A DNA stretch of 62,861 bases. Origin: a virus. Both the position numbers and the translations under genes were made by a program. The stretch covers positions 1 to 62,861 of the IMG/VR virus record IMGVR_UViG_3300034069_000992. One strand, written 5' to 3'. A model generated the notes under the pieces. The model was not told the DNA's origin. It did not search any database and saw nothing but the letters and a program-made list of their open reading frames with translations. Of this stretch, positions 1 to 62,861 are shown one piece after another (within the stretch, counting starts at the first letter, position 1; the number at the start of each line of letters is the position of its first letter).

Positions 1-141
1 CGCGGCCTTCATGCGAAGCGCTCGAGCGGTAGCTGGGCGGTAGAACAGTTTGGAGCGCCCGATGTTCTTGCGCTTACGGCCGGTGGTCCGGTCGCCCCAA
101 TTGACCTTCTCGTTGATCTCCGGATGTATCCGAAGCATCTC
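1..141. repeat. Terminal direct repeat, left copy (assembly overlap of a circular or circularly permuted genome)
   Basis: Bases 1-141 (cgcggccttcatgcgaagcg...ccgaagcatctc) recur exactly at 62721-62861. Confidence 0.95.
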
Positions 142-543
142 ATCGCCGCGCTCGTCGATGTAATCGTTGAGCGAGTCTTCGTCCTGCACGAACCAGATGA
201 CGTTGGTGGCCGGGCCGAACGTCCACCGCTTCAGCGCGAAGTTCTCCGCCGCGACCGTCTTGCCCGAGCGGGTGTTGCCCTTCACCAGCACCAGCCGCAC
301 CAGCGGGTGATCCAGCGCATCCATGATGCCGTCGCTGTACGGTGTCTTGAGCGGATCGTACCTGAAGGGCTCGCCGCCCTGGTTGACCATCATGCGCTTG
401 GTTCGCGCGTATTCCTTCGTCGTGATCGCTTGAACCGGCAGCGCCATGTCCAGGCGCGCGGCAAATGCGTCAGGTGCGCTTCCGTCGTACTCGTGATTTC
501 CGAGCGCGATCAGGCGTTGTTCTAGGCGTTCCGGAGACAGCAT
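1..543 (-). CDS. terL: Terminase large subunit, N-terminal (ATPase) part; continues across the contig junction into 61089..62861
   Basis: Hand translation of the minus strand from ATG 543: MLSPERLEQRL...LVLVKGNTRSGKTVAAENF (Walker A)...DERGDEMLRIHPEINEK, in frame with ORF 61089..62858. Alternative start ATG 447. Not in the ORF track because it is cut by the contig end. Confidence 0.85.
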   Translation of the reverse strand, partial: MLSPERLEQRLIALGNHEYDGSAPDAFAARLDMALPVQAITTKEYARTKRMMVNQGGEPFRYDPLKTPYSDGIMDALDHPLVRLVLVKGNTRSGKTVAAENFALKRWTFGPATNVIWFVQDEDSLNDYIDERGDEMLRIHPEINEKVNWGDRTTGRKRKNIGRSKLFYRPATARALRMKAA

Positions 544-1141
544 CGGCGTTCAGCAATAGCCGGAGCGTCTTGTGAAAGCCAAGTAGCGCCTCCGCGCCGC
601 CGGTATCGATGATCGTGCGAAGCTTCGGGTCGAGCAGACCGTTCGGATCGACACGGTTGGAAAGCGACGCCATGAACTCCGACAGCGCGCTGAACACTTC
701 GCCGGCAGTCCGCGCCACTTCCGCCGCCGGAATGTACGCCCGCTGCTCCCGCTCCCGCTCTTCAACCTCTGCCGCCAGCCGGTTGAGGATCTGAAGTTCG
801 CGGGCTGGCAGATGCGCCGACGTCGCTTCCTCGTGACGATCACGCGTCAGGGTTCCGAGGATGGCATCGCGGCGGCGCGAGATGTCGACCGCGGCGGCGT
901 CGTTGCGCGTCTCGAAGTCGAGCATGGCCTTCAGCGCGGCGCGGGCGGGGTAGATGTGTTGCGTGCCCTGAAGAATGGGCTGCGGCATGCCGGGCATCTG
1001 CTTTTTGGCCGTGACGAACGGACCCTTCGTCGTGCCGTAAACGAAGGCGAGATCCTCCAGCGACAGCATATCGTTCGGCTTCGCGCGTTTCAGCGCCGCC
1101 GCTATGTCCGATCGCCGGTTTGGATTCGCCTTCGCTCCCAC
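470..1141 (-). CDS. terS: Terminase small subunit, Nu1-like (N-terminal wHTH)
   Basis: GTG 1141 lies 1 nt after the upstream stop, preceded by GGAAGG. LSLEDLAFVYGTTKGPFVTAKKQMPGMP...IYPARAALKAMLDFE resembles the lambda Nu1 N-domain. Sits immediately upstream of and overlaps TerL. Confidence 0.6.
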   Translation of the reverse strand: MGAKANPNRRSDIAAALKRAKPNDMLSLEDLAFVYGTTKGPFVTAKKQMPGMPQPILQGTQHIYPARAALKAMLDFETRNDAAAVDISRRRDAILGTLTRDRHEEATSAHLPARELQILNRLAAEVEEREREQRAYIPAAEVARTAGEVFSALSEFMASLSNRVDPNGLLDPKLRTIIDTGGAEALLGFHKTLRLLLNADAVSGTPRTTPDRARKSRVRRKRT

Positions 1142-1142
1142 G

Positions 1143-1667
1143 TCAGCCTTCCATCTCGGACGCAAGCCGAGCAAGACGCTGCAAGCGCTCGACCTCCAGA
1201 GCCAGCTTGAACGCCTTTGGGTCTGCCGCCTCTGCAACCCACTTCACCAACTGGCGCTCATCGGTGACGCATCGGCGGGCAGCGTGAAGCAGCGGCAGAA
1301 CCGTCGTCGCTGGCAGATCGTCGAACTCGCGCATAACGGCCGCGATGTACTCCTGCTTTGAGTCCGGCGACATGCGTTGGCCGATCAGCGCTACGATCGA
1401 GGTGACGACGGCAAACAGTTCCTCTGTTGATGCCGGCTCGCTCTCGTGCAGAGCGCCATCGAGTGCGAGCCTGATGTCCGAAGCGTATTGCAGAAGATGC
1501 TGATCCTTCAGCCTCTCGTCATCCGCGCCGTTTTCGATCAGCGAGATATAGTGCGAGCGCGTCACGACCAGCCTGTTCCGCCGGGCCATACCGTCTTCCG
1601 GTGACAGGGTTGTGAGTTTCGCGGGTGTCGGGTCCATAAGTTTTTGCCTTTTCGAGAGTCCGCGCAA
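1143..1667 (-). CDS. Hypothetical protein (start uncertain; 1637 or 1589 possible)
   Basis: 174-aa ORF in the minus-strand operon; overlaps the end of the initiator gene if the longest start is used. Confidence 0.5.
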   Translation of the reverse strand: MRGLSKRQKLMDPTPAKLTTLSPEDGMARRNRLVVTRSHYISLIENGADDERLKDQHLLQYASDIRLALDGALHESEPASTEELFAVVTSIVALIGQRMSPDSKQEYIAAVMREFDDLPATTVLPLLHAARRCVTDERQLVKWVAEAADPKAFKLALEVERLQRLARLASEMEG

Positions 1668-2616
1668 ATACCTTCACGCGCAGGATATAGTCGATGTCGA
1701 GTGAGAACGGGACTGGATACCGGTCCGTTGGCGACCCCTCGCCTCGCAACCACGGGTCTCCGCGGATCGCTTCAAACATCGCGTCCCAGACAGCGTAGGC
1801 ATCTAGCGTCCCGCCGGAATCGCGAACGATCTCCGCCGCACGCCGCGCGATTCCTTTCTGCCTCGAGTCGTTCCAGGCTTGCACCGCATGCGTGCGAGGA
1901 AAATCCTCAACCAGTCGCGCCCAACCTTGCTTCACATAATCGATGATTGTGCCGCGTTGGTCGACGGTTACGAGTGCTGTCGAAGAAGAGATCGGATCTC
2001 CAAGCAGATCCGTGGGGGTGGCCTCTCCCGTAAGGGAGAGGGGGGAATCTTCTAACTTCAGAGGTTCAGGATTCAGAAGTTCTATGGCTCGCTCACCAGT
2101 GGTCGAGCGCGCTCGCTCACCGGTGGTCGAGCGCGCTCGCTCATATTGAGCGAGCGGTTCATCCCCTTCGCCGTCATCCTGATCGTCTTCGGCGAAGGCA
2201 TATGTCACCGACGATGACGGCATTTCAAAGGTGGCGCGCACGTTGAGCGTGTACGTGCAACCAGCAACGCCGCCGCTCTTCTTCATGCGAGGCCGCCGGA
2301 GCAGAAAGCCCTTTTCCTCCAGTTCGTTGATGTGCCGCTTCAGCGTGGAAATCGGCATGTCACACGCGTCGGCAAGCGTGGCTTGCTTCGGCCACACGTC
2401 GAAGTCGCCGCGCTTGTTGTTGACCATATGGGCCATCACCATGAGCACTTTCCATGCTGTCGGTGTCAGCCCTCGGGCATGCAGCGCCCATGAAGTTGCT
2501 GCTATGTGACGAGAGATCATTTGCCGACGATCCAATGGATCGAAACGACCACGCTGCATATTATCAGCGCAGCGATCAGGATCTTCTCGATTATCGTAAT
2601 ACGGACTGGAGCCCAT
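1519..2616 (-). CDS. Replication initiator-like winged-helix DNA-binding protein
   Basis: N-terminal wHTH-like segment (WPKQATLADACDMPISTLKRHINELEEKGFLLRR). Directly downstream of DnaB. Contains a tandem DNA repeat encoding ERARSTTG x2. Confidence 0.6.
   Translation of the reverse strand: MGSSPYYDNREDPDRCADNMQRGRFDPLDRRQMISRHIAATSWALHARGLTPTAWKVLMVMAHMVNNKRGDFDVWPKQATLADACDMPISTLKRHINELEEKGFLLRRPRMKKSGGVAGCTYTLNVRATFEMPSSSVTYAFAEDDQDDGEGDEPLAQYERARSTTGERARSTTGERAIELLNPEPLKLEDSPLSLTGEATPTDLLGDPISSSTALVTVDQRGTIIDYVKQGWARLVEDFPRTHAVQAWNDSRQKGIARRAAEIVRDSGGTLDAYAVWDAMFEAIRGDPWLRGEGSPTDRYPVPFSLDIDYILRVKVFARTLEKAKTYGPDTRETHNPVTGRRYGPAEQAGRDALALYLADRKRRG
2087..2155. repeat. Tandem 24-bp repeat (2.4 copies) ending in a palindrome; candidate origin iterons
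   Basis: gctcgctcacc(a/g)gtggtcgagcgc at 2087-2110 and 2111-2134, then gctcgctca-tat-tgagcgagc (2135-2155). Flanked by perfect IR CCTCTCCC-GTAA-GGGAGAGG (2022-2041) and a relatively AT-rich stretch at 2045-2085. Confidence 0.7.
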
Positions 2617-2747
2617 TCATATTCGTCATCGTCGCGCATATCGTTCCCTCTCTGTTGCGGGAGCGACTCGCGTCGTCTATATCGACGGCGAGCGTGCCTG
2701 CTCCCATGTTGCGGCCGTCCGGTGTCAGAAGCCGGGCGGCCGTTCTG

Positions 2748-4217
2748 CTATACGAGCAGCGGATCATCGTTGCCAATAGACAGCACCTCGCGCTGTCGCA
2801 CCGAATAGAACTCCCCGTGGAATGATACCGTCGCCGTCATGGTACGGCCGTGGCGGTTCTTGGCGCCGATCAGATCGGCTTTCCCCCGCGCGGCCATCAT
2901 CTCGACCTCCCACGCCTCGTGAAGATCCTGTTTCTTTTCGTTGGTCTCCCCCTTCCTCGGCTCAGTCTGCTCTAGGTAATATTCCTCGCGGTAGATGAAC
3001 GTGACGGTGTCGGCGTCCTGCTCGAGATTGCCGGACTCCTTCAGATCCGAAAGCATCGGCCGCTTGTTCTGCCGGCCCTCAACGCCTCGCGACAACTGGT
3101 TGAGCGCAATCACGGCGATGTCGAGCGCGTGCGCCATCGCGTTGAGGAAGGCGGAGATGAAGTTCACCCGCTTACGATCGTCGTCGATCAGCTTGCCGTC
3201 GATATCAGCGGCGTAGAGCGCCACCGAGTCGACGACACAAAACGCGAGATCCTTCCCCTCTGCCTTGAGCAGCGCCTTCTTGCGCGCGCACTCACTCCAG
3301 ACGCGACGAATGTTGCCGCCGCGCAGATCTACGAAGTCGAGCGGGATGAGATCGCAGCGGTCGGCGATCTTCTCCAGCGCCATGCGCTCGCCCGGCGTCA
3401 CCTTGCCTCGCCGCAGATCGTCGTGCTTGATCCGATAGCCGAGCGCGAAACCGATATCGGTGGCAGCGCGCATGGCAAGCTGCTCCTCCGTCATCTCCGC
3501 CGACAGGTAGATGCCCGGATTGCCGTTGATCGCGTAGCCGTGCGCCGCCGACAGCGCGAGCGTCGTCTTGCCCATACCCGGTCGACCGGCAATCAGGTGG
3601 AAGCCGGGCTCGAGCGGACCCAGGATGACGTCGAGATCCGGAACCAGGTGGTTCGTCATCCCGATCGCTTCACCTTCGTCCTGGATGCGTCGGACGCGGT
3701 CGCCAGCAAGCCGCACCATGTTCCCGAGGGTTCGGACCGGCTTTGCCGTCGACCGCGTGCTGGCGGCCCAGCCAGCCGCCTCAACGCGCCCCGTGATCTC
3801 CATGATCGGCGTGTCGAAATTCGACGTCAGCATTTCGTCGGCCAACTGCACGGCGGCGCGCGCAACACGGCGATCGGAGAGCTCAATTATCTGCGCGGCG
3901 AAATCGGCGGCACCAACCACCGCCGCGGGCGAATCCACAAGCCGAGCGAGATAGTCGCCGTGCATTGCGGCTTCATCCTTGGCGAAGATCGGGCGCAGTG
4001 AGATCGCACTGGCTCGCGCTCCCTTGGCGCTGAAGCGCAGCAACGCGCTGTAGATCCGACCGTGCAAGGGTTCGGCGAAATCGTCGACCCGCAGGCGATC
4101 CGCCCAAGCGGTGATGATGGAATTGTCGATGAGCATGCCGCCGAGCAAGGCAGCTTCAGCATCGATGTTCGTCAGCAGATCAGGTGCGGTGGCTTCGTCC
4201 TGTTCGTAATAACTCAC
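2748..4217 (-). CDS. dnaB: Replicative DNA helicase DnaB
   Basis: 489 aa; DnaB N-domain followed by RecA-like domain with Walker A GRPGMGKTTLALS; GTG start overlaps the upstream stop (GTGA). Confidence 0.92.
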   Translation of the reverse strand: MSYYEQDEATAPDLLTNIDAEAALLGGMLIDNSIITAWADRLRVDDFAEPLHGRIYSALLRFSAKGARASAISLRPIFAKDEAAMHGDYLARLVDSPAAVVGAADFAAQIIELSDRRVARAAVQLADEMLTSNFDTPIMEITGRVEAAGWAASTRSTAKPVRTLGNMVRLAGDRVRRIQDEGEAIGMTNHLVPDLDVILGPLEPGFHLIAGRPGMGKTTLALSAAHGYAINGNPGIYLSAEMTEEQLAMRAATDIGFALGYRIKHDDLRRGKVTPGERMALEKIADRCDLIPLDFVDLRGGNIRRVWSECARKKALLKAEGKDLAFCVVDSVALYAADIDGKLIDDDRKRVNFISAFLNAMAHALDIAVIALNQLSRGVEGRQNKRPMLSDLKESGNLEQDADTVTFIYREEYYLEQTEPRKGETNEKKQDLHEAWEVEMMAARGKADLIGAKNRHGRTMTATVSFHGEFYSVRQREVLSIGNDDPLLV

Positions 4218-4837
4218 GCTGTGGCGCCTCCGTTGAACTTTGCCTGCTCATTGCCCCACGTCGACCATCCTGCACGCTCTTCGCGGCTGAAGATCTCGGC
4301 ATACGGACCTTCGCAATATCGCTGCACGCGCGCGAACGCCTCGTCAGGCTTGCGACTGTGCTCCCGCACCGGCGCCAGAATGATCTCGTGCACGTCCTTC
4401 GCCATCCGCCGCGCATTGCCACGGCGGCCGAGCAGGACATATTCCGCGTTCTTCCGCGTGGTGTGCCCCAGCCCCATGAACAGATCCGCTTGGATCAGCG
4501 GCAGCATCCGCATCGGTTGCGTCGCGAACGCGCGGCGCATCTTCACCCACACGAACCCCATGCCGGAATATTTGAAGCCCCACCGGTCCATCGTCTCCAG
4601 CGCTTGCGGGAGATGTGGGCCGGTCGACCACAGGAAGAGGTGGCAGTCGCGCGCGGCGATATCGAGCATCGGCATCGCGCAGATCTCTTCCCTCGTCATG
4701 GTCTGGTAATGCTTCGTCACCCCGCGATCGCTGGCAAAGTTCTGCGGGCGGGGCGGCGCGTAGCCTTTGAACGCCCATGGTGGATCGGCCATGATCGCCT
4801 TGAAGCCGCCGGGTGGCACGGACAGCGCATCGAACAT
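4214..4837 (-). CDS. MT-A70 family DNA N6-adenine methyltransferase
   Basis: IMADPPWAF catalytic DPPW motif; start ATG 4837 overlaps the GcrA-like stop (TGATG); longer start at 4879 possible. Confidence 0.85.
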   Translation of the reverse strand: MFDALSVPPGGFKAIMADPPWAFKGYAPPRPQNFASDRGVTKHYQTMTREEICAMPMLDIAARDCHLFLWSTGPHLPQALETMDRWGFKYSGMGFVWVKMRRAFATQPMRMLPLIQADLFMGLGHTTRKNAEYVLLGRRGNARRMAKDVHEIILAPVREHSRKPDEAFARVQRYCEGPYAEIFSREERAGWSTWGNEQAKFNGGATA

Positions 4838-5145
4838 CAAACGGCCTGCCAGCCAACGCGGGCAACTAAACCGTCCCACATCTTCATCGCCTGTATGTAG
4901 GCGAGCCCGACCTCTCGCGAAGCTTCGAGAATGTTGCGGTCCTGATCTGCTACCAAGTCGATCAGACGCTCGAATTTAGCCTCGTTTGTCTCCACCGGAT
5001 TAACGCGGCGATCAAGACTTAGCCTGTGCGCCTTGCCCATAACCATGTTGCGGGTGATGCCCATGATCTTGCCGATGTCGGAAGCTGTCATGCCCTTATC
5101 CCAGAGTTCGGTCAGCTTTGTGATCTTGTCGTCTGTCCAAACCAT
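4837..5145 (-). CDS. gcrA: GcrA-like cell-cycle regulator, N-terminal DNA-binding domain only
   Basis: MVWTDDKITKLTELWDKGMTASDIGKIMGITRNMVMGKAHRLSL matches the GcrA N-domain signature (WTD..LW..G.SAS.I...G.TRN.V.GK.HRL.L). This is the real gene inside the 364-aa track ORF 4837..5931. Confidence 0.8.
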   Translation of the reverse strand: MVWTDDKITKLTELWDKGMTASDIGKIMGITRNMVMGKAHRLSLDRRVNPVETNEAKFERLIDLVADQDRNILEASREVGLAYIQAMKMWDGLVARVGWQAV

Positions 5146-5723
5146 TATCGACTTCCTCCAAATAAGATCTGATCGCGCCACGGGCGGTGATAGTCGGGCA
5201 GAAGTGACAGCCCGAAATCGAGGATGCCCGCCGCCTCGGCCGCGTCGTGAATGTCTGTGTGCCAGCCGTATGACTCGCAGCGCTGCATCGCGAGTTCCTT
5301 TGGATCTTCGCCGGGCAGATACGGCTTGCCCTTCTTCGTCTTGTCTCGCTTGAAGCCGCTGCCGCGACCGATGAAGTGCTTGCGCCAGGTCGAGATGTCG
5401 ACGCAGTAGCAATGCGCCTTTACCTGGAACGCGAACTTCTCGACGATCGCACCAAGCCCGATCAGGCGGTATGCGTTCTGCGGGTTCATGTTCTCCGCGA
5501 TGTGCTGCGCCTCGAAGAAGAAGTGGCTGATCCCTCCCTGCGATCGCATCTCGAGGTATTTTTCCCGCAACCACATCTCGAGCGCGGCGCACGGCTCTCC
5601 GATCGCGTTCGCGGCGCCGGGCAGCGTGAAGGCGTCCAGGAACGGGCGCTGCATCCCTGGTCGGTGCAGCGCCCATCCTGTCGTCGTCGCGAGATCCAGT
5701 GCGAGGACGGCAGCTTGCTTCAT
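5145..5723 (-). CDS. RuvC-like Holliday junction resolvase
   Basis: VLALDLATTTGWA N-terminal catalytic Asp motif and C-terminal DIHDAAEAAGI, typical of the RuvC fold; stop overlaps the next start (TAATG). Confidence 0.7.
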   Translation of the reverse strand: MKQAAVLALDLATTTGWALHRPGMQRPFLDAFTLPGAANAIGEPCAALEMWLREKYLEMRSQGGISHFFFEAQHIAENMNPQNAYRLIGLGAIVEKFAFQVKAHCYCVDISTWRKHFIGRGSGFKRDKTKKGKPYLPGEDPKELAMQRCESYGWHTDIHDAAEAAGILDFGLSLLPDYHRPWRDQILFGGSR

Positions 5724-6319
5724 TCCGGATTGAGATCCGAATTGTCGCCCGTGTACGGCTCTTGCGTCGCCGCGTCGGGCTGTGCACCCTTCGCATGCGC
5801 TTCCTTGATCCGCTTACGCTTCTCCGCCGGCGACTCGGCCTTGGGCGCTGCCGCGTCGAACTCAGCATCGCGCCGCTTACGCTCTTCAGCGGGATCGACC
5901 TCCGGCTCATCCGACTTCGGGGTTTCGACATCCGCTACCAGCTTGTCGATTTCCTCATCGTTCTGCGGTTGCTCGCGACGGCCAAAATCGGGCTTGATGA
6001 TGTTGCCCGGCTCAGCGCCCTCCGCCCGATCGACGAGATCGCCGATGGACCACTCGGCCGCATCGATCAGACCCGTCAGTGAGCGCCAGATGTCCTGCTG
6101 CTCATCGCTCTCTAGGCCATCCAGTGCGAGGAAGATCCGCGCTGCCTTCTTGTTGACCTTGAAGCCAACGACGGTGTCGTAGATGCCGCCGATCTCGCCG
6201 TTGATGCCGGCGATGCGTTCCTTCTTCGGCTTGATTCCCCGAAGACGCTGGATTGCGCCCCGGTAGTTGGGCGGTTTCATGTCGTTTTGGACACGATCCG
6301 CAGTCGCACGATCTGCCAT
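5720..6319 (-). CDS. Hypothetical acidic protein
   Basis: Start ATG 6319 preceded by GGAGAA; stop overlaps the RuvC start (ATGA). The longer track ORF (to 6445) would overlap the Cro-like gene. Confidence 0.6.
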   Translation of the reverse strand: MADRATADRVQNDMKPPNYRGAIQRLRGIKPKKERIAGINGEIGGIYDTVVGFKVNKKAARIFLALDGLESDEQQDIWRSLTGLIDAAEWSIGDLVDRAEGAEPGNIIKPDFGRREQPQNDEEIDKLVADVETPKSDEPEVDPAEERKRRDAEFDAAAPKAESPAEKRKRIKEAHAKGAQPDAATQEPYTGDNSDLNPE

Positions 6320-6371
6320 GATGTTCTCCTGGCGTGGTGACACCGGCAAATGCTGCCGGCGACGCGGCTCT

Positions 6372-6599
6372 TCAGCCGGCGTTCGGTAAATCGAGATCGG
6401 GAAAGCCTGGCATCTCGTGCCCCAGAACCTTCCCCAGCAGCGCAAGCGGCCGTCGATAATGTTTTGGGACGCCCCGGCACCGCCATTGGCGCACGCCTTC
6501 AGGGCTCAAGTCGAAATGCGTGCGCACGACGTCCGCGCCTATGCGCTGGATCGCCGCCGAGTCGTGTTGCTTGGTGTCCATGTCGACCTGCATAGCCAT
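6372..6599 (-). CDS. Cro/YdaS-like HTH transcriptional regulator
   Basis: AAIQRIGADVVRTHFDLSPEGVRQWRCRGVPKHY resembles YdaS/Cro-type HTH. First gene of the minus-strand operon, facing a divergent intergenic region. Confidence 0.5.
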   Translation of the reverse strand: MAMQVDMDTKQHDSAAIQRIGADVVRTHFDLSPEGVRQWRCRGVPKHYRRPLALLGKVLGHEMPGFPDLDLPNAG

Positions 6600-6848
6600 G
6601 CCCTTTGCGCGTGACAACCAACACAATTCGCCTTGCCAGCCCTTAAAAATAAGGCGATACGGGATCGTCATCGAGTCGGAGGCCACCAGCGATGCGCTTG
6701 AAGAAACTACTCTGTCGCATCCCGGACCGGGTGCTCATCGCTGTCTGCGGTTTGGCAGGCGCACTCATGTTTGGGTGCGGCGCTCGGCTGATCCGACAGT
6801 TGATCCTTTATTGGTCCTAACCCCTCAAAAACGACTGGAGAAATTAAC
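6600..6848. promoter_or_regulatory. Divergent early control region between the Cro-like gene and the plus-strand early operon
   Basis: 249-bp non-coding gap between divergent genes. Contains IR CGCCTT-N16-AAGGCG around an AT-rich TTAAAAAT. Promoters not confidently placed. Confidence 0.4.
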
Positions 6849-7439
6849 ATGGGAGCGACGCGCCCGTACCTGCTCATCTACAAGGGCAAGAAGCATATCA
6901 TCGAGGCGGCGAACGCCGCGCTCGCCGTGCACCACGTCGTCGGCGCTGACATCAGCGAATTGCGTCCGGCGCGTGCCGCCGAGGTGACGCAGTGGATGCG
7001 CGAAAAAAACGAAATTCCGGTCGCGGACGGCAAGCGCGTGGATGTTGCGGGTGTCGTGGAGAGCACGCCAGGCGTGGAGGCGAAACCCGATCCAGCTAAC
7101 GATCTGATCGTCGCTAAGAACGGCAGCGACGCCGATCGTGCGCTGCTGTGGTTTGAGATGGCTGCTGGCTTCGATCGTACTGACGAGGCGAACACAACAT
7201 CGGCGGCGGAGACAGTCGGAGTTTTCGCGCGCATGCATCCGCGTGGTGTGCTCGATCTCATGACTTTTGATGTGCTGCGCCAGCGCGTGCCGGCTTTCGG
7301 CGAATTGTTGGTCGCTGGCACGGTGTCGAACACCGTTGACGCTCTGCGCGCTCGCTTGGAAGAGCAGCCGATGACGTTCGACGCAGTTGTGAAGGCGATG
7401 ACCGCTGGCATCGAATTGGAGCAGACGGTCGCCGGATGA
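6849..7439 (+). CDS. Hypothetical protein
   Basis: 196-aa ORF, GGAGAA SD 7 nt upstream of the ATG. Confidence 0.65.
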   Translation: MGATRPYLLIYKGKKHIIEAANAALAVHHVVGADISELRPARAAEVTQWMREKNEIPVADGKRVDVAGVVESTPGVEAKPDPANDLIVAKNGSDADRALLWFEMAAGFDRTDEANTTSAAETVGVFARMHPRGVLDLMTFDVLRQRVPAFGELLVAGTVSNTVDALRARLEEQPMTFDAVVKAMTAGIELEQTVAG

Positions 7440-7837
7440 TCGACGAGCCGTTCCTTCGTGAGCAGGGCGGTGCTGACGCGCTGGTTGAGGGTTACTACCT
7501 CATCCAGCGCCGACGCGCTCGCCGCGTGGACGTGCCGGTGCGGATCTGGTTCGGGGCTCCGATCGATCCCGACACCGGTGACGAGATGGATCGGTCGCAT
7601 CGGTGGCAGATTGAGATCGCCGGCGTGCTCTTCGATCAGCCGCTCACCTTTGGTGGCATAACGATTTCAGCGGTGACGGAATTTTGGCCCGCCATTGTAC
7701 GCGAGCAGATTGACGAAGCGGATTACCGCTTCCGCATCGCGCGCGCGGAGTGGGCGCAGGAGTTCGATCCGGAAGATGCGCTGGGCTCGCCCGGCGGAAA
7801 GATCAACGCAATGACGGCTCGCTTACCGGGCCTGTAG
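7436..7837 (+). CDS. Hypothetical protein
   Basis: 133-aa ORF, ATGA overlap with the upstream gene. Confidence 0.6.
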   Translation: MIDEPFLREQGGADALVEGYYLIQRRRARRVDVPVRIWFGAPIDPDTGDEMDRSHRWQIEIAGVLFDQPLTFGGITISAVTEFWPAIVREQIDEADYRFRIARAEWAQEFDPEDALGSPGGKINAMTARLPGL

Positions 7838-7846
7838 GAGACGGGA

Positions 7847-8089
7847 ATGTCGATGAATACGTGTTGGACGGAGCCGACAACGCCGGCGCAGAAGGTGGCT
7901 ATCGAGATGCTCCAGCATGAGCAGCGCATGCTCATGGCGCTCGGCATGTTAATCAACCCGGGCCAGGTGAGCGACATGGATAGCCGGCGGATCAGGAAGA
8001 CGCTGAAGCTGGCGCGGGATCTTCAGCAAGTACGCTGCGCGGCTCTGCGCGCGATCATCATCGAGGAAGAGCAGGCAAAGACCCGATGA
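7847..8089 (+). CDS. Hypothetical protein
   Basis: 80-aa ORF, GGAGACGGGA upstream. Confidence 0.55.
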   Translation: MSMNTCWTEPTTPAQKVAIEMLQHEQRMLMALGMLINPGQVSDMDSRRIRKTLKLARDLQQVRCAALRAIIIEEEQAKTR

Positions 8090-8883
8090 TCCCGGACGAA
8101 GTCCCACAAGCCAGCGGCAGCGTCTTCGGACACAACAGCGGGTCAATGCTGGTGCAGGCAAAGGCCGAGCACGCGGCCGCCTTGCATGACACCCCACGCG
8201 ATGAAGGCAAGACGTTCGCACAGCGTAAGGCCGAGTTCCTGGCTTCGGCGGCGGCGCAGCGGGTGCGTGATCGCCAGTCCGCCGCAGACGCCGGCGACAC
8301 GATCAAGATGGCTGGTGAGATCTGGGCGCTGATTGACGCGGAGCGTCGGCGGCTTTCCGATCCGTTCCGCGAGACGCATCTGGCGCTGTCGGCGATGGCG
8401 AGCGAATTTTGGGAGCCGGTGAACGACGCGATGCTCGCGTTGCACCAGCAGATCGATGCTTGGACTGCGGCCGAGGATAAGCGCGTTGCTGCGATACGCC
8501 GTGAGCAAGAGGCCGAACTTGCGAACTTGCGCAAGCCTACAATCGATCCAGAGAAAGAGCGGCAGGCCGAGCGCGCTATCGATACCTCGCTTGGGCACGC
8601 CCCCCGCTCTTTCATCGATTATTCGGCGCCAGCGTCTACGCCGGCGATGTCCGTCATGCGGCCGACGAAGCGGGCGAAGATCCGGGGCGACCTGGGCGCC
8701 ACGATTTCGCAGCGCGACGTCGTTGGATACGAGATCGAGGATATCAGCCTGATCCCGGATCACATCATGCAATCGGAAACGGTCAAGGCCGCGATTCTCA
8801 CCGTCGTCAAGACGACTGCGCGCCATCTGGGCGTGCCGGCCGGCATCCGCGTCATCACCACCTCTGGCAACCAGATCTCATAG
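8086..8883 (+). CDS. Hypothetical protein upstream of RecT
   Basis: 265-aa ORF, ATGA-coupled; no motif recognised. Confidence 0.6.
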   Translation: MIPDEVPQASGSVFGHNSGSMLVQAKAEHAAALHDTPRDEGKTFAQRKAEFLASAAAQRVRDRQSAADAGDTIKMAGEIWALIDAERRRLSDPFRETHLALSAMASEFWEPVNDAMLALHQQIDAWTAAEDKRVAAIRREQEAELANLRKPTIDPEKERQAERAIDTSLGHAPRSFIDYSAPASTPAMSVMRPTKRAKIRGDLGATISQRDVVGYEIEDISLIPDHIMQSETVKAAILTVVKTTARHLGVPAGIRVITTSGNQIS

Positions 8884-8892
8884 GAATCGAAC

Positions 8893-10098
8893 ATGGCTCG
8901 ACCAAATAACGGCGGCGGCAGCAGGCAGGCGTCGCAGACGAATAACGAGACGATCAGCCTTCAGCAGCAACTTCAGTTTGTGCTTGGGCAGATCGTTGTT
9001 CGGAAGGAAGAGATCGCTGCGGTGCTGCCGCCAGATCTGCCCTTTGATCGGTTCCATGCGACGATCAATCAGGCGCTTCGTAACAACCCGGAGATCCTGA
9101 AGTGTACGGGCGTGTCGATCGTCAACGCTTGCGTGAAGAGTGCCTACGATGGCCTTCGTCTTGACGGCAAGGAAGCCGCGCTGGTGGCGCACAACGTGAA
9201 GGTCTCGAGGAACCCCGACAAGTGGGAAAGCCAGGCCGAATATTTCCCGATGGTGCGCGGGCTCATCAAAAAGATCCTAACCTCGCGTGAGGTTGTCTCG
9301 ATGGAGGCTGAAGTCATCTATGAGCACGACACGTACCGCGTGTTGCGCGGTACGAACCCGGAGATCCACCACGAGCCGCGGCTGGTTGGAGATCGTGGTA
9401 AGCCGATCGCCTACTACAGCATTGCTACGCTGAAGGGTGGCTATCGCACGGCGGAGATAATGACGTCGGCTGACGTTGCCGATGTCAGGAAAGAGGCGAA
9501 GACGGCGTTCGTCTGGGATCGGTGGCCGGGTGAAATGGGCAAGAAGTCCGTTATCCGCCGCCACGAGAAGAAGCTGCCGAGCGGCCGCGATATGGTCGAC
9601 GTCGAAGCGATGGCGATGTTCCCGCAATACGATCGCACGACGCCGCATCCCTCGCTTGCTGCGCCTGTCGCTGCTGCCCCGCGCCCAACCCGTGCTGCTA
9701 TCACCGATCAGCAAGGCACTGAGTTCGGCATGTCATTCGGCAACCAGTCGATCGATGATCGTGATGACGATCGCGAACACGTCGTGGTTGAGCAGGAACG
9801 CAGCCAGCAGCGGCAGCAGGAAGCCCCGCGTGAACAGCAGGGCAATCAGCAGCAGCGCGAGCCGGAGGTGCAGCTTCCGGAAGACGATGCGGCTTGGGGC
9901 GTATGGGGCGCCGGGCTCGAGAAAAGCATCACCAATTCCGAGAACGCCGAGGTGCTGGATCAGATCTGGCGCGAGGCTCAACCCATTCTGAAACACGCCA
10001 GCAAGGCAATCCGCGACCGCATCACCGGCAAGGTGACGGATCGCAATGCCGACCTGGCGCTGGAAGGCAGCGACGCGGGTGACGCGGCCGATAATTGA
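8893..10098 (+). CDS. recT: RecT-family single-strand annealing recombinase with Q/E-rich C-terminal tail
   Basis: N-terminal 230 aa show the RecT pattern (FHATINQALRNNPEILKCT...SAYDGLRLDGKEAALV...YFPMVRGLIKK...YYSIATLKGG...DRWPGEMGKKSVIRR). Confidence 0.85.
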   Translation: MARPNNGGGSRQASQTNNETISLQQQLQFVLGQIVVRKEEIAAVLPPDLPFDRFHATINQALRNNPEILKCTGVSIVNACVKSAYDGLRLDGKEAALVAHNVKVSRNPDKWESQAEYFPMVRGLIKKILTSREVVSMEAEVIYEHDTYRVLRGTNPEIHHEPRLVGDRGKPIAYYSIATLKGGYRTAEIMTSADVADVRKEAKTAFVWDRWPGEMGKKSVIRRHEKKLPSGRDMVDVEAMAMFPQYDRTTPHPSLAAPVAAAPRPTRAAITDQQGTEFGMSFGNQSIDDRDDDREHVVVEQERSQQRQQEAPREQQGNQQQREPEVQLPEDDAAWGVWGAGLEKSITNSENAEVLDQIWREAQPILKHASKAIRDRITGKVTDRNADLALEGSDAGDAADN

Positions 10099-10107
10099 TA
10101 TCACCCG

Positions 10108-10404
10108 ATGGAGACCATGATGAGCGATGTGAAGATTAACCGTCACACCAGCCGCGCGCTGGTGGAGAAGATGCGCGAGCGCAACTCGACGATGACGGAA
10201 GCCGAGGCGAAGCTGGCAGTGGGTCGCGTGTTCGACTCGATGGCGACGCTGCTCGAAGGCGATGAACCGCTGCGCGTCGGCGGGTTCGGCACCTTCCGCC
10301 GGCATTTCGTGCCCGGTGGTGATCGCCGCAATCCGGCCACCGGTGAGACCGTGAAGACGAGCGACAAGCACGTGATTAGATTCAAACAGGGCAAATTGGC
10401 CTGA
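10108..10404 (+). CDS. HU/IHF-family DNA-binding protein
   Basis: GGFGTFRRHFVPGGDRRNPATGETVKTSDKHVIRFKQGK is the HU/IHF beta-arm signature. Confidence 0.88.
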   Translation: METMMSDVKINRHTSRALVEKMRERNSTMTEAEAKLAVGRVFDSMATLLEGDEPLRVGGFGTFRRHFVPGGDRRNPATGETVKTSDKHVIRFKQGKLA

Positions 10405-10454
10405 GAGCCCGGGGCGCTGCCGAGGCGGCGCCCCTAACCACGAAGGAAGCATGC

Positions 10455-10910
10455 ATGGCTACCGGCGAACGAACTGGGCGGATGAACGTCAATACCTATT
10501 GGCAGGGTGGCCGCGTCATCACTGAAGCCGGTTATGTGCTGATTAAGGTTGGGAAGAAGCATCACCTCGCGGATGTTCGCGGTTATGCTTACGAGCATCG
10601 CATGGTTGCGGAGTGCAACCTTGGCCGGGATCTTCACCCCGGGGAAGAGGTCCACCATCGTGATGAGACCGATCGACAAAACAACGATTGGTCGAACCTG
10701 ATGGTCTGCGCCTCTCGCTTAGAACATCAAGTTCAGCATCGCACATCAATTCTGCCGTCCCGAGCCCAGCGCCTTCCGGGCGAAGGCAACCCGACTGTCG
10801 AGTGTGCGTGCGGGTGCGGTGGCACCTTTGCCAAATACGATAAGGTTCGGCGGATGCGAAGGTATTTGCCTAATCACAACAGTGCGCGGAGGTGCAGAGC
10901 AAATGGCTGA
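10455..10910 (+). CDS. HNH endonuclease
   Basis: YAYEHRMVAE...GEEVHHRDETDRQNNDWSNL...EHQVQH (H-N-H spacing). Confidence 0.8.
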   Translation: MATGERTGRMNVNTYWQGGRVITEAGYVLIKVGKKHHLADVRGYAYEHRMVAECNLGRDLHPGEEVHHRDETDRQNNDWSNLMVCASRLEHQVQHRTSILPSRAQRLPGEGNPTVECACGCGGTFAKYDKVRRMRRYLPNHNSARRCRANG

Positions 10911-11742
10911 AGTATCGGGGATTTCGTGGACTGATAGCAGTCTATCGCTATGGTTTGGCTGTACGCAGATCAGCAGCGCATGTGATAATTGTTATGCACG
11001 CGGTATGGCGGGGCGGCTGGGCGTGGTGTGGAACGGGCCGCCGCGCAAGGCGGCCGCCAGCGCCTTGGAAAAGATCGCGCAGTGGCAGCGCGGCGCGGCG
11101 AAGTTCTTCGCGCTCCACGGCCGCGATCGGCGCGTCTTCATCAACCACCTCTCGGACTTCTTCGATAATCAGGCGGAACAGGACTGGCGCACGGAAGCCG
11201 CGCTCGAGATGGCGCGCGCCACGGACGTCATCTTCATTCTCGTCACCAAGCGCCCGCAGAACGTCGCGTCGATGGTGCCAGCACACTGGATGAAGAAGAA
11301 CGGGTGGCCGGCAAACGTCTGGATGCTGGTGACGGCCGAGAATCAGAAACAGTGGGACAAGCGCGTCGCGTGGTTGCTCACTATCCCGGCCAAGGTGCGT
11401 GGTGTTTCGATTGAGCCGATGCTGGAGCCGATCGGACCGCAGCACTCGATCTCGAATAGCACTCGCGAGCGCGCGGCCTACGTCGAAACACATACCGGCA
11501 GGATCTTCCCGCCCGAACAGGTGGGCACGCTCAATTGGGCGATCATCGGCGGCGAGAGCGGTCGCAAGGCTCGGCCGATGCCGCACAGGGATGCGATCGA
11601 CAAGTTGGTCGATCAGCTACGTAGCGCTGGCGTCTCTATCTTCGTGAAGCAGTTGAGCCAGGCCGATCATCCCAAGACGTTCCGCGACGTCGCTACTTTC
11701 CCGCGCGGACTCACCCTTCAGCAATTCCCGGAGACGGTATGA
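10903..11742 (+). CDS. Phage Gp37/Gp68 family protein (DUF5131)
   Basis: MAEVSGISWTDSSLSLWFGCTQISSACDNCYA is the family N-terminal signature; start overlaps the HNH stop. Confidence 0.75.
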   Translation: MAEVSGISWTDSSLSLWFGCTQISSACDNCYARGMAGRLGVVWNGPPRKAAASALEKIAQWQRGAAKFFALHGRDRRVFINHLSDFFDNQAEQDWRTEAALEMARATDVIFILVTKRPQNVASMVPAHWMKKNGWPANVWMLVTAENQKQWDKRVAWLLTIPAKVRGVSIEPMLEPIGPQHSISNSTRERAAYVETHTGRIFPPEQVGTLNWAIIGGESGRKARPMPHRDAIDKLVDQLRSAGVSIFVKQLSQADHPKTFRDVATFPRGLTLQQFPETV

Positions 11743-12284
11743 AAGCGCTCACCATCTATCAGCCTTGGGCTTCACTCATCATGGCCGGTGCGAAGCCCTA
11801 TGAATTCCGGGGCTGGAACCCGCGCCGGCGGGGCGGCGCGTATGCCGCACTGATCGGGCAGCGGATCGTCATCCACGCGAGCGCGCGCAAAATTGATCGC
11901 TCCGAAGTGATGGATCTCATCACTGTGCTTCAGCGCGGTGGCGAGGCCGCCGCCGAAACGTGTTTGGACGCCTCAATTGCCCTACCAATTCTTAACCGAG
12001 CGCTTGCGAAACAGGTCCGCACCGAGCGCGGCTTCATCGACCTGGGCGCGCACGGCGATCTCCCGTGGAGCGTAGGACTTGGCACCGCCATCTTGGGCGA
12101 GCCTCGCCTTGGAACGGAGATCGCCGAAGAGTTCGGCGTACCGCGCGCGAATGACAGCGATCGCGACGCGCACGCCAATTGGGGATGGCCGATGCTCGAT
12201 ATCGAGGTGTGGGACATGCCGATCGAGTGCCGTGGCCTTCAGGGCTTTTGGAACTGGCCGACGCCTGAAGGTGCTGGGCTGTGA
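11739..12284 (+). CDS. ASCH domain protein
   Basis: MKALTIYQPWASLIMAGAKPYEFRGW is an ASCH-type N-terminus. Confidence 0.65.
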   Translation: MKALTIYQPWASLIMAGAKPYEFRGWNPRRRGGAYAALIGQRIVIHASARKIDRSEVMDLITVLQRGGEAAAETCLDASIALPILNRALAKQVRTERGFIDLGAHGDLPWSVGLGTAILGEPRLGTEIAEEFGVPRANDSDRDAHANWGWPMLDIEVWDMPIECRGLQGFWNWPTPEGAGL

Positions 12285-12478
12285 CACGACTTGGCAACCC
12301 GCATCCGCCTCGTTGGACCTTTTCGACGGATACCGGCGGAGATGCAGAGCCACAGCAAAGTGCACAGCGCTTCGCGGATAAGTGCGAAGCCGTGGACGCG
12401 GCATGCGCGTGGCTGAAGGTATGTGCGGACAATAACTTCTTCCCGTTCGTCCGCATCGAGAGGGCTGAAACCGCATGA
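12281..12478 (+). CDS. Hypothetical protein
   Basis: 65-aa ORF coupled at both ends by 4-nt overlaps. Confidence 0.5.
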   Translation: MTRLGNPHPPRWTFSTDTGGDAEPQQSAQRFADKCEAVDAACAWLKVCADNNFFPFVRIERAETA

Positions 12479-14163
12479 GCCTTTCCCCCGCCTTCTTGGA
12501 CGAACTGCGCTCGCGCACGTCGCTGTCACGCCTGATCGAGCAATCGGTCAAGCTGACGAAGGCGGGCAGCGAGAAGCGCGGTTGCTGCCCGTTCCACAAT
12601 GAGAAGAGCCCAAGCTTCTACGTCAACGACGACAAGGGCTTTTACCACTGCTTCGGGTGCAGCGCGCACGGCGACGCGATCCGCTGGATGACGGATCAGC
12701 GCGGCCTCCAGTTCATCGACGCGGTTAAGGAACTGGCCGCCGCTGCCGGCATGCAAATGCCTGATCGAGATCCGCAGCACGCGGAGCGCGATCGCGAGCA
12801 GCAGGCGATGTTCGACATCATGGATCACGCGACACGATATTTTGCTTTGAATATGGAGATGGCCGGGGCGCAGAGCGCGGCTTGGCGCTATCTCGATAAT
12901 CGGGGTGTAACGGCACGCGCTATCTTTGACTTCGACATAGGGCTGGCGACGCGAGATGCCGAACCGCTGCATCGCCACCTGAAGGATGTCGCGCCTGAGA
13001 TGCTGGTGAAGCTGGGACTGGCGAAGATCCACGACGAGGGCGATCGCAAAGGCGAGGTCTTCGACTTCTTCCGTGGTCGCATCATGTTCCCGATTCGGGA
13101 TCAACGTGGCCGAGTGATCGGTTTCGGTGGCCGGGTGCTGGGCGATCAGCAGCCCAAGTACCTCAACAGTCCGGACACGCCAATCTTCGACAAGGGGCGC
13201 ACGCTCTACAACATCGATCGAGCCGGACCGGCAGCGAAAGCGGCGAAGCGCGTCCTGGTGGTGGAAGGCTACATGGACGTCATCGGGCTCGCCAGCGCCG
13301 GCGTGAACGAAACGGTGGCTCCGAACGGCACCGCGCTCACTGAAGCGCAAATCACGCGGCTGTGGACGCTATCCGACACGCCGATCCTTTGCTTCGACGG
13401 CGACAAGGCCGGGAAGGCGGCGGCGGCGCGCGCGGCGATTCGCGCGTTGCCCCTGCTCGAGCCGGATCGTTCGCTTTCCTTCATCACGCCGCCCAATGGC
13501 AAAGATCCCGACGATATCGCCCGCAGCGGCGGCGCAGAAGCGGTGGAAGCGATGCTGGCGTCGCCCAAGCCGCTTGTGGACGTGATATGGGAGCATGAGT
13601 GCGCTGCCGGGCCAACAGATACCCCAGAGCAGCGTGCTGGGCTCGCGTCGCGGCTTCGGGAGCGAGCAGCGTCGATCCGGAACCGTGGCGTCGCGCAAGC
13701 CTACTACGACGAGTTCAAGGCACGATTCGAGGCGAAGCCGAAGGTGATCTACGTCGCCGAGCCCCGCCGTGCGCCGATGCAGCGCCAGTCGACTGAACGC
13801 CAGCCGTTCATTCGGCGTGAGAAGCCGCAGACTGATGCGTCTAAAGCGATTGCCCGAAAGGGTGTGGGCATGGCGCTCGAGCGAGCGATAATTGCCGGCC
13901 TGATGCGGTATCCCAGCGTGGTCTCCAGCGAGATGGATATCGTTTGCTCGATGACGATCGCTGAGGATTCGATGCGCGAATTACGCGACGTGCTTATGGA
14001 CGCGGCGATCTCCGGCAAGCCGTTCGTTGTGCCCGATCATCTCGAAGGCGCGGCTCGAGCAGCCAATGTTACGCCGCTGCGCTTCAGCTTCAACCGTGAT
14101 GGCGCAGACCCCGCTCAAGCGATGCGCAATCTCACCGACGCCCTTTACCAGCTTCGCCGATAA
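12475..14163 (+). CDS. dnaG: DNA primase DnaG
   Basis: CHC2 zinc finger CPFHNEKSPSFYVNDDKGFYHCFGCSAHGD; TOPRIM VLVVEGYMDVI...FDGDKAG. Confidence 0.92.
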   Translation: MSLSPAFLDELRSRTSLSRLIEQSVKLTKAGSEKRGCCPFHNEKSPSFYVNDDKGFYHCFGCSAHGDAIRWMTDQRGLQFIDAVKELAAAAGMQMPDRDPQHAERDREQQAMFDIMDHATRYFALNMEMAGAQSAAWRYLDNRGVTARAIFDFDIGLATRDAEPLHRHLKDVAPEMLVKLGLAKIHDEGDRKGEVFDFFRGRIMFPIRDQRGRVIGFGGRVLGDQQPKYLNSPDTPIFDKGRTLYNIDRAGPAAKAAKRVLVVEGYMDVIGLASAGVNETVAPNGTALTEAQITRLWTLSDTPILCFDGDKAGKAAAARAAIRALPLLEPDRSLSFITPPNGKDPDDIARSGGAEAVEAMLASPKPLVDVIWEHECAAGPTDTPEQRAGLASRLRERAASIRNRGVAQAYYDEFKARFEAKPKVIYVAEPRRAPMQRQSTERQPFIRREKPQTDASKAIARKGVGMALERAIIAGLMRYPSVVSSEMDIVCSMTIAEDSMRELRDVLMDAAISGKPFVVPDHLEGAARAANVTPLRFSFNRDGADPAQAMRNLTDALYQLRR

Positions 14164-14225
14164 CGGCGCGCTCTGGGCAGCGGCGGGCTGTCCTGGGCGA
14201 TCACTCACCCGCCGAAGGAAGCAAC

Positions 14226-14846
14226 ATGGAAGTCCCTGAAGATCGCACGCACGGCGCCGATTCGGCGATCAACGACACCATCCCAGGTTCGGAAGTCATC
14301 CCAGACAACATCCCAGACAGCCCGCACGGCGATATGTCGCTCGAATATTCGCTCCAGAATTTCAACGCGCTCGTGTCGGCGAACACGGCGATGCAAGGTG
14401 AGGTGTCGAGTCTCAACGTCATCATCGCCGATCTGCGCGATCGCCTGAAGGACAATGCGCACGAGATCGCCGGCAACGAGAAGGCGTACAATGACCTGTA
14501 CGTCGAGAGGGGCGAACTGAAGAAGGAACTGGTGGCTCTCAAGCAGAAACACGACAATGTGGTGGAGGATCGCAACTTCGCCCGAGAACAGACAGCCGTG
14601 CTTCAGCGGCGGCTCGACCGGTCGCTTGGCTATCTCGATCGCGTGCTCGACGACGAAGATGGCATGCGCGCGCCGGATACCCGCGCAGTGCCCGCCGAAA
14701 AGCCGCCGGTCGGCCCGGCGATCGGAGAAATCCCTGATGCTGCGATGCCTTCACGGCGCGAGCGCAATTACAGCGATGCAGAGATCCGACCTTATAGCGT
14801 TGCCACACTGAGCACGCCGGAGTTCGGCCGCCGCCGCCGGTTCTGA
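14226..14846 (+). CDS. Hypothetical coiled-coil protein
   Basis: 206-aa ORF, GAAGGAAG SD; heptad-like central region. Confidence 0.6.
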   Translation: MEVPEDRTHGADSAINDTIPGSEVIPDNIPDSPHGDMSLEYSLQNFNALVSANTAMQGEVSSLNVIIADLRDRLKDNAHEIAGNEKAYNDLYVERGELKKELVALKQKHDNVVEDRNFAREQTAVLQRRLDRSLGYLDRVLDDEDGMRAPDTRAVPAEKPPVGPAIGEIPDAAMPSRRERNYSDAEIRPYSVATLSTPEFGRRRRF

Positions 14847-14910
14847 TGCCACGAGAGGGGCGGTGCGATCGCCCCCGACGATGGCAACAGTGCCAACATG
14901 GGAGACGAAA

Positions 14911-15051
14911 ATGGATTTCGAGAACGATCTTAACGAACTGGTCGACAAGGCTAAGGCCGCTGGCGTCAGCAATGAAGAGATTATCGGCGCCTTCGAGTTG
15001 AAGACGATGGCTCTGAACGAAGGTGTCGACGACGACGAGATCGACGACTGA
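14911..15051 (+). CDS. Small acidic hypothetical protein (start uncertain, 14863/14881 possible)
   Basis: GGGAGA SD before ATG 14911; MDFENDLNELVDKAKAAGV... Confidence 0.4.
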   Translation: MDFENDLNELVDKAKAAGVSNEEIIGAFELKTMALNEGVDDDEIDD

Positions 15052-15061
15052 TGTGACCGGA

Positions 15062-15104
15062 GGGTGGACTAGCGAGCACAGGGATGCCGCGCGCTAGTCC
15101 ACCC
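15062..15104 (+). promoter_or_regulatory. Perfect 13-bp inverted repeat (strong hairpin) in an intergenic gap
   Basis: GGGTGGACTAGCG (15062-15074) / CGCTAGTCCACCC (15092-15104), 17-nt loop, no U-tract; between stop 15051 and start 15135. Confidence 0.6.
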
Positions 15105-15134
15105 CGAGCCTCACACCAGCAGGAGATTATCCCT

Positions 15135-15725
15135 ATGAAGTCCGTTCGTATCTTACGTGTCGATCCCAACCGCAGGACGGTCGCGACGATGTTCCTTCGC
15201 GCCGTGAAAGATGCCACCCCACAGCTTCGCAAGCTGGTGCGAGCAAACGACATCGGCTCGCGCGAGATCATGCAGATCGACGGCAAGCCGCTGATGTGCA
15301 TCGCCGGCCTGGCGGTTGATGAGTCGATGAAGGGTTGGCGCATGCGCGGCGGTGACGACACCGGCGGCGTGGCGGTGCTCACCGGGCGCAACGAAGCCAA
15401 CGTGCTGATCGACGTGCCGATCTCGCGCGAGTGGATTCTATCCCGCCTAGAGTGGATGGACGGTGAGGACGTGGGCGAGCGCTCTGATCGCGCAGATGAG
15501 CTGATCCCCGCCCTCAACGACGATATCCGCGCCGCGCTCGATGAGGCGATCGTCCTGCCTGACGGCATCTGGATCTCGGCCGCGCACAAGGCGATCGTCG
15601 GTGAGGCGATGGTGACGCTCGGCCTGGGCACCGATCGCAGCGGTGGACAGTTGCTCACCCCGTTGGGCGAGGACGTCTTCGATAAGCTGCCGGGCACGCC
15701 CGTAGATGGTCCGGAGACACGCTGA
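15135..15725 (+). CDS. Hypothetical protein
   Basis: CAGGAGA SD before ATG 15135 (MKSVRILRVDPN...). Confidence 0.6.
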   Translation: MKSVRILRVDPNRRTVATMFLRAVKDATPQLRKLVRANDIGSREIMQIDGKPLMCIAGLAVDESMKGWRMRGGDDTGGVAVLTGRNEANVLIDVPISREWILSRLEWMDGEDVGERSDRADELIPALNDDIRAALDEAIVLPDGIWISAAHKAIVGEAMVTLGLGTDRSGGQLLTPLGEDVFDKLPGTPVDGPETR

Positions 15726-15856
15726 TGTCGGTTCGTGCAGTAGCGCCGCATTGGTTGCCCCGCAGGCACCTATATCGGCAAGCGAACGGATCAGAAGGGC
15801 ATTGCGCCGGCCCGGGGTTCTGCCGGGAGTGCAATCGAGAGGCTGTGGAGGTTTAT

Positions 15857-16114
15857 ATGTCAGACGACACGAAGAATAAGATCCGGGCAGTGTTGGAAGA
15901 GCACATCGGACCGGCGGCAACGAAAGATATCGGCGATCAGGACAGCTTACGCGACGTCGGCAAGACGATCGAGTGGGTGAACGTGGTGATGGCGCTGGAA
16001 ACAGAGTTCAGCGTGCCACTAGACGAGATGGTGGTTATGAAGTGCGACACCATCGACATGATCGCGCGCCTGATCGACACGATCGTCGCATCTGATCGCG
16101 CCCCCGGGCACTGA
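15857..16114 (+). CDS. Acyl-carrier-protein-like small protein (attachment-site Ser apparently replaced by Thr)
   Basis: GGAGG SD before ATG 15857. DVGKTIEWVNVVMALETEF aligns with E. coli AcpP [20 protein letters not shown]. A coupled alternative start at 15725 exists. Confidence 0.5.
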   Translation: MSDDTKNKIRAVLEEHIGPAATKDIGDQDSLRDVGKTIEWVNVVMALETEFSVPLDEMVVMKCDTIDMIARLIDTIVASDRAPGH

Positions 16115-16130
16115 TGCCGGCCTTCCGGCC

Positions 16131-16592
16131 TTGGAAACCCGAAACGTGCCACGACTGTCCAAGTCGGCACCCCTTCTTCAGTCACGACGGCATGGCCGGA
16201 CCGTGGAGATGCCAGCAATGCCATGCCAAAGCGACGAAGAAGCCGGAGTTTCGAGGGCAGGGCATGCTACTGTAGACCCGCCACGGTGCACATGCGCCGA
16301 ATGTCGTACTCTCGATCTGCTCCCGGACCACCTTCAGGGGTGGCCGGGGGCGTTCCAGATCCCACTTTTCCACGCGCGAATCGTGGCGAAACGGAGGAAG
16401 ATCGTGGCCTTACCGCCCTTTGATGATCCGAAATTGGCCGAAGAATGTATGGCGCGCTGCGCCTACTTTGGTGAGCCGGCATGCTACAATGTCGAGCCCG
16501 GCTGCAAACCATGCTCCGATTGCCTGAAGGCATGCGGAATAACCGATATCGAGCCGTTCGACGAAGATGCGGCCATGGGGAGGCTGATATGA
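16131..16592 (+). CDS. Cys-rich hypothetical protein (start uncertain; ATG 16218 plausible)
   Basis: ORF with CTCAEC...CKPCSDCLKAC motifs. Confidence 0.45.
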   Translation: METRNVPRLSKSAPLLQSRRHGRTVEMPAMPCQSDEEAGVSRAGHATVDPPRCTCAECRTLDLLPDHLQGWPGAFQIPLFHARIVAKRRKIVALPPFDDPKLAEECMARCAYFGEPACYNVEPGCKPCSDCLKACGITDIEPFDEDAAMGRLI

Positions 16593-16843
16593 CCGAGCGC
16601 ACATGCAAAACATGCGAGTATGCAGTTCCCCGCTATGATGGATCTGGCCGGCGGTTCTGCAACGGTCCACACCGATATCGCTTCAGCGACGTGCGCGGCG
16701 GATACACCGATCCGACGAACTGCGAATACGAGCGCTGGAGTTTCTGGCGCTGGTTGGGATTTGATACGTGCGGGCCGAGCGGCCGATACTGGTTGAAGGC
16801 CGCTGTACGCATCCCGCCGAAGGTCTCTGCTCGCGATGAGTGA
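16589..16843 (+). CDS. Cys-rich hypothetical protein
   Basis: ATGA coupling; MTERTCKTCEYAVP... Confidence 0.5.
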   Translation: MTERTCKTCEYAVPRYDGSGRRFCNGPHRYRFSDVRGGYTDPTNCEYERWSFWRWLGFDTCGPSGRYWLKAAVRIPPKVSARDE

Positions 16844-17243
16844 GCACAGATCATGGGGGTGCTGGGCGTGCGGCGATAAGAGCGCGCTGTGGCGCATGAA
16901 CCGGACGGGCAAGGCGGGCATCTTCGCCTGCGCCAAGCATCTTGATCGCACGAAATGCGCGATCGACGGCTGCACCCGATCCTGCAAGCGCGAGGATGGC
17001 CGTCCGTGGGAATGGATCTGCTCCGTGCACTGGCGGCGCTATTGCCCGCCGCGCTCGCTTCGCCGCCGCGCCTACCTGGCGTTCTTCCGCAAGGCAAAGC
17101 GCTATGGCTGGAGTGAGCGTCTCTCCGCGCAATACTGGCGCTTCTGGGATACACTCACCCGCTCCGCCAACGTGATCGAGTCGGCCGGCTCAATCGACAC
17201 GTCAGAAATCAACAAGATGTTTGGATGGAACGATGACACCTGA
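16836..17243 (+). CDS. Cys-rich hypothetical protein
   Basis: 135-aa ORF, multiple CxxC/CxxxC pairs. Confidence 0.5.
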   Translation: MSEHRSWGCWACGDKSALWRMNRTGKAGIFACAKHLDRTKCAIDGCTRSCKREDGRPWEWICSVHWRRYCPPRSLRRRAYLAFFRKAKRYGWSERLSAQYWRFWDTLTRSANVIESAGSIDTSEINKMFGWNDDT

Positions 17244-17604
17244 GAAATATGCCGCTGTGATCTCCAGCTTGTTGCGGACGGCGCGCTTGCGCTCGAGCAA
17301 CGAAGCCGCGCTCCAGCTATCCCTCGAAGAGACCCTCACGGCGGCCAATATCGAATTCGAGCGTGAGAAGGCGATCGATAAGCGCGATCGTCCCGACTTC
17401 CTGCTCGCCGGCGGCGGCGTGGTGATCGAGGCGAAGGCCCGGTACGGCAAGAAGGCGATCTACCGGCAACTCTGCCGCTATGCCGAGCACGACTCGGTCT
17501 TTGCCATCATCCTCGTCACTGGAACGGCCATGGGCATGCCCGAAGAGATCAACGGCAAGCCAGTGCACGTCGTTTCGATCGGTTTGGGGACGCTCGGATG
17601 CTGA
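17221..17604 (+). CDS. VRR-NUC / PD-(D/E)xK nuclease-like protein
   Basis: DRPDFLLAGGGVVIEAKARYGK fits D...ExK; precedes an SNF2 helicase, as commonly seen in phages. Confidence 0.5.
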   Translation: MDGTMTPEKYAAVISSLLRTARLRSSNEAALQLSLEETLTAANIEFEREKAIDKRDRPDFLLAGGGVVIEAKARYGKKAIYRQLCRYAEHDSVFAIILVTGTAMGMPEEINGKPVHVVSIGLGTLGC

Positions 17605-19430
17605 AAACCTACGGGAAGGTGCTGCTGGAGGTTGGGCGGAACGCAAGATGGCATATCAAGGATCTGTCACCGCACGTCGCGGTGGCGTTCAAGCGTCTGT
17701 TCCCCCGTGTCGATCAGTATGCGACCGAGTTCTTCATTAGCGACAGCGACGATGCCAGGGCCGATCTTTACTGGTTCATGAGCAGATATCCGCTCGAAAC
17801 GGTGCACCTCGCGCGGCTGAAGGCCGGCGCCAACGCCGTCAGAGATCGAATCGCGCGTCGCGGCGAGATCTTGAGCCCCGATTGGAAGCCGGATGCGACC
17901 AAGGGCATCCGCGAGGGCGAGGCGCCGTACATCTACCAGAGCCAGGCGGCCACCATAGCCGTTGGACAGGGCGGGTTGCTGCTCGCCGACGACGTGGGCC
18001 TGGGCAAGACGGAAGGCGCGCTCACGGCGCTCGCCACCGGCGCCCCTATGCCCGCTGGCGTCGTGGTGCAGGCGCATCTCGCCTATCAGTGGCAGCAGCG
18101 GATCGAGAAGTTCACCACCTTTACCGCGCACGTCATCAACGGCACGACACCGTACTCCCTGCCGCCGGCCGACGTGTATATCTTCCGCTACACCAACATC
18201 GGCGGCTGGATCGACTTCCTGAAAAACGGATTACTGAAATCGGTAATTTACGACGAGATCCAGGAACTCCGGACCGGGACTGAGACGGCGAAAGGCCGGT
18301 GCTGCTCAATCGTCAGCGCGCAGTCGAAGTTCAAGATGGGGCTCACCGCCACCGCCACGTACAATTACGGCGATGAGATCCACACGGTGATGGAATTTCT
18401 CAATCCGGATCTGCTCGGCGAGCGGGAAGAGTTCCTACGCGAGTGGTGCTCTGCCGGCAGGATCGTGAAGCAGCCCGATGCGCTCGGCGAGTTCCTGAAG
18501 GAAACGGGATGGATGCTCCGACGCGACGAGAACGATCCAAACGTGCAGCAGTCGATGCCGAAGCCGAACATCATCCCGATCGAGGTCGACTGGAACGACA
18601 ACGACGTAGAGGACGAGTCGGAGTTGATCCGCAAGCTGGCGATGCGCGTCATGGGCGGCAGCTTCCACGGTTCCGGCAGTGCGTCTCGCGAACTCGATAT
18701 ACGCATGCGCCAGATGACCGGGGTCGCCAAGGCGCGATCGGTGGCGGCCTATGTAAAGATGCTGCTTCAGGACAATGAGCGCGTGATCCTCACCGGCTGG
18801 CATCGCGAGGTCTATGCGATCTGGTACAAGGCGCTGGCACCCTATCGGCCGGTCTTTTACACCGGGACTGAGGACGGCGGGCGCAAGCAGATCTCCATCA
18901 ACAACTTCACCGTTGGCCGCAGTCGCGTCTTCATCCTCTCCAACCGCTCCGGCGCCGGCATCGACGGCCTACAGCACTATTGCTGGGAGACGGTGGTGGG
19001 TGAGTTGGATTGGTCGCCGCAGATCCATAAGCAGATCATCGGCCGCACCCGCCGCCCCGGGCAAAAGCACCAGGTCAACGCGCACTTCCCTTACGTCACG
19101 CAAGGCTCCGATCCGGTGCTTATGGAGATCAACGCCATCAAGAGCGATCAGGCCCGCGGCATCCATGATCCGGGCATCGTGCAGGAGGCGCGGCTTACCG
19201 AAACCAGCCGAGTGAAGCGCCTGGCGCAGTATGTGCTCGATCAGGAAGCCCCGGAGGACACAGGATGCGCGATATGTGGCGGTCCGAGCACGGGACAGCC
19301 GCTCAACATCGTTCCGCTCGCACATGCCGACCGATATCAGGCCGGATCGGAGCGCGAGGCGCTATTCGGCCCCGAAAACATCTGGTTTCTGTGCCGATTG
19401 CACCAGGAAGAAGAGGCGCAGGCCGCTTAG
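17598..19430 (+). CDS. SNF2-family helicase
   Basis: LLADDVGLGKT (motif I), VIYDEIQELR (motif II), ILSNRSGAGIDGLQ...IIGRTRRPGQ (helicase C). Confidence 0.88.
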   Translation: MLKTYGKVLLEVGRNARWHIKDLSPHVAVAFKRLFPRVDQYATEFFISDSDDARADLYWFMSRYPLETVHLARLKAGANAVRDRIARRGEILSPDWKPDATKGIREGEAPYIYQSQAATIAVGQGGLLLADDVGLGKTEGALTALATGAPMPAGVVVQAHLAYQWQQRIEKFTTFTAHVINGTTPYSLPPADVYIFRYTNIGGWIDFLKNGLLKSVIYDEIQELRTGTETAKGRCCSIVSAQSKFKMGLTATATYNYGDEIHTVMEFLNPDLLGEREEFLREWCSAGRIVKQPDALGEFLKETGWMLRRDENDPNVQQSMPKPNIIPIEVDWNDNDVEDESELIRKLAMRVMGGSFHGSGSASRELDIRMRQMTGVAKARSVAAYVKMLLQDNERVILTGWHREVYAIWYKALAPYRPVFYTGTEDGGRKQISINNFTVGRSRVFILSNRSGAGIDGLQHYCWETVVGELDWSPQIHKQIIGRTRRPGQKHQVNAHFPYVTQGSDPVLMEINAIKSDQARGIHDPGIVQEARLTETSRVKRLAQYVLDQEAPEDTGCAICGGPSTGQPLNIVPLAHADRYQAGSEREALFGPENIWFLCRLHQEEEAQAA

Positions 19431-21160
19431 ACGGTGGCGATTGCCACCGAAACGACGTCTGTATCGCCATCGTCGAAGGTGGCGATACAGCGCACCAGCG
19501 CCTCTTGAGGCGTGCCCCCACGCACCCGAACCGACGCCAGCAGGCCATCCCACGTCGGATCTACCAGTTCCAAGCCGCCATCGGGCTGGAAAACCACCTT
19601 CACGATCGCCCGGCCTTCCGAAAAGTCAGTGAGATCGACGCCGTAGCGCCGTGACGTCTCCGGAGCACGATCAGGCCAGCGCAGTTCCATGATTGCCCCT
19701 CTCTTGGGTGTGACGATGCGCGTAGGCGTAGCAGGCGCATAGACGATGCGCGAGACAGCGGCCGGGCGGACGATGAAGTCGTCGTACGCCGGCGGCCGAG
19801 ATGCCCCGACGTCGAACAGAGCCGCCAATCCGGCGAAACTGAAGATCCCAGGCTCGCCAGCCAGCCGGCGGCTGAGCAAAAGGCCCGCGCCTACCGATGC
19901 AAGGGCGAAAGCGGCCGCTCCAGCGCCGAATCGACGGTAACGGGGGAAGGAAGCGGGCTTTCCGCTGGTCGAAAAGATGCCGGAAGAGGCTAGAAAACGG
20001 TGTCCGAAGGCCAGATTTGCGGCCGATACGACCACGAGAAACGCCCCGGTGGACGCCATAAGGGACCGCGCGCCGATCTTTGTGAGCGCAACAGGCATAC
20101 CGTTGAGGGCAAATGAGCCCTTGGAAGCCCCGATACTGCGGTTCAATCCGAGGTTTATAGCCTGCCCGACGAAGCTAAAATCGCTTTTTCCGGCTGGGAG
20201 AAGGTGCCCGGTAAGCAGATTTACGGCTTTGCCCAGGAGCGAATAGCTGCCCGGCGCTGCGGTAAGTAAGCGCGATCCTCGCAATACAACCTGGTTGCCT
20301 GTTAGCCCGTACGCGCCAGCCGAGATTGGCATGGCGTATCCGCGCAGCAGGTTGGCCCCGACACCTGATAGTTGGAACGCGCCCGTCTGCGCTGAGATCG
20401 TCGTTCCTGCCGATGCTCCAGTCGTCGGCGCGGCCGACTTATATGGGTGCGCATCCGGCAGCAGGGATTGCATACCCCACTTCCAAGCAAGATAGCCTTC
20501 AAGCTTCTGCCGATCGCTGTCCGACAGGATGTAGTTGAAGACGAGGCTTTCTTGGATGAAACCGGTGAGAAAGTACTTCTCAACCGCGCCGCGGCCGAAG
20601 GTAAAGCTGTAGGCTGTCGGTGTATTATACGACAGCGTGCCGGTTTCCATTGAACCGCCATCGATATAGCCGGTTACGGCACCGGCATTAAGACCGAAGA
20701 CGTTTACGACACCTAGCGCGTCATTATTGAAGTTGCGTGCTGACGCAACTCCGCTGCCAAGAACTTCCCAGGTCGTCGTATAATAGGCATCAATGCCCCG
20801 GGTGGAGCCATTTACCTTGCCGCCATATTCCACGTAGCGGCCGCCACTGGCTTTGCCGACCACCGCCATCATCGACGGGGCGCTTGATCCTGTTGAGAGA
20901 CCTGAAGAAGCGCCGTAACCCGCCGAAAGGATTTGGCCTCCGGCGAATTGCAACGCCGGAAGCCCGTTCAATCCCGTAGGCGAGTAGGTCGGTAAGCTGG
21001 TGGTGACGGTGCCGTTAGAAAAGGTTGTCTGCCAGCTTCCCTTGTTAGCGATCGAATTTACGTGCGAACCATCGGCGTTCATCACGATCGTCGACGCATC
21101 GGAGACGTCCACCCATACTACGGGCGGAACGGCTAGGCTGGCAGGCGTCCAGAGTGCCAT
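19427..21160 (-). CDS. Tail fibre protein: N-terminal LamG/ConA-like lectin domain, about nine 22-aa repeats, C-terminal domain
   Basis: RQKLEGYLAWKWG motif closing a LamG-like domain. Repeats GAFQLSGVGANLLRG / GAYGLTGNQVVLRGS / GSYSLLGKAVNLLTG / SDFSFVGQAINLGLN ... (DNA about 19800-20370). Confidence 0.65.
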   Translation of the reverse strand: MALWTPASLAVPPVVWVDVSDASTIVMNADGSHVNSIANKGSWQTTFSNGTVTTSLPTYSPTGLNGLPALQFAGGQILSAGYGASSGLSTGSSAPSMMAVVGKASGGRYVEYGGKVNGSTRGIDAYYTTTWEVLGSGVASARNFNNDALGVVNVFGLNAGAVTGYIDGGSMETGTLSYNTPTAYSFTFGRGAVEKYFLTGFIQESLVFNYILSDSDRQKLEGYLAWKWGMQSLLPDAHPYKSAAPTTGASAGTTISAQTGAFQLSGVGANLLRGYAMPISAGAYGLTGNQVVLRGSRLLTAAPGSYSLLGKAVNLLTGHLLPAGKSDFSFVGQAINLGLNRSIGASKGSFALNGMPVALTKIGARSLMASTGAFLVVVSAANLAFGHRFLASSGIFSTSGKPASFPRYRRFGAGAAAFALASVGAGLLLSRRLAGEPGIFSFAGLAALFDVGASRPPAYDDFIVRPAAVSRIVYAPATPTRIVTPKRGAIMELRWPDRAPETSRRYGVDLTDFSEGRAIVKVVFQPDGGLELVDPTWDGLLASVRVRGGTPQEALVRCIATFDDGDTDVVSVAIATV

Positions 21161-21399
21161 TATTCGAGGCTGGTACGGCCGCCGAGTGCCCGGGCGATCA
21201 GCCCGCGCTCCTGATCGATGTCGAAGAGGCCGGCTTCAGCGGCGCGGATCTCGTCGTCGAGCGCCTCCATCTGCGTCTGCGCATTGACTGAAACTTCGTC
21301 GCGCTGCTCGCGCAGTGGTGTCGACTGTCCGAGGATCGAATCACGCTGCTCGCCAAGTTCGGCGAAGCGCGCGCGCAATGCTTCTGGTGTCATATCCAT
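21160..21399 (-). CDS. Small coiled-coil protein (fibre-associated)
   Basis: 79-aa ORF; stop/start overlap with the fibre gene. Confidence 0.5.
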   Translation of the reverse strand: MDMTPEALRARFAELGEQRDSILGQSTPLREQRDEVSVNAQTQMEALDDEIRAAEAGLFDIDQERGLIARALGGRTSLE

Positions 21400-21411
21400 C
21401 GGTGCAGATCC

Positions 21412-21864
21412 TTACGAGAGGGTGAGGACGCCGTTGGCGTCGTCGAAGTCGGCCGTCAACGTCTCGCCCGACGCGAGAGTGAACGATGCGCCATAATCCC
21501 ACCAGCCGATCAGGCCGCCGGACGTGGCGTTGTAGAGCACCGCGTAACGTGCCGGTCCGATCGATCCGCCCGACGCGCTGATGACGGTATCGGCGAGCGT
21601 CAGCTTGTAGATCCCGTTGGTTTGGGCCGACGAACTGACTGTCGTTTGCGGGCCGCCGGCAACATAGCCATTGCCTGCTGCGATTTCGGCGATATCAGCT
21701 TTCACCGCGTTGGTGCGTACCGGCAAGGTGTTAGTCAGCATCAAGCGCAGCGTATCCGATGCAAGGTTATGCTGCTTCTCGGCGACGGCCTTCACGAAGG
21801 CGTCGAATTTATTAAATGCGGCCACGGCAACGATCTCCATCAAGGGCTCGCCCGCAATTATCAC
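21412..21864 (-). CDS. Hypothetical structural protein (start 21840 or 21864)
   Basis: 150-aa ORF, first gene of the isolated minus-strand fibre unit. Confidence 0.5.
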   Translation of the reverse strand: MIIAGEPLMEIVAVAAFNKFDAFVKAVAEKQHNLASDTLRLMLTNTLPVRTNAVKADIAEIAAGNGYVAGGPQTTVSSSAQTNGIYKLTLADTVISASGGSIGPARYAVLYNATSGGLIGWWDYGASFTLASGETLTADFDDANGVLTLS

Positions 21865-22078
21865 ATCGATTTGCCGTTGTCGTTTCGCATAATTCTCGAA
21901 AATCTCGATGTGACCAATTCAGCGGTCCACAACCGCTATGGCCGAAGGGGTCGGAAAGAAGGACCCGGACCCCGGGGGGGGTGCATATGTCCGCGCCCGC
22001 GCACCCGTACCTGTGCGCCCGCGTGCAAGGACTCGCGCGCCAATCTCCAGCCCGGCGCGAGCGCGCGCAGCGTGCTTC

Positions 22079-22097
22079 ATTCGCAATATTTGCGAAT
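22079..22097. promoter_or_regulatory. Perfect 19-bp palindrome (candidate operator) abutting a candidate -35 TTGCAA
   Basis: ATTCGCAA-TAT-TTGCGAAT at 22079-22097. TTGCAA at 22102-22107 and CATTTA 17 nt downstream; about 80 nt upstream of the first ORF of the ribozyme-containing operon. Confidence 0.45.
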
Positions 22098-22185
22098 TGT
22101 GTTGCAACCTCCGATCAACTGGCGCATTTAGACCATGCCAGCACCGGGAAGCCCGAGTCGCCACGGCAGAAACGAAGGAACTACG

Positions 22186-22434
22186 ATGACACTCGACACC
22201 ATCGACAGCACCGAACTAGCGCGCCGCTTCGCGCTCAACCCTTTTAACCTTGGCGGCATTGCCAACGCCCCACGCCTGAGCGCCCACGACTTCAGCGCCG
22301 CGTGCTTCGAGGCTCAAGGCCGCGCCGCCTATCCGCATGGCCGTAACCCTTACAACGCTGGCACCATGGCTAACACGCGTTGGGCGCGCGGTTGGCATCA
22401 GGCCGATGATGCCACGATCGCAAAGGAGGCTTGA
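22186..22434 (+). CDS. Rmf/CrpP-like small protein
   Basis: GAAGGA SD. GRAAYPHGRNPYNAGTMANTRWARGW resembles the RMF/CrpP G..G....PY.....W..GW pattern. Confidence 0.45.
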   Translation: MTLDTIDSTELARRFALNPFNLGGIANAPRLSAHDFSAACFEAQGRAAYPHGRNPYNAGTMANTRWARGWHQADDATIAKEA

Positions 22435-22437
22435 GCG

Positions 22438-22680
22438 ATGCGCCACTATTTCACCGATGCGATCGCCTACACCAAGCCGGAGCCGCATCATCGCCTTTGC
22501 CTTCAGTTTGACGCGGTGACACTTCAGCAACGCGGCAAAGACAATTTCGCTGTGCGCTACGGCAAGCAAGTTGATGCAGATGCTACATATGCGGAAGCGT
22601 GTGCACTGTTAGGCGCGGCCTTGATGCATCAAGCCGCATGTGGGGGCCTGTTAGACAATCGAGAGAAAGGCGAACGCTAA
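22438..22680 (+). CDS. Hypothetical protein
   Basis: 80-aa ORF 3 nt after the upstream stop; its TAA is followed immediately by hammerhead 1. Confidence 0.55.
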   Translation: MRHYFTDAIAYTKPEPHHRLCLQFDAVTLQQRGKDNFAVRYGKQVDADATYAEACALLGAALMHQAACGGLLDNREKGER

Positions 22681-22736
22681 GGCGAAACGGGGCGCACGCC
22701 CCGTCCGCTAGGCTGGCATCCTAGCGCTGATGAGCC
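22681..22736 (+). ncRNA. Type II hammerhead self-cleaving ribozyme (HHR-1)
   Basis: GGC-GAAA-[CGGGGC GCAC GCCCCG]-UC|-[CGCUAGG CUGGCAU CCUAGCG]-CUGAUGA-GCC. Full conserved core, GUC cleavage triplet; predicted cut between 22705 and 22706. Confidence 0.88.
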
Positions 22737-22759
22737 TGCCACGAATGAAAGAACACACG

Positions 22760-22990
22760 ATGCCCGTATCCCTCGCCAAGTCGGTTGACCTGTCCAAGCG
22801 CACCGCACCCGCACCCGTGATCGTGTGCACCGTTGACATGGGCGCACGCCCCGCCCGCATCGATCGCAAGCGCGCACCTAGCGCCAAGGCTCGCACCGTG
22901 TCGCGCCGTACCGCACGCCGCATGAAGTTGACCGCCGCCTTCCTCGCGTTCGCCTTCCCTGCGGACCTCTCCGCCTTCGCTGCCCGCTGA
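22760..22990 (+). CDS. Hypothetical basic protein
   Basis: ATG 22760, about 24 nt after HHR-1; low-complexity, coding status less certain. Confidence 0.4.
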   Translation: MPVSLAKSVDLSKRTAPAPVIVCTVDMGARPARIDRKRAPSAKARTVSRRTARRMKLTAAFLAFAFPADLSAFAAR

Positions 22991-23005
22991 TCTGGAGCCG
23001 ATACG

Positions 23006-23617
23006 ATGTCTGATTTCACCACCCTTTCCGTTCCCGCAGATGCCACGCCAGCGGACAAGGTGCGCGCCGCGTGCAATGCGCTCGGCCTTACGATCCGCGC
23101 CGAGTTCGTGCCCTTTAGCAAGTCGCGCAATGCGAAGCCCCGCGACGGGCAGGACAAGCCGTGGCGTTCGCTGAACTGGAACATCACGCTTGAGCGCAAC
23201 GGGCGCGACGTGATGACGACGGAATACAGCGCTGGCGAAGGCAATTGCCCCGCGTCCAAACTGCCAGCAACCGCGCTCCGCCGCGCGCAATATACCGATG
23301 CGACGGCGCGCCGGATGGCCGTAGACCATGAAATCGAAACCGGGCGGGAAGCGCGGTTTACCTTCGGCGGATACCTCAAGCAAAATGGTCCGCAGATACA
23401 GCCGGACGCGCCAAGCGTGATTATGTCGCTAGTGCTGGACTCGTCCGTGCTGGATGCTGGCAGCTTCGAGGATTGGGCGGCGGAATACGGTTACGATACC
23501 GATAGCCGTTCGGCGGAGCGCACCTATCAGGCGTGTTTAAAAACCGCGTTGAAGCTGCGCGCCGCGATTGGTGAAGTCGGGCTGGAATTGCTCCGCGCTG
23601 CCGGGGAGGATTTCTGA
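23006..23617 (+). CDS. Hypothetical protein
   Basis: 203-aa ORF with protein-like composition. Confidence 0.6.
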   Translation: MSDFTTLSVPADATPADKVRAACNALGLTIRAEFVPFSKSRNAKPRDGQDKPWRSLNWNITLERNGRDVMTTEYSAGEGNCPASKLPATALRRAQYTDATARRMAVDHEIETGREARFTFGGYLKQNGPQIQPDAPSVIMSLVLDSSVLDAGSFEDWAAEYGYDTDSRSAERTYQACLKTALKLRAAIGEVGLELLRAAGEDF

Positions 23618-23817
23618 TGGCTAAGAAATCCGGCTTCAATCTGTCGTTCGACGTTCGCAATGCGGCTTTTGACGACGGCAACCGGCCATACGAAGCCGCG
23701 CGCATCCTTCGCGAAATCGCCGATAAATTAGAGGCTCAAGCCTATGTGGGTGGCGGCCACGTCCGCGATGTGAACGGCAACACGATAGGCCATTGGGAGA
23801 TGACACCAACCGCATAG
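23617..23817 (+). CDS. Hypothetical protein
   Basis: 66-aa ORF, TGATG coupling; its TAG overlaps the first base of HHR-2. Confidence 0.55.
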   Translation: MAKKSGFNLSFDVRNAAFDDGNRPYEAARILREIADKLEAQAYVGGGHVRDVNGNTIGHWEMTPTA

Positions 23818-23879
23818 GCGAAACGCTCCGCCACCGTGCGGGGCGTCCAACCGGATCGGGAACCGGTTGCTGATGAGCC
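23817..23879 (+). ncRNA. Type II hammerhead self-cleaving ribozyme (HHR-2)
   Basis: GGC-GAAA-[CGCUCCGC CACCGU GCGGGGCG]-UC|-[CAACCGG AUCGGGAA CCGGUUG]-CUGAUGA-GCC; predicted cut between 23847 and 23848. Confidence 0.88.
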
Positions 23880-23903
23880 AGCCCTAGAAACGAAGGATTG
23901 CAC

Positions 23904-24227
23904 ATGCGCTATTTTGTCACCGTCACGCGCGACACCACGGAAAGCACGGTTATCACCGTTGACGCCGCAAACATGACAGCCGCGCGCGACGTCGCGATTG
24001 AGAAGGCCCGGAACGAAGCTGGCGCCTATAATTGGGTTCCGGACGATTGCACCGGTGGCGATCCGTATTTGGCTGATCCCGATGAGAAATTGCAGACAGC
24101 GGACGACGACGCGGACGACGACGCTTGCGGGCAATGCGATGGCACCGGCACCACCGACGCAATGGGGCGCGTAGAGCAATGCCCGGTCTGCGACGGTACC
24201 GGCACCCTCCAGACCGGCGAAATCTGA
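23904..24227 (+). CDS. Small protein with DnaJ-type CxxCxGxG zinc-finger pair
   Basis: CGQCDGTGT...CPVCDGTGT; ATG 23904 preceded by the GAAACGAAGGA leader. Confidence 0.6.
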   Translation: MRYFVTVTRDTTESTVITVDAANMTAARDVAIEKARNEAGAYNWVPDDCTGGDPYLADPDEKLQTADDDADDDACGQCDGTGTTDAMGRVEQCPVCDGTGTLQTGEI

Positions 24228-24230
24228 ACC

Positions 24231-24332
24231 ATGCTCTACAACCTCGCCGCCGCCGCTCAATATGCCTTTTTCGCCTTTGCTGGAGCCGTCGCGATTTACG
24301 CGATCGTCCGCACAATCAAGGATGCCCGCTAA
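24231..24332 (+). CDS. 33-aa predicted membrane peptide
   Basis: Read by eye (below the track cutoff): MLYNLAAAAQYAFFAFAGAVAIYAIVRTIKDAR; TAATG coupling to the next ORF. Confidence 0.4.
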   Translation: MLYNLAAAAQYAFFAFAGAVAIYAIVRTIKDAR

Positions 24333-24532
24333 TGCGCCTTTACCGCCTGATTGTGACAGAGCCGGCTCTGGGCGTAGTGAAGCGCGAGCGCTTCAACGCC
24401 GCTACCGATCTCGCCGCCGAACGCATCGCCGGGGATGCTTGGAACGCACCCTATTCGATCGCTGAACCGGGCCGCTATCGCCTGAAGCTGTACCGCAGCG
24501 GGGAACGCCGCCCGTTCCACACGATAGGCTAA
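24332..24532 (+). CDS. Hypothetical protein
   Basis: MRLYRLIVTEPALGVVKRERF... (C-terminal part of track ORF 24125..24532); stop 2 nt before HHR-3. Confidence 0.5.
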   Translation: MRLYRLIVTEPALGVVKRERFNAATDLAAERIAGDAWNAPYSIAEPGRYRLKLYRSGERRPFHTIG

Positions 24533-24534
24533 TT

Positions 24535-24596
24535 GCCGAAACGCCGCGCCTTGCGCGTGGCGTCCACCGGAACCGTCCACCCGGTGCTGATGAGGC
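24535..24596 (+). ncRNA. Type II hammerhead self-cleaving ribozyme (HHR-3)
   Basis: GCC-GAAA-[CGCCGCGC CUUGC GCGUGGCG]-UC|-[CACCGG AACCGUCCAC CCGGUG]-CUGAUGA-GGC. Stem II is swapped (GCC/GGC) relative to HHR-1/2; predicted cut between 24564 and 24565. Confidence 0.88.
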
Positions 24597-24617
24597 AGGA
24601 CACGAAACGAAGGAACG

Positions 24618-25538
24618 ATGATGCTGAACCTGTTCGATCACACGCAAGGCTTGCCCTACACCGCTGAGAAGCCCCGCGCCGCCGATGCGCACGAAATCCG
24701 CGCCTATCTGGAATGGCTGGCGGCGGTGCGTGGCATCACGATCCCCGCTGATGCCCGCTTCTATACGGCAGGCATTTGGACGGGCACCGGGGAGGATGCG
24801 CGGTGCGTAATGGATATGCCCGGCTATGGCGTCACCGATACGGGCACGATGGAAACGCTAGACGAGGATGGCGAAGTGATCCGCAAGGTTCCGCTCGCCA
24901 CCGACAAAAAGGGCAAGCTAGTGCTTACCGCTGCACAGATTGCCACCGCCTGCGCATTGCCCAAGGTTCGCAAAGCCCGAAAGGCCGCTGCAAAGCCCGT
25001 AGAGCGCGCCGAACCGGTTTCGACTACGTCCGCACCATCCGACGACGTTGTGGCGCTGCTGGCGCGCGTGGCGGCGCTGGAATCGGCAATGCGCACCGTT
25101 GGGCTTGCTGTCACCACCGCGAAGCCGGTTGCAGCTAACGACGATGCCGCGCCGCCGCGCCGCACTGAGCGCGAGCGCGCCGCCATCCTGCGGGCGTGGC
25201 GTATGCGGCGCGAGATGCGCGAGCGGGCGGACCTAGACCGGCGCGCGCTTGAGGCGGCGAACGTCTGGGCGCGCGCTGAAGTGGCGCGAGTTGGCGAAGC
25301 ACTGGAACAAGCCGCCAATGCCCGCACCGCCGCCACCGCCTACAAATCGGAGATGGAAGCCGCATGCATCCGCGCCGATCGCACTGAAGCCGATTTGCGT
25401 GGGGCGCGTGCTGAAGCGGCGGCGCTGGTGCGCAAGCTGGAGCAATCCCGCTCTGCCACCGTCACGCGGCGCGCGCTGCCTATTCCCATGCCTGTCGCCA
25501 CCGCGCTCCCCCGCGTGCTTGTGGGAGCGACACGATGA
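24618..25538 (+). CDS. Hypothetical protein with C-terminal coiled coil
   Basis: 306-aa ORF, GAAACGAAGGAA leader. Confidence 0.6.
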   Translation: MMLNLFDHTQGLPYTAEKPRAADAHEIRAYLEWLAAVRGITIPADARFYTAGIWTGTGEDARCVMDMPGYGVTDTGTMETLDEDGEVIRKVPLATDKKGKLVLTAAQIATACALPKVRKARKAAAKPVERAEPVSTTSAPSDDVVALLARVAALESAMRTVGLAVTTAKPVAANDDAAPPRRTERERAAILRAWRMRREMRERADLDRRALEAANVWARAEVARVGEALEQAANARTAATAYKSEMEAACIRADRTEADLRGARAEAAALVRKLEQSRSATVTRRALPIPMPVATALPRVLVGATR

Positions 25539-25918
25539 TCCGCCGCCCCAAGGGTCTCGACCATGACTCGCACATGGTTCTCAACGTCTATGAATGTGAT
25601 TGCGGCAATAGCTGGGAAGATACCTGGGATTGCGGTTGCGATGACGAGTGCGGGGAATGTGGCGCGGATGTCTCCCCATCTTCTAGCGAGGATGATCCAG
25701 ATTGCGACTGCGCGGATTGCCGTAACAAGCTTGTGCATCATTCTTCGCGGGCATGGTCGCGCGATGCTGACGGCTGGTGGTGCCGCCCGTTCTATCGCAA
25801 GGATGCGATAACGCTGGCGTTCTGCAATGACAGTCACGTCTTCAAGATGGATGGCCGGCTTTACTGCCGCAACGCGAAACAGAAACGCGTTCTTGATAAC
25901 GGGCGCCCCGTACGATGA
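25535..25918 (+). CDS. Cys-rich hypothetical protein
   Basis: 127 aa, CDCG...CGCDDECGECG...CDCADC; ATGA coupling. Confidence 0.55.
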   Translation: MIRRPKGLDHDSHMVLNVYECDCGNSWEDTWDCGCDDECGECGADVSPSSSEDDPDCDCADCRNKLVHHSSRAWSRDADGWWCRPFYRKDAITLAFCNDSHVFKMDGRLYCRNAKQKRVLDNGRPVR

Positions 25919-26085
25919 GCGCGGAACGCATCGACGCCGCCGCCCGCCGCCTGATCCGCGCCGCGAAAGAGATGCTTGACGCATACGGCGGAGACACTCC
26001 CGATTGGCTCCAGTCTGAGGCGATGCGGCTGGATGCCGCCGTCGATGAGATGGACGAAGCACTCAACACGAAGGAAGCACGATGA
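25915..26085 (+). CDS. 56-aa hypothetical protein
   Basis: Read by eye: MSAERIDAAARRLIRAAKEMLDAYGG...; ATGA overlaps at both ends. Confidence 0.45.
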   Translation: MSAERIDAAARRLIRAAKEMLDAYGGDTPDWLQSEAMRLDAAVDEMDEALNTKEAR

Positions 26086-26615
26086 ACCCGAACGATATTG
26101 ATCTGACCAACGCACAGCTTGCCGCCACCGCTACCAGTGAAGGCGACGGGCGCGAACGGTTCACCGTGCTGAACGTGTGGTACGTGCCCGACCATTCCCG
26201 CCCGTGGGTTGCTGAAGCGCTGGGCGTGTCCACGCTGCCCGGTGAGGTGACAAAGACGCGGCGGCTGGCGTCGGCATCGCTTGAGCGGGCAATGCGCTTG
26301 CTCGACGATAGCGATCTGGGCGTGATCGTGAAGGAAGGCGCGCGCGAGTGGGCACAGGAGCATGGGGCTCCGGTCCTGCCGCGCGGTGGGCTGTCCGCCG
26401 CGTGCGATCGCGAGGCACTGGCATTGCTCTTCGGCGTTGGGATCGAGGCGGTGTCTATCAGCGCCGCCGCCGTGGCGTTCAACATGGGCGAGTCCACCTT
26501 GCGCATGTCGATGAAGGATGGGCGCGATATCCGCGTGCCGCTCCGCCGCCTGCTGCCCTATCTCGACCGCGCCGCCTTCCGCCGCGACTTCGGTGCGGAG
26601 GTGTCCCGTGGATGA
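26082..26615 (+). CDS. Hypothetical protein
   Basis: 177-aa ORF. Confidence 0.55.
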   Translation: MNPNDIDLTNAQLAATATSEGDGRERFTVLNVWYVPDHSRPWVAEALGVSTLPGEVTKTRRLASASLERAMRLLDDSDLGVIVKEGAREWAQEHGAPVLPRGGLSAACDREALALLFGVGIEAVSISAAAVAFNMGESTLRMSMKDGRDIRVPLRRLLPYLDRAAFRRDFGAEVSRG

Positions 26616-26835
26616 GATGGTTTTTGAGATCGAAACCGGTGGCGGTGTAGTCATCTCGATCGAGCACCCATTCGGCGGGGCTGTAACCACTTACAAAGCG
26701 AGTGCGCCAGCCGCCCCGGAATACGTGGTTGCCCGCCGCAAGATGCTCATCGCCGCCGCTAAAGTTCTCGATGCCGCCACCGCCGTAGAACTGAACTGGT
26801 TGCTCGACGTGAAATTGGAGAACGCCCGTGCTTAA
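26608..26835 (+). CDS. Hypothetical protein (GTG 26608 or ATG 26617)
   Basis: C-terminal part of track ORF 26518..26835; start chosen by coupling to the upstream stop. Confidence 0.45.
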   Translation: MDEMVFEIETGGGVVISIEHPFGGAVTTYKASAPAAPEYVVARRKMLIAAAKVLDAATAVELNWLLDVKLENARA

Positions 26836-27784
26836 CTGGAGCCGCCTTGTGGGCCTGATCGCGCCCGACAACCGCAGCGCTGTGGAAGCCGCGCCGCCGC
26901 CGCAACCCATCCGCGTTATCCCAGGCGGACCCAACGCACCCGAACTGTGCATGCTGAGCGTGGAGTGGGATGGTCTCGACGCCGCCGTGCTCGCTGAACA
27001 GGAGTCCGGCGTTCCCGACGTGTGGCTGGCACAGGTCAAAATGGATGGCATCAACGCGATCTACATCGATGGCTGCATCGTCGGCGGCCGTGAGGGGGCA
27101 CCGCTCGATTGCGCTCTGCAATGCCAGCCCGGCTTGGCTCGGCTGGAGAAGGCGCTGGGCGAGCCTTACGTCTTCTTTGGCGAGTATGTCGCCAAGGATG
27201 GCTTCAACGCCACGCTGTCCGAGAACCGCAAGCGCGTCGGTGATGGCGTGTTCTGGATCTATGACGCCGTGCCCTTCCGTGAGTGGGCCACCGGGCGGGA
27301 TTACGCCACCGCGATCGAACTGCGCCTGACGCTGCTGCGCGATGCGTTCCAGCAAGCCGACACCGGCGCGTTCGTCGGCTTCCTCAACTTCTGGATGCTC
27401 AACGCCGCCGAGATGCGCGCCAAGGCGCACGAGGTGTGGGCCGCCGGTTATGAGGGGCTGGTGAAGAAGCGCGTGGGCTCGCCGTTTGTGCGCCGCCGCT
27501 CGCAGGACTGGCACAAGGTCAAGCAGCGCTTCAGCGCGCCGTGCGCAGTGATCGACACCATCCACAAGAACGGCAAGCTGCACCGTGTGATCGTGCGCGG
27601 GCCGGAGCCATCCGGTTCCAAGCCGATCACGCTCGCCGGCGGCTGGAGCGATGCTGAAGCCGAGTCGATCGACATCGGCATGGCTGAAGGCTCGCAAGGC
27701 CGCATCGTGAAGGTTGAGTTTGAACTGACTGTTTCCACCCCGCGCACCGTGCGTGCGCCTAAGTTCAAAGGATTGCTGGCATGA
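26828..27784 (+). CDS. ATP-dependent DNA ligase (minimal, nucleotidyltransferase + OB)
   Basis: Motif I VKMDG, motif III FFGEYV, motif IV WIYDAV, motif V EGLVKK. Confidence 0.8.
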   Translation: MLNWSRLVGLIAPDNRSAVEAAPPPQPIRVIPGGPNAPELCMLSVEWDGLDAAVLAEQESGVPDVWLAQVKMDGINAIYIDGCIVGGREGAPLDCALQCQPGLARLEKALGEPYVFFGEYVAKDGFNATLSENRKRVGDGVFWIYDAVPFREWATGRDYATAIELRLTLLRDAFQQADTGAFVGFLNFWMLNAAEMRAKAHEVWAAGYEGLVKKRVGSPFVRRRSQDWHKVKQRFSAPCAVIDTIHKNGKLHRVIVRGPEPSGSKPITLAGGWSDAEAESIDIGMAEGSQGRIVKVEFELTVSTPRTVRAPKFKGLLA

Positions 27785-27939
27785 GCAAGGTTTCTGGTCT
27801 CGCCGCCGACGGCGCTGCATGGTGGTCGCTCTTCATGATCGTGCTGTTCTGCTCGCTCCCGCTGATCGCGCACCCGCTCATCAACGCGCTGGCGTGGCTG
27901 CTCGATGGTCTCGACAGCTTCGGCGCGGGGTGGTGGTGA
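27781..27939 (+). CDS. 52-aa predicted membrane protein
   Basis: Read by eye: MSKVSGLAADGAAWWSLFMIVLFCSLPLIAHPLINALAWLLDG...; ATGA coupling. Confidence 0.45.
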   Translation: MSKVSGLAADGAAWWSLFMIVLFCSLPLIAHPLINALAWLLDGLDSFGAGWW

Positions 27940-28154
27940 TGAGCCTCGCAACCGATCCCCGCTTTTGGCCGTCCGTCCGCCGAATCCTGCGCTACCGACA
28001 GGATCTGCGCGACGCGCGGCGTGACGGCTTCGTGGAGGTGCGAGCGTTCGCGCCCCTGCCATGGCTGTCTCCGAGTAGCGGCAACCGCATCATCGCTACC
28101 CGCGTGAACCGCGATGGCACCGCGCTCTTCGTCAAAGTTGAAAGGATAGTTTGA
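27939..28154 (+). CDS. Hypothetical protein
   Basis: MSLATDPRFWPSVRRILRYRQDL...; TGATG coupling. Confidence 0.5.
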   Translation: MSLATDPRFWPSVRRILRYRQDLRDARRDGFVEVRAFAPLPWLSPSSGNRIIATRVNRDGTALFVKVERIV

Positions 28155-28441
28155 TGACGATGCCCATTCACATCGTCCGCGATATCGGCAACAAATGCAG
28201 TGACGACGTCGCTGCTGCCATCTCCCGCAACATGCATCTGGTGGACACACCGAAGGACGCCAGCAGCGTAGCATTTTTCGGGGCTGCATCAGCATTGGGC
28301 GCGGCATCCGGGGCGTTCCTGGCGACACAGCCGATGAACGGGGGTGGCATGCCCGCCGATGTGCTGGCGGCGGCGCTGTGGAGCATCCTTCAGCCGATGG
28401 TTGTGGGCAGCATCGAGCGCATACAGGAGAGGAAAGCGTAA
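28151..28441 (+). CDS. Hypothetical protein
   Basis: 96-aa ORF. Confidence 0.5.
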   Translation: MMTMPIHIVRDIGNKCSDDVAAAISRNMHLVDTPKDASSVAFFGAASALGAASGAFLATQPMNGGGMPADVLAAALWSILQPMVVGSIERIQERKA

Positions 28442-28788
28442 TGGATCACATCCCAAGCAATAAATCAGCCAGCTTCGTTGATACGAGCGCCGACGATTAT
28501 ATGCCGCGCGCGCACTTCGCGCCGCATACGACGCACGACGAAGGCGGCTTTCACATCGTGCACCCTGCGGGCTCTCTGAAGATCGGGACGTTGCACGATC
28601 GCGATAACGATCGCCCGGTGCCGATCATCCGCGTGGATCACGTCGGCGGCCCCACCTCGCTTCTGTTCGTCCCCAACGCGCAGGAGATGCGCCTGTTCGC
28701 CACCGCCATGACACAGATGGCCGACGAGATGGAAGCCGAAGCCGCCGATCTGCTCGCTGGTGCACTCAAGCGGAAGCCGGGCGCATGA
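28441..28788 (+). CDS. Hypothetical protein
   Basis: MDHIPSNKSASFVD...; TAATG coupling. Confidence 0.5.
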   Translation: MDHIPSNKSASFVDTSADDYMPRAHFAPHTTHDEGGFHIVHPAGSLKIGTLHDRDNDRPVPIIRVDHVGGPTSLLFVPNAQEMRLFATAMTQMADEMEAEAADLLAGALKRKPGA

Positions 28789-28961
28789 AGTGGGAGCAGG
28801 CCACCTTCCTAGCGTTCGGTGTGGCGGTGCTGGTGGCGGGCATAGCCGGCATGATCGGCTGCTTCGTCTACCACCGCAGCGCATCTCTGTTCGGCTGCGC
28901 CTGTATGGTGATGGCCGGGGTAATCTTCATCGACGGGGCTCTGGGAGGTCCGGGTGCATGA
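28785..28961 (+). CDS. 58-aa predicted two-TM membrane protein
   Basis: Read by eye: MKWEQATFLAFGVAVLVAGIAGMIGCFVYH...CMVMAGVIFIDGAL. Confidence 0.45.
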   Translation: MKWEQATFLAFGVAVLVAGIAGMIGCFVYHRSASLFGCACMVMAGVIFIDGALGGPGA

Positions 28962-29227
28962 GCGATCATAAAGAGATCATCGGCATTGACGAGCATCGTT
29001 ACGTCGACACCTATCTGCGCAGCTATCCGGTCAAGGTTATGCAGCCGCGCGCGATGGTGATGCTCAACGTCGACAGCGGGGGACCGCCCGCGCCACCGCT
29101 TGAGCCTAATCGCATTGTGCGCACCGAACGCATCCTGCGCCTGCTCACGCTGCTGCAATCGAGCGATCCGCGGCAGCGGAAACGCGGGACTCGGTTGGCG
29201 ACCGATGCGCTGAAGAGGAAAAAGTAA
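28958..29227 (+). CDS. Hypothetical protein
   Basis: MSDHKEIIGIDEHRYVDTYL...; ATGA coupling. Confidence 0.5.
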   Translation: MSDHKEIIGIDEHRYVDTYLRSYPVKVMQPRAMVMLNVDSGGPPAPPLEPNRIVRTERILRLLTLLQSSDPRQRKRGTRLATDALKRKK

Positions 29228-29520
29228 TGGAAGATTTCCAACGCGAATTTCTCGCCGCGATCGCAGCCAGCTTGGCCGATCACGGCGAGGTAGTGATCGG
29301 ACTCGATCCCGCCTCCGGCCTTGACCAAGCGGCGATCATCGACTTGCATCGCACCATTATAGAGGGGGCGGGGCCGGAATACGTGCTGGTGCGTCACGAC
29401 GTGCTCGATAGGATAGACGAACTCCACGCAATGCACCTTGCACCGCCACCGTCGCGATATCGCGACTATCTTAAACACGATCCTACGAAGTCACACCGCC
29501 GCCGGCGGAACCGGCGCTAA
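29227..29520 (+). CDS. Hypothetical protein
   Basis: 97-aa ORF, TAATG coupling. Confidence 0.5.
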   Translation: MEDFQREFLAAIAASLADHGEVVIGLDPASGLDQAAIIDLHRTIIEGAGPEYVLVRHDVLDRIDELHAMHLAPPPSRYRDYLKHDPTKSHRRRRNRR

Positions 29521-29536
29521 TCGAAAGGCCACCGAT

Positions 29537-29821
29537 ATGAACCAGACAATCCCACCCACCCTTGGCGCCGGCGACACGATCGCGCTCGAATTCATGGATG
29601 TTCCCGTCAACATCGGGAAAGCGCGATCGCGCGCTGCTTGCGTGGCTATCACCGCCAGCCCCAACTCGCCGATCGGCCCTAAGGTTGTGCTGTCGGTCAA
29701 TGCGGCCGCGCCGGGGGAGGATCGGGCGCGCGCGCACGTGGCGCATCTGAGCGCGGAGGAAGCGATATGGCTCGCAGGCCGCTTGCTGTCCGCCGTTGCC
29801 GACCTGAGTGATCCACTATGA
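29537..29821 (+). CDS. Hypothetical protein
   Basis: MNQTIPPTLGAGDTIALEF...; AAAGG upstream. Confidence 0.5.
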   Translation: MNQTIPPTLGAGDTIALEFMDVPVNIGKARSRAACVAITASPNSPIGPKVVLSVNAAAPGEDRARAHVAHLSAEEAIWLAGRLLSAVADLSDPL

Positions 29822-30075
29822 GGGGCGACGATCGCGTTTCGCGCATGGCCGCCGTGCTGGTGATGGCCGCCGGCGGGAAGATCAGCATCGATCTGGATCT
29901 GATCGCCAACGCGCGCTTCATCCGCCTGCACCAGACGGACGATCCGCGCACCAACAAGGTGCACTACACCGCAACCTACGATCGCGAAGGGCAAGGCCCG
30001 ATCGTCGATAACGACGACGTGGTGATCGAGCACATGAAGATCCTGCCGAGCAACAAGGGGAGCCACACCCGATGA
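29818..30075 (+). CDS. Hypothetical protein
   Basis: 85-aa ORF, ATGA coupling. Confidence 0.5.
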   Translation: MRGDDRVSRMAAVLVMAAGGKISIDLDLIANARFIRLHQTDDPRTNKVHYTATYDREGQGPIVDNDDVVIEHMKILPSNKGSHTR

Positions 30076-30272
30076 CGCGCCACCGCACACAATTCGTCCG
30101 CGAGGGCTCCGGCTACAACTTCAACGGGCCGAAGGCGCGCGCGCTGAAGGGCAAGCTGTCTCTCGTTACCGCGCAGAACGCGAAGCGGGTGCCGTGCTCG
30201 ATCTGCGGCATCGGCATCCTGCCTGGCGCCATGCAGGCGCACACCGAAACCGTGCATGGAGATGACCAGTGA
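30072..30272 (+). CDS. Hypothetical protein
   Basis: 66-aa ORF, ATGA coupling. Confidence 0.5.
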   Translation: MTRHRTQFVREGSGYNFNGPKARALKGKLSLVTAQNAKRVPCSICGIGILPGAMQAHTETVHGDDQ

Positions 30273-30661
30273 GCGACAAGCGGCCGATTGACACGTCAAC
30301 CCTTGGTCCGATCAGGCTGGGGCAGCCGAACGCGATGGACAAAGCCCGAGAACTCTACGCCAGAGCGCTGGAAGATGCAGGTTGCGGCGGGTCGGCGTTT
30401 ATCCGCAAAGGGCACGGCAACATCTGGGTTGATCCTGCCTTAGCTGTGATCGCCACCCTGCTCAAGCAGGCGGAGGCCGCACCGGGAGTGGTGGAGGCGG
30501 TCAAGGCCGAGATCGAGCGACAGTGCAGCATCGGCGCGGGAACGTGTCAGCGTGATTCGGAAACAGGGCTGATCGAAGTTCACGCGGACATAGACGCCAA
30601 CGGGTTTGCAGCCGCTATGACCGAAGCCCTCGCCCGCCAGCATGGGGCGCAGGAACAGTGA
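30269..30661 (+). CDS. Hypothetical protein
   Basis: 130-aa ORF. Confidence 0.55.
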   Translation: MSDKRPIDTSTLGPIRLGQPNAMDKARELYARALEDAGCGGSAFIRKGHGNIWVDPALAVIATLLKQAEAAPGVVEAVKAEIERQCSIGAGTCQRDSETGLIEVHADIDANGFAAAMTEALARQHGAQEQ

Positions 30662-30912
30662 AGCGCATATTCTACGGGCTGGTGTGCGTGCAGGTATCTG
30701 CCCCCGGCAAGATTGACCAGCATAACGAGTGCTGGTTTGACGTTGCGTCCTCAAAGGATGAAGCGCTCGGCAGGTGGTCGAAACTGGCGCTGGCAAAGCA
30801 CTCAGGCGGTGTGATCGCTTGGATGGACGCCTACGACATTACGGACGCGGCGCGATCCGCTATTTCTATGATCGCCGCCGCCCCGGCAACCGATGCGGGG
30901 GAGGGGAACTGA
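30658..30912 (+). CDS. Hypothetical protein
   Basis: 84-aa ORF. Confidence 0.5.
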   Translation: MKRIFYGLVCVQVSAPGKIDQHNECWFDVASSKDEALGRWSKLALAKHSGGVIAWMDAYDITDAARSAISMIAAAPATDAGEGN

Positions 30913-30913
30913 C

Positions 30914-31024
30914 ATGCAATATCCCACAAAGCGCCTGGATGTTTGGAAGGTAGTGCTCATCGTCTCGATAAACGCCGCTCTATGCTCCTGCATCGTGATC
31001 GGCGCCTTGCGTGTTTTCACATAA
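30914..31024 (+). CDS. 36-aa predicted membrane peptide
   Basis: Read by eye: MQYPTKRLDVWKVVLIVSINAALCSCIVIGALRVFT; starts 1 nt after the upstream TGA. Confidence 0.35.
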   Translation: MQYPTKRLDVWKVVLIVSINAALCSCIVIGALRVFT

Positions 31025-31080
31025 CAATGGATAGGTGCGGGGCGTATCGGTGGCCCCTGCACTCCTTGGAGCGTAGGTCG

Positions 31081-31130
31081 ACACGCAAAGGGAAGGCCCG
31101 GTGGATCACTCCGCCGGGCCTTCTTCGTTT
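31081..31130. terminator. Bidirectional intrinsic terminator between the convergent plus block and the minus-strand late operon
   Basis: GAAGGCCCGG (31092-31101) / CCGGGCCTTC (31114-31123). Followed by TTCTTCGTTT on the plus strand and CCTTTGCGTGT on the minus strand. Confidence 0.75.
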
Positions 31131-31145
31131 CAGCAGTGGTGCAGA

Positions 31146-31388
31146 TCAGCCGCGGAGATGCGCCGCCGTCGATTCCACATGCGCCGTCACCTTCGCTTCG
31201 ATCGCATCACGCTCCTGTGCCAGCGGCACCGGGATCTTGCCGTCGAACAGATCCTTGGCATGGTCAATCGTCTCCACGATCTTCGAGCCAAGCGCGATCG
31301 CCTCAGGGGCACCGTGTCCGATGATCGGCGCGGCGGCTTGCGCCAGGTCGAGCAGGCTGTCGAGCAGCCCCATCTTCGGGTTTCCCAT
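31146..31388 (-). CDS. Hypothetical protein (last gene of the late operon)
   Basis: 80-aa ORF. Confidence 0.5.
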   Translation of the reverse strand: MGNPKMGLLDSLLDLAQAAAPIIGHGAPEAIALGSKIVETIDHAKDLFDGKIPVPLAQERDAIEAKVTAHVESTAAHLRG

Positions 31389-31389
31389 G

Positions 31390-31926
31390 TCAGTTCCCCT
31401 TCAGGGTGCCGAGCGCGGAACGGGCGCCGGCGAGTGCCGCCTTCGCCTGCTCTAGTGCTGCTCGGTAGTTTTCGGCCTGTCCCGCGCGTTGCGCCTGGCT
31501 GGCGATGCGCAGCCATTTGGAGGAACCCTCCAAGGCGTCGGCAAGACGTTTGGCGCCCACGGTGCCGGCAACGCTTGGCTTGGCCGCAAGCAATGCGTCG
31601 GCCGCGTAGGCAGCGGTGTCGAGCGCGTCATAGGCGACGGCGATCGCGGCGTCGTCGATCGTGGTCGATGCGAGCGGCGACACCGTGGAGATCGGCGGTA
31701 GCGTGGCGTCTGCGACGGCGGCCACAACCGATTCGCTGGTGGTGAGTGGAGGTGTCTGCTGACCGGCAGACGATGCGGCCGGCGAGGAACCCGGGCTGGC
31801 GACCCCGCCGGTTGGGCCGCAAGAGGATAAGCAGGCCGCCGCGGCGAGGCACAGCCATCCCCCGATATTGAATTGTCTCACGGATCTTCTCCGAAGCGCC
31901 GGGCGATTCGCCGGCAGCGCCATCAT
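31390..31926 (-). CDS. Lipoprotein downstream of the endolysin (possible spanin component)
   Basis: Signal peptide with lipobox WLCLAAAACLSS-C; the position next to the endolysin is the only functional hint. Confidence 0.5.
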   Translation of the reverse strand: MMALPANRPALRRRSVRQFNIGGWLCLAAAACLSSCGPTGGVASPGSSPAASSAGQQTPPLTTSESVVAAVADATLPPISTVSPLASTTIDDAAIAVAYDALDTAAYAADALLAAKPSVAGTVGAKRLADALEGSSKWLRIASQAQRAGQAENYRAALEQAKAALAGARSALGTLKGN

Positions 31927-31952
31927 GCGCGCCGCCGGCGATGCGCACCAGC

Positions 31953-32711
31953 CTACTTCAGATAGGTCCCCGCGCGCGCCGTGTACTTCACGCGATCAGG
32001 CATGCCGTTCGGAGTGCCCGACACCACCGGGTTGCCCATGTTGATGCCGCGCGAGACGGCCATGAGATCGTCGGTGTCGGCGTAACGGTTGAGGCTCTTC
32101 ATCGTCCAGTAACGCGCCATGATGCGCTGGCTGATGCGAGGATCTGCCGCCAGGTCCGGGTTGCCATGCAGATCGATCTTCAGAGCAGTGCCGATATCAA
32201 CGTAGTTGCCGCCGAACGTCACCATCGTCATGCCGCGCCCGCGATAGCGCCAGCCATCGCCGCTCGCTTCGTCACCATTGCCGTAGCGACTGGCATAGAC
32301 GTGGTTGGCGATCATCTCCGGATTGCGGGCATGCTTGCGAGCGAGATCGGTGGGCTTGCCGTCCTTGGACGTCGGCTTGCCATTGCTGCTGTAACCACGC
32401 GTCGGAAAGGTGTCGCACAGCCCGGTGACGCTGTAGTTGAGGTTCTCGACAAACTTCCGGAAGCCACCGGTCTCGGCAGCAGCTTGCCCGACGTAGTGGA
32501 TCATGCGCAGCGGCGTGATGATGCCGGCATCCGGCCACGCATCGAGCGCACCGTCTGCCAGCGCCAAGGCGACATCGCCCAAGTCGCCGCCGGACACCGC
32601 AGAGAAGAGCGCGGCGAACGTCTGTCGGCCGCCGAGCCCGTCTATGCCATGCGTGTCAAAGCCCGCCGTGGTAAGCCGTTGCTGCACCGTCTTATCGATC
32701 GCGATCACCAT
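31953..32711 (-). CDS. Endolysin, glycoside hydrolase family 19 (chitinase-like lysozyme)
   Basis: HYVGQAAAETGGF...GDGWRYRGRGMTMVTFGGNY pattern typical of GH19 phage lysins. Confidence 0.8.
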   Translation of the reverse strand: MVIAIDKTVQQRLTTAGFDTHGIDGLGGRQTFAALFSAVSGGDLGDVALALADGALDAWPDAGIITPLRMIHYVGQAAAETGGFRKFVENLNYSVTGLCDTFPTRGYSSNGKPTSKDGKPTDLARKHARNPEMIANHVYASRYGNGDEASGDGWRYRGRGMTMVTFGGNYVDIGTALKIDLHGNPDLAADPRISQRIMARYWTMKSLNRYADTDDLMAVSRGINMGNPVVSGTPNGMPDRVKYTARAGTYLK

Positions 32712-32720
32712 GGCCGCGCC

Positions 32721-33551
32721 TTACTTCGAGGGAGCGGGCGGCGGTGAGCCGAGCGCGTCGCCGGGGATGTGCGGAGTGGTGTCTGCCGCCGGCGCCACTG
32801 GAGGGGCGACTGCCGCCGCGTTTCGATCAGCGGTGTCCGTCGGGTTTCGCCACCGACCATCGATATATGCCCACCCCTTACTCTCTGCGAAGGGGCGGAA
32901 TCCGTGGTCATTTTCCGGGTCGGAGGCCGCAGCCTTTCCGTATTCAGCGTATAGATCAAGGAAATCGGCATCGTTGTCCGCCGCCGGTCGCGAAGCGTCT
33001 ACTCGAATATGATCTGCTTCCCCGAGTAGCAGCGGGGCAAGCAAGATCTTATTACCCGGCGCCATGACCGGGATGCGAGGCTCTGGTGCGGGTGGCGCAA
33101 CAGGCGGCATCGGAGGCGACTGTATCGGAGCAAGCCCAAGCGTTCCGATTGCGTCCGCGCCAACAAGGCGCGTTGTCGTTTCGCGCGCGCGCGTAGGAGC
33201 GGGATCGTTGACCGCCGCCGCGACCTCGCTTTTCAGCATCGCCAGCTTGTTCGGCACCGCTCCGGTGAGTTCGATGTCGCGGACCTTCTTGAACCACGAC
33301 TTCACCGTGCGCCACACGATCCAGAAGACAGGTGCGAGCATCGTGCCGACGGTGGTGAGCCAGCCGATCGTGTCGTCACGCATGAGCAGCGCGCGGATTG
33401 CGTTGAGATCGTGTGCCGACGCCAGGCGCATGAGCGCACCGAACAGGGTGACGCCGAAGAAGATCAGGCTGAAGATGGTAGTGAGCGCGGCGGTACGCGG
33501 GCTATCCCCCACAACATACTTGGGTGTCGTCGAGTCGGTAGGTGTTGGCAT
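32721..33551 (-). CDS. Membrane protein with Pro-rich linker (lysis cassette)
   Basis: Two N-terminal TM segments (ALTTIFSLIFFGVTLFGALM, WLTTVGTMLAPVFWIVW). Confidence 0.5.
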   Translation of the reverse strand: MPTPTDSTTPKYVVGDSPRTAALTTIFSLIFFGVTLFGALMRLASAHDLNAIRALLMRDDTIGWLTTVGTMLAPVFWIVWRTVKSWFKKVRDIELTGAVPNKLAMLKSEVAAAVNDPAPTRARETTTRLVGADAIGTLGLAPIQSPPMPPVAPPAPEPRIPVMAPGNKILLAPLLLGEADHIRVDASRPAADNDADFLDLYAEYGKAAASDPENDHGFRPFAESKGWAYIDGRWRNPTDTADRNAAAVAPPVAPAADTTPHIPGDALGSPPPAPSK

Positions 33552-33583
33552 GGTGGCCTCCTGCTATTGGAGGCCAAGCCTTA

Positions 33584-34024
33584 CTAGCTTTTCGGCGCGT
33601 CGTCAGTCGGGCCAATGCTTTTTACCAAGCCGCTGCGCACGGCATCCCAGATCGTCACGAAGAACTTGGAGCGCATAACGCTCACCGTGCCTGCGCCGGC
33701 CGCGCCGAAGCTGCCGCCGACCCAGAACGAATTGCCCGGCCCCACCTGGTGATCGATGATGAACGTCGCCGTCCCAAGCACAGCGATGCCAGTGACAGCG
33801 AGGTTATAGCTGAGCAGCTTGTTCTTATCGCTCGCGCCGACGATCACCCGCACCAGCAGCGCGGTAAGCACACCGACACCCACCGCGAAGATCGGGACCG
33901 GGCCGATGAATGGAATGTCTGTGGGGGCGACGGTGTGGAGGGGAACCGCAGGGGCGGCAGCAGCGCCCATGGTCGCTGCGCCTACGATTGTCGACGCAAC
34001 CCCGTAAATCTTCGCCCCGATCAT
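33584..34024 (-). CDS. Multi-TM membrane protein, holin candidate
   Basis: 146 aa with several Gly/Ala-rich hydrophobic segments; position upstream of the endolysin. Confidence 0.45.
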   Translation of the reverse strand: MIGAKIYGVASTIVGAATMGAAAAPAVPLHTVAPTDIPFIGPVPIFAVGVGVLTALLVRVIVGASDKNKLLSYNLAVTGIAVLGTATFIIDHQVGPGNSFWVGGSFGAAGAGTVSVMRSKFFVTIWDAVRSGLVKSIGPTDDAPKS

Positions 34025-34025
34025 G

Positions 34026-34574
34026 CTACCACCGCTTCCCCAGCGCGATGAGGGTAGAGATCACAAACACAAGCGCGATCACTTTCACCAACTTCGCTAC
34101 CCTTGCGCGGGGCAACAGCGGAGGCAAGGCGCCGCCGCCGCTCTCGCGGGCTATGCGCACCATACTCATGCAGACGGACGGATAGAAGATAAATACTAGC
34201 GACATCCACGTCATAGCCGGAATGACTGCGAGCGCGTCGCACCACCGCTTCAGCACTAGGATGTTGCTCGCAAGCGTGATGTTCTCGTGCCACGTAATCA
34301 TCATCGCCGCTTCAGGCGCAGAGCGCAGGAACGCCGATAGGCCGCAGCAAAAGAAGATCACTCGCATGGCGAAGAGGGGTTCATAGGGGAAGGCTTCGCG
34401 CCTGCCATGCACGATCTCTTTCGCCATCCAGGACGTCACCATGCCGCCGACGATCGAGATGCACATCAGCGCGAACAAGGCGAGCTGGTAGCGAATGGTC
34501 GAACCATCGAAGCTTGCCGGATACGGGCTAGGAACGCCCGCGACCATAGCTTTGGGGAGGTTGTGCAACATCAC
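34026..34574 (-). CDS. Multi-TM membrane protein
   Basis: 182 aa, at least 4 hydrophobic helices. Confidence 0.5.
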   Translation of the reverse strand: MMLHNLPKAMVAGVPSPYPASFDGSTIRYQLALFALMCISIVGGMVTSWMAKEIVHGRREAFPYEPLFAMRVIFFCCGLSAFLRSAPEAAMMITWHENITLASNILVLKRWCDALAVIPAMTWMSLVFIFYPSVCMSMVRIARESGGGALPPLLPRARVAKLVKVIALVFVISTLIALGKRW

Positions 34575-34732
34575 TTCCGCACTGTCCGATCGATCATGCG
34601 CAGCGCCAGGTCGAAATCGGGGTTCGGGCCTTCTTCATTGCGTACCTTTTCAACGCTCGCGATCCAGTCTCGATACGCCTTGCGGGGATTGAGACGTGAT
34701 GCAAGCACATCGGTAATTGTACGGATAGCCAT
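34571..34732 (-). CDS. Small hypothetical protein
   Basis: ATG 34732 preceded by GGAGGAACGTCAG; MAIRTITDVLASRLNPRKAY... Confidence 0.5.
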   Translation of the reverse strand: MAIRTITDVLASRLNPRKAYRDWIASVEKVRNEEGPNPDFDLALRMIDRTVRK

Positions 34733-34809
34733 CTGACGTTCCTCCGACCGGCGCGCGGGATAAGAACCGTTCACCGCAGATACGCCTAACGCGCCGGCAG
34801 CGCCATAGA

Positions 34810-35898
34810 TCAGATGATGGAGTTGACCGTGAAGCTGCGCGTGTATCGCGGGCTGGTCGCGTTGACGATGCGGCCGCCGGTGAGTTCACCGTACAGGATG
34901 CGATCGTGCAGGAAGCCGCCGGCCTTGGTGTTGGGAATGACCAGCACGGGCTCGCCTTCGTAGCGCCACAGATCGCCGTAGATCGTTTCGTATTGCGCTT
35001 CGGTTAGCATTTGCAACTCGAAGTCGACCTTGCGCATCGGCAAGCCCTTCACCCTGTCTACGATGCCGCTGCGCTTGCGATCGCTGGTGGTGAGCGGAGC
35101 CGGTGATTCGGTCTTTTCGACGGCATGGTTCTTCGACACCCGGTTGAGCCCGATGATTAGCGAACCGATCTGGAGGATGTTGCCGGTGCATGCAGGCGCG
35201 CTGATGACGATACGCACCCAATTGGAGTTCCGCACCACCGGCAAGCGCGCGAGGGTGTGATACCCGGGGCGGCCGGGCAGGTTGAGGCTGGCACGCGCCG
35301 GCGTCGCGAAGGTGAAGTCGCCACCTGAGTCCGACAGCGCTTGCGTCGAGCCGCCGGTGACGGTGACGGTGACGCCTTCCGGGATGTTGTGGTTGAGCAG
35401 TGCCACCGTGTCGAACGGCTGTCCCGCCATGCGAAGATAGATCGCATAGTCACCGTTGGAATTGGGCGTTCCGCGCCATGCGACGGGGGCATCGCGGAAG
35501 AGGTTGCTGACCGGGAAGCCAGCGACGTCGCCGGTGGTGATGATCTGCGCGGCGGTAAGCGGCGTCACCAGCGCGGCCGGCTCTATCATCACGGCCGCCG
35601 GCGCCACCGCCTGCGCGAGACCATCGGCGGTGCGGAAGATTTCGGTGTTGCCCCAATCGTCGACAACGCCAGCCGACGACCGATTGCGGGTTCGCACCCA
35701 ATATGTCGTGCGCTGATTGAGCCCGCCGAACTGGATGTTGCTCGCGCGCGCCGCCGAAAAGATCGGGCACACACAGAACTGGAAATCCGGCCGCGTGGAA
35801 ACCTGCACGTCGATCGTGCCGTTCGCCCCGGTGTCCGACATATTAAGCTGAGCGCTGGTGGTGGTGACGGCGCTGACGCTGGAGATCGTCGTCGTCAT
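34810..35898 (-). CDS. Tail/baseplate-associated structural protein
   Basis: 362 aa; FN3-like N-terminus (VQVSTRPDF...TYWVRTRN); position after the large fibre protein. Confidence 0.5.
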   Translation of the reverse strand: MTTTISSVSAVTTTSAQLNMSDTGANGTIDVQVSTRPDFQFCVCPIFSAARASNIQFGGLNQRTTYWVRTRNRSSAGVVDDWGNTEIFRTADGLAQAVAPAAVMIEPAALVTPLTAAQIITTGDVAGFPVSNLFRDAPVAWRGTPNSNGDYAIYLRMAGQPFDTVALLNHNIPEGVTVTVTGGSTQALSDSGGDFTFATPARASLNLPGRPGYHTLARLPVVRNSNWVRIVISAPACTGNILQIGSLIIGLNRVSKNHAVEKTESPAPLTTSDRKRSGIVDRVKGLPMRKVDFELQMLTEAQYETIYGDLWRYEGEPVLVIPNTKAGGFLHDRILYGELTGGRIVNATSPRYTRSFTVNSII

Positions 35899-36287
35899 TT
35901 AAGCACCTCTACGCTGAAGCGATCCGTACCCATATCATAGGCGTAGGCGCGGGTGCGAAGCGGCTCATCCTGATTGTGGCTGGCATCAACCACGCGAAAG
36001 CGAGGGACAGCCGGGGTGATCGAAATCGAGCCGCCGATATCGAGCGCCTCTTCTACCTCGATGCCCAGGTGCGAGGGGTTGGTCTGCGCGAGGTACGAGA
36101 ACCGTTCGTCGAGCACGGTCTGTCCGTCCGACGCATTGTCGTAGAACATCTCGATCTCAGTGGCCGCGCCGGTGCGTGCATCGATGAACGCGCCCGCGAT
36201 GCCCGCCGACACGGACGGATCGGTCGGCGAGGTGATGACCACCCCGTCGACCGTGAACTGTGCAATGTCGGCTGGCGTCGCGGGCAT
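35895..36287 (-). CDS. Hypothetical tail-module protein
   Basis: 130-aa ORF, ATGA coupling. Confidence 0.5.
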   Translation of the reverse strand: MPATPADIAQFTVDGVVITSPTDPSVSAGIAGAFIDARTGAATEIEMFYDNASDGQTVLDERFSYLAQTNPSHLGIEVEEALDIGGSISITPAVPRFRVVDASHNQDEPLRTRAYAYDMGTDRFSVEVLK

Positions 36288-36290
36288 CTC

Positions 36291-36698
36291 TTATTCCTGC
36301 GTCGGCGCGGCGGGCTCTTCCACCGGCGTCACCACTGGCTCTTCGATCAGCATGCCCGGCGCGGGATCGGGCTCGGCCGGTGCCGTCTTGATCTCGCCCA
36401 TGTCCTTCCGGAGATTGGCGATGATCGCGGCACCGCGGCCGTTCTCCTGGAGGCCATGAAAGCCGTTGACGTTTGCGAAGCCGATGAGACCGGTCGCGAG
36501 ATCCTTGGCGGCATCCGACATCTTCTCGCGGTTCGCGTAGATGAACTCGCCGACGCTGACGATCTGGTCGACCGGGCTTGGGCTGTCGCACAGCTTCTCA
36601 AACCGCTCGCGGAAATTATCCGGGATATCGGCGTCGTTCTGGATCTGGAATTTTGTGATCGCACGACGGGCTGTCGTGAAGTCCTCGAAGGTCTGCAT
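36291..36698 (-). CDS. Hypothetical tail-module protein
   Basis: 135-aa ORF. Confidence 0.5.
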   Translation of the reverse strand: MQTFEDFTTARRAITKFQIQNDADIPDNFRERFEKLCDSPSPVDQIVSVGEFIYANREKMSDAAKDLATGLIGFANVNGFHGLQENGRGAAIIANLRKDMGEIKTAPAEPDPAPGMLIEEPVVTPVEEPAAPTQE

Positions 36699-36765
36699 GG
36701 TCTTTCTCCTGCGGTTCGGTGGTCGACGGCATCGACATAGCGCCTGATGCCGCCGAGGGGCAATG

Positions 36766-39700
36766 TCAGCGACGCTTTTCCTCTACCGCCAAAATACCCG
36801 ACGAGATCGTGAACCCGTTGCTTCCCTTGCCGGTCTGCGACGTAAAGCGGATCTGGAAGTTCCACGTTCCGGCCGGCGGCGTAACGTACCAGACGATCAC
36901 GTTGGGCGGGCCACCTTGTGTCACGGCCATATTGTATTGCCGGCTTACGCTCTGTGCGTTCCCGGAGCCGTCGACCACATACAACTGCACCAAGCATAGG
37001 TTGGTACCTTGTCCGGTGCGATAGCTGTCGAAGACAGCCTCCACGCGCACTCGCGCGCCGATCGTCCCGACCTGCACGTTTGATGAGGTGAAGCCCGGGT
37101 TGCCATCGGTATCGACCGATCCGTTGAAGCTGCCGCTATTGAAGTTCGATACGGCAGTGCCAGCGATATCTCCGGTATCAACGCCGCTCTTGGTGGCAAG
37201 CGTTCCCTGCCCGGTGACAGCGGAAGCCACGCCGAGCGACGTGATCGCCAGAGCCTCGGTGACGATGCTCTGGCCGTCCTGCCGCGTGATGCTGTAGTTG
37301 AGGCTGAAGGCGCTGAACTGGAAGAACTGTGCCACCGTCGATTGCGTGATCGTGCCGGCGGTTGCGAACTTCCCCTGCCCCGCGATCGCCGCCGCCGTGC
37401 GAGTTTCCGTCACGTTGGACCCTGCCTCGCCGGGGCGAAGATTGTTCATATACGTGCCGTCGTCGTAGGTCGCGCCGGTCGTGGCTTCGTCGCTAAACCT
37501 TGTACGCGCACCTGTCTGTGCGACTTTCAGCCTGCGCGCGGCCGCATTATTATTTGTGGTGTTGGCGTCTAAGTAAACACGAACACGAGCACGCGTAGTG
37601 TTTGCAGGCGAAACGAACCCCTGCCCGTACTGTGTCCAGCCAGTTCCATTGACCGGCGTGAGACGTGCAAGAGTACTTATCGGGGTATTGCCGTTCCAGA
37701 ACTCAATATCGCAACCCATTGCGCCAGCCGTAATGCCGCCAGCAAAGAGTTCGGCTTGAAGGTAGCCGCCGACGTTCGGAGCCCACGAAAAGAAATCACT
37801 TACTGTCGTTGTCGGCGATGAAGAGCTTTGCCCCGTTCCGATAAGCGGACCATCGCCAGCCCCACCGCCCGACCAAAACCATTTAGGATCAATGATCCAG
37901 CGCGCGGCCCGTAGCGTTAGCGCTCCATCATAAAGAACATTTGCGGTATCATCTGTTAGCCTTGAAACCGGGACAGATGTTGTGGCGAAGGGGCTCTGTC
38001 CGCTGATCGCTGAAGCGACGCGGCTTTCGGTAACATTCGACCCAGCCTCCTGCGGCTTGAGCGATTGCACCGACTGATAGTAGCCGAGTGACTGGCTTCC
38101 ATACTGGATCGCGCTTGCACTGAAGTAGTTGCCATCGCCATTGTCGAGCGGGGCGAAGCGCCCGGTCGCCTGGAAGAGCGAGGTGTTCGTCAAGTTGGCT
38201 TGGCTGATCGTCGCAAACGATCCCTGCCCCGCGATGCCCGCAGCAGTGCGTCCTTCCGTGACGTTCGCACCCGCCTCGCCCGGCCGCAGATTATTCATGT
38301 AGGTGCCGTCGTCGTAGGCGGCACCGACCGTCGCCTCATCGCTGAACTTGGTGAACACGCTTGCCTGTGACACCTTGACGCGGCGCACGGCCGAGTTCGT
38401 GTTGGTGGTGTTGGCGTTGTGATAAACGCGCACCCGCAGCTTCACAGTGTTTGCCGGGGCTGTGAAGGGTGCACCATATTGTGCCCAGCCCACACCGTTA
38501 GGCGTCACTAGCGTACCGCCATAGGTTCCGAGCGATGCATTTGCAGTCCAGAATTCTACGTCCGCAGCCATGCCGCCGGCGGTAACGCCGCCAGTGAACA
38601 TCTCGGCCTGGAGATAGCCGGTGACACCAGGGGACCAAGTGATGAAGTCGCTGTAATTGGCTGTCGCAGCGCTGCTGCTGGTGCCCTTCTGTATAAACGG
38701 ACCATCGCCGCCGCCGCCCGGGCTCCACCCCCAACCAGCGCCAATTACCCAACGCGCGGCTTTCAACGACAGCCCGCCGTCATAGACAAGGTTGGCGCTG
38801 TCATCTGTCAAACGCGCTGTTGGCAATGGGCTGGTGGCAAAGGCGCCCTGATTAGCAATCGCAGATGCCGTGCCCTGGATCGTCTTATAGTTTGCGTTGG
38901 TCGCTGGCACGCCCGCGGACTCGAGCATGTACGGGCCACCAAATGTCAGGCTCGCCAAGCTGCTGAGCGAGCCGAAGCCCGTGAGATATTGAGACCCGTT
39001 GGCGAGGCTGCTGAGCGTCGCGAGCGAACCTTGTCCCGCGATGCCGGCGGCGGTTCGGCCCTCTGTCCGGTTGGAGTTCACTTCCCCCGGCTTCAGCGCG
39101 TTCATATACGTGCCGTCGTCGTAGGCGGCACCGACAGTTGCTTCGTCCGTGAATTTCGTGCGCAGGTTGGAGTTGCTCACCTTGATCCGGCGGATCGCGC
39201 TGTTGGTATTGGCCGCATCGCTGGAGTGATAGAAGCGCACGCGAGCGCGGGTGGTGTTGGCCGGCGAGGTGAACGTCGAACCATATTCAGCCCAGCCGAC
39301 ACCATTGACAGCGGTTACGATTGCACCTCCGTTGCCGGAGATCTGCGTCGAGCCGTTCCAGAACTCCATGTCACAGCCAAACGTACCCGCCGTCATGCCG
39401 CCGGCGAACATTTCAGTTTGCAGATAACCGGGAACGCCCGCCGTCCAGGTAAAAAAATCGGTGTACGTGACGCTTAAACCGCCGGTGGCTCGCCCGATAT
39501 ACGGACCATCACCGCCCCCACCGATCGTCCAGTTCCAGCCTGCGCCAAACGTGTACCGCGCGCCCTGAAGAGTCATGCCACCGTCGTAGACGAGGTTTGC
39601 GCTTTCGTTGACGAGGCGGCCGGTGGGGATCGTCGTCGTCGCCCAGGGTGATTGCCCGGTGATGCCCGACGAGATCCCGAGCAGCGTCTTGAAATTGTTG

Positions 39701-41556
39701 AGCGTGGCCTGCGCGCCGCCACTCGCTTCGAGCAGGAAGTTACTGCCGAAGTTGAGCGCGCTGAGTGGCGACAGCGCACCGAAGCCGGTGAGCAGGTTGC
39801 TGCCGTAGGCCGCGCTGCTGAGCGTGGCGAACGCGCCCTGGCTGGTGATGGCGGACGCGATGCCCTGGATCGTTTTGAAGTTGGGCAGCGTAGCGATCGC
39901 GCCGCCGTTCGACTCCGTGAACAGACTGTTGCCGAAGAACAGGGAGCCGAGCAGGCCAAGCGCACCACCGCCCAAACCGCCGAACGTAACCTGTCCGCCG
40001 CCGCCACCTTGGAACGTGCCGTTCGCCAGAACTTTCAGAAACGAATTGAAGATGTCGCTGTCGGCCGCGGTCGCGCCCCGGCCCTGATTGGTGATCGCCG
40101 CCGCCGTGTTGTTGGCGGTCGGATCTGCGCCCACCTGGCGCGGCTGCAATGCCTGGATCGGCGTGCCATCCTGATAGGTGAAGTCGCTCGCCGTCTTGGG
40201 CGGCTGGCGGCGGAACCACCATGCGTCCTGCACATAGCCGTTCGCATCCGGTGCAGCGGTCGACGGCGGGGCGTGGCCCGATGCCGGCGTAGCGTTCTGA
40301 TAAAGCCACTGCGATCCGTCGGACAGCCACACAAGGTTGCCAGCGCGATAGACCGTCGTGTTGTTGAAGACGCCCTGGTCTACCAGCGTATCGACATAAT
40401 TGACCTGATCGTCGGTGAGCACGGATGCGGGGCGGCCGGCGCGCGCTTTCAGCAGATAGTAGGGCGGCTCATTGTCGTACCATGCCCAATTGAGCACGCG
40501 CGGCTCGATCGAACCGGACCGGTCGAGCGTGCCGACGATCGCGCCACCGACCGCGCGCGTCACTGTCACCATGTTCTGAAAACTGACAAGTGGTGTGGCG
40601 TTGCACGACTGCGCCAGCGCCTCGAGCAGATCCTTCACATTGCGATCGGTGTCCGTCCAGTAGTGGACTGGCAACGGCACCAGCGTATCCAACGCGTCGA
40701 AGGCGGCGCTGTCGACGCGCGCTGCTGGCACCTTGGCGTGCGTGAGCAGCAGGCGCTTCATGATCGCGCCGATGCGGTTCGATCCGAAGGTAGCGTGCAC
40801 GGTGATGATGCCGCTTGGCGGCGCGCCGAGGCCCACCAAACCCTGCGCCACGCACGTTCCCCACTGCCCGGGCTTGATCGTCTTGTTGTCGATCGCCGCC
40901 GCCAGCGCGTCATAGGTCGCGTAATCGGCGACGGCGGGACCGAAGCTGGATAGTCCTTCGCCCAGCCAGTCGATGCTCACCGTATTGTTGTAGCCGTCGA
41001 TCATGCCGATGTTGCGAGTGGTGTCGAACCACACCGGCTGCATGTTCTTGCACCGGCCGAACCCCGCCGGGAACAACGTGCCGCGCTTCGCCGGCTCACC
41101 CGCCAGCCCGCCGCCGCCGGTAAAGCTGCCGGTGAGCATGGGCTTGTCGATCAGCGCGGTTGATACGCTCGCCGTGACGGAGAGGTGCCCGGTGTCCAGG
41201 TCGAGCGTCGCCGACGTCACGTAGCCCCAGAAATCCGGAACGGCGCTGGCACCCTCAAGTGCGCCGGTGTTGTGGATGACGACAGACGCGCCCTTCCAAT
41301 ACATCCAGATGGCGCGCGGCATCGTCATAAGCTGCCCGAGCGCGATGTCGAACGTGGCGGTGCCCGCCTGCACCTTGCCGTCCATGTCCGGCGACATCAG
41401 TTCGATCGACAGCTTGGGGCGGGTCAGAATTGCCGGCTCCCATACGGTGCCGGCGGTCCCGAACACGTCCGCGTTGCCACCATCGGCAACGCGGACATCT
41501 ATCCTTTGGCCGGAACGCTGATCGAAGGGCTGGAGGTAGATCAGTACCGGCTTCAT
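36766..41556 (-). CDS. Giant tail tip / host-specificity fibre protein with three tandem ~275-aa modules
   Basis: 1596 aa, immediately after the tape measure gene; internal triplication (see repeat feature). Confidence 0.7.
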   Translation of the reverse strand: MKPVLIYLQPFDQRSGQRIDVRVADGGNADVFGTAGTVWEPAILTRPKLSIELMSPDMDGKVQAGTATFDIALGQLMTMPRAIWMYWKGASVVIHNTGALEGASAVPDFWGYVTSATLDLDTGHLSVTASVSTALIDKPMLTGSFTGGGGLAGEPAKRGTLFPAGFGRCKNMQPVWFDTTRNIGMIDGYNNTVSIDWLGEGLSSFGPAVADYATYDALAAAIDNKTIKPGQWGTCVAQGLVGLGAPPSGIITVHATFGSNRIGAIMKRLLLTHAKVPAARVDSAAFDALDTLVPLPVHYWTDTDRNVKDLLEALAQSCNATPLVSFQNMVTVTRAVGGAIVGTLDRSGSIEPRVLNWAWYDNEPPYYLLKARAGRPASVLTDDQVNYVDTLVDQGVFNNTTVYRAGNLVWLSDGSQWLYQNATPASGHAPPSTAAPDANGYVQDAWWFRRQPPKTASDFTYQDGTPIQALQPRQVGADPTANNTAAAITNQGRGATAADSDIFNSFLKVLANGTFQGGGGGQVTFGGLGGGALGLLGSLFFGNSLFTESNGGAIATLPNFKTIQGIASAITSQGAFATLSSAAYGSNLLTGFGALSPLSALNFGSNFLLEASGGAQATLNNFKTLLGISSGITGQSPWATTTIPTGRLVNESANLVYDGGMTLQGARYTFGAGWNWTIGGGGDGPYIGRATGGLSVTYTDFFTWTAGVPGYLQTEMFAGGMTAGTFGCDMEFWNGSTQISGNGGAIVTAVNGVGWAEYGSTFTSPANTTRARVRFYHSSDAANTNSAIRRIKVSNSNLRTKFTDEATVGAAYDDGTYMNALKPGEVNSNRTEGRTAAGIAGQGSLATLSSLANGSQYLTGFGSLSSLASLTFGGPYMLESAGVPATNANYKTIQGTASAIANQGAFATSPLPTARLTDDSANLVYDGGLSLKAARWVIGAGWGWSPGGGGDGPFIQKGTSSSAATANYSDFITWSPGVTGYLQAEMFTGGVTAGGMAADVEFWTANASLGTYGGTLVTPNGVGWAQYGAPFTAPANTVKLRVRVYHNANTTNTNSAVRRVKVSQASVFTKFSDEATVGAAYDDGTYMNNLRPGEAGANVTEGRTAAGIAGQGSFATISQANLTNTSLFQATGRFAPLDNGDGNYFSASAIQYGSQSLGYYQSVQSLKPQEAGSNVTESRVASAISGQSPFATTSVPVSRLTDDTANVLYDGALTLRAARWIIDPKWFWSGGGAGDGPLIGTGQSSSSPTTTVSDFFSWAPNVGGYLQAELFAGGITAGAMGCDIEFWNGNTPISTLARLTPVNGTGWTQYGQGFVSPANTTRARVRVYLDANTTNNNAAARRLKVAQTGARTRFSDEATTGATYDDGTYMNNLRPGEAGSNVTETRTAAAIAGQGKFATAGTITQSTVAQFFQFSAFSLNYSITRQDGQSIVTEALAITSLGVASAVTGQGTLATKSGVDTGDIAGTAVSNFNSGSFNGSVDTDGNPGFTSSNVQVGTIGARVRVEAVFDSYRTGQGTNLCLVQLYVVDGSGNAQSVSRQYNMAVTQGGPPNVIVWYVTPPAGTWNFQIRFTSQTGKGSNGFTISSGILAVEEKRR
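37400..39620 (-). repeat. Three tandem ~810-855-bp coding repeats inside the giant fibre gene
   Basis: Each module: ...ANLVYDGG.(T/S)L..AR...GAGW.W..GGGGDGP...YLQ.EMF.GG.TAG...(E/D)FW...GW.(E/Q)YG..F..PANT...RVR.Y...(T/A)NTN(S/N)A.RR.KV......F(T/S)DEAT.GA.YDDGTYMN.L.PGE. DNA echoes are near 37440, 38295 and 39105. Confidence 0.85.
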
Positions 41557-41564
41557 GGGATTTC

Positions 41565-44500
41565 CTACAACTGGTCGGCGTACATTGCCCTCTTAGACCC
41601 AGGCAGCAGCGAGAGCGAACTGCTAGTTCCGCTGCTCGATGCCGGCACCGTCGACCCCAGCGAGTTAATCGCCGCTGTCACCTGATCCAGCTTGCCCGAC
41701 AGCGTATCGGTCTGCGCCTTGGTCGCATCAGCAGACGCGTTTTGCAAAGACGAGATCGCCGCCTGCACCGTGCTGTCGTTGGCGAAGGGCGACGCCGGCA
41801 GCGTGCTGACGTCGGTGATGCCGGCGTTGTCGCGCGCCTTCTCCAGCAGCGAGCGCAGCATATCGAAGTCGTCGAAGAATGATGAGCTCGATCCGTTGAG
41901 CGCACGGCTCGCGTCCTGGAAGTTGCGCGCCGCCTCGAGCAACTTGTCCTGGTCGACCACCTTGCCGTTCGCGATGTCCGATTTGAACGAAGCGAGATCC
42001 GACGCCGCATTGTCGTACGTCGACTTCTTGTTGAGCGGAGACGAAGAGCCGCCGACCATATCCTTGATGAACTGGTCGATCTGATCGGCCGCTTGCGTGG
42101 TGGCTTGTTTGATCGCGTCCGCGCGCTCCAGATCGTACAGCTTTTGCGCATCGGCAAACTGCTCCGCCGTCGCGCCGCCTTCCTTCAAGTACGAGATCAT
42201 CTTCGAGAACTCGTCGTTGAGGTTCGACACGGCGTACTTCACCGGATCGGTAAGCTGGAGAAGCCGCTTCGGGATCGACTCGATCACGATCGCCTTGTTG
42301 ATCGCCTGCTCAAGATCCTGCCCCGACGCGATGATCTTCTTCGACGCGGCGCTGATACCGGAGATCACCGCGTTCTGGATCGAGTAACGCACGGCGTATG
42401 CGATGGCGTCAGCCTCACCATCCTTGCCGAAGTCCTGAAGCTGCGACGAATTGAAGTTGTTGTAGTTGAGCGACTTGCTTGTGCTTGTCGTGGCGACGCG
42501 CGCCTTTCCATCGAACGTGCCGATCGTGACGCCCGGAAGGTTGGAGATCGTGGCGCCAAGCTGCGATGCGATCTGGTTGATGCCGTCCGCCACCGACTTT
42601 GCGCTGCCGGTCGCGGCCGTTGCTGCCGCGCTACTGTTGCCCGTGCCCGTGCCGCCAACCGCCTGCCCGTACTGATCGAGCGAGACGCTGGCGCTGCCAT
42701 ACTTGGGCTTGCTGAACAGGGCTCCAATCGTGCCGCCCAGCAATCCTCCAATCAGGCCCAGCCCGGGGATGCCAGTTGCCTGGCCGAGAAGACCACCAGC
42801 CGCGCCACCGATCTGCGCACCCGTCTGCGATTGCTTGATACCGAGTGCTTGCGCGAAGCCAGAGGCGATCGCACCCTTGCCCGCGCCGTCGAGCGCCGTG
42901 CCGAAGCTGTCGCCGATCTTCTTGAAAAAGGTGGATCCGCCCAGGATCGTTCCGTCTTCCGACCGCGTCGTCTTCTTGCCCGTGATCTTATTCACGAAGC
43001 CGTCGAGCACACTCGCCACCGGCTTGAACAGGCTGCTGCCGATCGTGTTGTAGACCTGCTTGGCGGACGGCGTGACAGACGTTGGCAGCGGTACCGCCGG
43101 CTGCGGCTTGCGCCCCTGCACCACGACATCGCCAGCGTCGTCGGTAGACGTGCCGCCGAGCCCCAGCGCCTTGTTGACCAAGCCGCTGATCGTGTCGGTG
43201 GAGATCTTGCCCGGCCCGACGCCCAGAGCATCCGCGAGCGCCGAAGAGCCGATGCTGCCACCCGACAGGGATCCGCCGGTGCCGAGCGCGCCGGTGATGC
43301 GCGCCGCGCCGTTCTCCACCGCCGTAGCGAACTTATCTACCGCCGTTTCCGAGCGGCTGGCTGTGGAGGTGAGGTTGTCGACGGACGTGCCAAAGTTGCC
43401 GATCGCGGTGTCGACCGCCGACCGCCCCTCGAGCAGCGCGCGCAACTTCTCATCGCTGCCGGCGAAGATCTTTTCGACTAGCTGCTTCGACTGGATCTGC
43501 GCGAACTGGTTTCGGAAGCTGGCGAACGCACTCTTGAAAATGTTGCCGACATTGCCGCCGGTCTGGAGCCCGGTGAAGATCGACTCCGCCGTGCTGCGCG
43601 CATCGTCCAGTGCGCCGGTGATCGACGAGACAACCCGCTGCCGCGACGCCAGCGCATCATTGATGCGAAGCTGCTGCTGCTCATTGCGGATCAAGCCCTG
43701 ATATTCGCTCGCACTGAGCGTGATGCCCTGATCGAATAGCTGATTGCGCTTCTGAAGGGCGGCCGCCTCGCTGTCGCGGCCCTGGAGTGCCAGGCGCGCA
43801 TAGTCTTCGTTGCGCTGGTAGTCGCGCTCCAGATCCCGAAGCGGCTTGCGCACCCCTTCGTTGATGCGCTTGGCGTCCGCATCCGCGATCTCGGCGGTAT
43901 AGATGCCCGTGCCGAGCGGGTTGATCTTCTTGATCGCCTCGATTTCGTCTTTCGTCTTGCCGATGAAGGCCACGCCATCCACCGCCGTATCCACGAAGCG
44001 CGAGAGATCGTCGATCTTGTCGTTGGCCGAGTCGAGTGCGCGCGGCGCATCATCATAGGCGGCAAGGATATCGCGCCGCTTCTCGCCAGCCGATGCGGCG
44101 GCGGCCGCAACTCGCTTGGCATCTGCGATCATCTGAGACGCCGCGCTCGACGATGCGGCCTTGCTCTCGTCGAGCCGGTTCACTTCGTCGTCGTAAGTCT
44201 TCAGGATCTTGATGCGCTGATCGAGGAATTCCTGGCTGTTGGGATTGAGCCCTTGCTTGCTTAGCGCGAGCAAATCCTTGTCGCGCTTGGCCGCCGCTTC
44301 ATCCTTGGCATCCTGGATCGCGTCGCGGACTTCCTTCCGCTCCTGCGCCCGCCCTGCCGACGCGGCCTTCCGCGCATCCGCCTGCGCCTGCTGTGCAGCG
44401 GTGACGGCCTCTAGCGCCGCCTGCAACTTGTTCTGATAGGTGATGTCATCGTCACCAGCCGGACGATTAAGCTGCAACTGCTTCAGAGCAGCCTTCGCCT

Positions 44501-46973
44501 TTTCGAGATCGGTCTGCGCCGCCGCGCTCTTAGCATTGGCGAGGATCTGGCTCTGCTTCAGCGGCTTGGCCGTCGCTGTGATGCCTCCGCTGACGCCGCC
44601 GGTATAGCCCTGTGCCGCGCGCTGGCGGTTCTCCGGCGTATCCTCTCCCGCCAGCAGGCCGATGCCGCCACGGATCTTCTGGTTGGTGCGCGCCAGATCG
44701 ACAATGCCGCCACCGGCGGACGATAGCCGCGCCGCAATGCCGGCGAGGCGATCATCGCTCTGCGCCAGCTTGTTCACCGTGTCGACGACGGTGCCGATGC
44801 TGAGCGTCTGGTCGGCTTTCTGCCCGGTTGCCGGGTTGCCGGTGTAGCGCTGGATGAGCGCGAACGCCTGCTGCTGTTGCGGCGACAGCTTGGTGATGCC
44901 GAACGCGTCCGGCCGCGTGCCCTTGACGATGTCGTTGCCGATCGCCCGAACGCTCGAGCGCGCGTTGAGGTAGGCGGTGTTGGACGATGCGAGCGCCTCA
45001 CGCTGCCCGATGCTGATCCCTGCCAGCTTGGCCTTGTTCTGCTCGATGATCCTGCCGGTGGTGAAGTCCACCGCGCCGGCGAGATCCTGTTGCGCCTTGG
45101 CGAACAGACGCGCGCTCTGCTCGGCCTGGCTCTCCGCCGTGACGAACAGGTAGATCGCCGTGGCCGCCGCCGCGAACGCGATCGCCCATGGTCCGCCCAG
45201 CAACGAAACCACACTGCCCAGAGCGCTGCGCAACAGACCGGTGCGACCGGCTACGCTCGTTTGCGCAACGACTAATTCTTCCGTCGCGGTAGATGCTGCC
45301 TTGGTAGTGGCCGCAATTTCGATATTGGTCGCCGATAGCTTTTGATTAGCAGCAGCCATGGCATTTTTCGCCACCGCCGCCTCTTCCGCAGCCGCAGCCT
45401 CAAGCTGATAGATCTTCGCCGCTTCAGCCTCGAGTGCAAGCTGCGCCTCAGACGTCGTCATGCGAACGCCCGTCGTGGGATTGGAAGCGAATCCGGAATA
45501 ACGCGACTGTACTACAGTCTCGGCCGTCGCCGCTGCGATAGCCCGCTGCTCTGTGATCGCAGCTTCCGCCGCTGCCGCCCGCACCTCCGCCTGCCGGGTC
45601 AACTCGACGATGTTGAGGCGGATCGCCTCACGCTCCGCCAGCAGGCCAGACAGATGTCCGGTATAGGCGTTGGCAGTGATTTCCGCATCGCGCACCCATG
45701 CGGCGTCCATCGCGATCACGGCGTCACGCGTGGCGAGGATGCCGCCGACTGACGCCGCCGCCTGGCTTATGAGCCCCCCCAGCTTCACCGCGGCGAACGC
45801 GGTGCCGATGCCGGCGGCGAGCGACGCGATCACGCGCAGATGCCCGGCCACCACGATCAGGCCATCGGCAAGGGTGCGGGTCAGCCCCACGCTCTGATCG
45901 AAGCGGCCGGTGAGCGTGACGATCGAGTTGCCGAAGGCGACGCCGGCGGTGCTGAGCGTCTGAGGCAGCGACTCGAATTGCTTGTTGATCTTGATTGAGG
46001 CGCGGTCGAGCGCGTCGGCGACGTCGAGACTGGTTAGCGCGCCCTGCTGTCCCAGCTTGCGCAGGTTGGAGATCGACGTGCCGATCGAGCCGTCGACATT
46101 CTTGTAGCCGTCGGCGATCGCCTTCAGCAGCAGCGGGGCGCCTTCCTGGAGCGACTGGAATTCCTGCCCGGAGCCGCGGAAGTTCGCGCCGATCGCCTGG
46201 CTGAACTGCACCAGCGCGCCCTCGCGCGCCTGTGTCGAGCCGCCGGACAGCGTTGCCGCCTTCGACGCGATTTCGGTCAACCGGCCAATGCGGTTCTGGC
46301 TGATGCCAAGCTGATCGGTGTTGCTCTTCAGGCGCGCATAGATCTCGACGATAGGCTCGAGCGCGGTGCGCGACCGCGTGGCGATGCCGATGATGTCTTC
46401 CATCGCCTTGTTGGCGTCGGTCTGACTGTCGAAGAACGGCCGGATGCGAGACGAAAGGTTCGCATATTCATTCCCGGCGCGGCCGAGCGCGAAGATCGTG
46501 GCGCCGAACGCGGCGAGACCGACCTGAAGGCCGGTGAGTTCGGTGACGGCGCGCGACAGCGTGGAGATGCGGCTGGAGACCGGATCAAGGCGGCCCGACA
46601 CCACGTTGAGCGCGGTGGCCGTGGTGGCGAGTGACCCTGCGAACCCACGATGTGCGCGCGCCGATGCGGTGACGGCGTTCGCCTCGCGCGTCGTAGCCGA
46701 TGCCAGCCGCGTTGCCGCGCGCTCACCTTCCGCCGCTGCCGAGATGGTCGACCGGATCGCCGACGCTCGCTGCTGATAGGCTTGCGTCCCTGTACTGGCG
46801 CCGGATGCACTCTTACCCGACAGGAGCCCCGCCGTGGCGCGCGCCGCTTCATTCGCCGCCTGAGTGATCGTCGCATAGCTGGAGGTGGCGATCGACGTCT
46901 GCCGGGCGAACGCCGCCTCCAGGCCGGGATCGATCTGAGCGTTAATATAGGTGGTGAATGTTGCGGCGCGCAT
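41565..46973 (-). CDS. Tape measure protein
   Basis: 1802 aa, Ala/Gly/Ser-rich with coiled-coil and hydrophobic Gly-rich stretches; GGAGA SD; position between the chaperone genes and the fibre genes. Confidence 0.85.
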   Translation of the reverse strand: MRAATFTTYINAQIDPGLEAAFARQTSIATSSYATITQAANEAARATAGLLSGKSASGASTGTQAYQQRASAIRSTISAAAEGERAATRLASATTREANAVTASARAHRGFAGSLATTATALNVVSGRLDPVSSRISTLSRAVTELTGLQVGLAAFGATIFALGRAGNEYANLSSRIRPFFDSQTDANKAMEDIIGIATRSRTALEPIVEIYARLKSNTDQLGISQNRIGRLTEIASKAATLSGGSTQAREGALVQFSQAIGANFRGSGQEFQSLQEGAPLLLKAIADGYKNVDGSIGTSISNLRKLGQQGALTSLDVADALDRASIKINKQFESLPQTLSTAGVAFGNSIVTLTGRFDQSVGLTRTLADGLIVVAGHLRVIASLAAGIGTAFAAVKLGGLISQAAASVGGILATRDAVIAMDAAWVRDAEITANAYTGHLSGLLAEREAIRLNIVELTRQAEVRAAAAEAAITEQRAIAAATAETVVQSRYSGFASNPTTGVRMTTSEAQLALEAEAAKIYQLEAAAAEEAAVAKNAMAAANQKLSATNIEIAATTKAASTATEELVVAQTSVAGRTGLLRSALGSVVSLLGGPWAIAFAAAATAIYLFVTAESQAEQSARLFAKAQQDLAGAVDFTTGRIIEQNKAKLAGISIGQREALASSNTAYLNARSSVRAIGNDIVKGTRPDAFGITKLSPQQQQAFALIQRYTGNPATGQKADQTLSIGTVVDTVNKLAQSDDRLAGIAARLSSAGGGIVDLARTNQKIRGGIGLLAGEDTPENRQRAAQGYTGGVSGGITATAKPLKQSQILANAKSAAAQTDLEKAKAALKQLQLNRPAGDDDITYQNKLQAALEAVTAAQQAQADARKAASAGRAQERKEVRDAIQDAKDEAAAKRDKDLLALSKQGLNPNSQEFLDQRIKILKTYDDEVNRLDESKAASSSAASQMIADAKRVAAAAASAGEKRRDILAAYDDAPRALDSANDKIDDLSRFVDTAVDGVAFIGKTKDEIEAIKKINPLGTGIYTAEIADADAKRINEGVRKPLRDLERDYQRNEDYARLALQGRDSEAAALQKRNQLFDQGITLSASEYQGLIRNEQQQLRINDALASRQRVVSSITGALDDARSTAESIFTGLQTGGNVGNIFKSAFASFRNQFAQIQSKQLVEKIFAGSDEKLRALLEGRSAVDTAIGNFGTSVDNLTSTASRSETAVDKFATAVENGAARITGALGTGGSLSGGSIGSSALADALGVGPGKISTDTISGLVNKALGLGGTSTDDAGDVVVQGRKPQPAVPLPTSVTPSAKQVYNTIGSSLFKPVASVLDGFVNKITGKKTTRSEDGTILGGSTFFKKIGDSFGTALDGAGKGAIASGFAQALGIKQSQTGAQIGGAAGGLLGQATGIPGLGLIGGLLGGTIGALFSKPKYGSASVSLDQYGQAVGGTGTGNSSAAATAATGSAKSVADGINQIASQLGATISNLPGVTIGTFDGKARVATTSTSKSLNYNNFNSSQLQDFGKDGEADAIAYAVRYSIQNAVISGISAASKKIIASGQDLEQAINKAIVIESIPKRLLQLTDPVKYAVSNLNDEFSKMISYLKEGGATAEQFADAQKLYDLERADAIKQATTQAADQIDQFIKDMVGGSSSPLNKKSTYDNAASDLASFKSDIANGKVVDQDKLLEAARNFQDASRALNGSSSSFFDDFDMLRSLLEKARDNAGITDVSTLPASPFANDSTVQAAISSLQNASADATKAQTDTLSGKLDQVTAAINSLGSTVPASSSGTSSSLSLLPGSKRAMYADQL

Positions 46974-46997
46974 TGGACGTTCTCCAGACCACCGCTG

Positions 46998-47031
46998 GAT
47001 ACGCGAACGGCCTCGCTGTTGCCAGCGAAGC
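46998..47031 (-). terminator. Hairpin + GTTCGCGTAT element (copy 3)
   Basis: Stem 47008-47017 / 47022-47031 (9 of 10 bp), followed on the minus strand by GTTCGCGTAT (46998-47007). Confidence 0.45.
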
Positions 47032-47206
47032 CGTCCGGCCCGTTCTATTCTCGAGCGTCTCCTAGTCCGCGCTAGGTCGCCTACTGCCGGCAGTCCCCGC
47101 TCAACCTATCGCGGTATCGCGGATCATCCCACCGGGTTCGCAAGGGATCTCGGTAGCTGATCGCGGCCCATTGGCGCGGGAAGTTCCGCGATCAGCGTGC
47201 GCCTCA

Positions 47207-47241
47207 CATACGCAAGCGGGCCATCTCGATCAAGACGGCCC
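47207..47241 (-). terminator. Hairpin + CTTGCGTAT element (copy 2)
   Basis: Stem CGGGCC 47216-47221 / GGCCCG 47236-47241, followed on the minus strand by CTTGCGTAT (47207-47215). Confidence 0.45.
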
Positions 47242-47398
47242 GTGCGGTTCTGTGGAGGTTGGCTGTAGCTGTCTGCCTCCGGTTGTTCGGGAATTCATTT
47301 CGCCTTGATTGACGCCCGCCAGTGACCGCTACCCGGTGTTTCCTTGTCCCGTGAGGGAGGACATATCCCTGCGCGAATTCTCGCCACCGCAACCGCCT

Positions 47399-47438
47399 GA
47401 TACGCAAACGGCCCGCCTGGATCAATACCAGACGGGCC
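47399..47438 (-). terminator. Hairpin + TTTGCGTAT element (copy 1), terminator-like, downstream of the lipoprotein gene
   Basis: Stem CGGCCCG 47408-47414 / CGGGCCG 47432-47438, followed on the minus strand by TTTGCGTAT (47399-47407). Confidence 0.55.
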
Positions 47439-47513
47439 GCTTCGCGAGGTTGGCTTCGCAGACAATCGCATCACCCCCTTTGCAGATCGAGGGGAAATTA
47501 TGCCGATCCTATG

Positions 47514-47699
47514 TCAGTCCGTGTTGCCGTACGGCTTGCACACGATGTTGTCCGGCCCCGGGTTGCCCGGCGTCTTCACCGCCTGCGTACCGGAAGGGCA
47601 CCACGGGCCACTGGTGTTGCCGGCGGGCGGCGTCGGATCGTTCGTGCTGCACGCGGCGAGCGGCAACGCGGCGATGGCGAGTAGAGCAATCATGCGCAT
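47514..47699 (-). CDS. Small lipoprotein (moron-like)
   Basis: MRMIALLAIAALPLAA-C lipobox; AGGAGAA SD; own downstream terminator-like hairpin. Confidence 0.65.
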   Translation of the reverse strand: MRMIALLAIAALPLAACSTNDPTPPAGNTSGPWCPSGTQAVKTPGNPGPDNIVCKPYGNTD

Positions 47700-47738
47700 G
47701 TCATTCTCCTATGAAGGGACGGCAGCTTTACGCTGATC

Positions 47739-48461
47739 TTACGCACCACGCGAGCGTTGGATCTGCGCAATCTCTTCCGCGATGTACGTCGGCACGCGGC
47801 GGGCATACGGCGCGATCGTCGCATCCTTGTTAAACCGCTGCGCCCGGCGGGTGACGCGCACGCCGACGAAGGCGATGACTTCCTTTGCTGGCACCCGGCT
47901 GCGCGTCTTGCGCGTGCCCGCCGCCTTGGCCTGCCCCGACTTGGGCGACAGCGTCACCTTCTGGACAACCCAGATCGCCTTGCTGTCGCTGAGCGGACGG
48001 AAGATCAATCGGCCGATCGACTGCATCAGGCCGCTGCGCATGTAGAGTTCGGGCGTGATGCGCTGACGTCGGCCGCCGATCGATATCAGCCGTGGGATCG
48101 CTTTGGTTGGGAAGGCGAGCCACTGTCCGCCGGCCGATGGTCGGATCGTGGAGCCCCGGCTGTACGATTCGAGCGCGCCGCCAGCGAGGCTCTTATCGCC
48201 ACCCTTGGCATACAGCACACCGTACGGATCGCTGCGGCTGTTGGCCTTGCCAGCCTGGCGCTTGCTGGAAGTGTATCCGACCGCGTTGCCAAGGCGCCCC
48301 AGTCCCGCGCCGGAGATCCGCTCGCGCGTGCCGATCTGCGCCTCTCTGGTCGCGCGGTCGGTAGCTACGATTGCGGCGGCGCGCAGATCCTTTCGGTACT
48401 GCGCCGCCGCCGCGGAACTGGCCCTTGCTGGATTACCCAGAGGCGTGGCCGTAAATTTCAC
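47739..48461 (-). CDS. Hypothetical basic structural-module protein
   Basis: 240 aa; GTG start overlaps (GTGA) the stop of the -1 frame chaperone extension. Confidence 0.55.
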   Translation of the reverse strand: MKFTATPLGNPARASSAAAAQYRKDLRAAAIVATDRATREAQIGTRERISGAGLGRLGNAVGYTSSKRQAGKANSRSDPYGVLYAKGGDKSLAGGALESYSRGSTIRPSAGGQWLAFPTKAIPRLISIGGRRQRITPELYMRSGLMQSIGRLIFRPLSDSKAIWVVQKVTLSPKSGQAKAAGTRKTRSRVPAKEVIAFVGVRVTRRAQRFNKDATIAPYARRVPTYIAEEIAQIQRSRGA

Positions 48462-49701
48462 CCGCTTGGCTCCTGCTCGTCGAAATACTTTCCGACTATA
48501 TCAAGAGCGCGAAGCAGGCGCACCGGCTGGTCTAGTAGCGATCGTCCGTCGGGGTATCGCTCACTACTCTCAGTGCCGGCGCCGTGCCGGAGTCGGAGAT
48601 AGAGTCTGACGACTTGTCGATGATCGTCGCGGATGCGTCGCCGGGGGCTGGTTCTGAAGATGAGTTCGTCGAACTCCCACCATTGCTCTCCGGGGACTCG
48701 TTGGGTTCGGTCGAACCACCCGGGAGCGACGGCTTCCCGGGCGGCGAGTCGGAGTTTTTTTCCTCGCCACCGTCGATCTGGTAGAGACGATCGATGTAGT
48801 TGATTAGCTGCTGCCACGAGATGTCGTCGACCGCCTGGCGCAGCAAGAGCACGGTGTCTTCCGACATCGCGCGCGTGTGCCGACCCCGCTCGATCTCGAT
48901 TGGTGGATCGAAGTTCTCCACGCCAACGACGTGCATGCGCGCCATGAGCAGGGCGTTGCGACGGCCGAAGTCCATGTTCGCGGCGGCAAGATCTCGAAGG
49001 CGCTGGCTCTCCGTCATCATCCGATCGATGAGCAGTTGCATGCGGGCCTGCTCACGGATGCCGATGATCTTCGGTGGCATCGGCGCGCGCGGGCGCTCCG
49101 GCGCACCGTTCTCAGTGTCGAGCGTGCGTTCGATCTCCTGCTCGCTCCAGCGGCGCGTCGCTTCGTCATGGGCCTGCTGGCGCAGCCACACGCTGTCGAG
49201 GAAGTTGGCATTGTCCTCGGCCCGCTGCTGGTTGAGTTCGTAGGAGATCGCCCCTTCGTCCGGCAGGCTCCAGTCCTGCTGATACAGTTCCTCGATCATG
49301 GTCGCGCGGATCATCTCTTGCGTGATCTGCTTCAAGCCGAGCGATACGAGGCGGCTGTTGATCTGCTCGCGCTCCACCGTCGTCGGCACGGCGATGAGGA
49401 ACTTTTGCGGCTTGGGATAGCGCGCCTTCATGCGAGCGGCTTCGGCGTCCACGAAGCCGTACTCTTCGCGGATCTGGTCGCGCATGACGTCCACGGCGGC
49501 CAAGCGCTTTTCTGCTTCTTCCTGATCGATCCCGCCGATGCCGGTTTTTTCGTTGATCTCCGTCACCATGCGGTCGGCGGCCTGCTCGCGCGCGCGCAGC
49601 GAGGCAAGGTTCGTGCGGCGGTACTTTTCCCAATCCTGCGCGTCGGGAATGAACTCGATCGGCAAAAGCGCTGTCGAGTGGATCGGTGGGGTTACTGTCA
49701 T
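48458..49701 (-). CDS. Tail assembly chaperone -1 frameshift product (gpGT analogue)
   Basis: The -1 frame is open from the slippery site to 48458 (...KKLRLAAREAVAPGWFDRTQ...RALDIVGKYFDEQEPSG). Its stop is coupled to the next gene start. Confidence 0.55.
48532..49701 (-). CDS. Tail assembly chaperone (gpG analogue), zero-frame product
   Basis: GGAGG SD before ATG 49701; located directly after the tail tube gene; contains an A_AAA_AAC slippery site. Confidence 0.6.
   Translation of the reverse strand: MTVTPPIHSTALLPIEFIPDAQDWEKYRRTNLASLRAREQAADRMVTEINEKTGIGGIDQEEAEKRLAAVDVMRDQIREEYGFVDAEAARMKARYPKPQKFLIAVPTTVEREQINSRLVSLGLKQITQEMIRATMIEELYQQDWSLPDEGAISYELNQQRAEDNANFLDSVWLRQQAHDEATRRWSEQEIERTLDTENGAPERPRAPMPPKIIGIREQARMQLLIDRMMTESQRLRDLAAANMDFGRRNALLMARMHVVGVENFDPPIEIERGRHTRAMSEDTVLLLRQAVDDISWQQLINYIDRLYQIDGGEEKNSDSPPGKPSLPGGSTEPNESPESNGGSSTNSSSEPAPGDASATIIDKSSDSISDSGTAPALRVVSDTPTDDRY
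48754..48760 (-). promoter_or_regulatory. Programmed -1 ribosomal frameshift slippery heptamer A_AAA_AAC
   Basis: Minus strand GAG GAA AAA AAC TCC in the zero frame (codons verified in frame with ATG 49701). Confidence 0.6.
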
Positions 49702-49793
49702 CGGTGGCCTCCAAGTGTGCAAAGGCCCGGCGAGTCTCCCCGCCGGGCCTTTGTTTACTAGCGTGGAAGCCGGCGTCGCGCCAGCCTGCGCGC

Positions 49794-50996
49794 TTAGTAC
49801 CAGATGGTAAGCGCCGCCGACTTGTCGACGTCGGTGGTGATCGCGTCGCCGGTGAGGCTGACGTAGCCGTTACGATCGCCCGGGCTGAAGGGGTTGAGCA
49901 CGATGTTCGGCTGCACGAAGCCGAAGTTGTTGCCCGGTCCCATGCCCCACGTCGACATGACAGGGATGATCGACTGGTTGTCTTCCCGGCTGTGCAGATC
50001 GAAATCGGCCACCGCCATCTGGTTGATATCCAGGTTGGTGGTGCGGGTGCCCGAGATGATGTCGAACCCGTCCTGGCCGGCGGCCTGGTTCTGGTTCGAT
50101 GCCGCCGCGATCGTCGCCGCCTCCGTGAAGGAAAGCGACTGGTGGCCCAGCTTGACGCGATCCAGATAGAACTTGCCGTTCCGGGCCGGAGCGACAGGCG
50201 TCTGGAGGATGCTGCTCGGCAGCGTCGGCGTCACGTCATCGACGATCGCCACCACCGTACCACGGCCGGAGAACGTGATGTCCGGAAAGCCTGTGTTGGC
50301 TTCGTTCGCGACCGGGATGTTGATCGCGAGCGATGCCGGCGTCCAGTCGCGGTAATCGTAGCGCTTCTTGTCGCGCCAGATCGAGATCGACAGAACCGGG
50401 GGCGGCGTGGTGAGCGTGCCCAGCACATAGGACAGGTACATCGGGATCGTGTAGCTGGTGCCGCTCGCCGGCGGGGTGCCGATGGTTTCCGCCAGCAGTG
50501 CCGTCTTGGTCGAGCCGACGTAATCGCGGATGATCGACGTCTGCTGGAAGCCACTGCCGAGTGCGGCATGCTGGATCGGAGCGCCGAGCAGGAAGTCGTC
50601 GACCGACGATTCCGACGCAGCAAGTGTCAGCGTGGTCGCCGTGCCCGCCGCCGTGGTTGCCACAGTGCGCGCAGCAGCGTTGCGGATCTCCGCCCAACCC
50701 GCCGACTGCATGATGCGCCCGACCGGCCACGCGTTAGATGCCGGGGGAGCGACGCCGCCCGGGCCGCGCAGCGGAATGGTCGCGCCGAGCGTCGACTGCT
50801 TACCGAGATAGACCCGGTTGTTTTCCCACACCGTGCCGGTGGCGGTGTTGTCATCGGCGGAGATGATTGCGGCGGTGTTGGTGGGGGATGCCACCGCCAT
50901 GAGATCGGTCGCGCTGCTCGGCTGCACGAACACGCCGACCGTTGCCTGCAAGGCAACGGCCATGGCAACGACGCGAGAACGGTGGTTCCAGGCCAT
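49794..50996 (-). CDS. Major tail (tube) protein
   Basis: 400 aa; AGGAG SD; synteny (head-tail genes - this gene - frameshifting chaperone). Confidence 0.6.
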   Translation of the reverse strand: MAWNHRSRVVAMAVALQATVGVFVQPSSATDLMAVASPTNTAAIISADDNTATGTVWENNRVYLGKQSTLGATIPLRGPGGVAPPASNAWPVGRIMQSAGWAEIRNAAARTVATTAAGTATTLTLAASESSVDDFLLGAPIQHAALGSGFQQTSIIRDYVGSTKTALLAETIGTPPASGTSYTIPMYLSYVLGTLTTPPPVLSISIWRDKKRYDYRDWTPASLAINIPVANEANTGFPDITFSGRGTVVAIVDDVTPTLPSSILQTPVAPARNGKFYLDRVKLGHQSLSFTEAATIAAASNQNQAAGQDGFDIISGTRTTNLDINQMAVADFDLHSREDNQSIIPVMSTWGMGPGNNFGFVQPNIVLNPFSPGDRNGYVSLTGDAITTDVDKSAALTIWY

Positions 50997-51002
50997 CGGT
51001 AA

Positions 51003-51371
51003 TTACTCCTTTGTGGGGCTGTCGGCCTTGTCCACCGCGTCGGCGGTGGCGCGAGCCTGTCGGTTGGTGGTTTCGGTGGCCTTTTCCGCATCGTTCTGCG
51101 CGTCGGCATCATCCAGCTTGCCGTTGTAGACCTGGATGGTTTCCTTCACGCCGAGATCCTTGTGCTCGACTTCGACGAACTCGTAGCCCGGGATGGTGCG
51201 CGAGTCCTGTTCGGCGGGGAAATCGACAGCGGCGGCGGACACGGCATCGCGCACGGCGTCGTCGTATTTCTCGGGCTTGCCGGTGGCGGCTTTCTCGAGC
51301 CCTTTCTGAAGGCTCGTCGCGTCAAAGCTGCCGGCGGGCAGCGAGACGGCGTTGGTAATGGGGTCGGTCAT
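51003..51371 (-). CDS. Tail terminator-like / head-tail module protein
   Basis: 122-aa ORF; position only. Confidence 0.45.
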   Translation of the reverse strand: MTDPITNAVSLPAGSFDATSLQKGLEKAATGKPEKYDDAVRDAVSAAAVDFPAEQDSRTIPGYEFVEVEHKDLGVKETIQVYNGKLDDADAQNDAEKATETTNRQARATADAVDKADSPTKE

Positions 51372-51883
51372 CCATTCACTCCTGCTGACAGTAGGACATT
51401 TTCATCGTCCGAGCGCACGCGATATAGCACAGTCAGAGCGCGCGTCATGCGCCCTTCATCGGGTGTGCTGCGATCGTCCGGCTCGAGCGCGCCGATCGAG
51501 ATCCAGTCGCACAAGCCGCCGAGCCATGATGCGTTCTCTGGATCTTTAAGCGACTTCACGAAGACAGCGATCGTGAGCATCAGCAGCGACAGCCCGGTCT
51601 CATCCTCGCCCGTGTCTTCGATGGCGAGTTGGACATCGGCTTGCACGTCGACAACCATTTCGCGCACGATTTCCCATTCGGTGAGCTGTCCTTCGGTCGG
51701 TTGAGGCTCATCGCTCACGAGGATTAGAGAGATGCTCGGCACCTCGCCCAGCGCGGGCTTCCGGTTACGGGCATGCCGGACGGTGACGGCTTTGCTGACG
51801 ATGCCCGCCTGCGTATAGTCCGCAAGCCGGCCACGGCGGGCCATCTCCATAAGCAGTTGGATCGGTGGCGGCATCTCGATCAT
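51368..51883 (-). CDS. Head-tail module protein
   Basis: Start MIEMPPPIQ at 51883 (ATGA coupling); the longer track ORF has an Arg-rich non-coding-looking extension. Confidence 0.5.
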   Translation of the reverse strand: MIEMPPPIQLLMEMARRGRLADYTQAGIVSKAVTVRHARNRKPALGEVPSISLILVSDEPQPTEGQLTEWEIVREMVVDVQADVQLAIEDTGEDETGLSLLMLTIAVFVKSLKDPENASWLGGLCDWISIGALEPDDRSTPDEGRMTRALTVLYRVRSDDENVLLSAGVNG

Positions 51884-52260
51884 GGCTTCGATGCTCCCTG
51901 CACGTCGAAGATCCAGTAGCGGCCTTCGGTCTCTGGCTGCGCGCCGGAAGGACAGAACCAACCCGGCCCAAGCTTCGGATGCTGGATGCGATCGTTGCGG
52001 TTGGGCATATCGACGAGATCCCGCGCGATCTTCACGCGCTTGCGGTTGCCGAGCGTCTCGTCGATCTCGTCGATGTTCTGCGGCCCGACCGCGAAGACGA
52101 CGAAGCCTGGCGTCACCCGACGGTCTGGAGATACTGACGCATCGCCGAGCCACACCCCGTCATGCCAATAGCGCATGCGGTCGCCCAGGATGTTGTCGAC
52201 CGGCTTATCGAGCATCCGCGACGCTGTGTCCCAGATGCTATCGAACATCGACATGCTCAC
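51880..52260 (-). CDS. Head-tail joining/adaptor-like protein
   Basis: 126-aa ORF, first gene after the moron cassette; position only. Confidence 0.45.
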   Translation of the reverse strand: MSMSMFDSIWDTASRMLDKPVDNILGDRMRYWHDGVWLGDASVSPDRRVTPGFVVFAVGPQNIDEIDETLGNRKRVKIARDLVDMPNRNDRIQHPKLGPGWFCPSGAQPETEGRYWIFDVQGASKP

Positions 52261-52299
52261 CTCACAAACAAAACCGCGCCGGTATTAGCCGACGCGGTT
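52261..52299 (-). terminator. Intrinsic terminator
   Basis: AACCGCG (52293-52299 rc) / CGCGGTT, followed by TTTGTTTGTG on the minus strand. Confidence 0.7.
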
Positions 52300-52320
52300 C
52301 GATTTGACGAGGATGCGGAA

Positions 52321-52917
52321 TTATTTGGCGGCCGGAGACTGAAGCGCCATGACGATCGTCCCCGCCGGGCACCAGGAATTTACCGGAATCTGAAGACCGG
52401 TCACAGCCGCGTTGGTCAATTGCGACAGCGTGAAATCCAGCGTCGACTTATCCTGCGAACACTGCGCGGTAAAACCAGTGTTGGTCGACGAGATCACCTT
52501 CCACTTTGCCGGCGCCGCACCCACTACTGCCACCGGCATCAACTGCACTGGATAATTTTTGTACGGGACGCCGCTGGCGGATGCCAGGGGCAACGGGTTG
52601 TCCCATGTCACCGTCAGCATGCCGAGCGAACCGCTGGTCGAGAACACATCGGTACGACTGATTCGGGGCGGCACCGCGTTGCTAAGCTGGCAATAGTTGC
52701 CCGAGCCCGGTGCACCATTCACCATCTCCGCCGGCGGAACGGCTGGCAGCGGGATGCACTTCGAGTCGACCGCCGTCATGGCAGCGGTCGCGGCATCTTG
52801 TGCGGCCTGAGCCTTGGCCGTCGCCGCCTCGATATCCGCAGAGGTGGCGCCCGGATTACTTAACTGCGCTGCCGCTGGCGAGACGGCGAATAGCGCGCAC
52901 AAGAACAACCGCTTCAT
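52321..52917 (-). CDS. Secreted protein (signal peptide)
   Basis: MKRLFLCALFAVSPAAA-Q signal peptide; GGAGA SD. Confidence 0.65.
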   Translation of the reverse strand: MKRLFLCALFAVSPAAAQLSNPGATSADIEAATAKAQAAQDAATAAMTAVDSKCIPLPAVPPAEMVNGAPGSGNYCQLSNAVPPRISRTDVFSTSGSLGMLTVTWDNPLPLASASGVPYKNYPVQLMPVAVVGAAPAKWKVISSTNTGFTAQCSQDKSTLDFTLSQLTNAAVTGLQIPVNSWCPAGTIVMALQSPAAK

Positions 52918-52928
52918 CAGACTCTCCG

Positions 52929-53387
52929 TTACTGAAACCTGTTGAAAGTATAGTTCTGAGTTGCCGCGGTGGAAAGAAGGCGCAGCGTACCGGCCACGCG
53001 GCTAGGCGGCCGATAAGAACCGCCGGTGAGGATCGGGAAGCTGTTGGCGCCATTGACCGCTGGCGTGCCCCACGATGCCCACAGCGTCGCGGTCGACGGG
53101 TTCATCACCTCGTAATCGGAATCGCTCGTGAAGGTGAGCGTGACAGTCGTGCCGCTGGTGGCGATCGTGCCGCCGTTCGTCGTCACGGCAGACGGCGGTG
53201 TGTGATACCACGCGCCCGATGCATCGCCGCCGCCGCCGCAATTGACGTAGGCGGTGCCGTTCCACACCAAACATTTGAACGGCGCGGGGTTGGTATCAGT
53301 CTGCGGCTGTCCGGGGCGATAGGTCTGCGCGGCGGCGGTGGCGGGCATCAGCGCGAGCGCGGCGAGCATTAACAACGAACGGAACAT
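52929..53387 (-). CDS. Secreted protein (signal peptide)
   Basis: MFRSLLMLAALALMPATAAA-Q signal peptide; AAGGAGG SD. Confidence 0.65.
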   Translation of the reverse strand: MFRSLLMLAALALMPATAAAQTYRPGQPQTDTNPAPFKCLVWNGTAYVNCGGGGDASGAWYHTPPSAVTTNGGTIATSGTTVTLTFTSDSDYEVMNPSTATLWASWGTPAVNGANSFPILTGGSYRPPSRVAGTLRLLSTAATQNYTFNRFQ

Positions 53388-53463
53388 GGTGCCTCCTTAG
53401 TCGGCTCGACGCTCGAGCGGATGAGAAAACCCCTTTAGCGCAGGCGACGGGCGCTGACACCCA

Positions 53464-53496
53464 TCAACAAAAACGCCGCCCCATTACAGGGCGGCG
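53464..53496 (-). terminator. Intrinsic terminator
   Basis: CGCCGCCC / GGGCGGCG 8-bp stem, 7-nt loop, followed by TTTTTGTT on the minus strand. Confidence 0.8.
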
Positions 53497-53536
53497 TGAG
53501 GATGGAGCGGCATGAGCGCCGCCCCAGGGAGAAGCC

Positions 53537-53710
53537 TTACTTGACCTTGCCGTACGTGCCCTTGAGCAGCGCGGCATCGGTCGCGGGATGCAAGCCGTGG
53601 TGATCCGGCAAAGCGCCTTCGGCGGCAGCGGCAGCGTTATACTGCTTGAAGCCCTGTGGGTTCTGCTGCTTCAGTTTGACCAGGTACGTGGTGACGTCGG
53701 TGATCGGCAT
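53537..53710 (-). CDS. 57-aa hypothetical protein
   Basis: Read by eye (below the track cutoff): AGGAGG SD, MPITDVTTYLVKLKQQNPQGFKQYNAAAAAEGALPDHHGLHPATDAALLKGTYGKVK. Confidence 0.5.
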   Translation of the reverse strand: MPITDVTTYLVKLKQQNPQGFKQYNAAAAAEGALPDHHGLHPATDAALLKGTYGKVK

Positions 53711-54011
53711 GAGATTCCTCCTGTTCCAAGCGGGACCAAGTACGCCGCTTAGCAGTGTCGATGCAATAACCGCGCTCCGTCAAATATGCACCACGCCGGC
53801 GAACGAAATTTGCCATCGCTTTGTTGTCGGGGAAGTGCTCGAAGTAGATCAGGTGCGCAGGATATCTTTGTACGAAGGCGTGATACATCTTCTTCACGCA
53901 CTCCGGCGTCTCGCACCACAGATAGTCCACGTAGATGTGCGGCTCTTCGTACCAGCACATCCGCGCGGCTATCTCACCCTCCCCGTCGTACAGCACTAAG
54001 CTATGCCGCAT
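53637..54011 (-). CDS. Hypothetical protein
   Basis: 124-aa ORF; its 3' end overlaps the 57-aa ORF in another frame. Confidence 0.45.
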   Translation of the reverse strand: MRHSLVLYDGEGEIAARMCWYEEPHIYVDYLWCETPECVKKMYHAFVQRYPAHLIYFEHFPDNKAMANFVRRRGAYLTERGYCIDTAKRRTWSRLEQEESHADHRRHHVPGQTEAAEPTGLQAV

Positions 54012-54014
54012 GGC

Positions 54015-55244
54015 TCAATGCGCCATCGCCGGTGCGTTCGTCGTCATCTGGATGTAAGGCGACGTCGATTTAGGAAGCGCCCGGAACATATAGTTGCCCC
54101 AGCGCGAGCCGCCGCCCCACAGCGTCACACCGTACAGGTTGGGGGAGTCCTTGATCTCCTGCATGATCGACGGCGCCAAGGCAGCGCATGTATCCTTGAT
54201 CTGCGCATCGCTGCCGAACGCATACTCGCCATAGATGATCGGCATCTTGAACGGCACTGCCGCGCGCGCCGCCGACGCGAGGATCACGTACTTGTCGCAG
54301 TTCATGCTCGAGCCAGAGCCATTGGTGTCGAAATAGCGGTGAATGTCGAGCCCGGTCAGATGCAGCGGATCGCTGATCGTACCACCGGGAAGCTTTACCA
54401 TCGCGCATGCAACCGACGCGCAAGCCTTCGGAGCCCTATCACCCTTATCGAAACGCTGCGCTCCGCTCGAGCCGGGATAGTCCAGCCACATAAAGCGGGT
54501 GACACCAGCCGCACGCACACCAGTCACGATCGATTGCGCATCGGTCGCCCACTGATCCCAATTCTTGATGTTTGGTTCGTTCTGCAACCCGTAGTGGATC
54601 AGCGTCGACTTCGGCAGGACGCTATCGGCCTTGATGACTTGTGCGATCTGGATAGCCGGTGCGGGCCATGCATACGAGTGGTTCTCGAAGATGCACGGGG
54701 TTGCCAGCTTGATGCACTCGTTTGCCAGAGCAATCAGCTTCGGCGCGGAATTGTCGAACTGCACGAACTTGAGCGGGATACGGAACATCCGATAGCCCAC
54801 CGCATAGTAGCTATCCATCTCCGCCGGTGTCGGGATGAATTGCCCGTTGTCCATGTTGGCGAACTCGCCGCCCGATAGGTTGATGCCGTACAGCGGTCCG
54901 ACTGGCGCTACAGGCGTGACTACAACCGGGGCAGGCGCAGGCCCGTCGACAACCTTGTACGTGTACCCGCCATCGACGTAGCCGCCGCCAAGCGGGCCAA
55001 GCGGCAGGATCTTGGTGACGCCAGGCATCGTGAAGAAGCCGTTGGCAACCATCCGGTCGATCCATCCTTTCGGCGATCGCTGTGTGAAGGTGCCGTCGCT
55101 ATGGATCGTCTCCACCAACGGCTTGCTGGTTTGAATGATGTCACCCTGCCGGACATTGAGTGTTCCCGGGTGAATCTGCACCGTGTCGGCTAATGCCGGG
55201 CCGGCGATCACCGCCAGCGCAAACGCAATTAAGAACCGAAACAT
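54015..55244 (-). CDS. Secreted glycoside hydrolase family 5 (cellulase-like glycanase)
   Basis: Signal peptide MFRFLIAFALAVIAGPALA-D. GINLSGGEF, acid/base IHYGLQNEPN, nucleophile IIYGEYAF; GGAGG SD. Confidence 0.75.
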   Translation of the reverse strand: MFRFLIAFALAVIAGPALADTVQIHPGTLNVRQGDIIQTSKPLVETIHSDGTFTQRSPKGWIDRMVANGFFTMPGVTKILPLGPLGGGYVDGGYTYKVVDGPAPAPVVVTPVAPVGPLYGINLSGGEFANMDNGQFIPTPAEMDSYYAVGYRMFRIPLKFVQFDNSAPKLIALANECIKLATPCIFENHSYAWPAPAIQIAQVIKADSVLPKSTLIHYGLQNEPNIKNWDQWATDAQSIVTGVRAAGVTRFMWLDYPGSSGAQRFDKGDRAPKACASVACAMVKLPGGTISDPLHLTGLDIHRYFDTNGSGSSMNCDKYVILASAARAAVPFKMPIIYGEYAFGSDAQIKDTCAALAPSIMQEIKDSPNLYGVTLWGGGSRWGNYMFRALPKSTSPYIQMTTNAPAMAH

Positions 55245-55255
55245 TCCTTACCTCC

Positions 55256-55289
55256 ATAGAAAAAGCCGCCCCATCTCTGGAGCGGCTTT
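55256..55289 (-). terminator. Intrinsic terminator after the capsid genes
   Basis: AAAGCCGC / GCGGCTTT stem, followed by TTCTATGG on the minus strand. Confidence 0.7.
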
Positions 55290-55316
55290 AACGTCATTCC
55301 CGAAAGCACGATAGGC

Positions 55317-55823
55317 TTACGCCGCCGGGGCAGCCGTCCGCTTGGGGCCGGTGTTCCGCTTGGGCGCAGCGGGCGGTGCATCGTCGTCGCCGCTGTCCGT
55401 GTCCACCTCTACGGGCGGAGCCGCATCGCCGGCGTCGCTGGTGCGCACGCCATCGGTAAAGCCTTCGGCATCGCCCTCCACGCGATCACGGTCCGGCCAT
55501 GCGGTCGAAGAACGGCTATCGAGCGCGCTCGGAGCCTTGCCGCCCTCATCGTCCTGCTGTGCGAACTGTTCGGTACGCTCCGCCGCCTTGGTGCCCAGCG
55601 CGTTCGGATCGCGCTCCGGCTCATCCTTGGTGTCGTCTTCCGCGTCCTTCGTCTCGTCGAAGTCTTCGATCAGGCCGCGCTCGTGCGCGTACTTCGCTTC
55701 GGCGAGCGTGAGCAGCGGTTCGCTGTGCTGCTTATCGCTGTGCTTCGGATCGACATACAGGATCGAACCGGTGGTCGGGCTGTTGAACGTACCGTGAGCC
55801 TTGGCTTTGGTCTGGATCTTCAT
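55317..55823 (-). CDS. Acidic hypothetical head-module protein
   Basis: ATG 55823 with GGAAGGAAG SD (MKIQTKAKAHGTF...). Confidence 0.5.
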   Translation of the reverse strand: MKIQTKAKAHGTFNSPTTGSILYVDPKHSDKQHSEPLLTLAEAKYAHERGLIEDFDETKDAEDDTKDEPERDPNALGTKAAERTEQFAQQDDEGGKAPSALDSRSSTAWPDRDRVEGDAEGFTDGVRTSDAGDAAPPVEVDTDSGDDDAPPAAPKRNTGPKRTAAPAA

Positions 55824-55899
55824 CGCGCTTCCTTCCTTTGAAAAAGGCCCGGACGATGCGCTCATCCGGGCCTGTGTCACCTATCCTAGCAGACCCGCC

Positions 55900-56964
55900 T
55901 TACGACGTCGCGCGGGCGCTCATCAGCGCCTTCGGGAAGATGCACGCATACAGCGGATATGCGCGCAAGAAGACGTCGATGAAGGCCGGCATCTGATCGT
56001 GCGTGTCCGGCTGGATGTAGAGGTACTCCGGCCGACCGGGCTGATCGATGTCGAGCAGCGTTTCGCCCGGCGCCCAATACGCCTTGAAGACGTCGACCGC
56101 GTTGACCGGGAAGAAGCGGGCCTCGAGGAACGGCACGGCGATCGCGCTGTTGCGCGTGCCCTGATAGTTCATCCAGCGGATACCGGCGAAGTCCACCTCC
56201 ATCCACATATTCGGCTGAACCAGCGGGTTGGTCGCGCGTGCGATCGCCTGCGCCTGCATCTGCAACTGGTAGATGTTGCGGAAGCCGGGGTGCGTCATCA
56301 GCTTCGCCCAGAAGCCATCGCCGACCAAGCAACCGACGTAGACGGCTGGCGTGTACCGCCCGCTGTCCTGGAGCGTGATGGTGATCGGGCGCAGGAACGT
56401 GTCCTGGAAGAACTGCATAAGCTGCGCTTCCGGGATGTTGGCGAAGTCGACGTTGACGACAGCCGGCGCCGAGATGCCGAACGTGTCGAAGAAGTCGGCG
56501 ATCACCGATACGCCATCGGCGTCGAGCACCTTGCCCTGGATGGCGCCGAAGCGATGAAGTTCCTTCGTCATCTCCAGACGCGACTTCATCTTTGCGGTGC
56601 GGCGCGTGAGCAATTCGCCCAGGTTGCGCGCGCGGATGGTGTCCGGGAGCGCCACGTTGGCGACGCCGATCAGTTCGCCGGCGCGGATGCTGTCGACCTG
56701 GCGAAGCGCCGTCGTCTTGATCGACCGCAGACGGCCAACGTCACGAACCTGCCGGATGTCGGGCGTGCCGCGTTCGGTGGTCGGGACCAACGTGATGACG
56801 TTGTCCTGCTCGTACAACTGCACGATGGGCGTATCGATCGGCTCCGGCTCGAAGATGCCCATGTTGCCCAGCGCCTGCGGGACATAGGTGGTCGCACCAG
56901 CAACGCGCTGGAGATTGACGTACGAGAAGAGATCGTTGCGTACGATGTCGAGAGAGAGTTCCAT
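55900..56964 (-). CDS. Major capsid protein, lambda gpE-like
   Basis: 354 aa; position after a gpD-like gene; N-terminus and length as in the gpE family. Confidence 0.75.
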   Translation of the reverse strand: MELSLDIVRNDLFSYVNLQRVAGATTYVPQALGNMGIFEPEPIDTPIVQLYEQDNVITLVPTTERGTPDIRQVRDVGRLRSIKTTALRQVDSIRAGELIGVANVALPDTIRARNLGELLTRRTAKMKSRLEMTKELHRFGAIQGKVLDADGVSVIADFFDTFGISAPAVVNVDFANIPEAQLMQFFQDTFLRPITITLQDSGRYTPAVYVGCLVGDGFWAKLMTHPGFRNIYQLQMQAQAIARATNPLVQPNMWMEVDFAGIRWMNYQGTRNSAIAVPFLEARFFPVNAVDVFKAYWAPGETLLDIDQPGRPEYLYIQPDTHDQMPAFIDVFLRAYPLYACIFPKALMSARATS

Positions 56965-57030
56965 GCTGACCTTCCTTTTGCTGTCGGAGGAACCCTCCCC
57001 GCGACGCCTTTGCTGTTTAAGTAGTTGCGA

Positions 57031-57423
57031 TCAGTTGCCGGGGATGATGCCCTGTGCAGCCATCGCGGACTCGATCACTGCACGCTGCGGACCGGTGACG
57101 GCGTTCTCATAGTACAGCAGGTTGCTGTTGATGGTCGCCTCACGGACCGTGAGAGCGCCACGCTGAGCGTTCGCGCTGGCGTAACGATGCGACCAGTTGA
57201 TCGCGGCGAAGTTCTGCGATCCATCGGTCGCGGCGGGATCGAGCGACTTGTAGATGCCGGTCGCGGTGATCTTCCCGAGCACCTCACCAACTCGATAGTC
57301 CGTGGCCTTTGCTGCAAGCGTGCCCTGCACATTGGTCCGGTTGTTATCGAAGTTGCCGATCATGAAGGCGCCGGAACCCTGCGGACCGTCGACCGGAATG
57401 TTGTCGCGTAGCGGAGCAGTCAT
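57031..57423 (-). CDS. Head decoration protein, lambda gpD-like
   Basis: 130 aa; GEVLGKITATGIYKSLDPAATDGSQNFAAI pattern and synteny. Confidence 0.65.
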   Translation of the reverse strand: MTAPLRDNIPVDGPQGSGAFMIGNFDNNRTNVQGTLAAKATDYRVGEVLGKITATGIYKSLDPAATDGSQNFAAINWSHRYASANAQRGALTVREATINSNLLYYENAVTGPQRAVIESAMAAQGIIPGN

Positions 57424-57465
57424 TGTCTTTCACCTTTCCTGGTGGCGTCTGGGAAAGCCCCAGGG

Positions 57466-58038
57466 TTAATTGCCGGTCCGACGAACGCCGGATGCGAGAT
57501 CGCCACCGAACGGCGACGTGACGGAAGCTGATGCGCCGTTGATCTGAGCATCCCAGAACTTCGTCGCATCGACGGGCGCCTCGGCCTCACCACCGTTCGC
57601 ACCAGCGCCGACCGTGATGATCGGGGTCTCGGCAAGCGGTACGGTGATCGCCGGGGTGGCAGCCGCCGGGGCCGGTGCGGCAGCAGCGGCAGCAGCGGGC
57701 AGGGTACCGAGATGCGCGATGATCTGGTCTGCCGTGGCGTTCGGAGTGGTGTTGAGCATGAAAGCCGCCATCGAAGGGTTGGCCTTGCCGGCGTCGCTGG
57801 CGAGCACGGCTGCGGTACGGGTGCGCTCTGCGGTGGCACCGCGGATTTCGGCATCGGCGACTGCGGCGTTGGCATCTGCCAGCGTCACGACGTCGACCGT
57901 GTCATCGGCCTGCGCAGCCGTGGCGGCGGGGGCCGGCGCAGGCGCGGGCGGCGCCGGCGGCGTGATTACGGCGGGAGCGGCAGCAGCGGCCGCGGCAACG
58001 CGGGCTGCTGCGAACGGTAGCAAACGGTGGGACGTCAT
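57466..58038 (-). CDS. Scaffolding-like protein (Ala/Pro-rich)
   Basis: ATG 58038 with AAGGAAAGG SD; lies between the protease and the decoration gene. Confidence 0.5.
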   Translation of the reverse strand: MTSHRLLPFAAARVAAAAAAAPAVITPPAPPAPAPAPAATAAQADDTVDVVTLADANAAVADAEIRGATAERTRTAAVLASDAGKANPSMAAFMLNTTPNATADQIIAHLGTLPAAAAAAAPAPAAATPAITVPLAETPIITVGAGANGGEAEAPVDATKFWDAQINGASASVTSPFGGDLASGVRRTGN

Positions 58039-58055
58039 CGTGACCGGGCCTTTCC

Positions 58056-59012
58056 TTATTGAGCGATCAGTTGCTCGAGTTTGGCCCATGCTTCGGGCAT
58101 GGACAGAACATCATTTACTAAGCCGGTGGCCCTGGCGTCAGGGCCGATATAATCTAACCCTTGCGTTCCCGCTACAGCGGATATTGACAAGCGGGGTTGG
58201 TACTTAGCTACGCGGCCGACGAAGACGCTGCCGAGATACTCGATCTGCTTTTGGATGCGTTCGACCTCTGCCGTCGGCAAAGTCTCCACCCCGCCCATGC
58301 CGAGCGCCTTGCCTGGCGCTGAGCGGAACACGGTGACGTCGATGCCTTCCTCGTCAAGCATGCGCGAGAGATCCGCGTACAGCGTGATGCAGCCGATCGA
58401 GCCGACGCCGCCGGTCTCATTGACGTACATCTCATCGCAGGCCGCGCCGATCCAGTAGGCGGCGCTGTACGCATAGTCGCCAGCGAAGGCGTGAATCGGC
58501 TTGCCGCCGAAGCGTGCCGAGCAATTGTAGATGAAGTCGCCGCACTCGAGCAGCCCGTCCACCGTGCCACCGCCGCTGTTGATGTGAAGGAAGATCGCCT
58601 TCACCATCGGGTCGCGCTGCGCAAAGTCGATCGACGTCATGATGCCGTCGTAGCCCGTCATACCCGAGAACGGACCGATTCCCCAGGTACGGCACAGCGT
58701 GCCCCACACTTGGATGATCGCGATGCCGGACGGCGAGATCTCGTACGGCCGATCGCCATACCAGCCGTCGGGGCTCCGCGCCGGCTCCGGCAGGTTCGGG
58801 ATGCCGGCGATCGCATTGCGCCGGGCCTGCGCCGCGACGTCGACCAGATCACCGCGCTCGAGCCGCCCGCCGGCTTCCGACATCCGCTCGTAGCTGGCGA
58901 TGTTGAGACGATTGGCGAGCACCGCGCAAATCGTCTCAGCCTTCTTCTCATGGATGCACAGCGGATTGTTGAGCAAGGTTTGCGCCACGAGGGGCAGGAA
59001 CACGGCCATCAA
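58056..59012 (-). CDS. Head maturation protease, S49 (SppA/ClpP-like, lambda gpC family)
   Basis: KAIFLHINSGGGTVDG...AYSAAYWI pattern. Confidence 0.8.
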   Translation of the reverse strand: MMAVFLPLVAQTLLNNPLCIHEKKAETICAVLANRLNIASYERMSEAGGRLERGDLVDVAAQARRNAIAGIPNLPEPARSPDGWYGDRPYEISPSGIAIIQVWGTLCRTWGIGPFSGMTGYDGIMTSIDFAQRDPMVKAIFLHINSGGGTVDGLLECGDFIYNCSARFGGKPIHAFAGDYAYSAAYWIGAACDEMYVNETGGVGSIGCITLYADLSRMLDEEGIDVTVFRSAPGKALGMGGVETLPTAEVERIQKQIEYLGSVFVGRVAKYQPRLSISAVAGTQGLDYIGPDARATGLVNDVLSMPEAWAKLEQLIAQ

Positions 59013-60817
59013 TCATCTCCCTCGTCAGTTACGCCGTCGCCATCGCCGTCCTTTTGTGTGGCGTCGATAGGCTTTTTCTTGTCGGCGGATGTGCCGCCGC
59101 CGTCATCCGTCTGCCCCTGCGGATCGTCGGCGACTGCGGTGCCCGGCGCGAGCGGATCGAGCGTGAAGCCGCGATCCTCCGCCATGGCGCGCTCTTCCTC
59201 GATGTCGTCGAAGGTTTCCTCAATGTCGCCGCCGTCCATCTCGCCACGCGATTCGGTCCGGCTCTTCATCTTGATCTCGAGCATCGTCTTGAGCGCATTG
59301 GCCTCCTTCTGCGGATCGATCCAGCCCATGCCCGGGCCAGTCCACATGCACGCGGTGTATGCGCCGCGATTCTCCTGGAACGGCGGAGCGCCTGGCGGCA
59401 GCGGGATCTTACCGGTGGCGATGCCCTCTTCCACCACTGCCGAGTAGATCAGCTTGGCGACGTGCGCGGTGAAGAACTTGCGCAACGTCAGCACGCTCCG
59501 CCACACCTCCAGCAGCGCAGCGCGCGCCGCTGAGTAGTTGGCGTCGCTGAAGTTCATCGATAGCTGCTCGAAAGAAATGCCGAGCGCGGACGCGAACTCC
59601 CGCAGGAAGTTGTTGCGGAACGCGGTCGGATCTCCGGTGGCGCGATTGACCGCCGACATGACGATCTTATCGCCCGGCGGCATCACCGGGATTCGCGCAC
59701 CACCGATTCGGATCTTGGCCTTCTCGTAGTACGGCACCTTGCGCTTGAGGAAGTCGTCGGTGACAGCCCCGGCCGGGGCAATGTTCTCCGCCACCGTGTC
59801 GGCGCTGTTCGACGTCTCGATGTAGTTGGCGAGCACCTGGTTGACGATCGCCGCGCCGACGTTGGCATCGTCGAACGTGTCGATCATGCCCGTCTTGCGC
59901 AGCACCGTGACGAGTTTGGTGATGCCGCGCATCTGCCCGCCGCGCGTCTTCTGGAAGAAGTGGAAGCCGATCGCGCGCCCCCACCGCGTCTCGCGCGGGA
60001 CGAAGGTGTACTGCGCGTCATCGACGGTGAGCAGCCCTTCGCTCGGATGCTTGTTCGCAACCCAGAATCCGATCATGCGCCCGTCACGATCGAGTTTTTT
60101 GCCCTCGAAGACGTCGTATCCGTCGGTGGCGTACGTCTTGCCGACCTGATCCGGCGGGGTTTCGATGCGATCAGGATCAAGGATCGTCACATAGGTCGCG
60201 TAGCGCGCGCCGTATTTCGCCTTGCGCGCCTCGTCATAGTGGATGATGCCCGCGCACTCGCCGTCCGGTCCGACAAGGTTCCGGAAAGCCATCCACATCA
60301 TGCCGCCGAAATTGTAATGCCCCTCGGCATCCTGGAGCAGTCGATCGTCGTCTGCCCAATCGCGGAACACGCGCTCGCACGCTTTGGCGAAAGGCTTTTT
60401 CGTCTTCCACCCTTCGTCGTCGTCGACACCGTCTTTGATGAGCCCAAGCAGATGCCAGTCCGGTTGCGCGTGTACGCGCAGCGCCGGGCCAACCACCATA
60501 TCGGCTTTGCGATCGAGGCCGCCCCGGATGTGCTCACTGGTGCGCTCGGCATGGCGTGCAAGCCGGGTGGCGTCGCGCCGCGCCATCTTGCCCTCTTGCC
60601 GGGCAGACAGCTTGGGCGGCGTGTACTGTACCTGCCCGGCAAACGCCTCGAGGTTCTTGAACAGGCCGCCCGCCGCGCCGCCGCCGAGCGCGCCCGGCCC
60701 CGGATCACCGTTGACGCTCGTCGGTGAGATCCGCGCCTCCGGCGTTGCGGTGGCCGCGCCGCCGCTCATCGTGAACGGGGTGCCAAGGGAGGGCATGACT
60801 GCGGTGGTGATGTTCAT
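59009..60817 (-). CDS. Portal protein, lambda gpB family
   Basis: 602 aa between gpW-like and the S49 protease; acidic C-terminus. Confidence 0.8.
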   Translation of the reverse strand: MNITTAVMPSLGTPFTMSGGAATATPEARISPTSVNGDPGPGALGGGAAGGLFKNLEAFAGQVQYTPPKLSARQEGKMARRDATRLARHAERTSEHIRGGLDRKADMVVGPALRVHAQPDWHLLGLIKDGVDDDEGWKTKKPFAKACERVFRDWADDDRLLQDAEGHYNFGGMMWMAFRNLVGPDGECAGIIHYDEARKAKYGARYATYVTILDPDRIETPPDQVGKTYATDGYDVFEGKKLDRDGRMIGFWVANKHPSEGLLTVDDAQYTFVPRETRWGRAIGFHFFQKTRGGQMRGITKLVTVLRKTGMIDTFDDANVGAAIVNQVLANYIETSNSADTVAENIAPAGAVTDDFLKRKVPYYEKAKIRIGGARIPVMPPGDKIVMSAVNRATGDPTAFRNNFLREFASALGISFEQLSMNFSDANYSAARAALLEVWRSVLTLRKFFTAHVAKLIYSAVVEEGIATGKIPLPPGAPPFQENRGAYTACMWTGPGMGWIDPQKEANALKTMLEIKMKSRTESRGEMDGGDIEETFDDIEEERAMAEDRGFTLDPLAPGTAVADDPQGQTDDGGGTSADKKKPIDATQKDGDGDGVTDEGDD

Positions 60818-61092
60818 GGGAATCCGATCTCTACTGCGATTGCGCTGCCGCCCGTTCCATCACCGATCGGAAGGCCGCGGCGGCGGGCCTCCGCCATCAT
60901 CTCACGCAACTCGACGTCGATCGCCTGGCGCTGATCTTTTGTTGAGCCGAACTCGATCAGCCGCCCCTCACCCTGCACCTTGCGGATCATCGCAGTCTCG
61001 CCCGCGAGCGTTTGCTTGCGTGCGGTGACGTACGATCGGATCTCTTCGATGAGCGCTTGGTCGCTATAAAAGTTTGGCCCGTAGAGGTTCAT
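60814..61092 (-). CDS. Head-tail joining protein gpW-like
   Basis: 92 aa, between TerL and the portal gene exactly as lambda W; overlaps on both sides. Confidence 0.6.
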   Translation of the reverse strand: MNLYGPNFYSDQALIEEIRSYVTARKQTLAGETAMIRKVQGEGRLIEFGSTKDQRQAIDVELREMMAEARRRGLPIGDGTGGSAIAVEIGFP

Positions 61093-62861
61093 CGCTCAAG
61101 TTCCCCGTCGATGCCCTCGTTTAGTCGGGCAAGTCGCTCGAAGGGGTTTACAGGGTCGGCGGGGGCGCTGTCGATGCCTTGCCCGCGTGGCCTTGGATCT
61201 GCCCACTCCGGATATTCTCCATCATCCCATAACCCGGGGCGATCCGGCTTGAGCGTCTCGCGCGCGACCTCGCACATCACCCACGCGTCCCACGTCTCGT
61301 TATCCTTGTAGAGTTTCACCCACGCACCGTTGCGGAATCGCTCGGCCGTCAACTCGCGCAGGAAGCGCGGCGTCATCGGCTGGCCTTCGTAGGTCTGGTT
61401 TGGATAGTGCATCCGCCCCGGGCCGGGCTCATCGATGCGCATGCGCCGCGAGATGATCCGCTTCAGTTCGTGCACGTTCGGATAGCGCTCGTAGACTTTG
61501 GTGGTGCGCTGCTTACCGGCATCGTCGATTTCGACCGCGACCGGCTTGCCGTACAGCGGAGCCGTCTTCTTCGATGCGCCGTGAACCAGCGCGATGCGGT
61601 AGGCGTCGATGATCCGCTTCTTACCACCCGGCCGCCGCGATAGAAGGTTCGACAGCCATGAGCGCGCGTTCGCCGTCACGCCAGGCACACCCACCGCGTC
61701 GATCATCGTGCGCGCGATCGGCAGGAAGAGCGGCGCCTCCCCGCGCGCCAGGCGCAGATCGTTGTCAGCGAGCGGATAGGTTCGTGTCAGCACCGCCTCT
61801 TCGATGATGTCCCAATCGGATAGCTTTCCGCCCGGATCGATGTTGTCGAACGCGCCGTGCTCGCCGAAGCGCGGCCATTGTTTGATCGCGAAGGCATCGA
61901 TCAGCCACGATTGCTTGCCGAGATCCCAGCCGATTACGCGGACCTCGTAACGGTCGCCCTGCACGTCGACGAAGGCGGTGAGGAAACGGACGCCGGCGGG
62001 AACCGTCTTCAGGCGATAACGCGAGGTGAGGCGGCCCGAGACCACCTTCCAACTCTCGACAACCTCGTCTTCCTTTGCGCCCAGGTACGTCTCGCCCAGC
62101 TTCTTGACGATCACCTCTTTGAGTTTGACGTCGTTGCCGGTGGCCTCGAATTCCAGCATCGCCGCCGCCCAATCGCGCGCGGTCTCGCCCAGCTTCACGA
62201 ACGGCGCCATGAACGCGTGGATCACGAAGCCCATCGTGATCGATATGCGCGCCTCGCCTTCTACGGTCCCATCGGGCAGCAGGCGTTGATGCGGCTGGAG
62301 CCACATGCCGGTCTGCATAAGCGGCTTGCGCTCTTCGGCGTCGAACAGAGCATTGCAGCCGTCGTGCGGACAGCACAGGCGAACATCGCGCTGCACCGAC
62401 TCGAGGAACTCGGCCCGCTCCATGTCGCCGGCGCGCGACAGCAACTCCGAGACGTTCCACGTCATCCGCGCGCCGGTGTCTTCAGCCTCCTGCGCCGGAG
62501 ACATGGCGTTGCCGCAATGCGGGCATCGCACCCACCACAGATGCAGCAGCGAATCGCGCAGATGCAGATCGATCCCACCGTCCGGTCCCGCGTCGGCGTG
62601 GCTGGCGAGAAACGCCTTCGCCGCCGAACCGAACTCTTCCTGGCGGGAGGTGATGAGCGTGGGGGCGGCGTCGCGCGTCTTCGGTGTCCACGCATCGATC
62701 TCGTCGCCGACGATCAGCGGCGCGGCCTTCATGCGAAGCGCTCGAGCGGTAGCTGGGCGGTAGAACAGTTTGGAGCGCCCGATGTTCTTGCGCTTACGGC
62801 CGGTGGTCCGGTCGCCCCAATTGACCTTCTCGTTGATCTCCGGATGTATCCGAAGCATCTC
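61089..62861 (-). CDS. terL: Terminase large subunit (lambda GpA-like), C-terminal 590 codons; full protein about 724 aa after joining 1..543
   Basis: 589-aa ORF; GpA-like length and position (TerS-TerL-gpW-portal synteny); frame continues upstream through the repeat into 1..543. Confidence 0.85.
   Translation of the reverse strand, partial: EMLRIHPEINEKVNWGDRTTGRKRKNIGRSKLFYRPATARALRMKAAPLIVGDEIDAWTPKTRDAAPTLITSRQEEFGSAAKAFLASHADAGPDGGIDLHLRDSLLHLWWVRCPHCGNAMSPAQEAEDTGARMTWNVSELLSRAGDMERAEFLESVQRDVRLCCPHDGCNALFDAEERKPLMQTGMWLQPHQRLLPDGTVEGEARISITMGFVIHAFMAPFVKLGETARDWAAAMLEFEATGNDVKLKEVIVKKLGETYLGAKEDEVVESWKVVSGRLTSRYRLKTVPAGVRFLTAFVDVQGDRYEVRVIGWDLGKQSWLIDAFAIKQWPRFGEHGAFDNIDPGGKLSDWDIIEEAVLTRTYPLADNDLRLARGEAPLFLPIARTMIDAVGVPGVTANARSWLSNLLSRRPGGKKRIIDAYRIALVHGASKKTAPLYGKPVAVEIDDAGKQRTTKVYERYPNVHELKRIISRRMRIDEPGPGRMHYPNQTYEGQPMTPRFLRELTAERFRNGAWVKLYKDNETWDAWVMCEVARETLKPDRPGLWDDGEYPEWADPRPRGQGIDSAPADPVNPFERLARLNEGIDGELER
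62721..62861. repeat. Terminal direct repeat, right copy
   Basis: Identical to 1-141; lies inside the TerL reading frame on the minus strand. Confidence 0.95.

Follow-up and report, generated by a model that had tools for sequence, protein, structure and literature searches.

The window analysed here is a whole metagenome contig of 62,861 bp with the gene set of a tailed phage. Its minus strand carries genes for the large terminase, the portal, the major head protein and a tape measure protein of 1802 aa, and the window also encodes a DnaB-like helicase, a primase, an SNF2-type helicase and an ATP-dependent DNA ligase. The DNA ligase gene (26828-27784, plus strand) closes a same-strand run of small phage genes that opens with orf1 and extends from 22186 to 27784 on the plus strand. 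This run carries three ribozymes within about 2 kb, all of them on the plus strand, all intergenic and all in sense orientation to the genes. No terminator-like sites were found inside the orf1-to-ligase run, which fits a single long transcript.

The order of features, all on the plus strand, is as follows. The genes orf1 (22186-22434) and orf2 (22438-22680) are followed by a first type II hammerhead, HHR-a (22680-22744, predicted to be cut between 22705 and 22706). Next come orf3 (22760-22990), orf4 (23006-23617) and orf5 (23617-23817), then a second type II hammerhead, HHR-b (23816-23887, predicted cut between 23847 and 23848), and then orf6 (23904-24227), orf7 (24231-24332) and orf8 (24332-24532). 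The product of orf8 (66 aa) belongs to no known family, and its gene is the last in the block between HHR-b and the element studied here, HHR-c (24534-24601). Directly downstream of HHR-c lies orf9 (24618-25538), which encodes a protein of 306 aa, also without a known family. A ribosome-binding site, GAAACGAAGGA (24604-24614), and the ATG of orf9 (24618-24620) together form a module at 24604-24620. The GAAACGAAGGA module also precedes orf1 (22170-22180) and follows most hammerheads of the family described below. The products of orf1 to orf10 had no informative match in Pfam, PHROGs or NCBIfam. The orf6 product is a small acidic protein with two CxxCxGxG motifs, with weak matches to the DnaJ zinc finger and to anti-TRAP that fall below curated cut-offs.

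HHR-c is about 68 nt long, and its Rfam alignment spans 24534-24604. On the plus strand these bases read UGCC GAAA CGCCGCGC-CUUGC-GCGUGGCG UC/CACCGG-AACCGUCCAC-CCGGUG CUGAUGA GGCA GGAC ACG, with the slash at the predicted cut; the string written out in the original prediction agrees with them exactly. The 5′ strand of stem II (U plus GCC, 24534-24537, with GCC at 24535-24537) pairs with a 3′ strand formed by GGC plus A (24594-24597, with GGC at 24594-24596), and the proposed extension of this stem to UGCC/GGCA is borne out by the pairing of U24534 with A24597. The conserved core segment GAAA (G12, A13, A14 and A15.1; 24538-24541) is without variation in 22 of 22 family members. The stem III hairpin (24541-24563) consists of an A-U pair plus CGCCGCGC/GCGUGGCG, 9 bp in all with one G-U, and is closed by the loop CUUGC (24550-24554). 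It runs into the cleavage triplet GUC (24562-24564), whose position relative to the core places the predicted scission between C24564 and C24565, the canonical site and the one named in the original prediction. Stem I, as folded, is a 6-bp hairpin, CACCGG/CCGGUG (24565-24586), with the 10-nt loop AACCGUCCAC at 24571-24580, and is followed by the second core segment, CUGAUGA (C3 to A9; 24587-24593). Beyond stem II, the 3′ tail GGAC (24598-24601) is complementary to GUCC of loop I (24575-24578) over 4 bp and would form a pseudoknot with it. The TAA of orf8 occupies 24530-24532 and GCC starts at 24535, so the element begins 2 nt after the stop codon, as had been noted. The end previously assigned to it, 24596, is too short, leaving out the functional pseudoknot strand GGAC; because of the loop I/tail pseudoknot, the element reaches 3′ to at least 24601.

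All components of a hammerhead core are present, namely CUGAUGA, GAAA, the pair A24541-U24563 and a nucleotide other than G at H17 (C24564). The core is the same in all three elements of the window, as originally proposed: GAAA, GUC and CUGAUGA are identical in HHR-a, HHR-b and HHR-c. The helix order II(5′)-III-I-II(3′) was recovered in the Rfam alignment and in both the minimum free energy (MFE) and the centroid folds. For acceptance as a hammerhead we applied, after Perreault et al. (PMC3088659), the rule of canonical pairs at positions 10.1-11.1, 1.1-2.1 and 15.1-16.1; in HHR-c these core-adjacent pairs are G24594-C24537, C24565-G24586 and A24541-U24563, respectively. For 24534-24604, the MFE and centroid predictions both reproduce the three-way junction of a hammerhead exactly, at −29.5 kcal/mol and with a modest fold z-score of −1.69. 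The core motif is absent from the opposite strand at 24534-24604.

Covariance models, the search suggested in the original prediction, were then applied to the window. With Rfam 15 at gathering thresholds, three matches to Hammerhead_II (RF02276) and nothing else were obtained: 22680-22744 at 42.7 bits, 23816-23887 at 49.0 bits and 24534-24604 at 37.3 bits. The third match (E = 5.6e-4) clears the gathering score of 37 by just 0.3 bits and is therefore marginal. HHR-c shares with RF02276 (Perreault et al. 2011, PLoS Comput Biol 7:e1002031) the core, the capped stems I and III, the open stem II, a pseudoknot in which 4 bp or more join loop I to a tail just after stem II, and a bacterial or phage origin. 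It departs from the consensus in its longer loop I (about 10 nt), in the tail GGAC in place of AGCC and in the inverted middle pair of stem II, and these three differences account for a score at the threshold. A permissive E-value Rfam scan of the whole window revealed no further ribozyme of any class. Since the Rfam score was marginal, a separate covariance model was built from related loci.

Ten homologues of orf9 were found, on metagenome contigs of about 62 kb and in assemblies of Novosphingobium sp. KN65.2 and Sphingomonas panaciterrae; the sphingomonad assemblies among them indicate that the host of the phage is probably a sphingomonad. No close DNA relatives were detected among INPHARED phages by megablast with window positions 15000-35000, orf9 had no tblastn match in the phage collection, and searches of IMG/VR for related loci with orf9 and with the ligase found nothing. 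Eight related loci, L005 to L012, were compared, of which L006 duplicates L005, leaving seven distinct ones. Rfam reports 14 type II hammerheads in L005-L012, while a structural parse together with a custom model (R1) raises the count to 19 in the seven distinct loci, or 22 with the three of the window. Every one of the 22 is intergenic and lies on the coding strand, with a stop codon before it and a Shine-Dalgarno site after it. Of the 19 ribozymes of the distinct related loci, seven fail to reach the Rfam gathering score, among them both copies beside ardA in Novosphingobium, so standard annotation undercounts the hammerheads of this phage lineage.

An independent model (R2), made from hammerheads of the related loci only and without any sequence of the window, found exactly three hammerheads in the window, starting at 22680, 23816 and 24534, with scores of 70.3, 68.8 and 68.7 bits. 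The E-value of HHR-c was about 5e-17, and the next match in the window, which is not a hammerhead, scored 13.5 bits. The sequence CTGATGA taken alone occurs 8 times in the window against 8.3 expected, i.e. at the chance rate; the composite pattern GAAAC..GTH..CTGANGA, with 0.46 occurrences expected, is found 3 times, at the hammerhead sites and nowhere else. A chance resemblance to the hammerhead motif, for which the marginal Rfam score and nothing else speaks, is thus effectively refuted by the E-value obtained with the independent model, by compensatory changes in the orthologous copies (below) and by the occurrence of three copies in 2 kb, all sense and intergenic.

A pattern search for CTGATGA-N8-20-GAAACGAAGGA in IMG/VR and GTDB genomes gave almost exclusively non-specific matches. 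The sole true relative among them was L043 (IMGVR_UViG_3300028586_000003, a 64.7-kb contig), where an orthologue of HHR-a (524-596, 64.3 bits) is followed by a homologue of orf3 (MSVSLAKPVDL..). Occurrences of CTGATGA-N8-GAAACGAAGGA in L053, L056, L059, L062, L064, L071, L074, L079, L081, L091 and L121 were considered as a candidate RNA element and rejected as conserved coding sequence (..CGCHPNCG..ALMIDKETKE..). These loci belong to metagenome-assembled genomes of Acidobacteriota, Verrucomicrobiota and Sphingomonas, many of them Acidobacteriota. The coding origin of such matches calls for caution in searches for hammerheads by motif only.

Covariation was assessed in a model-guided alignment of the 22 ribozymes (20 distinct rows), which was used in place of a MAFFT alignment that was set aside because some of its rows were mis-registered. 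Standard pairs fill 99.4% of pair cells; shuffling the columns lowers this to 69.9%, and sliding the 3′ partners to 30-50%. Two-sided changes occur at 12 of the 16 pairs among the 22 hammerheads. The covariation score reaches 0.722; shuffles give 0.166 (none of 500 attained the observed value) and slid registers no more than 0.129. Being fitted to the structure, the alignment somewhat favours it, but this alone could not produce so large a contrast with slid registers. Stem III covaries in five of seven modelled pairs and stem I in all six.

The original prediction had described stem II of HHR-c, GCC/GGC instead of the GGC/GCC of the other two copies in the window, as a double compensatory change. 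The swap is real and recurs in the family; however, it affects both sides of one pair and not two pairs, since GCC/GGC and GGC/GCC differ only at the middle pair 10.2-11.2 (C-G to G-C). Across the family this middle pair is G-C in 14, C-G in five and U-A in one case. The GCC/GGC stem is retained in the orf9-adjacent copies of L005/L006, L008 and L009, and variants are found near the orf9 homologues of L010 (GUC/GAC), L007 (UGCC/U-GGCA) and L012 (CGGC/GCUG).

The pairing between loop I and the 3′ tail cannot be placed in alignment columns and was therefore scored in each sequence separately. In every family member, loop I can form 3-5 contiguous Watson-Crick pairs with the stretch of 10 nt that follows stem II, with the tail pairing starting 0-2 nt past the third stem II pair. 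When loops and tails were re-paired at random among members, none of 20000 permutations matched as well as the true loop/tail combinations. For HHR-c taken alone, a 4-bp loop/tail match has a chance of about 4.5%, and it is the family evidence that carries the pseudoknot. Within the window the pairing is UGGCA/UGCCA in HHR-a, GGG/CCC in HHR-b and GUCC/GGAC in HHR-c; it is GCCU/AGGC in the copies at the orf9 position of L005, L008 and L009, UGUCC/GGACA in the copy at or near orf9 in L010, and UGGCC/GGCCA in the copies at or near orf9 in L007 and L012. Type II hammerheads require the loop I/tail pseudoknot for fast cleavage at physiological Mg2+, and shortening it from 6 to 4 bp in one tested construct slowed cleavage about 20-fold (PMC3088659). 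Judging from these sequences, the pseudoknot of HHR-c is most likely the tertiary contact typical of type II hammerheads, aligning stems I and II.

The same data bear on the possibility that HHR-c is a decayed, catalytically dead copy, or that its GC-rich hairpins act solely as RNA stabilisers or as a terminator. Although the Rfam score is borderline and two stable hairpins are present, all core nucleotides are intact, the pairs that flank the core are canonical, the pseudoknot is kept and covaries in orthologues, and neither hairpin is followed by a U-run. We consider this reading very unlikely. The identification of 24534-24601 as a true type II hammerhead, supported by the core, the junction with an open stem II, the pseudoknot, the Rfam match and the covariation among relatives, agrees with the original prediction and can be held with high confidence.

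The position of the ribozymes is conserved as well. In four distinct relatives (L005/L006, L008, L009 and L012) the orf9 homologue is immediately preceded by a hammerhead; in L010 and L007 the hammerhead is one or two genes upstream. The layout of a hammerhead, the orf3-5 block, a hammerhead, variable genes, a hammerhead and orf9 is kept in L005, L008 and L009, whose proteins are 40-60% identical to those of the window. The flanking ribozymes, orf4, orf5, orf9, orf12 and the ligase are conserved among relatives, and no homologues of orf6, orf7 or orf8 were found in L005-L012; ribozymes b and c therefore bracket a variable cassette (23904-24532). Distant orf4 homologues in Xylella phage Sano, Xanthomonas phage FoX4 and two IMG/VR contigs (L001-L004) have no hammerhead detectable by Rfam or by the custom model, so the ribozymes are specific to the lineage and not tied to orf4.

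Several other conserved features of these loci were noted in passing. Very small hydrophobic ORFs of 28-33 aa (e.g. MLYNLAAAAQYAFFAFAGAVAIYAIVRTIKDAR) belong to the operon in the window (24231-24332) and fill gaps of about 80 nt in L008 (459-542), L009 (442-525), L005 (511-594) and L007 (3384-3464). The gaps of about 80 nt at the listed positions of L005, L007 and L008 had been considered as sites of unknown ribozymes and were rejected as such, being read as hydrophobic mini-ORFs of 28-30 aa. A non-coding region upstream of the operon is conserved between the window (21860-22185), L007 (2540-2872), L006 (2714-3020), L008 (1-270) and L010 (1-258). It holds a hairpin AGCGGTCC..CACCGCT, a block GGAAGGACCCGG with a G-run after it, and a perfect palindrome, TTCGCAA-N3-TTGCGAA (22079-22095 in the window), which looks like an operator; the shared Shine-Dalgarno sequence GAAACGAAGGA comes next.

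Clustered hammerheads flanking phage genes were already described in 2011, and HHR-c fits that known class. As in the alphaproteobacterial prophage clusters of Agrobacterium tumefaciens (a triple around ardA) and Azorhizobium caulinodans, the three type II hammerheads of the window are packed into about 2 kb, each intergenic and in sense orientation to small phage genes. Here, however, the lineage is another one, a tailed phage of about 62 kb, and the flanked genes differ. The Agrobacterium arrangement has a parallel in L011 (Novosphingobium sp. KN65.2, CCBH010000002.1), where an ArdA anti-restriction gene (4795-5484) is flanked by two hammerheads (4711-4780 and 5490-5568). The type II hammerheads of Desulfovibrio vulgaris likewise lie near hypothetical or phage-like genes; they occupy three dispersed loci, in contrast to the tandem operon arrangement of the window (PMC8782182).

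Activity of related elements is documented. Type II hammerheads cleave after H17 and leave a 2′,3′-cyclic phosphate and a 5′-OH, and the clustered type II hammerheads of Agrobacterium, Azorhizobium and Clostridium prophages all cleave, both in vitro and in E. coli (PMC3088659). Three predicted type II hammerheads of D. vulgaris were found by cyPhyRNA-seq to cleave in vivo (PMC8782182). On the strength of its sequence features we regard HHR-c as, in all likelihood, a functional self-cleaving type II hammerhead, the third of three in a polycistronic operon of a phage with a probable sphingomonad host, which would split the transcript into blocks.

The following course of events can be proposed. 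Once the element is transcribed, stems I and III would fold as hairpins, and its 5′ and 3′ ends would pair as stem II. Docking of the tail GGAC on GUCC of loop I would align stems I and II, and the core would catalyse transesterification after C24564, separating orf8 from orf9. The upstream RNA, cut one nucleotide past stem III, would have the 9-bp hairpin of that stem at its end and carry a 2′,3′-cyclic phosphate, and the downstream RNA would start with a 5′-OH inside the stem I hairpin, with the ribosome-binding site about 40 nt further on. Cuts at all three predicted sites (between 22705 and 22706, 23847 and 23848, and 24564 and 24565) would yield the blocks orf1-2, orf3-5, orf6-8 and orf9 onward, each of which would probably gain its own stability and expression level. 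Both kinds of product end are expected to slow decay, exonucleolytic as well as 5′-end-dependent, making block-specific stability possible. The motif, its fold, the covariation, the conserved position and the sense orientation are established by the analysis; catalysis in vivo and such a consequence for stability are inferred. A role in mRNA processing was proposed for phage-operon hammerheads by Perreault et al. 2011 (PMC3088659), and in keeping with it we suggest, with moderate confidence, that the role of HHR-c is the processing of a polycistronic early transcript into blocks.

An effect on translation through unmasking of the ribosome-binding site was considered and rejected for HHR-c on the basis of in silico folding. 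The probability of this site being unpaired is 0.66-0.68 before cleavage and 0.70 after it; with accessibility unchanged by cleavage, a translation effect is not supported.

Translation could instead act on the ribozyme. The upstream stop codon, the ribozyme and a ribosome-binding site resembling GAAACGAAGGA, which comes within a few nucleotides of the pseudoknot tail, form a compact module. Of the 22 hammerheads, 21 have the stop codon of the preceding gene either overlapping stem II or 0-2 nt away from it, and in the last one the distance is 7 nt. Termination at this codon would bring a ribosome onto the element that opens stem II and part of stem III, and cutting by a real ribozyme would then depend on the level of translation of the upstream gene; the type II topology, in which stem II can close only after the whole element has been made, is in line with such gating. 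On the other hand, stop codons this close could be no more than a result of how densely phage genes are packed, and fast hammerhead cleavage is possible whenever the site is free of ribosomes. The stop-ribozyme-start architecture thus allows gating by terminating ribosomes and does not demonstrate it, and we think it rather unlikely that cleavage is gated in this way.

A further alternative to simple mRNA processing is that cleavage is followed by ligation, through hammerhead reversal or RtcB, resulting in excision with circularisation or splicing. Segments between two cuts have ligatable 5′-OH and 2′,3′-cyclic phosphate ends, and Perreault et al. raised this possibility themselves, but they sought spliced or circular products and found none (PMC3088659). 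In addition, the stem II halves that would be brought together from HHR-b and HHR-c (GCC from each) cannot pair with each other, which rules out a chimeric ribozyme. This outcome therefore appears highly improbable for HHR-c, and processing of the mRNA into blocks remains the preferred reading.

Ribozyme positions are fixed among the relatives, yet each of them has other genes between ribozymes b and c, and this invites a broader interpretation. The succession of stop codon, hammerhead, pseudoknot tail and GAAACGAAGGA may be a conserved, portable cassette of intercistronic punctuation that marks the junctions at which gene cassettes are exchanged, with cleavage perhaps gated by ribosomes. We put this forward as a speculative proposal, with little probability attached to it. 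If it were true, the hammerheads would be expression insulators and recombination linkers of phage mosaicism.

Knowledge of the hammerhead itself is not changed by this example. What is mildly new is the lineage, that of a phage with relatives among the sequences of sphingomonad genomes, and the conservation in position of a three-ribozyme layout while the genes between its second and third members are replaced. The share of ribozymes in related loci that fall below the Rfam threshold is likewise mildly new and is of practical relevance for annotation. The clade of about 22 ribozymes in eight loci may offer a test system for what clustered phage hammerheads do.

Follow-up and report, generated by a model that had tools for sequence, protein, structure and literature searches.

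The window, the whole 62,861-nt stretch of viral DNA that was analyzed (IMG/VR record IMGVR_UViG_3300034069_000992), carries a late operon on its minus strand, in which 766 nt separate a conserved 240-aa gene from the tape-measure gene (Table 1). The tape-measure gene has a Shine-Dalgarno sequence, GGAGA, at 46985-46981, and the N-terminus of its product, MRAATFTTYINAQ, agrees with that of its relatives. The intervening DNA begins with a small lipoprotein gene, which has a GC3 of 0.89 and a weak match to the lipoprotein family phrog_22340. When 50,697 records of cultured phages were searched, neither the gap (blastn) nor the 240-aa protein (tblastn) gave a match and the tape-measure matches were distant only; an exact-sequence look-up of the 240-aa protein gave no record. 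Relatives were found by an alignment-based scan of IMG/VR, and about 35 related phage loci, designated by L-numbers, made up the comparison set.

Table 1. Coordinates of the genes, units and RNA structures at the locus.
Feature	Position	Strand	Description
240-aa late gene, conserved, function unassigned	47739..48461	(-)	upstream anchor; 118 homologues
Cassette 1, 61-aa lipoprotein gene, moron-like	47514..47699	(-)	signal peptide with lipobox LAAC
H1	47442-47406 (with tail 47397..47442)	(-)	AAGCGGCCCGUCUGG-uauugau-CCAGGCGGGCCGUUU + GCGUAUC; 15 bp
Unit 2 body, ~155 nt, non-coding	47243..47396	(-)	no homologue found, no codon periodicity
H2	47242-47217 (with tail 47205..47242)	(-)	CGGGCCGUCUU-gauc-GAGAUGGCCCG + CUUGCGUAUG; 11 bp
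Unit 3 with H3 at its end; candidate structured sRNA, ~200 nt	46996..47200	(-)	fold z -3.1
11-bp perfect stem	47156..47196	(-)	GCUGAUCGCGG / CCGCGAUCAGC; near 5' end of unit 3
hpA	47061..47076	(-)	CCUAG-cgcgga-CUAGG; 5 pairs, 100% paired
hpB	47038..47056	(-)	GCUCG-AGAAUAGAA-CGGGC; conserved loop box (R)UAGAAC, flanks H3-type hairpin
H3	47037-47004 (with tail 46996..47037)	(-)	CGGACGGCUUCGCUG-gcaa-CAGCGAGGCCGUUCG + CGUAUCC; 15 bp
Tape-measure gene	41565..46973	(-)	downstream anchor; PF20155 TMP_3, 3e-40; PHROG tape-measure families

The initial annotation had found no credible open reading frame between the lipoprotein and tape-measure genes (46974-47513), and both GC3 and translated comparison bear this out, showing no coding signal. 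The frames of the gap have GC3 values of 0.56-0.66 vs. 0.76-0.87 in real genes, with no coding excess in any frame. Two small ORFs, 47204-47425 (GC3 0.68) and 47295-47474, were rejected on GC3 and the absence of conservation, and the putative ATG of a 59-aa ORF reads AGG in L087. Translated comparison (tblastx) of the gap with about 50 related loci gave no coding-level match; apart from the H3 region and L005, only noise was returned. The cassette proteins of relatives likewise found nothing in the gap by tblastn, which argues against recognizable pseudogenes. No tRNA was detected in the window by ARAGORN or in the gap by the tRNA model RF00005 at E values up to 10. The comparison with Rfam, which had been put forward as a check, yielded no family at the gathering score; at E values up to 10, there were only three matches in the gap, each far below it. 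The gap as a whole has a fold z-score of -4.3.

Three GC-rich hairpins with GCGTAT tails had been described on the minus strand, and H1, H2 and H3 were all confirmed there, each followed by YTYGCGTAT. Predicted folding energies were -35 kcal/mol for H1 (z -6.0; loop UAUUGAU; tail UUUGCGUAUC), -25.6 kcal/mol for H2 (z -4.7; loop GAUC) and -32 kcal/mol for H3 (z -5.2; GCAA tetraloop; tail (UUCG)CGUAUCC). H1 closes the lipoprotein cassette and H2 closes unit 2, while the insert as a whole ends on its 3' side with H3, 23 nt ahead of the tape-measure ATG. H1 is homologous to positions 1111-1193 of L087, resembles in sequence a hairpin of L032 at 4421-4461 and shares repeat D1 with H2. The GCGTAT hexamer itself is not enriched across the window, with 27 occurrences observed vs. 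27.6 expected. It directly follows three of about 33 long minus-strand hairpins, all three within 540 nt, and this is far beyond chance. A covariance model, R1, built from the relatives gave 66 bits for H3, 38 bits for H1 (E 6e-9) and 11 bits for H2, and no other site in the rest of the window reached 15 bits. The smaller elements that had been listed are also present, namely the 11-bp perfect inverted repeat (arms at 47156-47166 and 47186-47196), the TATCGCGG direct repeat (47107-47122) and the CCTAG...CTAGG pairing (47076-47061).

Comparison of the related loci showed that this phage family takes up accessory DNA in the gap before the tape-measure gene, which behaves as an insertion hot spot. 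The tape-measure gene lies only 10-85 nt from the 240-aa gene in at least 16 related loci; in about 18 others, the two anchor genes are 0.2-2 kb apart, with variable accessory DNA between them. The inserts include tRNA genes (tRNA-Cys in L001/L155, tRNA-Met in L013 and L033, and a further tRNA gene in L011), lipoprotein genes (L003 and L032, small and other than that of the window), small orphan ORFs (L003, L005, L010, L156 and L089) and non-coding stretches. Accessory units in the relatives usually end in a GC-rich hairpin followed by UUCGCGUAUC, and this hairpin-plus-tail module is absent from loci that have no insert. In L003, the module follows each cassette gene; in L064 and L011, it begins 0-3 nt past the 3' end of a tRNA; and in L032, an H1-like hairpin lies downstream of the lipoprotein gene. 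An H3-type copy stands directly before the tape-measure gene in L002, L003, L005, L008, L010, L011, L086, L087 and L157.

The analysis of covariance and conservation against related phages, which the initial annotation had recommended, drew on a gap-free alignment of 23 H3-type copies, H3 among them. Across these copies, pairing is 91% for the 15-bp helix and 100% for its 11-bp core, and compensatory changes occur at 7 of the 15 pairs, a value reached in none of 500 shuffles. A U·G pair, which is strand-specific, is retained in 22 of the 23 copies, and neither the apex CUGGNAACGG nor the tail UUCGCGUAU varies. The covariation of the stem, together with the strand-specific G·U pairs, indicates selection on an RNA hairpin, something that a DNA promoter does not need. 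The evidence supports the description of the hairpins as RNA-level, strand-specific and terminator-like. The H3-type pattern gave 13 hairpin-forming matches in IMG/VR, which fall in two unrelated phage groups. Among 185,579 bacterial and archaeal genomes (596 Gb), there were 15 matches to this pattern, equal to the chance expectation, and none could form the hairpin. In the second phage group, the module lies ahead of unrelated genes (MuF, small ORFs), and a near-identical 36-nt core is found before the tape-measure gene in L005 and before a MuF-type head gene in L062. What is new here is a sequence-conserved, structure-covarying hairpin module that is common to at least two unrelated phage groups and that, in its H3-type form, did not turn up among the bacterial genomes searched.

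The two non-coding units of the window differ in character. The body of unit 2 has no tRNA or Rfam match and no likeness to the cassette ORFs of relatives. With H2 included, its fold z-score is -0.8, that is, there is no excess structure. Since it has neither a homologue nor excess structure, unit 2 may be inert remnant DNA. Unit 3, by comparison, aligns with L005 (79% identity over 146 nt) and L157 and in part with L089. With L005 and L157, six compensatory pairs and 100% pairing were seen over three helices, in an analysis of a candidate that comprises three or four sequences; scans for further homologues returned L157 only. In hpA, three pairs are changed on both sides among the window, L005 and L157 (CCUAG/CUAGG, CGCCG/CGGCG, CCCGG/CCGGG), and the (R)UAGAAC box of hpB also occurs in L002, L003, L089, L001 and L155. 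The sequence of the 11-bp perfect stem is not kept in L005 or L157. In these two relatives, the H3 copy is preceded, at a distance of about 215 nt, by a promoter-like TTGCAT-N17-CATATC/CATTTA. The region 47200-46996 behaves like a conserved structured non-coding RNA, and it is a candidate for expression as an sRNA. The earlier suggestion of a structured RNA in the gap is supported for this part, with its conservation and compensatory changes.

The possibility was considered that the hairpins are terminators, as the initial annotation had proposed. Like intrinsic terminators, the module has a GC-rich stem, 11-15 bp long and in many cases capped by a GNRA tetraloop, and G·U pairs on the sense strand; the A-rich flank on its 5' side is paired to the U's on its 3' side, and it sits right after genes or tRNAs. 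Furthermore, the hairpin said to close the late operon is present at 31125-31090, where it is followed by CUUUGCGUGU, a tail similar to that of the module. However, the tails UUUGCGUAU, CUUGCGUAU and UUCGCGUAU have only 4-5 U in 9, broken by GCG, and are U-poor for a classical terminator, in which a U-rich stretch of about 7-9 nt adjoins the stem; other hairpins of the operon have clean U-tracts. A terminator scan did not call H1-H3. In addition, the invariance of the apex and of the U-poor tail UUCGCGUAU sets the module apart, and the conservation of both exceeds the needs of a plain terminator. Judged from sequence, the hairpins are most likely intrinsic terminators. They would probably be leaky, and would also protect the 3' ends of transcripts initiated within the cassettes.

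Read as DNA, the loop, 3' arm and tail of the module would spell a -35 element, spacer and -10 element of the form CTGGAA/CTTGAT-N16-CGTATCT. The corresponding promoter-like readings in the window are ATTGAT-N16-CGTATCA (H1), CTTGAT-N16-CGTATGT (H2) and CTGGCA-N16-CGTATCC (H3). This arrangement suggests an embedded restart promoter, and each module could then start transcription anew, serving the unit that follows or the tape-measure gene. The alphaproteobacterial RpoH consensus, as cited from Barnett 2012 in PMC4843759, is CTTGAA-N15-16-CCTATAT or CTTGCC-N15-16-CCTATCT. Against this consensus, the spacing of the module fits, copies with a GAAA loop (CTGGAA) match at five of six positions of the -35 hexamer, and copies with a CGTATCT tail match at six of seven positions of the -10 heptamer (PMC4843759). 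Moreover, relatives have an ATG at the start site expected from it. The module differs from RpoH promoters in that a covarying hairpin encloses its -35 element and spacer, its -10 element has G rather than C as the second base, and its -35 element is variable in H1- and H2-type copies.

The spacing of the ATG in the relatives is regular. An ATG follows the TAT after 8-9 nt, without a Shine-Dalgarno sequence, before MuF-type head genes in L053, L057, L060, L062, L064, L065 and L068, and this spacing is kept although the N-termini of the MuF proteins are not equally long. It recurs ahead of the genes for a 56-aa membrane protein (L014), a 75-81-aa family (L054, L089 and L158) and an HTH protein (L032), so that at least four unrelated gene families are involved. 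None of the three window copies, H1, H2 and H3, has an ATG 8-9 nt beyond its TAT. The -35-like hexamer is variable, being absent in L032 and poor in L160; the H1-like loop of L011, TTGATC, is just 14 nt from the TAT; and under a sigma-70 reading, the -10-like element is without the T at -7. The tail of H2 aligns with the -10 of a hairpin-less promoter-like sequence in L005, TTGCAT-N17-CATATC, which in L003, L156 and L157 is found at the stop codon of the 240-aa gene; upstream of the lipoprotein gene of the window, there is no clear counterpart. No phage-encoded RNA polymerase or sigma factor was found among the 30 larger proteins scanned.

We consider that the locus is a hot spot holding three tandem units, each closed by a conserved terminator-like phage module, and place the probability of this reading at about 60%. 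The units would be, in order, the lipoprotein moron, the ~155-nt orphan non-coding unit and the ~200-nt candidate sRNA, each ending in one copy of a phage-borne RNA module that consists of a GC-rich hairpin and UUYGCGUAU(C). Three hairpins in a row then follow from three stacked cassettes and not from a special control switch. The initial annotation had regarded three such elements in series before an essential tail gene as odd; on this reading, the oddity becomes ordinary biology, stacked accessory cassettes at a recombination hot spot. Morons were reportedly described by Hendrix and colleagues in about 2000 as autonomous promoter-gene-terminator units between the late genes of lambdoid phages. 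As with these, extra DNA stands here between late genes that adjoin in relatives, the units end in a terminator-like hairpin, and the content is accessory, including lipoproteins both here and in relatives; here the units are stacked in tandem. In contrast to lambdoid morons, two of the three units have no ORF and those of relatives are often tRNA genes, a single sequence-conserved hairpin-plus-tail module is used that also occurs in an unrelated phage group, and the promoters of the units are putative. The hot spot also resembles phage tRNA clusters, in that relatives carry tRNA-Met, tRNA-Cys and others bounded by the same module, whereas the window has no tRNA or recognizable tRNA remnant. 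In phage genomes from metagenomes, such a hot spot marks where phage-encoded tRNAs, and small RNAs that annotation has missed, may be sought.

A more tentative extension of the stacked-cassette reading, doubtful as it stands, is that the module acts as a portable stop-and-restart insulator, combining a terminator with an embedded sigma-32-like or specialized promoter, giving leaderless mRNAs and allowing the exchange of cassettes between unrelated alphaproteobacterial phages, with 47200-46996 as a new sRNA family expressed from such a module. The start site would fall on the A of the ATG, which would make the mRNA leaderless, and tRNA, sRNA and accessory cassettes could be plugged into essential late operons without polar effects. 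If the module indeed has both activities, it would reveal the way in which phages keep add-on genes insulated within their late operons, would explain the expression of leaderless late genes such as MuF after insertion, and would offer a compact natural part for alphaproteobacterial synthetic biology.

Other explanations were weighed against the stacked cassettes. It is unlikely that the module is chiefly a promoter, of sigma-32-like or sigma-70-like type, that gives leaderless mRNAs in relatives and has a hairpin of secondary importance, for instance as an insulator or regulator of promoter access. The likeness of CTGGAA-N16-CGTATCT to the RpoH1/RpoH2 sequences CTTGAA/CTTGCC-N15-16-CCTATAT/CCTATCT (PMC4843759) argues for it, as do the CTTGAT-N16-CGTATGT of H2, the alignment of its tail with the hairpin-less -10 of L005 and the constant ATG spacing before unrelated gene families. 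However, the covarying stem with its strand-specific G·U pairs shows that an RNA hairpin is under selection, the -35-like hexamer lacks conservation outside the H3-type copies, and no copy of the module stands before the other late genes of the window. Somewhat more improbable is a cis-regulator dedicated to the tape-measure gene, in which attenuators or terminators, three in tandem, would limit or time the transcription that enters the tail genes, as a form of regulated read-through. Strong, strand-specific hairpins directly upstream of this gene, and an H3-type copy immediately before it in at least nine relatives, are what such a device would look like, but at least 16 relatives have neither gap nor hairpin before the tape-measure gene, another phage group has the module ahead of unrelated genes (MuF, small ORFs), and the copies in L003, L064 and L089 bracket individual cassette genes or tRNAs and do not pile up before the tape-measure gene. 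Where hairpins are present, they travel with the inserted cassettes, and a device dedicated to the tape-measure gene is not supported.

There is a slight chance that the module is the boundary or recombination site of a mobile cassette, comparable to integron attC or to REP/MITE-like hairpins, with a recombinase that recognizes the apex and tail; such recognition would explain the spread between unrelated phages. The module does always lie at cassette borders, cassette content is highly variable, and the near-identical 36-nt core precedes the unrelated genes of L005 and L062 noted above. On the other hand, no recombinase or integrase was seen beside the hot spot in any locus, 5' and 3' sites paired through inverse cores were not found, bacterial genomes gave no hairpin-forming match to the H3-type pattern, and the G·U pairs and GNRA loop point to recognition of RNA rather than DNA; homologous recombination at a shared functional motif would yield the same pattern. 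Least probable, to a degree that it hardly competes, is that the gap consists mostly of inert remnants, decayed tRNA or ORF cassettes of which the terminators are left, with neither non-coding unit functional. This would suit unit 2, with no homologue, coding signal or excess structure, and the intact tRNAs or ORFs that relatives have at the same place, but the tRNA model (E up to 10) and the tblastn search with cassette proteins were both negative in the gap, and three other phages have kept unit 3, with compensatory changes.

Several known elements were also compared with the module and set aside. The suggestion of a packaging, replication or protein-binding array is not supported, because the stem covaries, its G·U pairs are strand-specific and the genes concerned are elsewhere; for cos/pac sites or a replication origin, the gpA-type terminase is at 61089-62858 and DnaB with a replication protein at 1519-4217, and it is the pairing of the stem that is conserved, not its sequence. 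A lambda-type nut site was rejected since there is no boxA-like element, the linear element that is conserved follows the hairpin on its 3' side, and the module is inside the late operon. Integron attC was dismissed because no recombinase was called near any locus and the tail GTTCGCG misfits GTTRRRY. A host REP/MITE-like repeat was discarded for the H3-type pattern, the matches to which in 596 Gb are at chance level and never hairpin-forming. Compared by eye with consensus sequences, sigma-54, DnaA-box, CtrA, GANTC/GcrA, IHF and boxA/boxB sites misfit in spacing or key bases, and for an ECF-sigma promoter (consensus AAC-N16-CGT), the distance from AAC to CGT is 14 nt, not 16.

If the hairpins of the stacked cassettes terminate transcription, the RNA polymerase of the late operon would have to pass them by read-through or by processive antitermination. 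Processive antitermination of phage-type late clusters is known from lambda Q and from GafZ of the Caulobacter gene transfer agent (PMC11150451). The present case is similar in its long head-tail operon, its alphaproteobacterial setting and its presumed internal terminators to be bypassed; the window yielded neither a Q-, GafZ- or N-like gene nor a loading site. Regulated read-through, which had been raised as one meaning of the serial hairpins, is possible and, if real, would cover the whole late operon. The link to antitermination is drawn from the number of internal hairpins: the same late operon contains at least five further ones, with canonical U-tract hairpins at 55873, 55289, 53497 and 52300 and a U-poor hairpin at 49753.

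GC3 in all three frames of the gap was 0.56-0.66, below the 0.76-0.89 of this phage's real genes, and the gap is therefore non-coding, as the initial annotation held. The same applies to its one listed ORF (47204-47425), with a GC3 of 0.68. A tRNA scan of the gap found none, and the Rfam covariance search proposed earlier returned no match at an E cut-off of up to 10. The three minus-strand hairpins noticed there, H1, H2 and H3, each followed by a GCGTAT-type tail, were confirmed (11-15 bp, z -4.7 to -6.0). The 11-bp perfect inverted repeat, the CCTAG/CTAGG pair and the TATCGCGG repeat were all found, as was the related hairpin with CUUUGCGUGU that closes the late operon. The GCGTAT hexamer by itself is not enriched (27 counted vs. 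27.6 expected); the signal is its placement right behind three long hairpins inside 540 nt.

Coordinates of the features discussed (window positions unless a related locus, L-number, is named)
Feature	Position	Strand	Details
Conserved 240-aa gene	48461-47739	minus	
Lipoprotein gene	47699-47514	minus	61 aa
Gap, no credible ORF	46974-47513	minus	540 nt, between lipoprotein and tape-measure genes
Tape-measure gene	start 46973	minus	PF20155; N-terminus MRAATFTTYINAQ, same in relatives
H1	47442-47406	minus	15 bp, loop UAUUGAU, tail (UUU)GCGUAUC; -35 kcal/mol, z -6.0
H2	47242-47217	minus	11 bp, loop GAUC, tail CUUGCGUAUG; -25.6 kcal/mol, z -4.7
H3	47037-47004	minus	15 bp, GCAA tetraloop, tail (UUCG)CGUAUCC; -32 kcal/mol, z -5.2
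Unit 2	47396-47243		155 nt
Unit 3	47200-46996		about 200 nt
Helix hpA, unit 3	47076-47061		
Helix hpB, unit 3	47056-47038		loop AGAAUAGAA
Operon-closing hairpin	31125-31090		
Further late-operon intergenic hairpins (at least five)	55873-55845, 55289-55262, 53497-53473, 52300-52271, 49753-49720	minus	10-15 bp
TTGCAT promoter-like copies	L003 4719-4760; L156 1593-1625; L157 7963-7997; L011 about 4330-4365; L005 5450-5480; L032 4137-4170		
GC-rich element	L155 2962-3080; L156 2078-2190; L087 983-1095		about 115 nt
Box-to-box junction	L001 5120-5192; L155 3157-3227		tRNA-Cys-bearing loci
'tRNA-Lys(UUU)'	L011 4433-4521		89 nt, anticodon at position 39, 43.7 bits
tRNA-like pieces	L008 4884-4953		weak YrlA (Y RNA-like) match, 27 bits, below gathering score
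MT-A70 methyltransferase gene	4214-4879	minus	
GcrA-domain protein gene	4837-5931	minus	364 aa, domain C-terminal
GH5-domain protein gene	54015-55244	minus	409 aa
Type II hammerhead (RF02276)	22680-22744, 23816-23887, 24534-24604	plus	42.7, 49 and 37.3 bits

Cultured phages gave no match to the region. For the protein encoded by the 240-aa gene, 118 homologues were found in metagenomes, many of them located on ~62-kb contigs, and about 35 distinct related loci were compared. In at least 16 of these, only 10-85 nt separate the 240-aa gene from the tape-measure start. The remaining loci carry an insert of 0.2-2 kb between the two anchor genes, the content of which varies phage by phage: tRNA genes (Cys in L001/L155, Met in L013 and L033, and one in L011), lipoprotein genes (L003, L032), orphan ORFs of 56-300 aa (one of them, in L032, for an HTH protein) and, in some relatives, ORF-free stretches. 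The ancestral short intergenic region has a GCCAYCGAYCGCG box preceding the tape-measure Shine-Dalgarno, and the inserts are placed upstream of this box. By this comparison, the gap is a hot spot for insertions.

The 3' ends of the inserts carry an H3-like element (divergent in L013), with the exceptions of L001, L155 and L033, and the element is absent from loci without an insert. L003 has three copies, one either side of each of two inserted genes; L087, L089, L060 and L064 have two apiece. The hairpin starts 0-3 nt past the tRNA 3' end in L011 and L064. Covariation, suggested earlier as a check against related phages, was counted in a gap-free alignment of 23 H3-type copies with a 15-bp helix. 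The stem does covary: pairing reaches 91% of cells over the whole helix and 100% within its 11-bp core, seven pairs show compensatory changes, 0/500 shuffles matched the observed value, and sliding the partner columns collapsed the pairing. A U·G pair is retained in 22 of the 23 copies, besides further G·U pairs. Since on the opposite strand each of these becomes an A·C mismatch, the hairpin is selected in the sense RNA. The stem covaries, but almost no variation is seen in the apex CUGGNAACGG or the tail UUCGCGUAU(C).

R1, a covariance model built from the relatives' copies, matched H3 (66 bits), H1 (38) and H2 (11) and nothing else in the window; it also found divergent copies with the tail UUCGUGUAUCUGG in L032, L086, L088 and L089. 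A 17-mer of the 3' arm and tail recovered three extra copies with different loops. The pattern CTGGNAACNGNNNNNNCNTTCGCGTAT matched 18 IMG/VR contigs, 13 of which form the hairpin. Many of these belong to a different phage group, in which the module separates a ~730-aa gene, taken to be the portal gene, from a MuF-type head gene, again following variable DNA that can include tRNA-Met. Among 185,579 bacterial and archaeal species, one genome each, the pattern occurred 15 times against a chance expectation of ~17 and never formed the hairpin, indicating that the H3-type module is phage-borne and not a host repeat.

The hairpins are most likely terminators, as the initial annotation proposed. This reading is favored by the strong GC stem, which in many cases bears a GNRA loop, by a 5' GAAC flank that pairs with 3' GUUC, by location behind genes and tRNAs, by the RNA-level selection and by the operon-closing hairpin with its similar tail. 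What had seemed odd, three in series, would be the ends of three stacked units: the lipoprotein gene with H1, an orphan stretch with H2 (unit 2) and a further stretch with H3 (unit 3). A packaging, replication or protein-array role for the gap was unsupported. At least five more strong intergenic hairpins occur in the late operon, four of the five with clean U-tracts behind them and most immediately preceding the next gene's Shine-Dalgarno, so late transcription must routinely pass terminator-like structures, implying that read-through or antitermination is general. It is by such passage that morons are tolerated in lambdoid late operons. In the Caulobacter gene transfer agent cluster, GafZ drives read-through of internal terminators (PMC11150451).

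The tail is U-poor yet invariant, and the apex is invariant, suggesting a function beyond termination. The possibility was considered that the module also contains a promoter. In relatives, an ATG without a Shine-Dalgarno lies 8-9 nt past the TAT before at least four unrelated gene families: a MuF-type gene (seven loci, spacing kept despite N-terminal length differences of up to 16 residues), a 56-aa membrane protein (L014), a 75-81-aa family (L054, L089, L158) and an HTH protein (L032). On paper, a -10 element with a leaderless start has this geometry, and a -35-like hexamer correctly distanced from the -10-like tail is provided by the loop together with the 3' arm. The reading is CTGGAA-N16-CGTATCT in many H3-type copies, CTTGAT-N16-CGTATGT in H2 and ATTGAT-N16-CGTATCA in H1; the Sinorhizobium RpoH1/RpoH2 consensus is CTTGAA/CTTGCC-N15-16-CCTATAT/CCTATCT (PMC4843759). 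Moreover, L005 has at the homologous place a promoter-like site without a hairpin, TTGCAT-N17-CATATC, and the H2 tail aligns with its -10. However, the -35 is unconserved in several non-H3 copies, and no ATG stands at +9 behind the window's own H1, H2 or H3. A promoter layer has about even odds.

Unit 3 is 79% identical to L005 across 146 nt and is alignable with L157 and partly with L089. L005 and L157 have a promoter-like TTGCAT-N17-CATATC/CATTTA, with the terminal hairpin about 215 nt further downstream. The 3' module of unit 3 (hpA, hpB and H3) is 100% paired with six compensatory pairs in three sequences (0/500 shuffles), and the segment folds with z -3.1. Small as this sample is, unit 3 is a candidate phage sRNA. 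Unit 2 has no homologue, no excess structure (fold z -0.8) and no similarity to the relatives' cassette ORFs; it may be a remnant.

The closest known kinds are late-operon morons, intrinsic terminators, antiterminated late operons and phage tRNA clusters. In contrast to these, the units here are for the most part non-coding or tRNA, unit borders in two unrelated phage groups are marked by one conserved hairpin-plus-tail module, and leaderless genes may have this module as their promoter as well. The finding is real; the odd arrangement has been accounted for, and the module and the sRNA candidate merit experiment.

Other recurrent elements were observed in the hot spot. A promoter-like sequence, TTGCATAAWYC-N~10-TGCATATC (-35 TTGCAT, 17-nt spacer, -10 CATATC/CATAAA/CATTTA), overlaps the 240-aa stop codon in several relatives and is directed into the inserted cassettes; the window has no clear counterpart. 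A conserved GC-rich element, GGGGCGGCGCCCGGAGGGTCGGCAGCATGGCCGGTGCAGGGCGGCGCAG...CCCGCCCGCCCCA, with ends complementary like an acceptor stem, immediately precedes tRNA-Cys in L155 and L156. It had no Rfam match at E up to 0.5 and may be an undescribed tRNA-linked RNA. In L001 and L155, hardly anything separates the box GATAGAACGG from GCCATCGACCGCG, which has the look of a precise deletion of the H3-type hairpin and would leave a tRNA cassette without a terminator ahead of the tape-measure gene. Further tRNA-like sequences lie in the hot spot of L011 and L008.

The head genes of the late operon are lambda-type (gpA terminase, lambda-family portal, S49 protease, E-type major capsid protein). 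The early region encodes DnaB, a DnaG-type primase, RecT, an SNF2 helicase, an MT-A70 methyltransferase and a GcrA-like protein. Because GcrA is present and the 240-aa protein has distant homologues in Altererythrobacter and Novosphingobium, the host is inferred to be alphaproteobacterial, probably a sphingomonad. The adenine methyltransferase gene overlaps the end of the GcrA-domain gene, and this phage-borne pair of methylase and GcrA-like regulator hints at an alphaproteobacterial host. A Pfam scan of 30 larger proteins found no phage RNA polymerase or sigma factor. Within the head-to-tail late operon, flanked by two terminator-like hairpins, lies the gene for the protein with a glycosyl hydrolase family 5 (cellulase) domain; it may represent a moron, or else encode a virion-associated polysaccharide depolymerase. 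The three hammerhead ribozyme matches, all above the gathering score, share one orientation and lie within 2 kb of the plus-strand gene block, the first and third just upstream of ORF starts at 22730 and 24618, suggesting that a polycistronic phage transcript cleaves itself.
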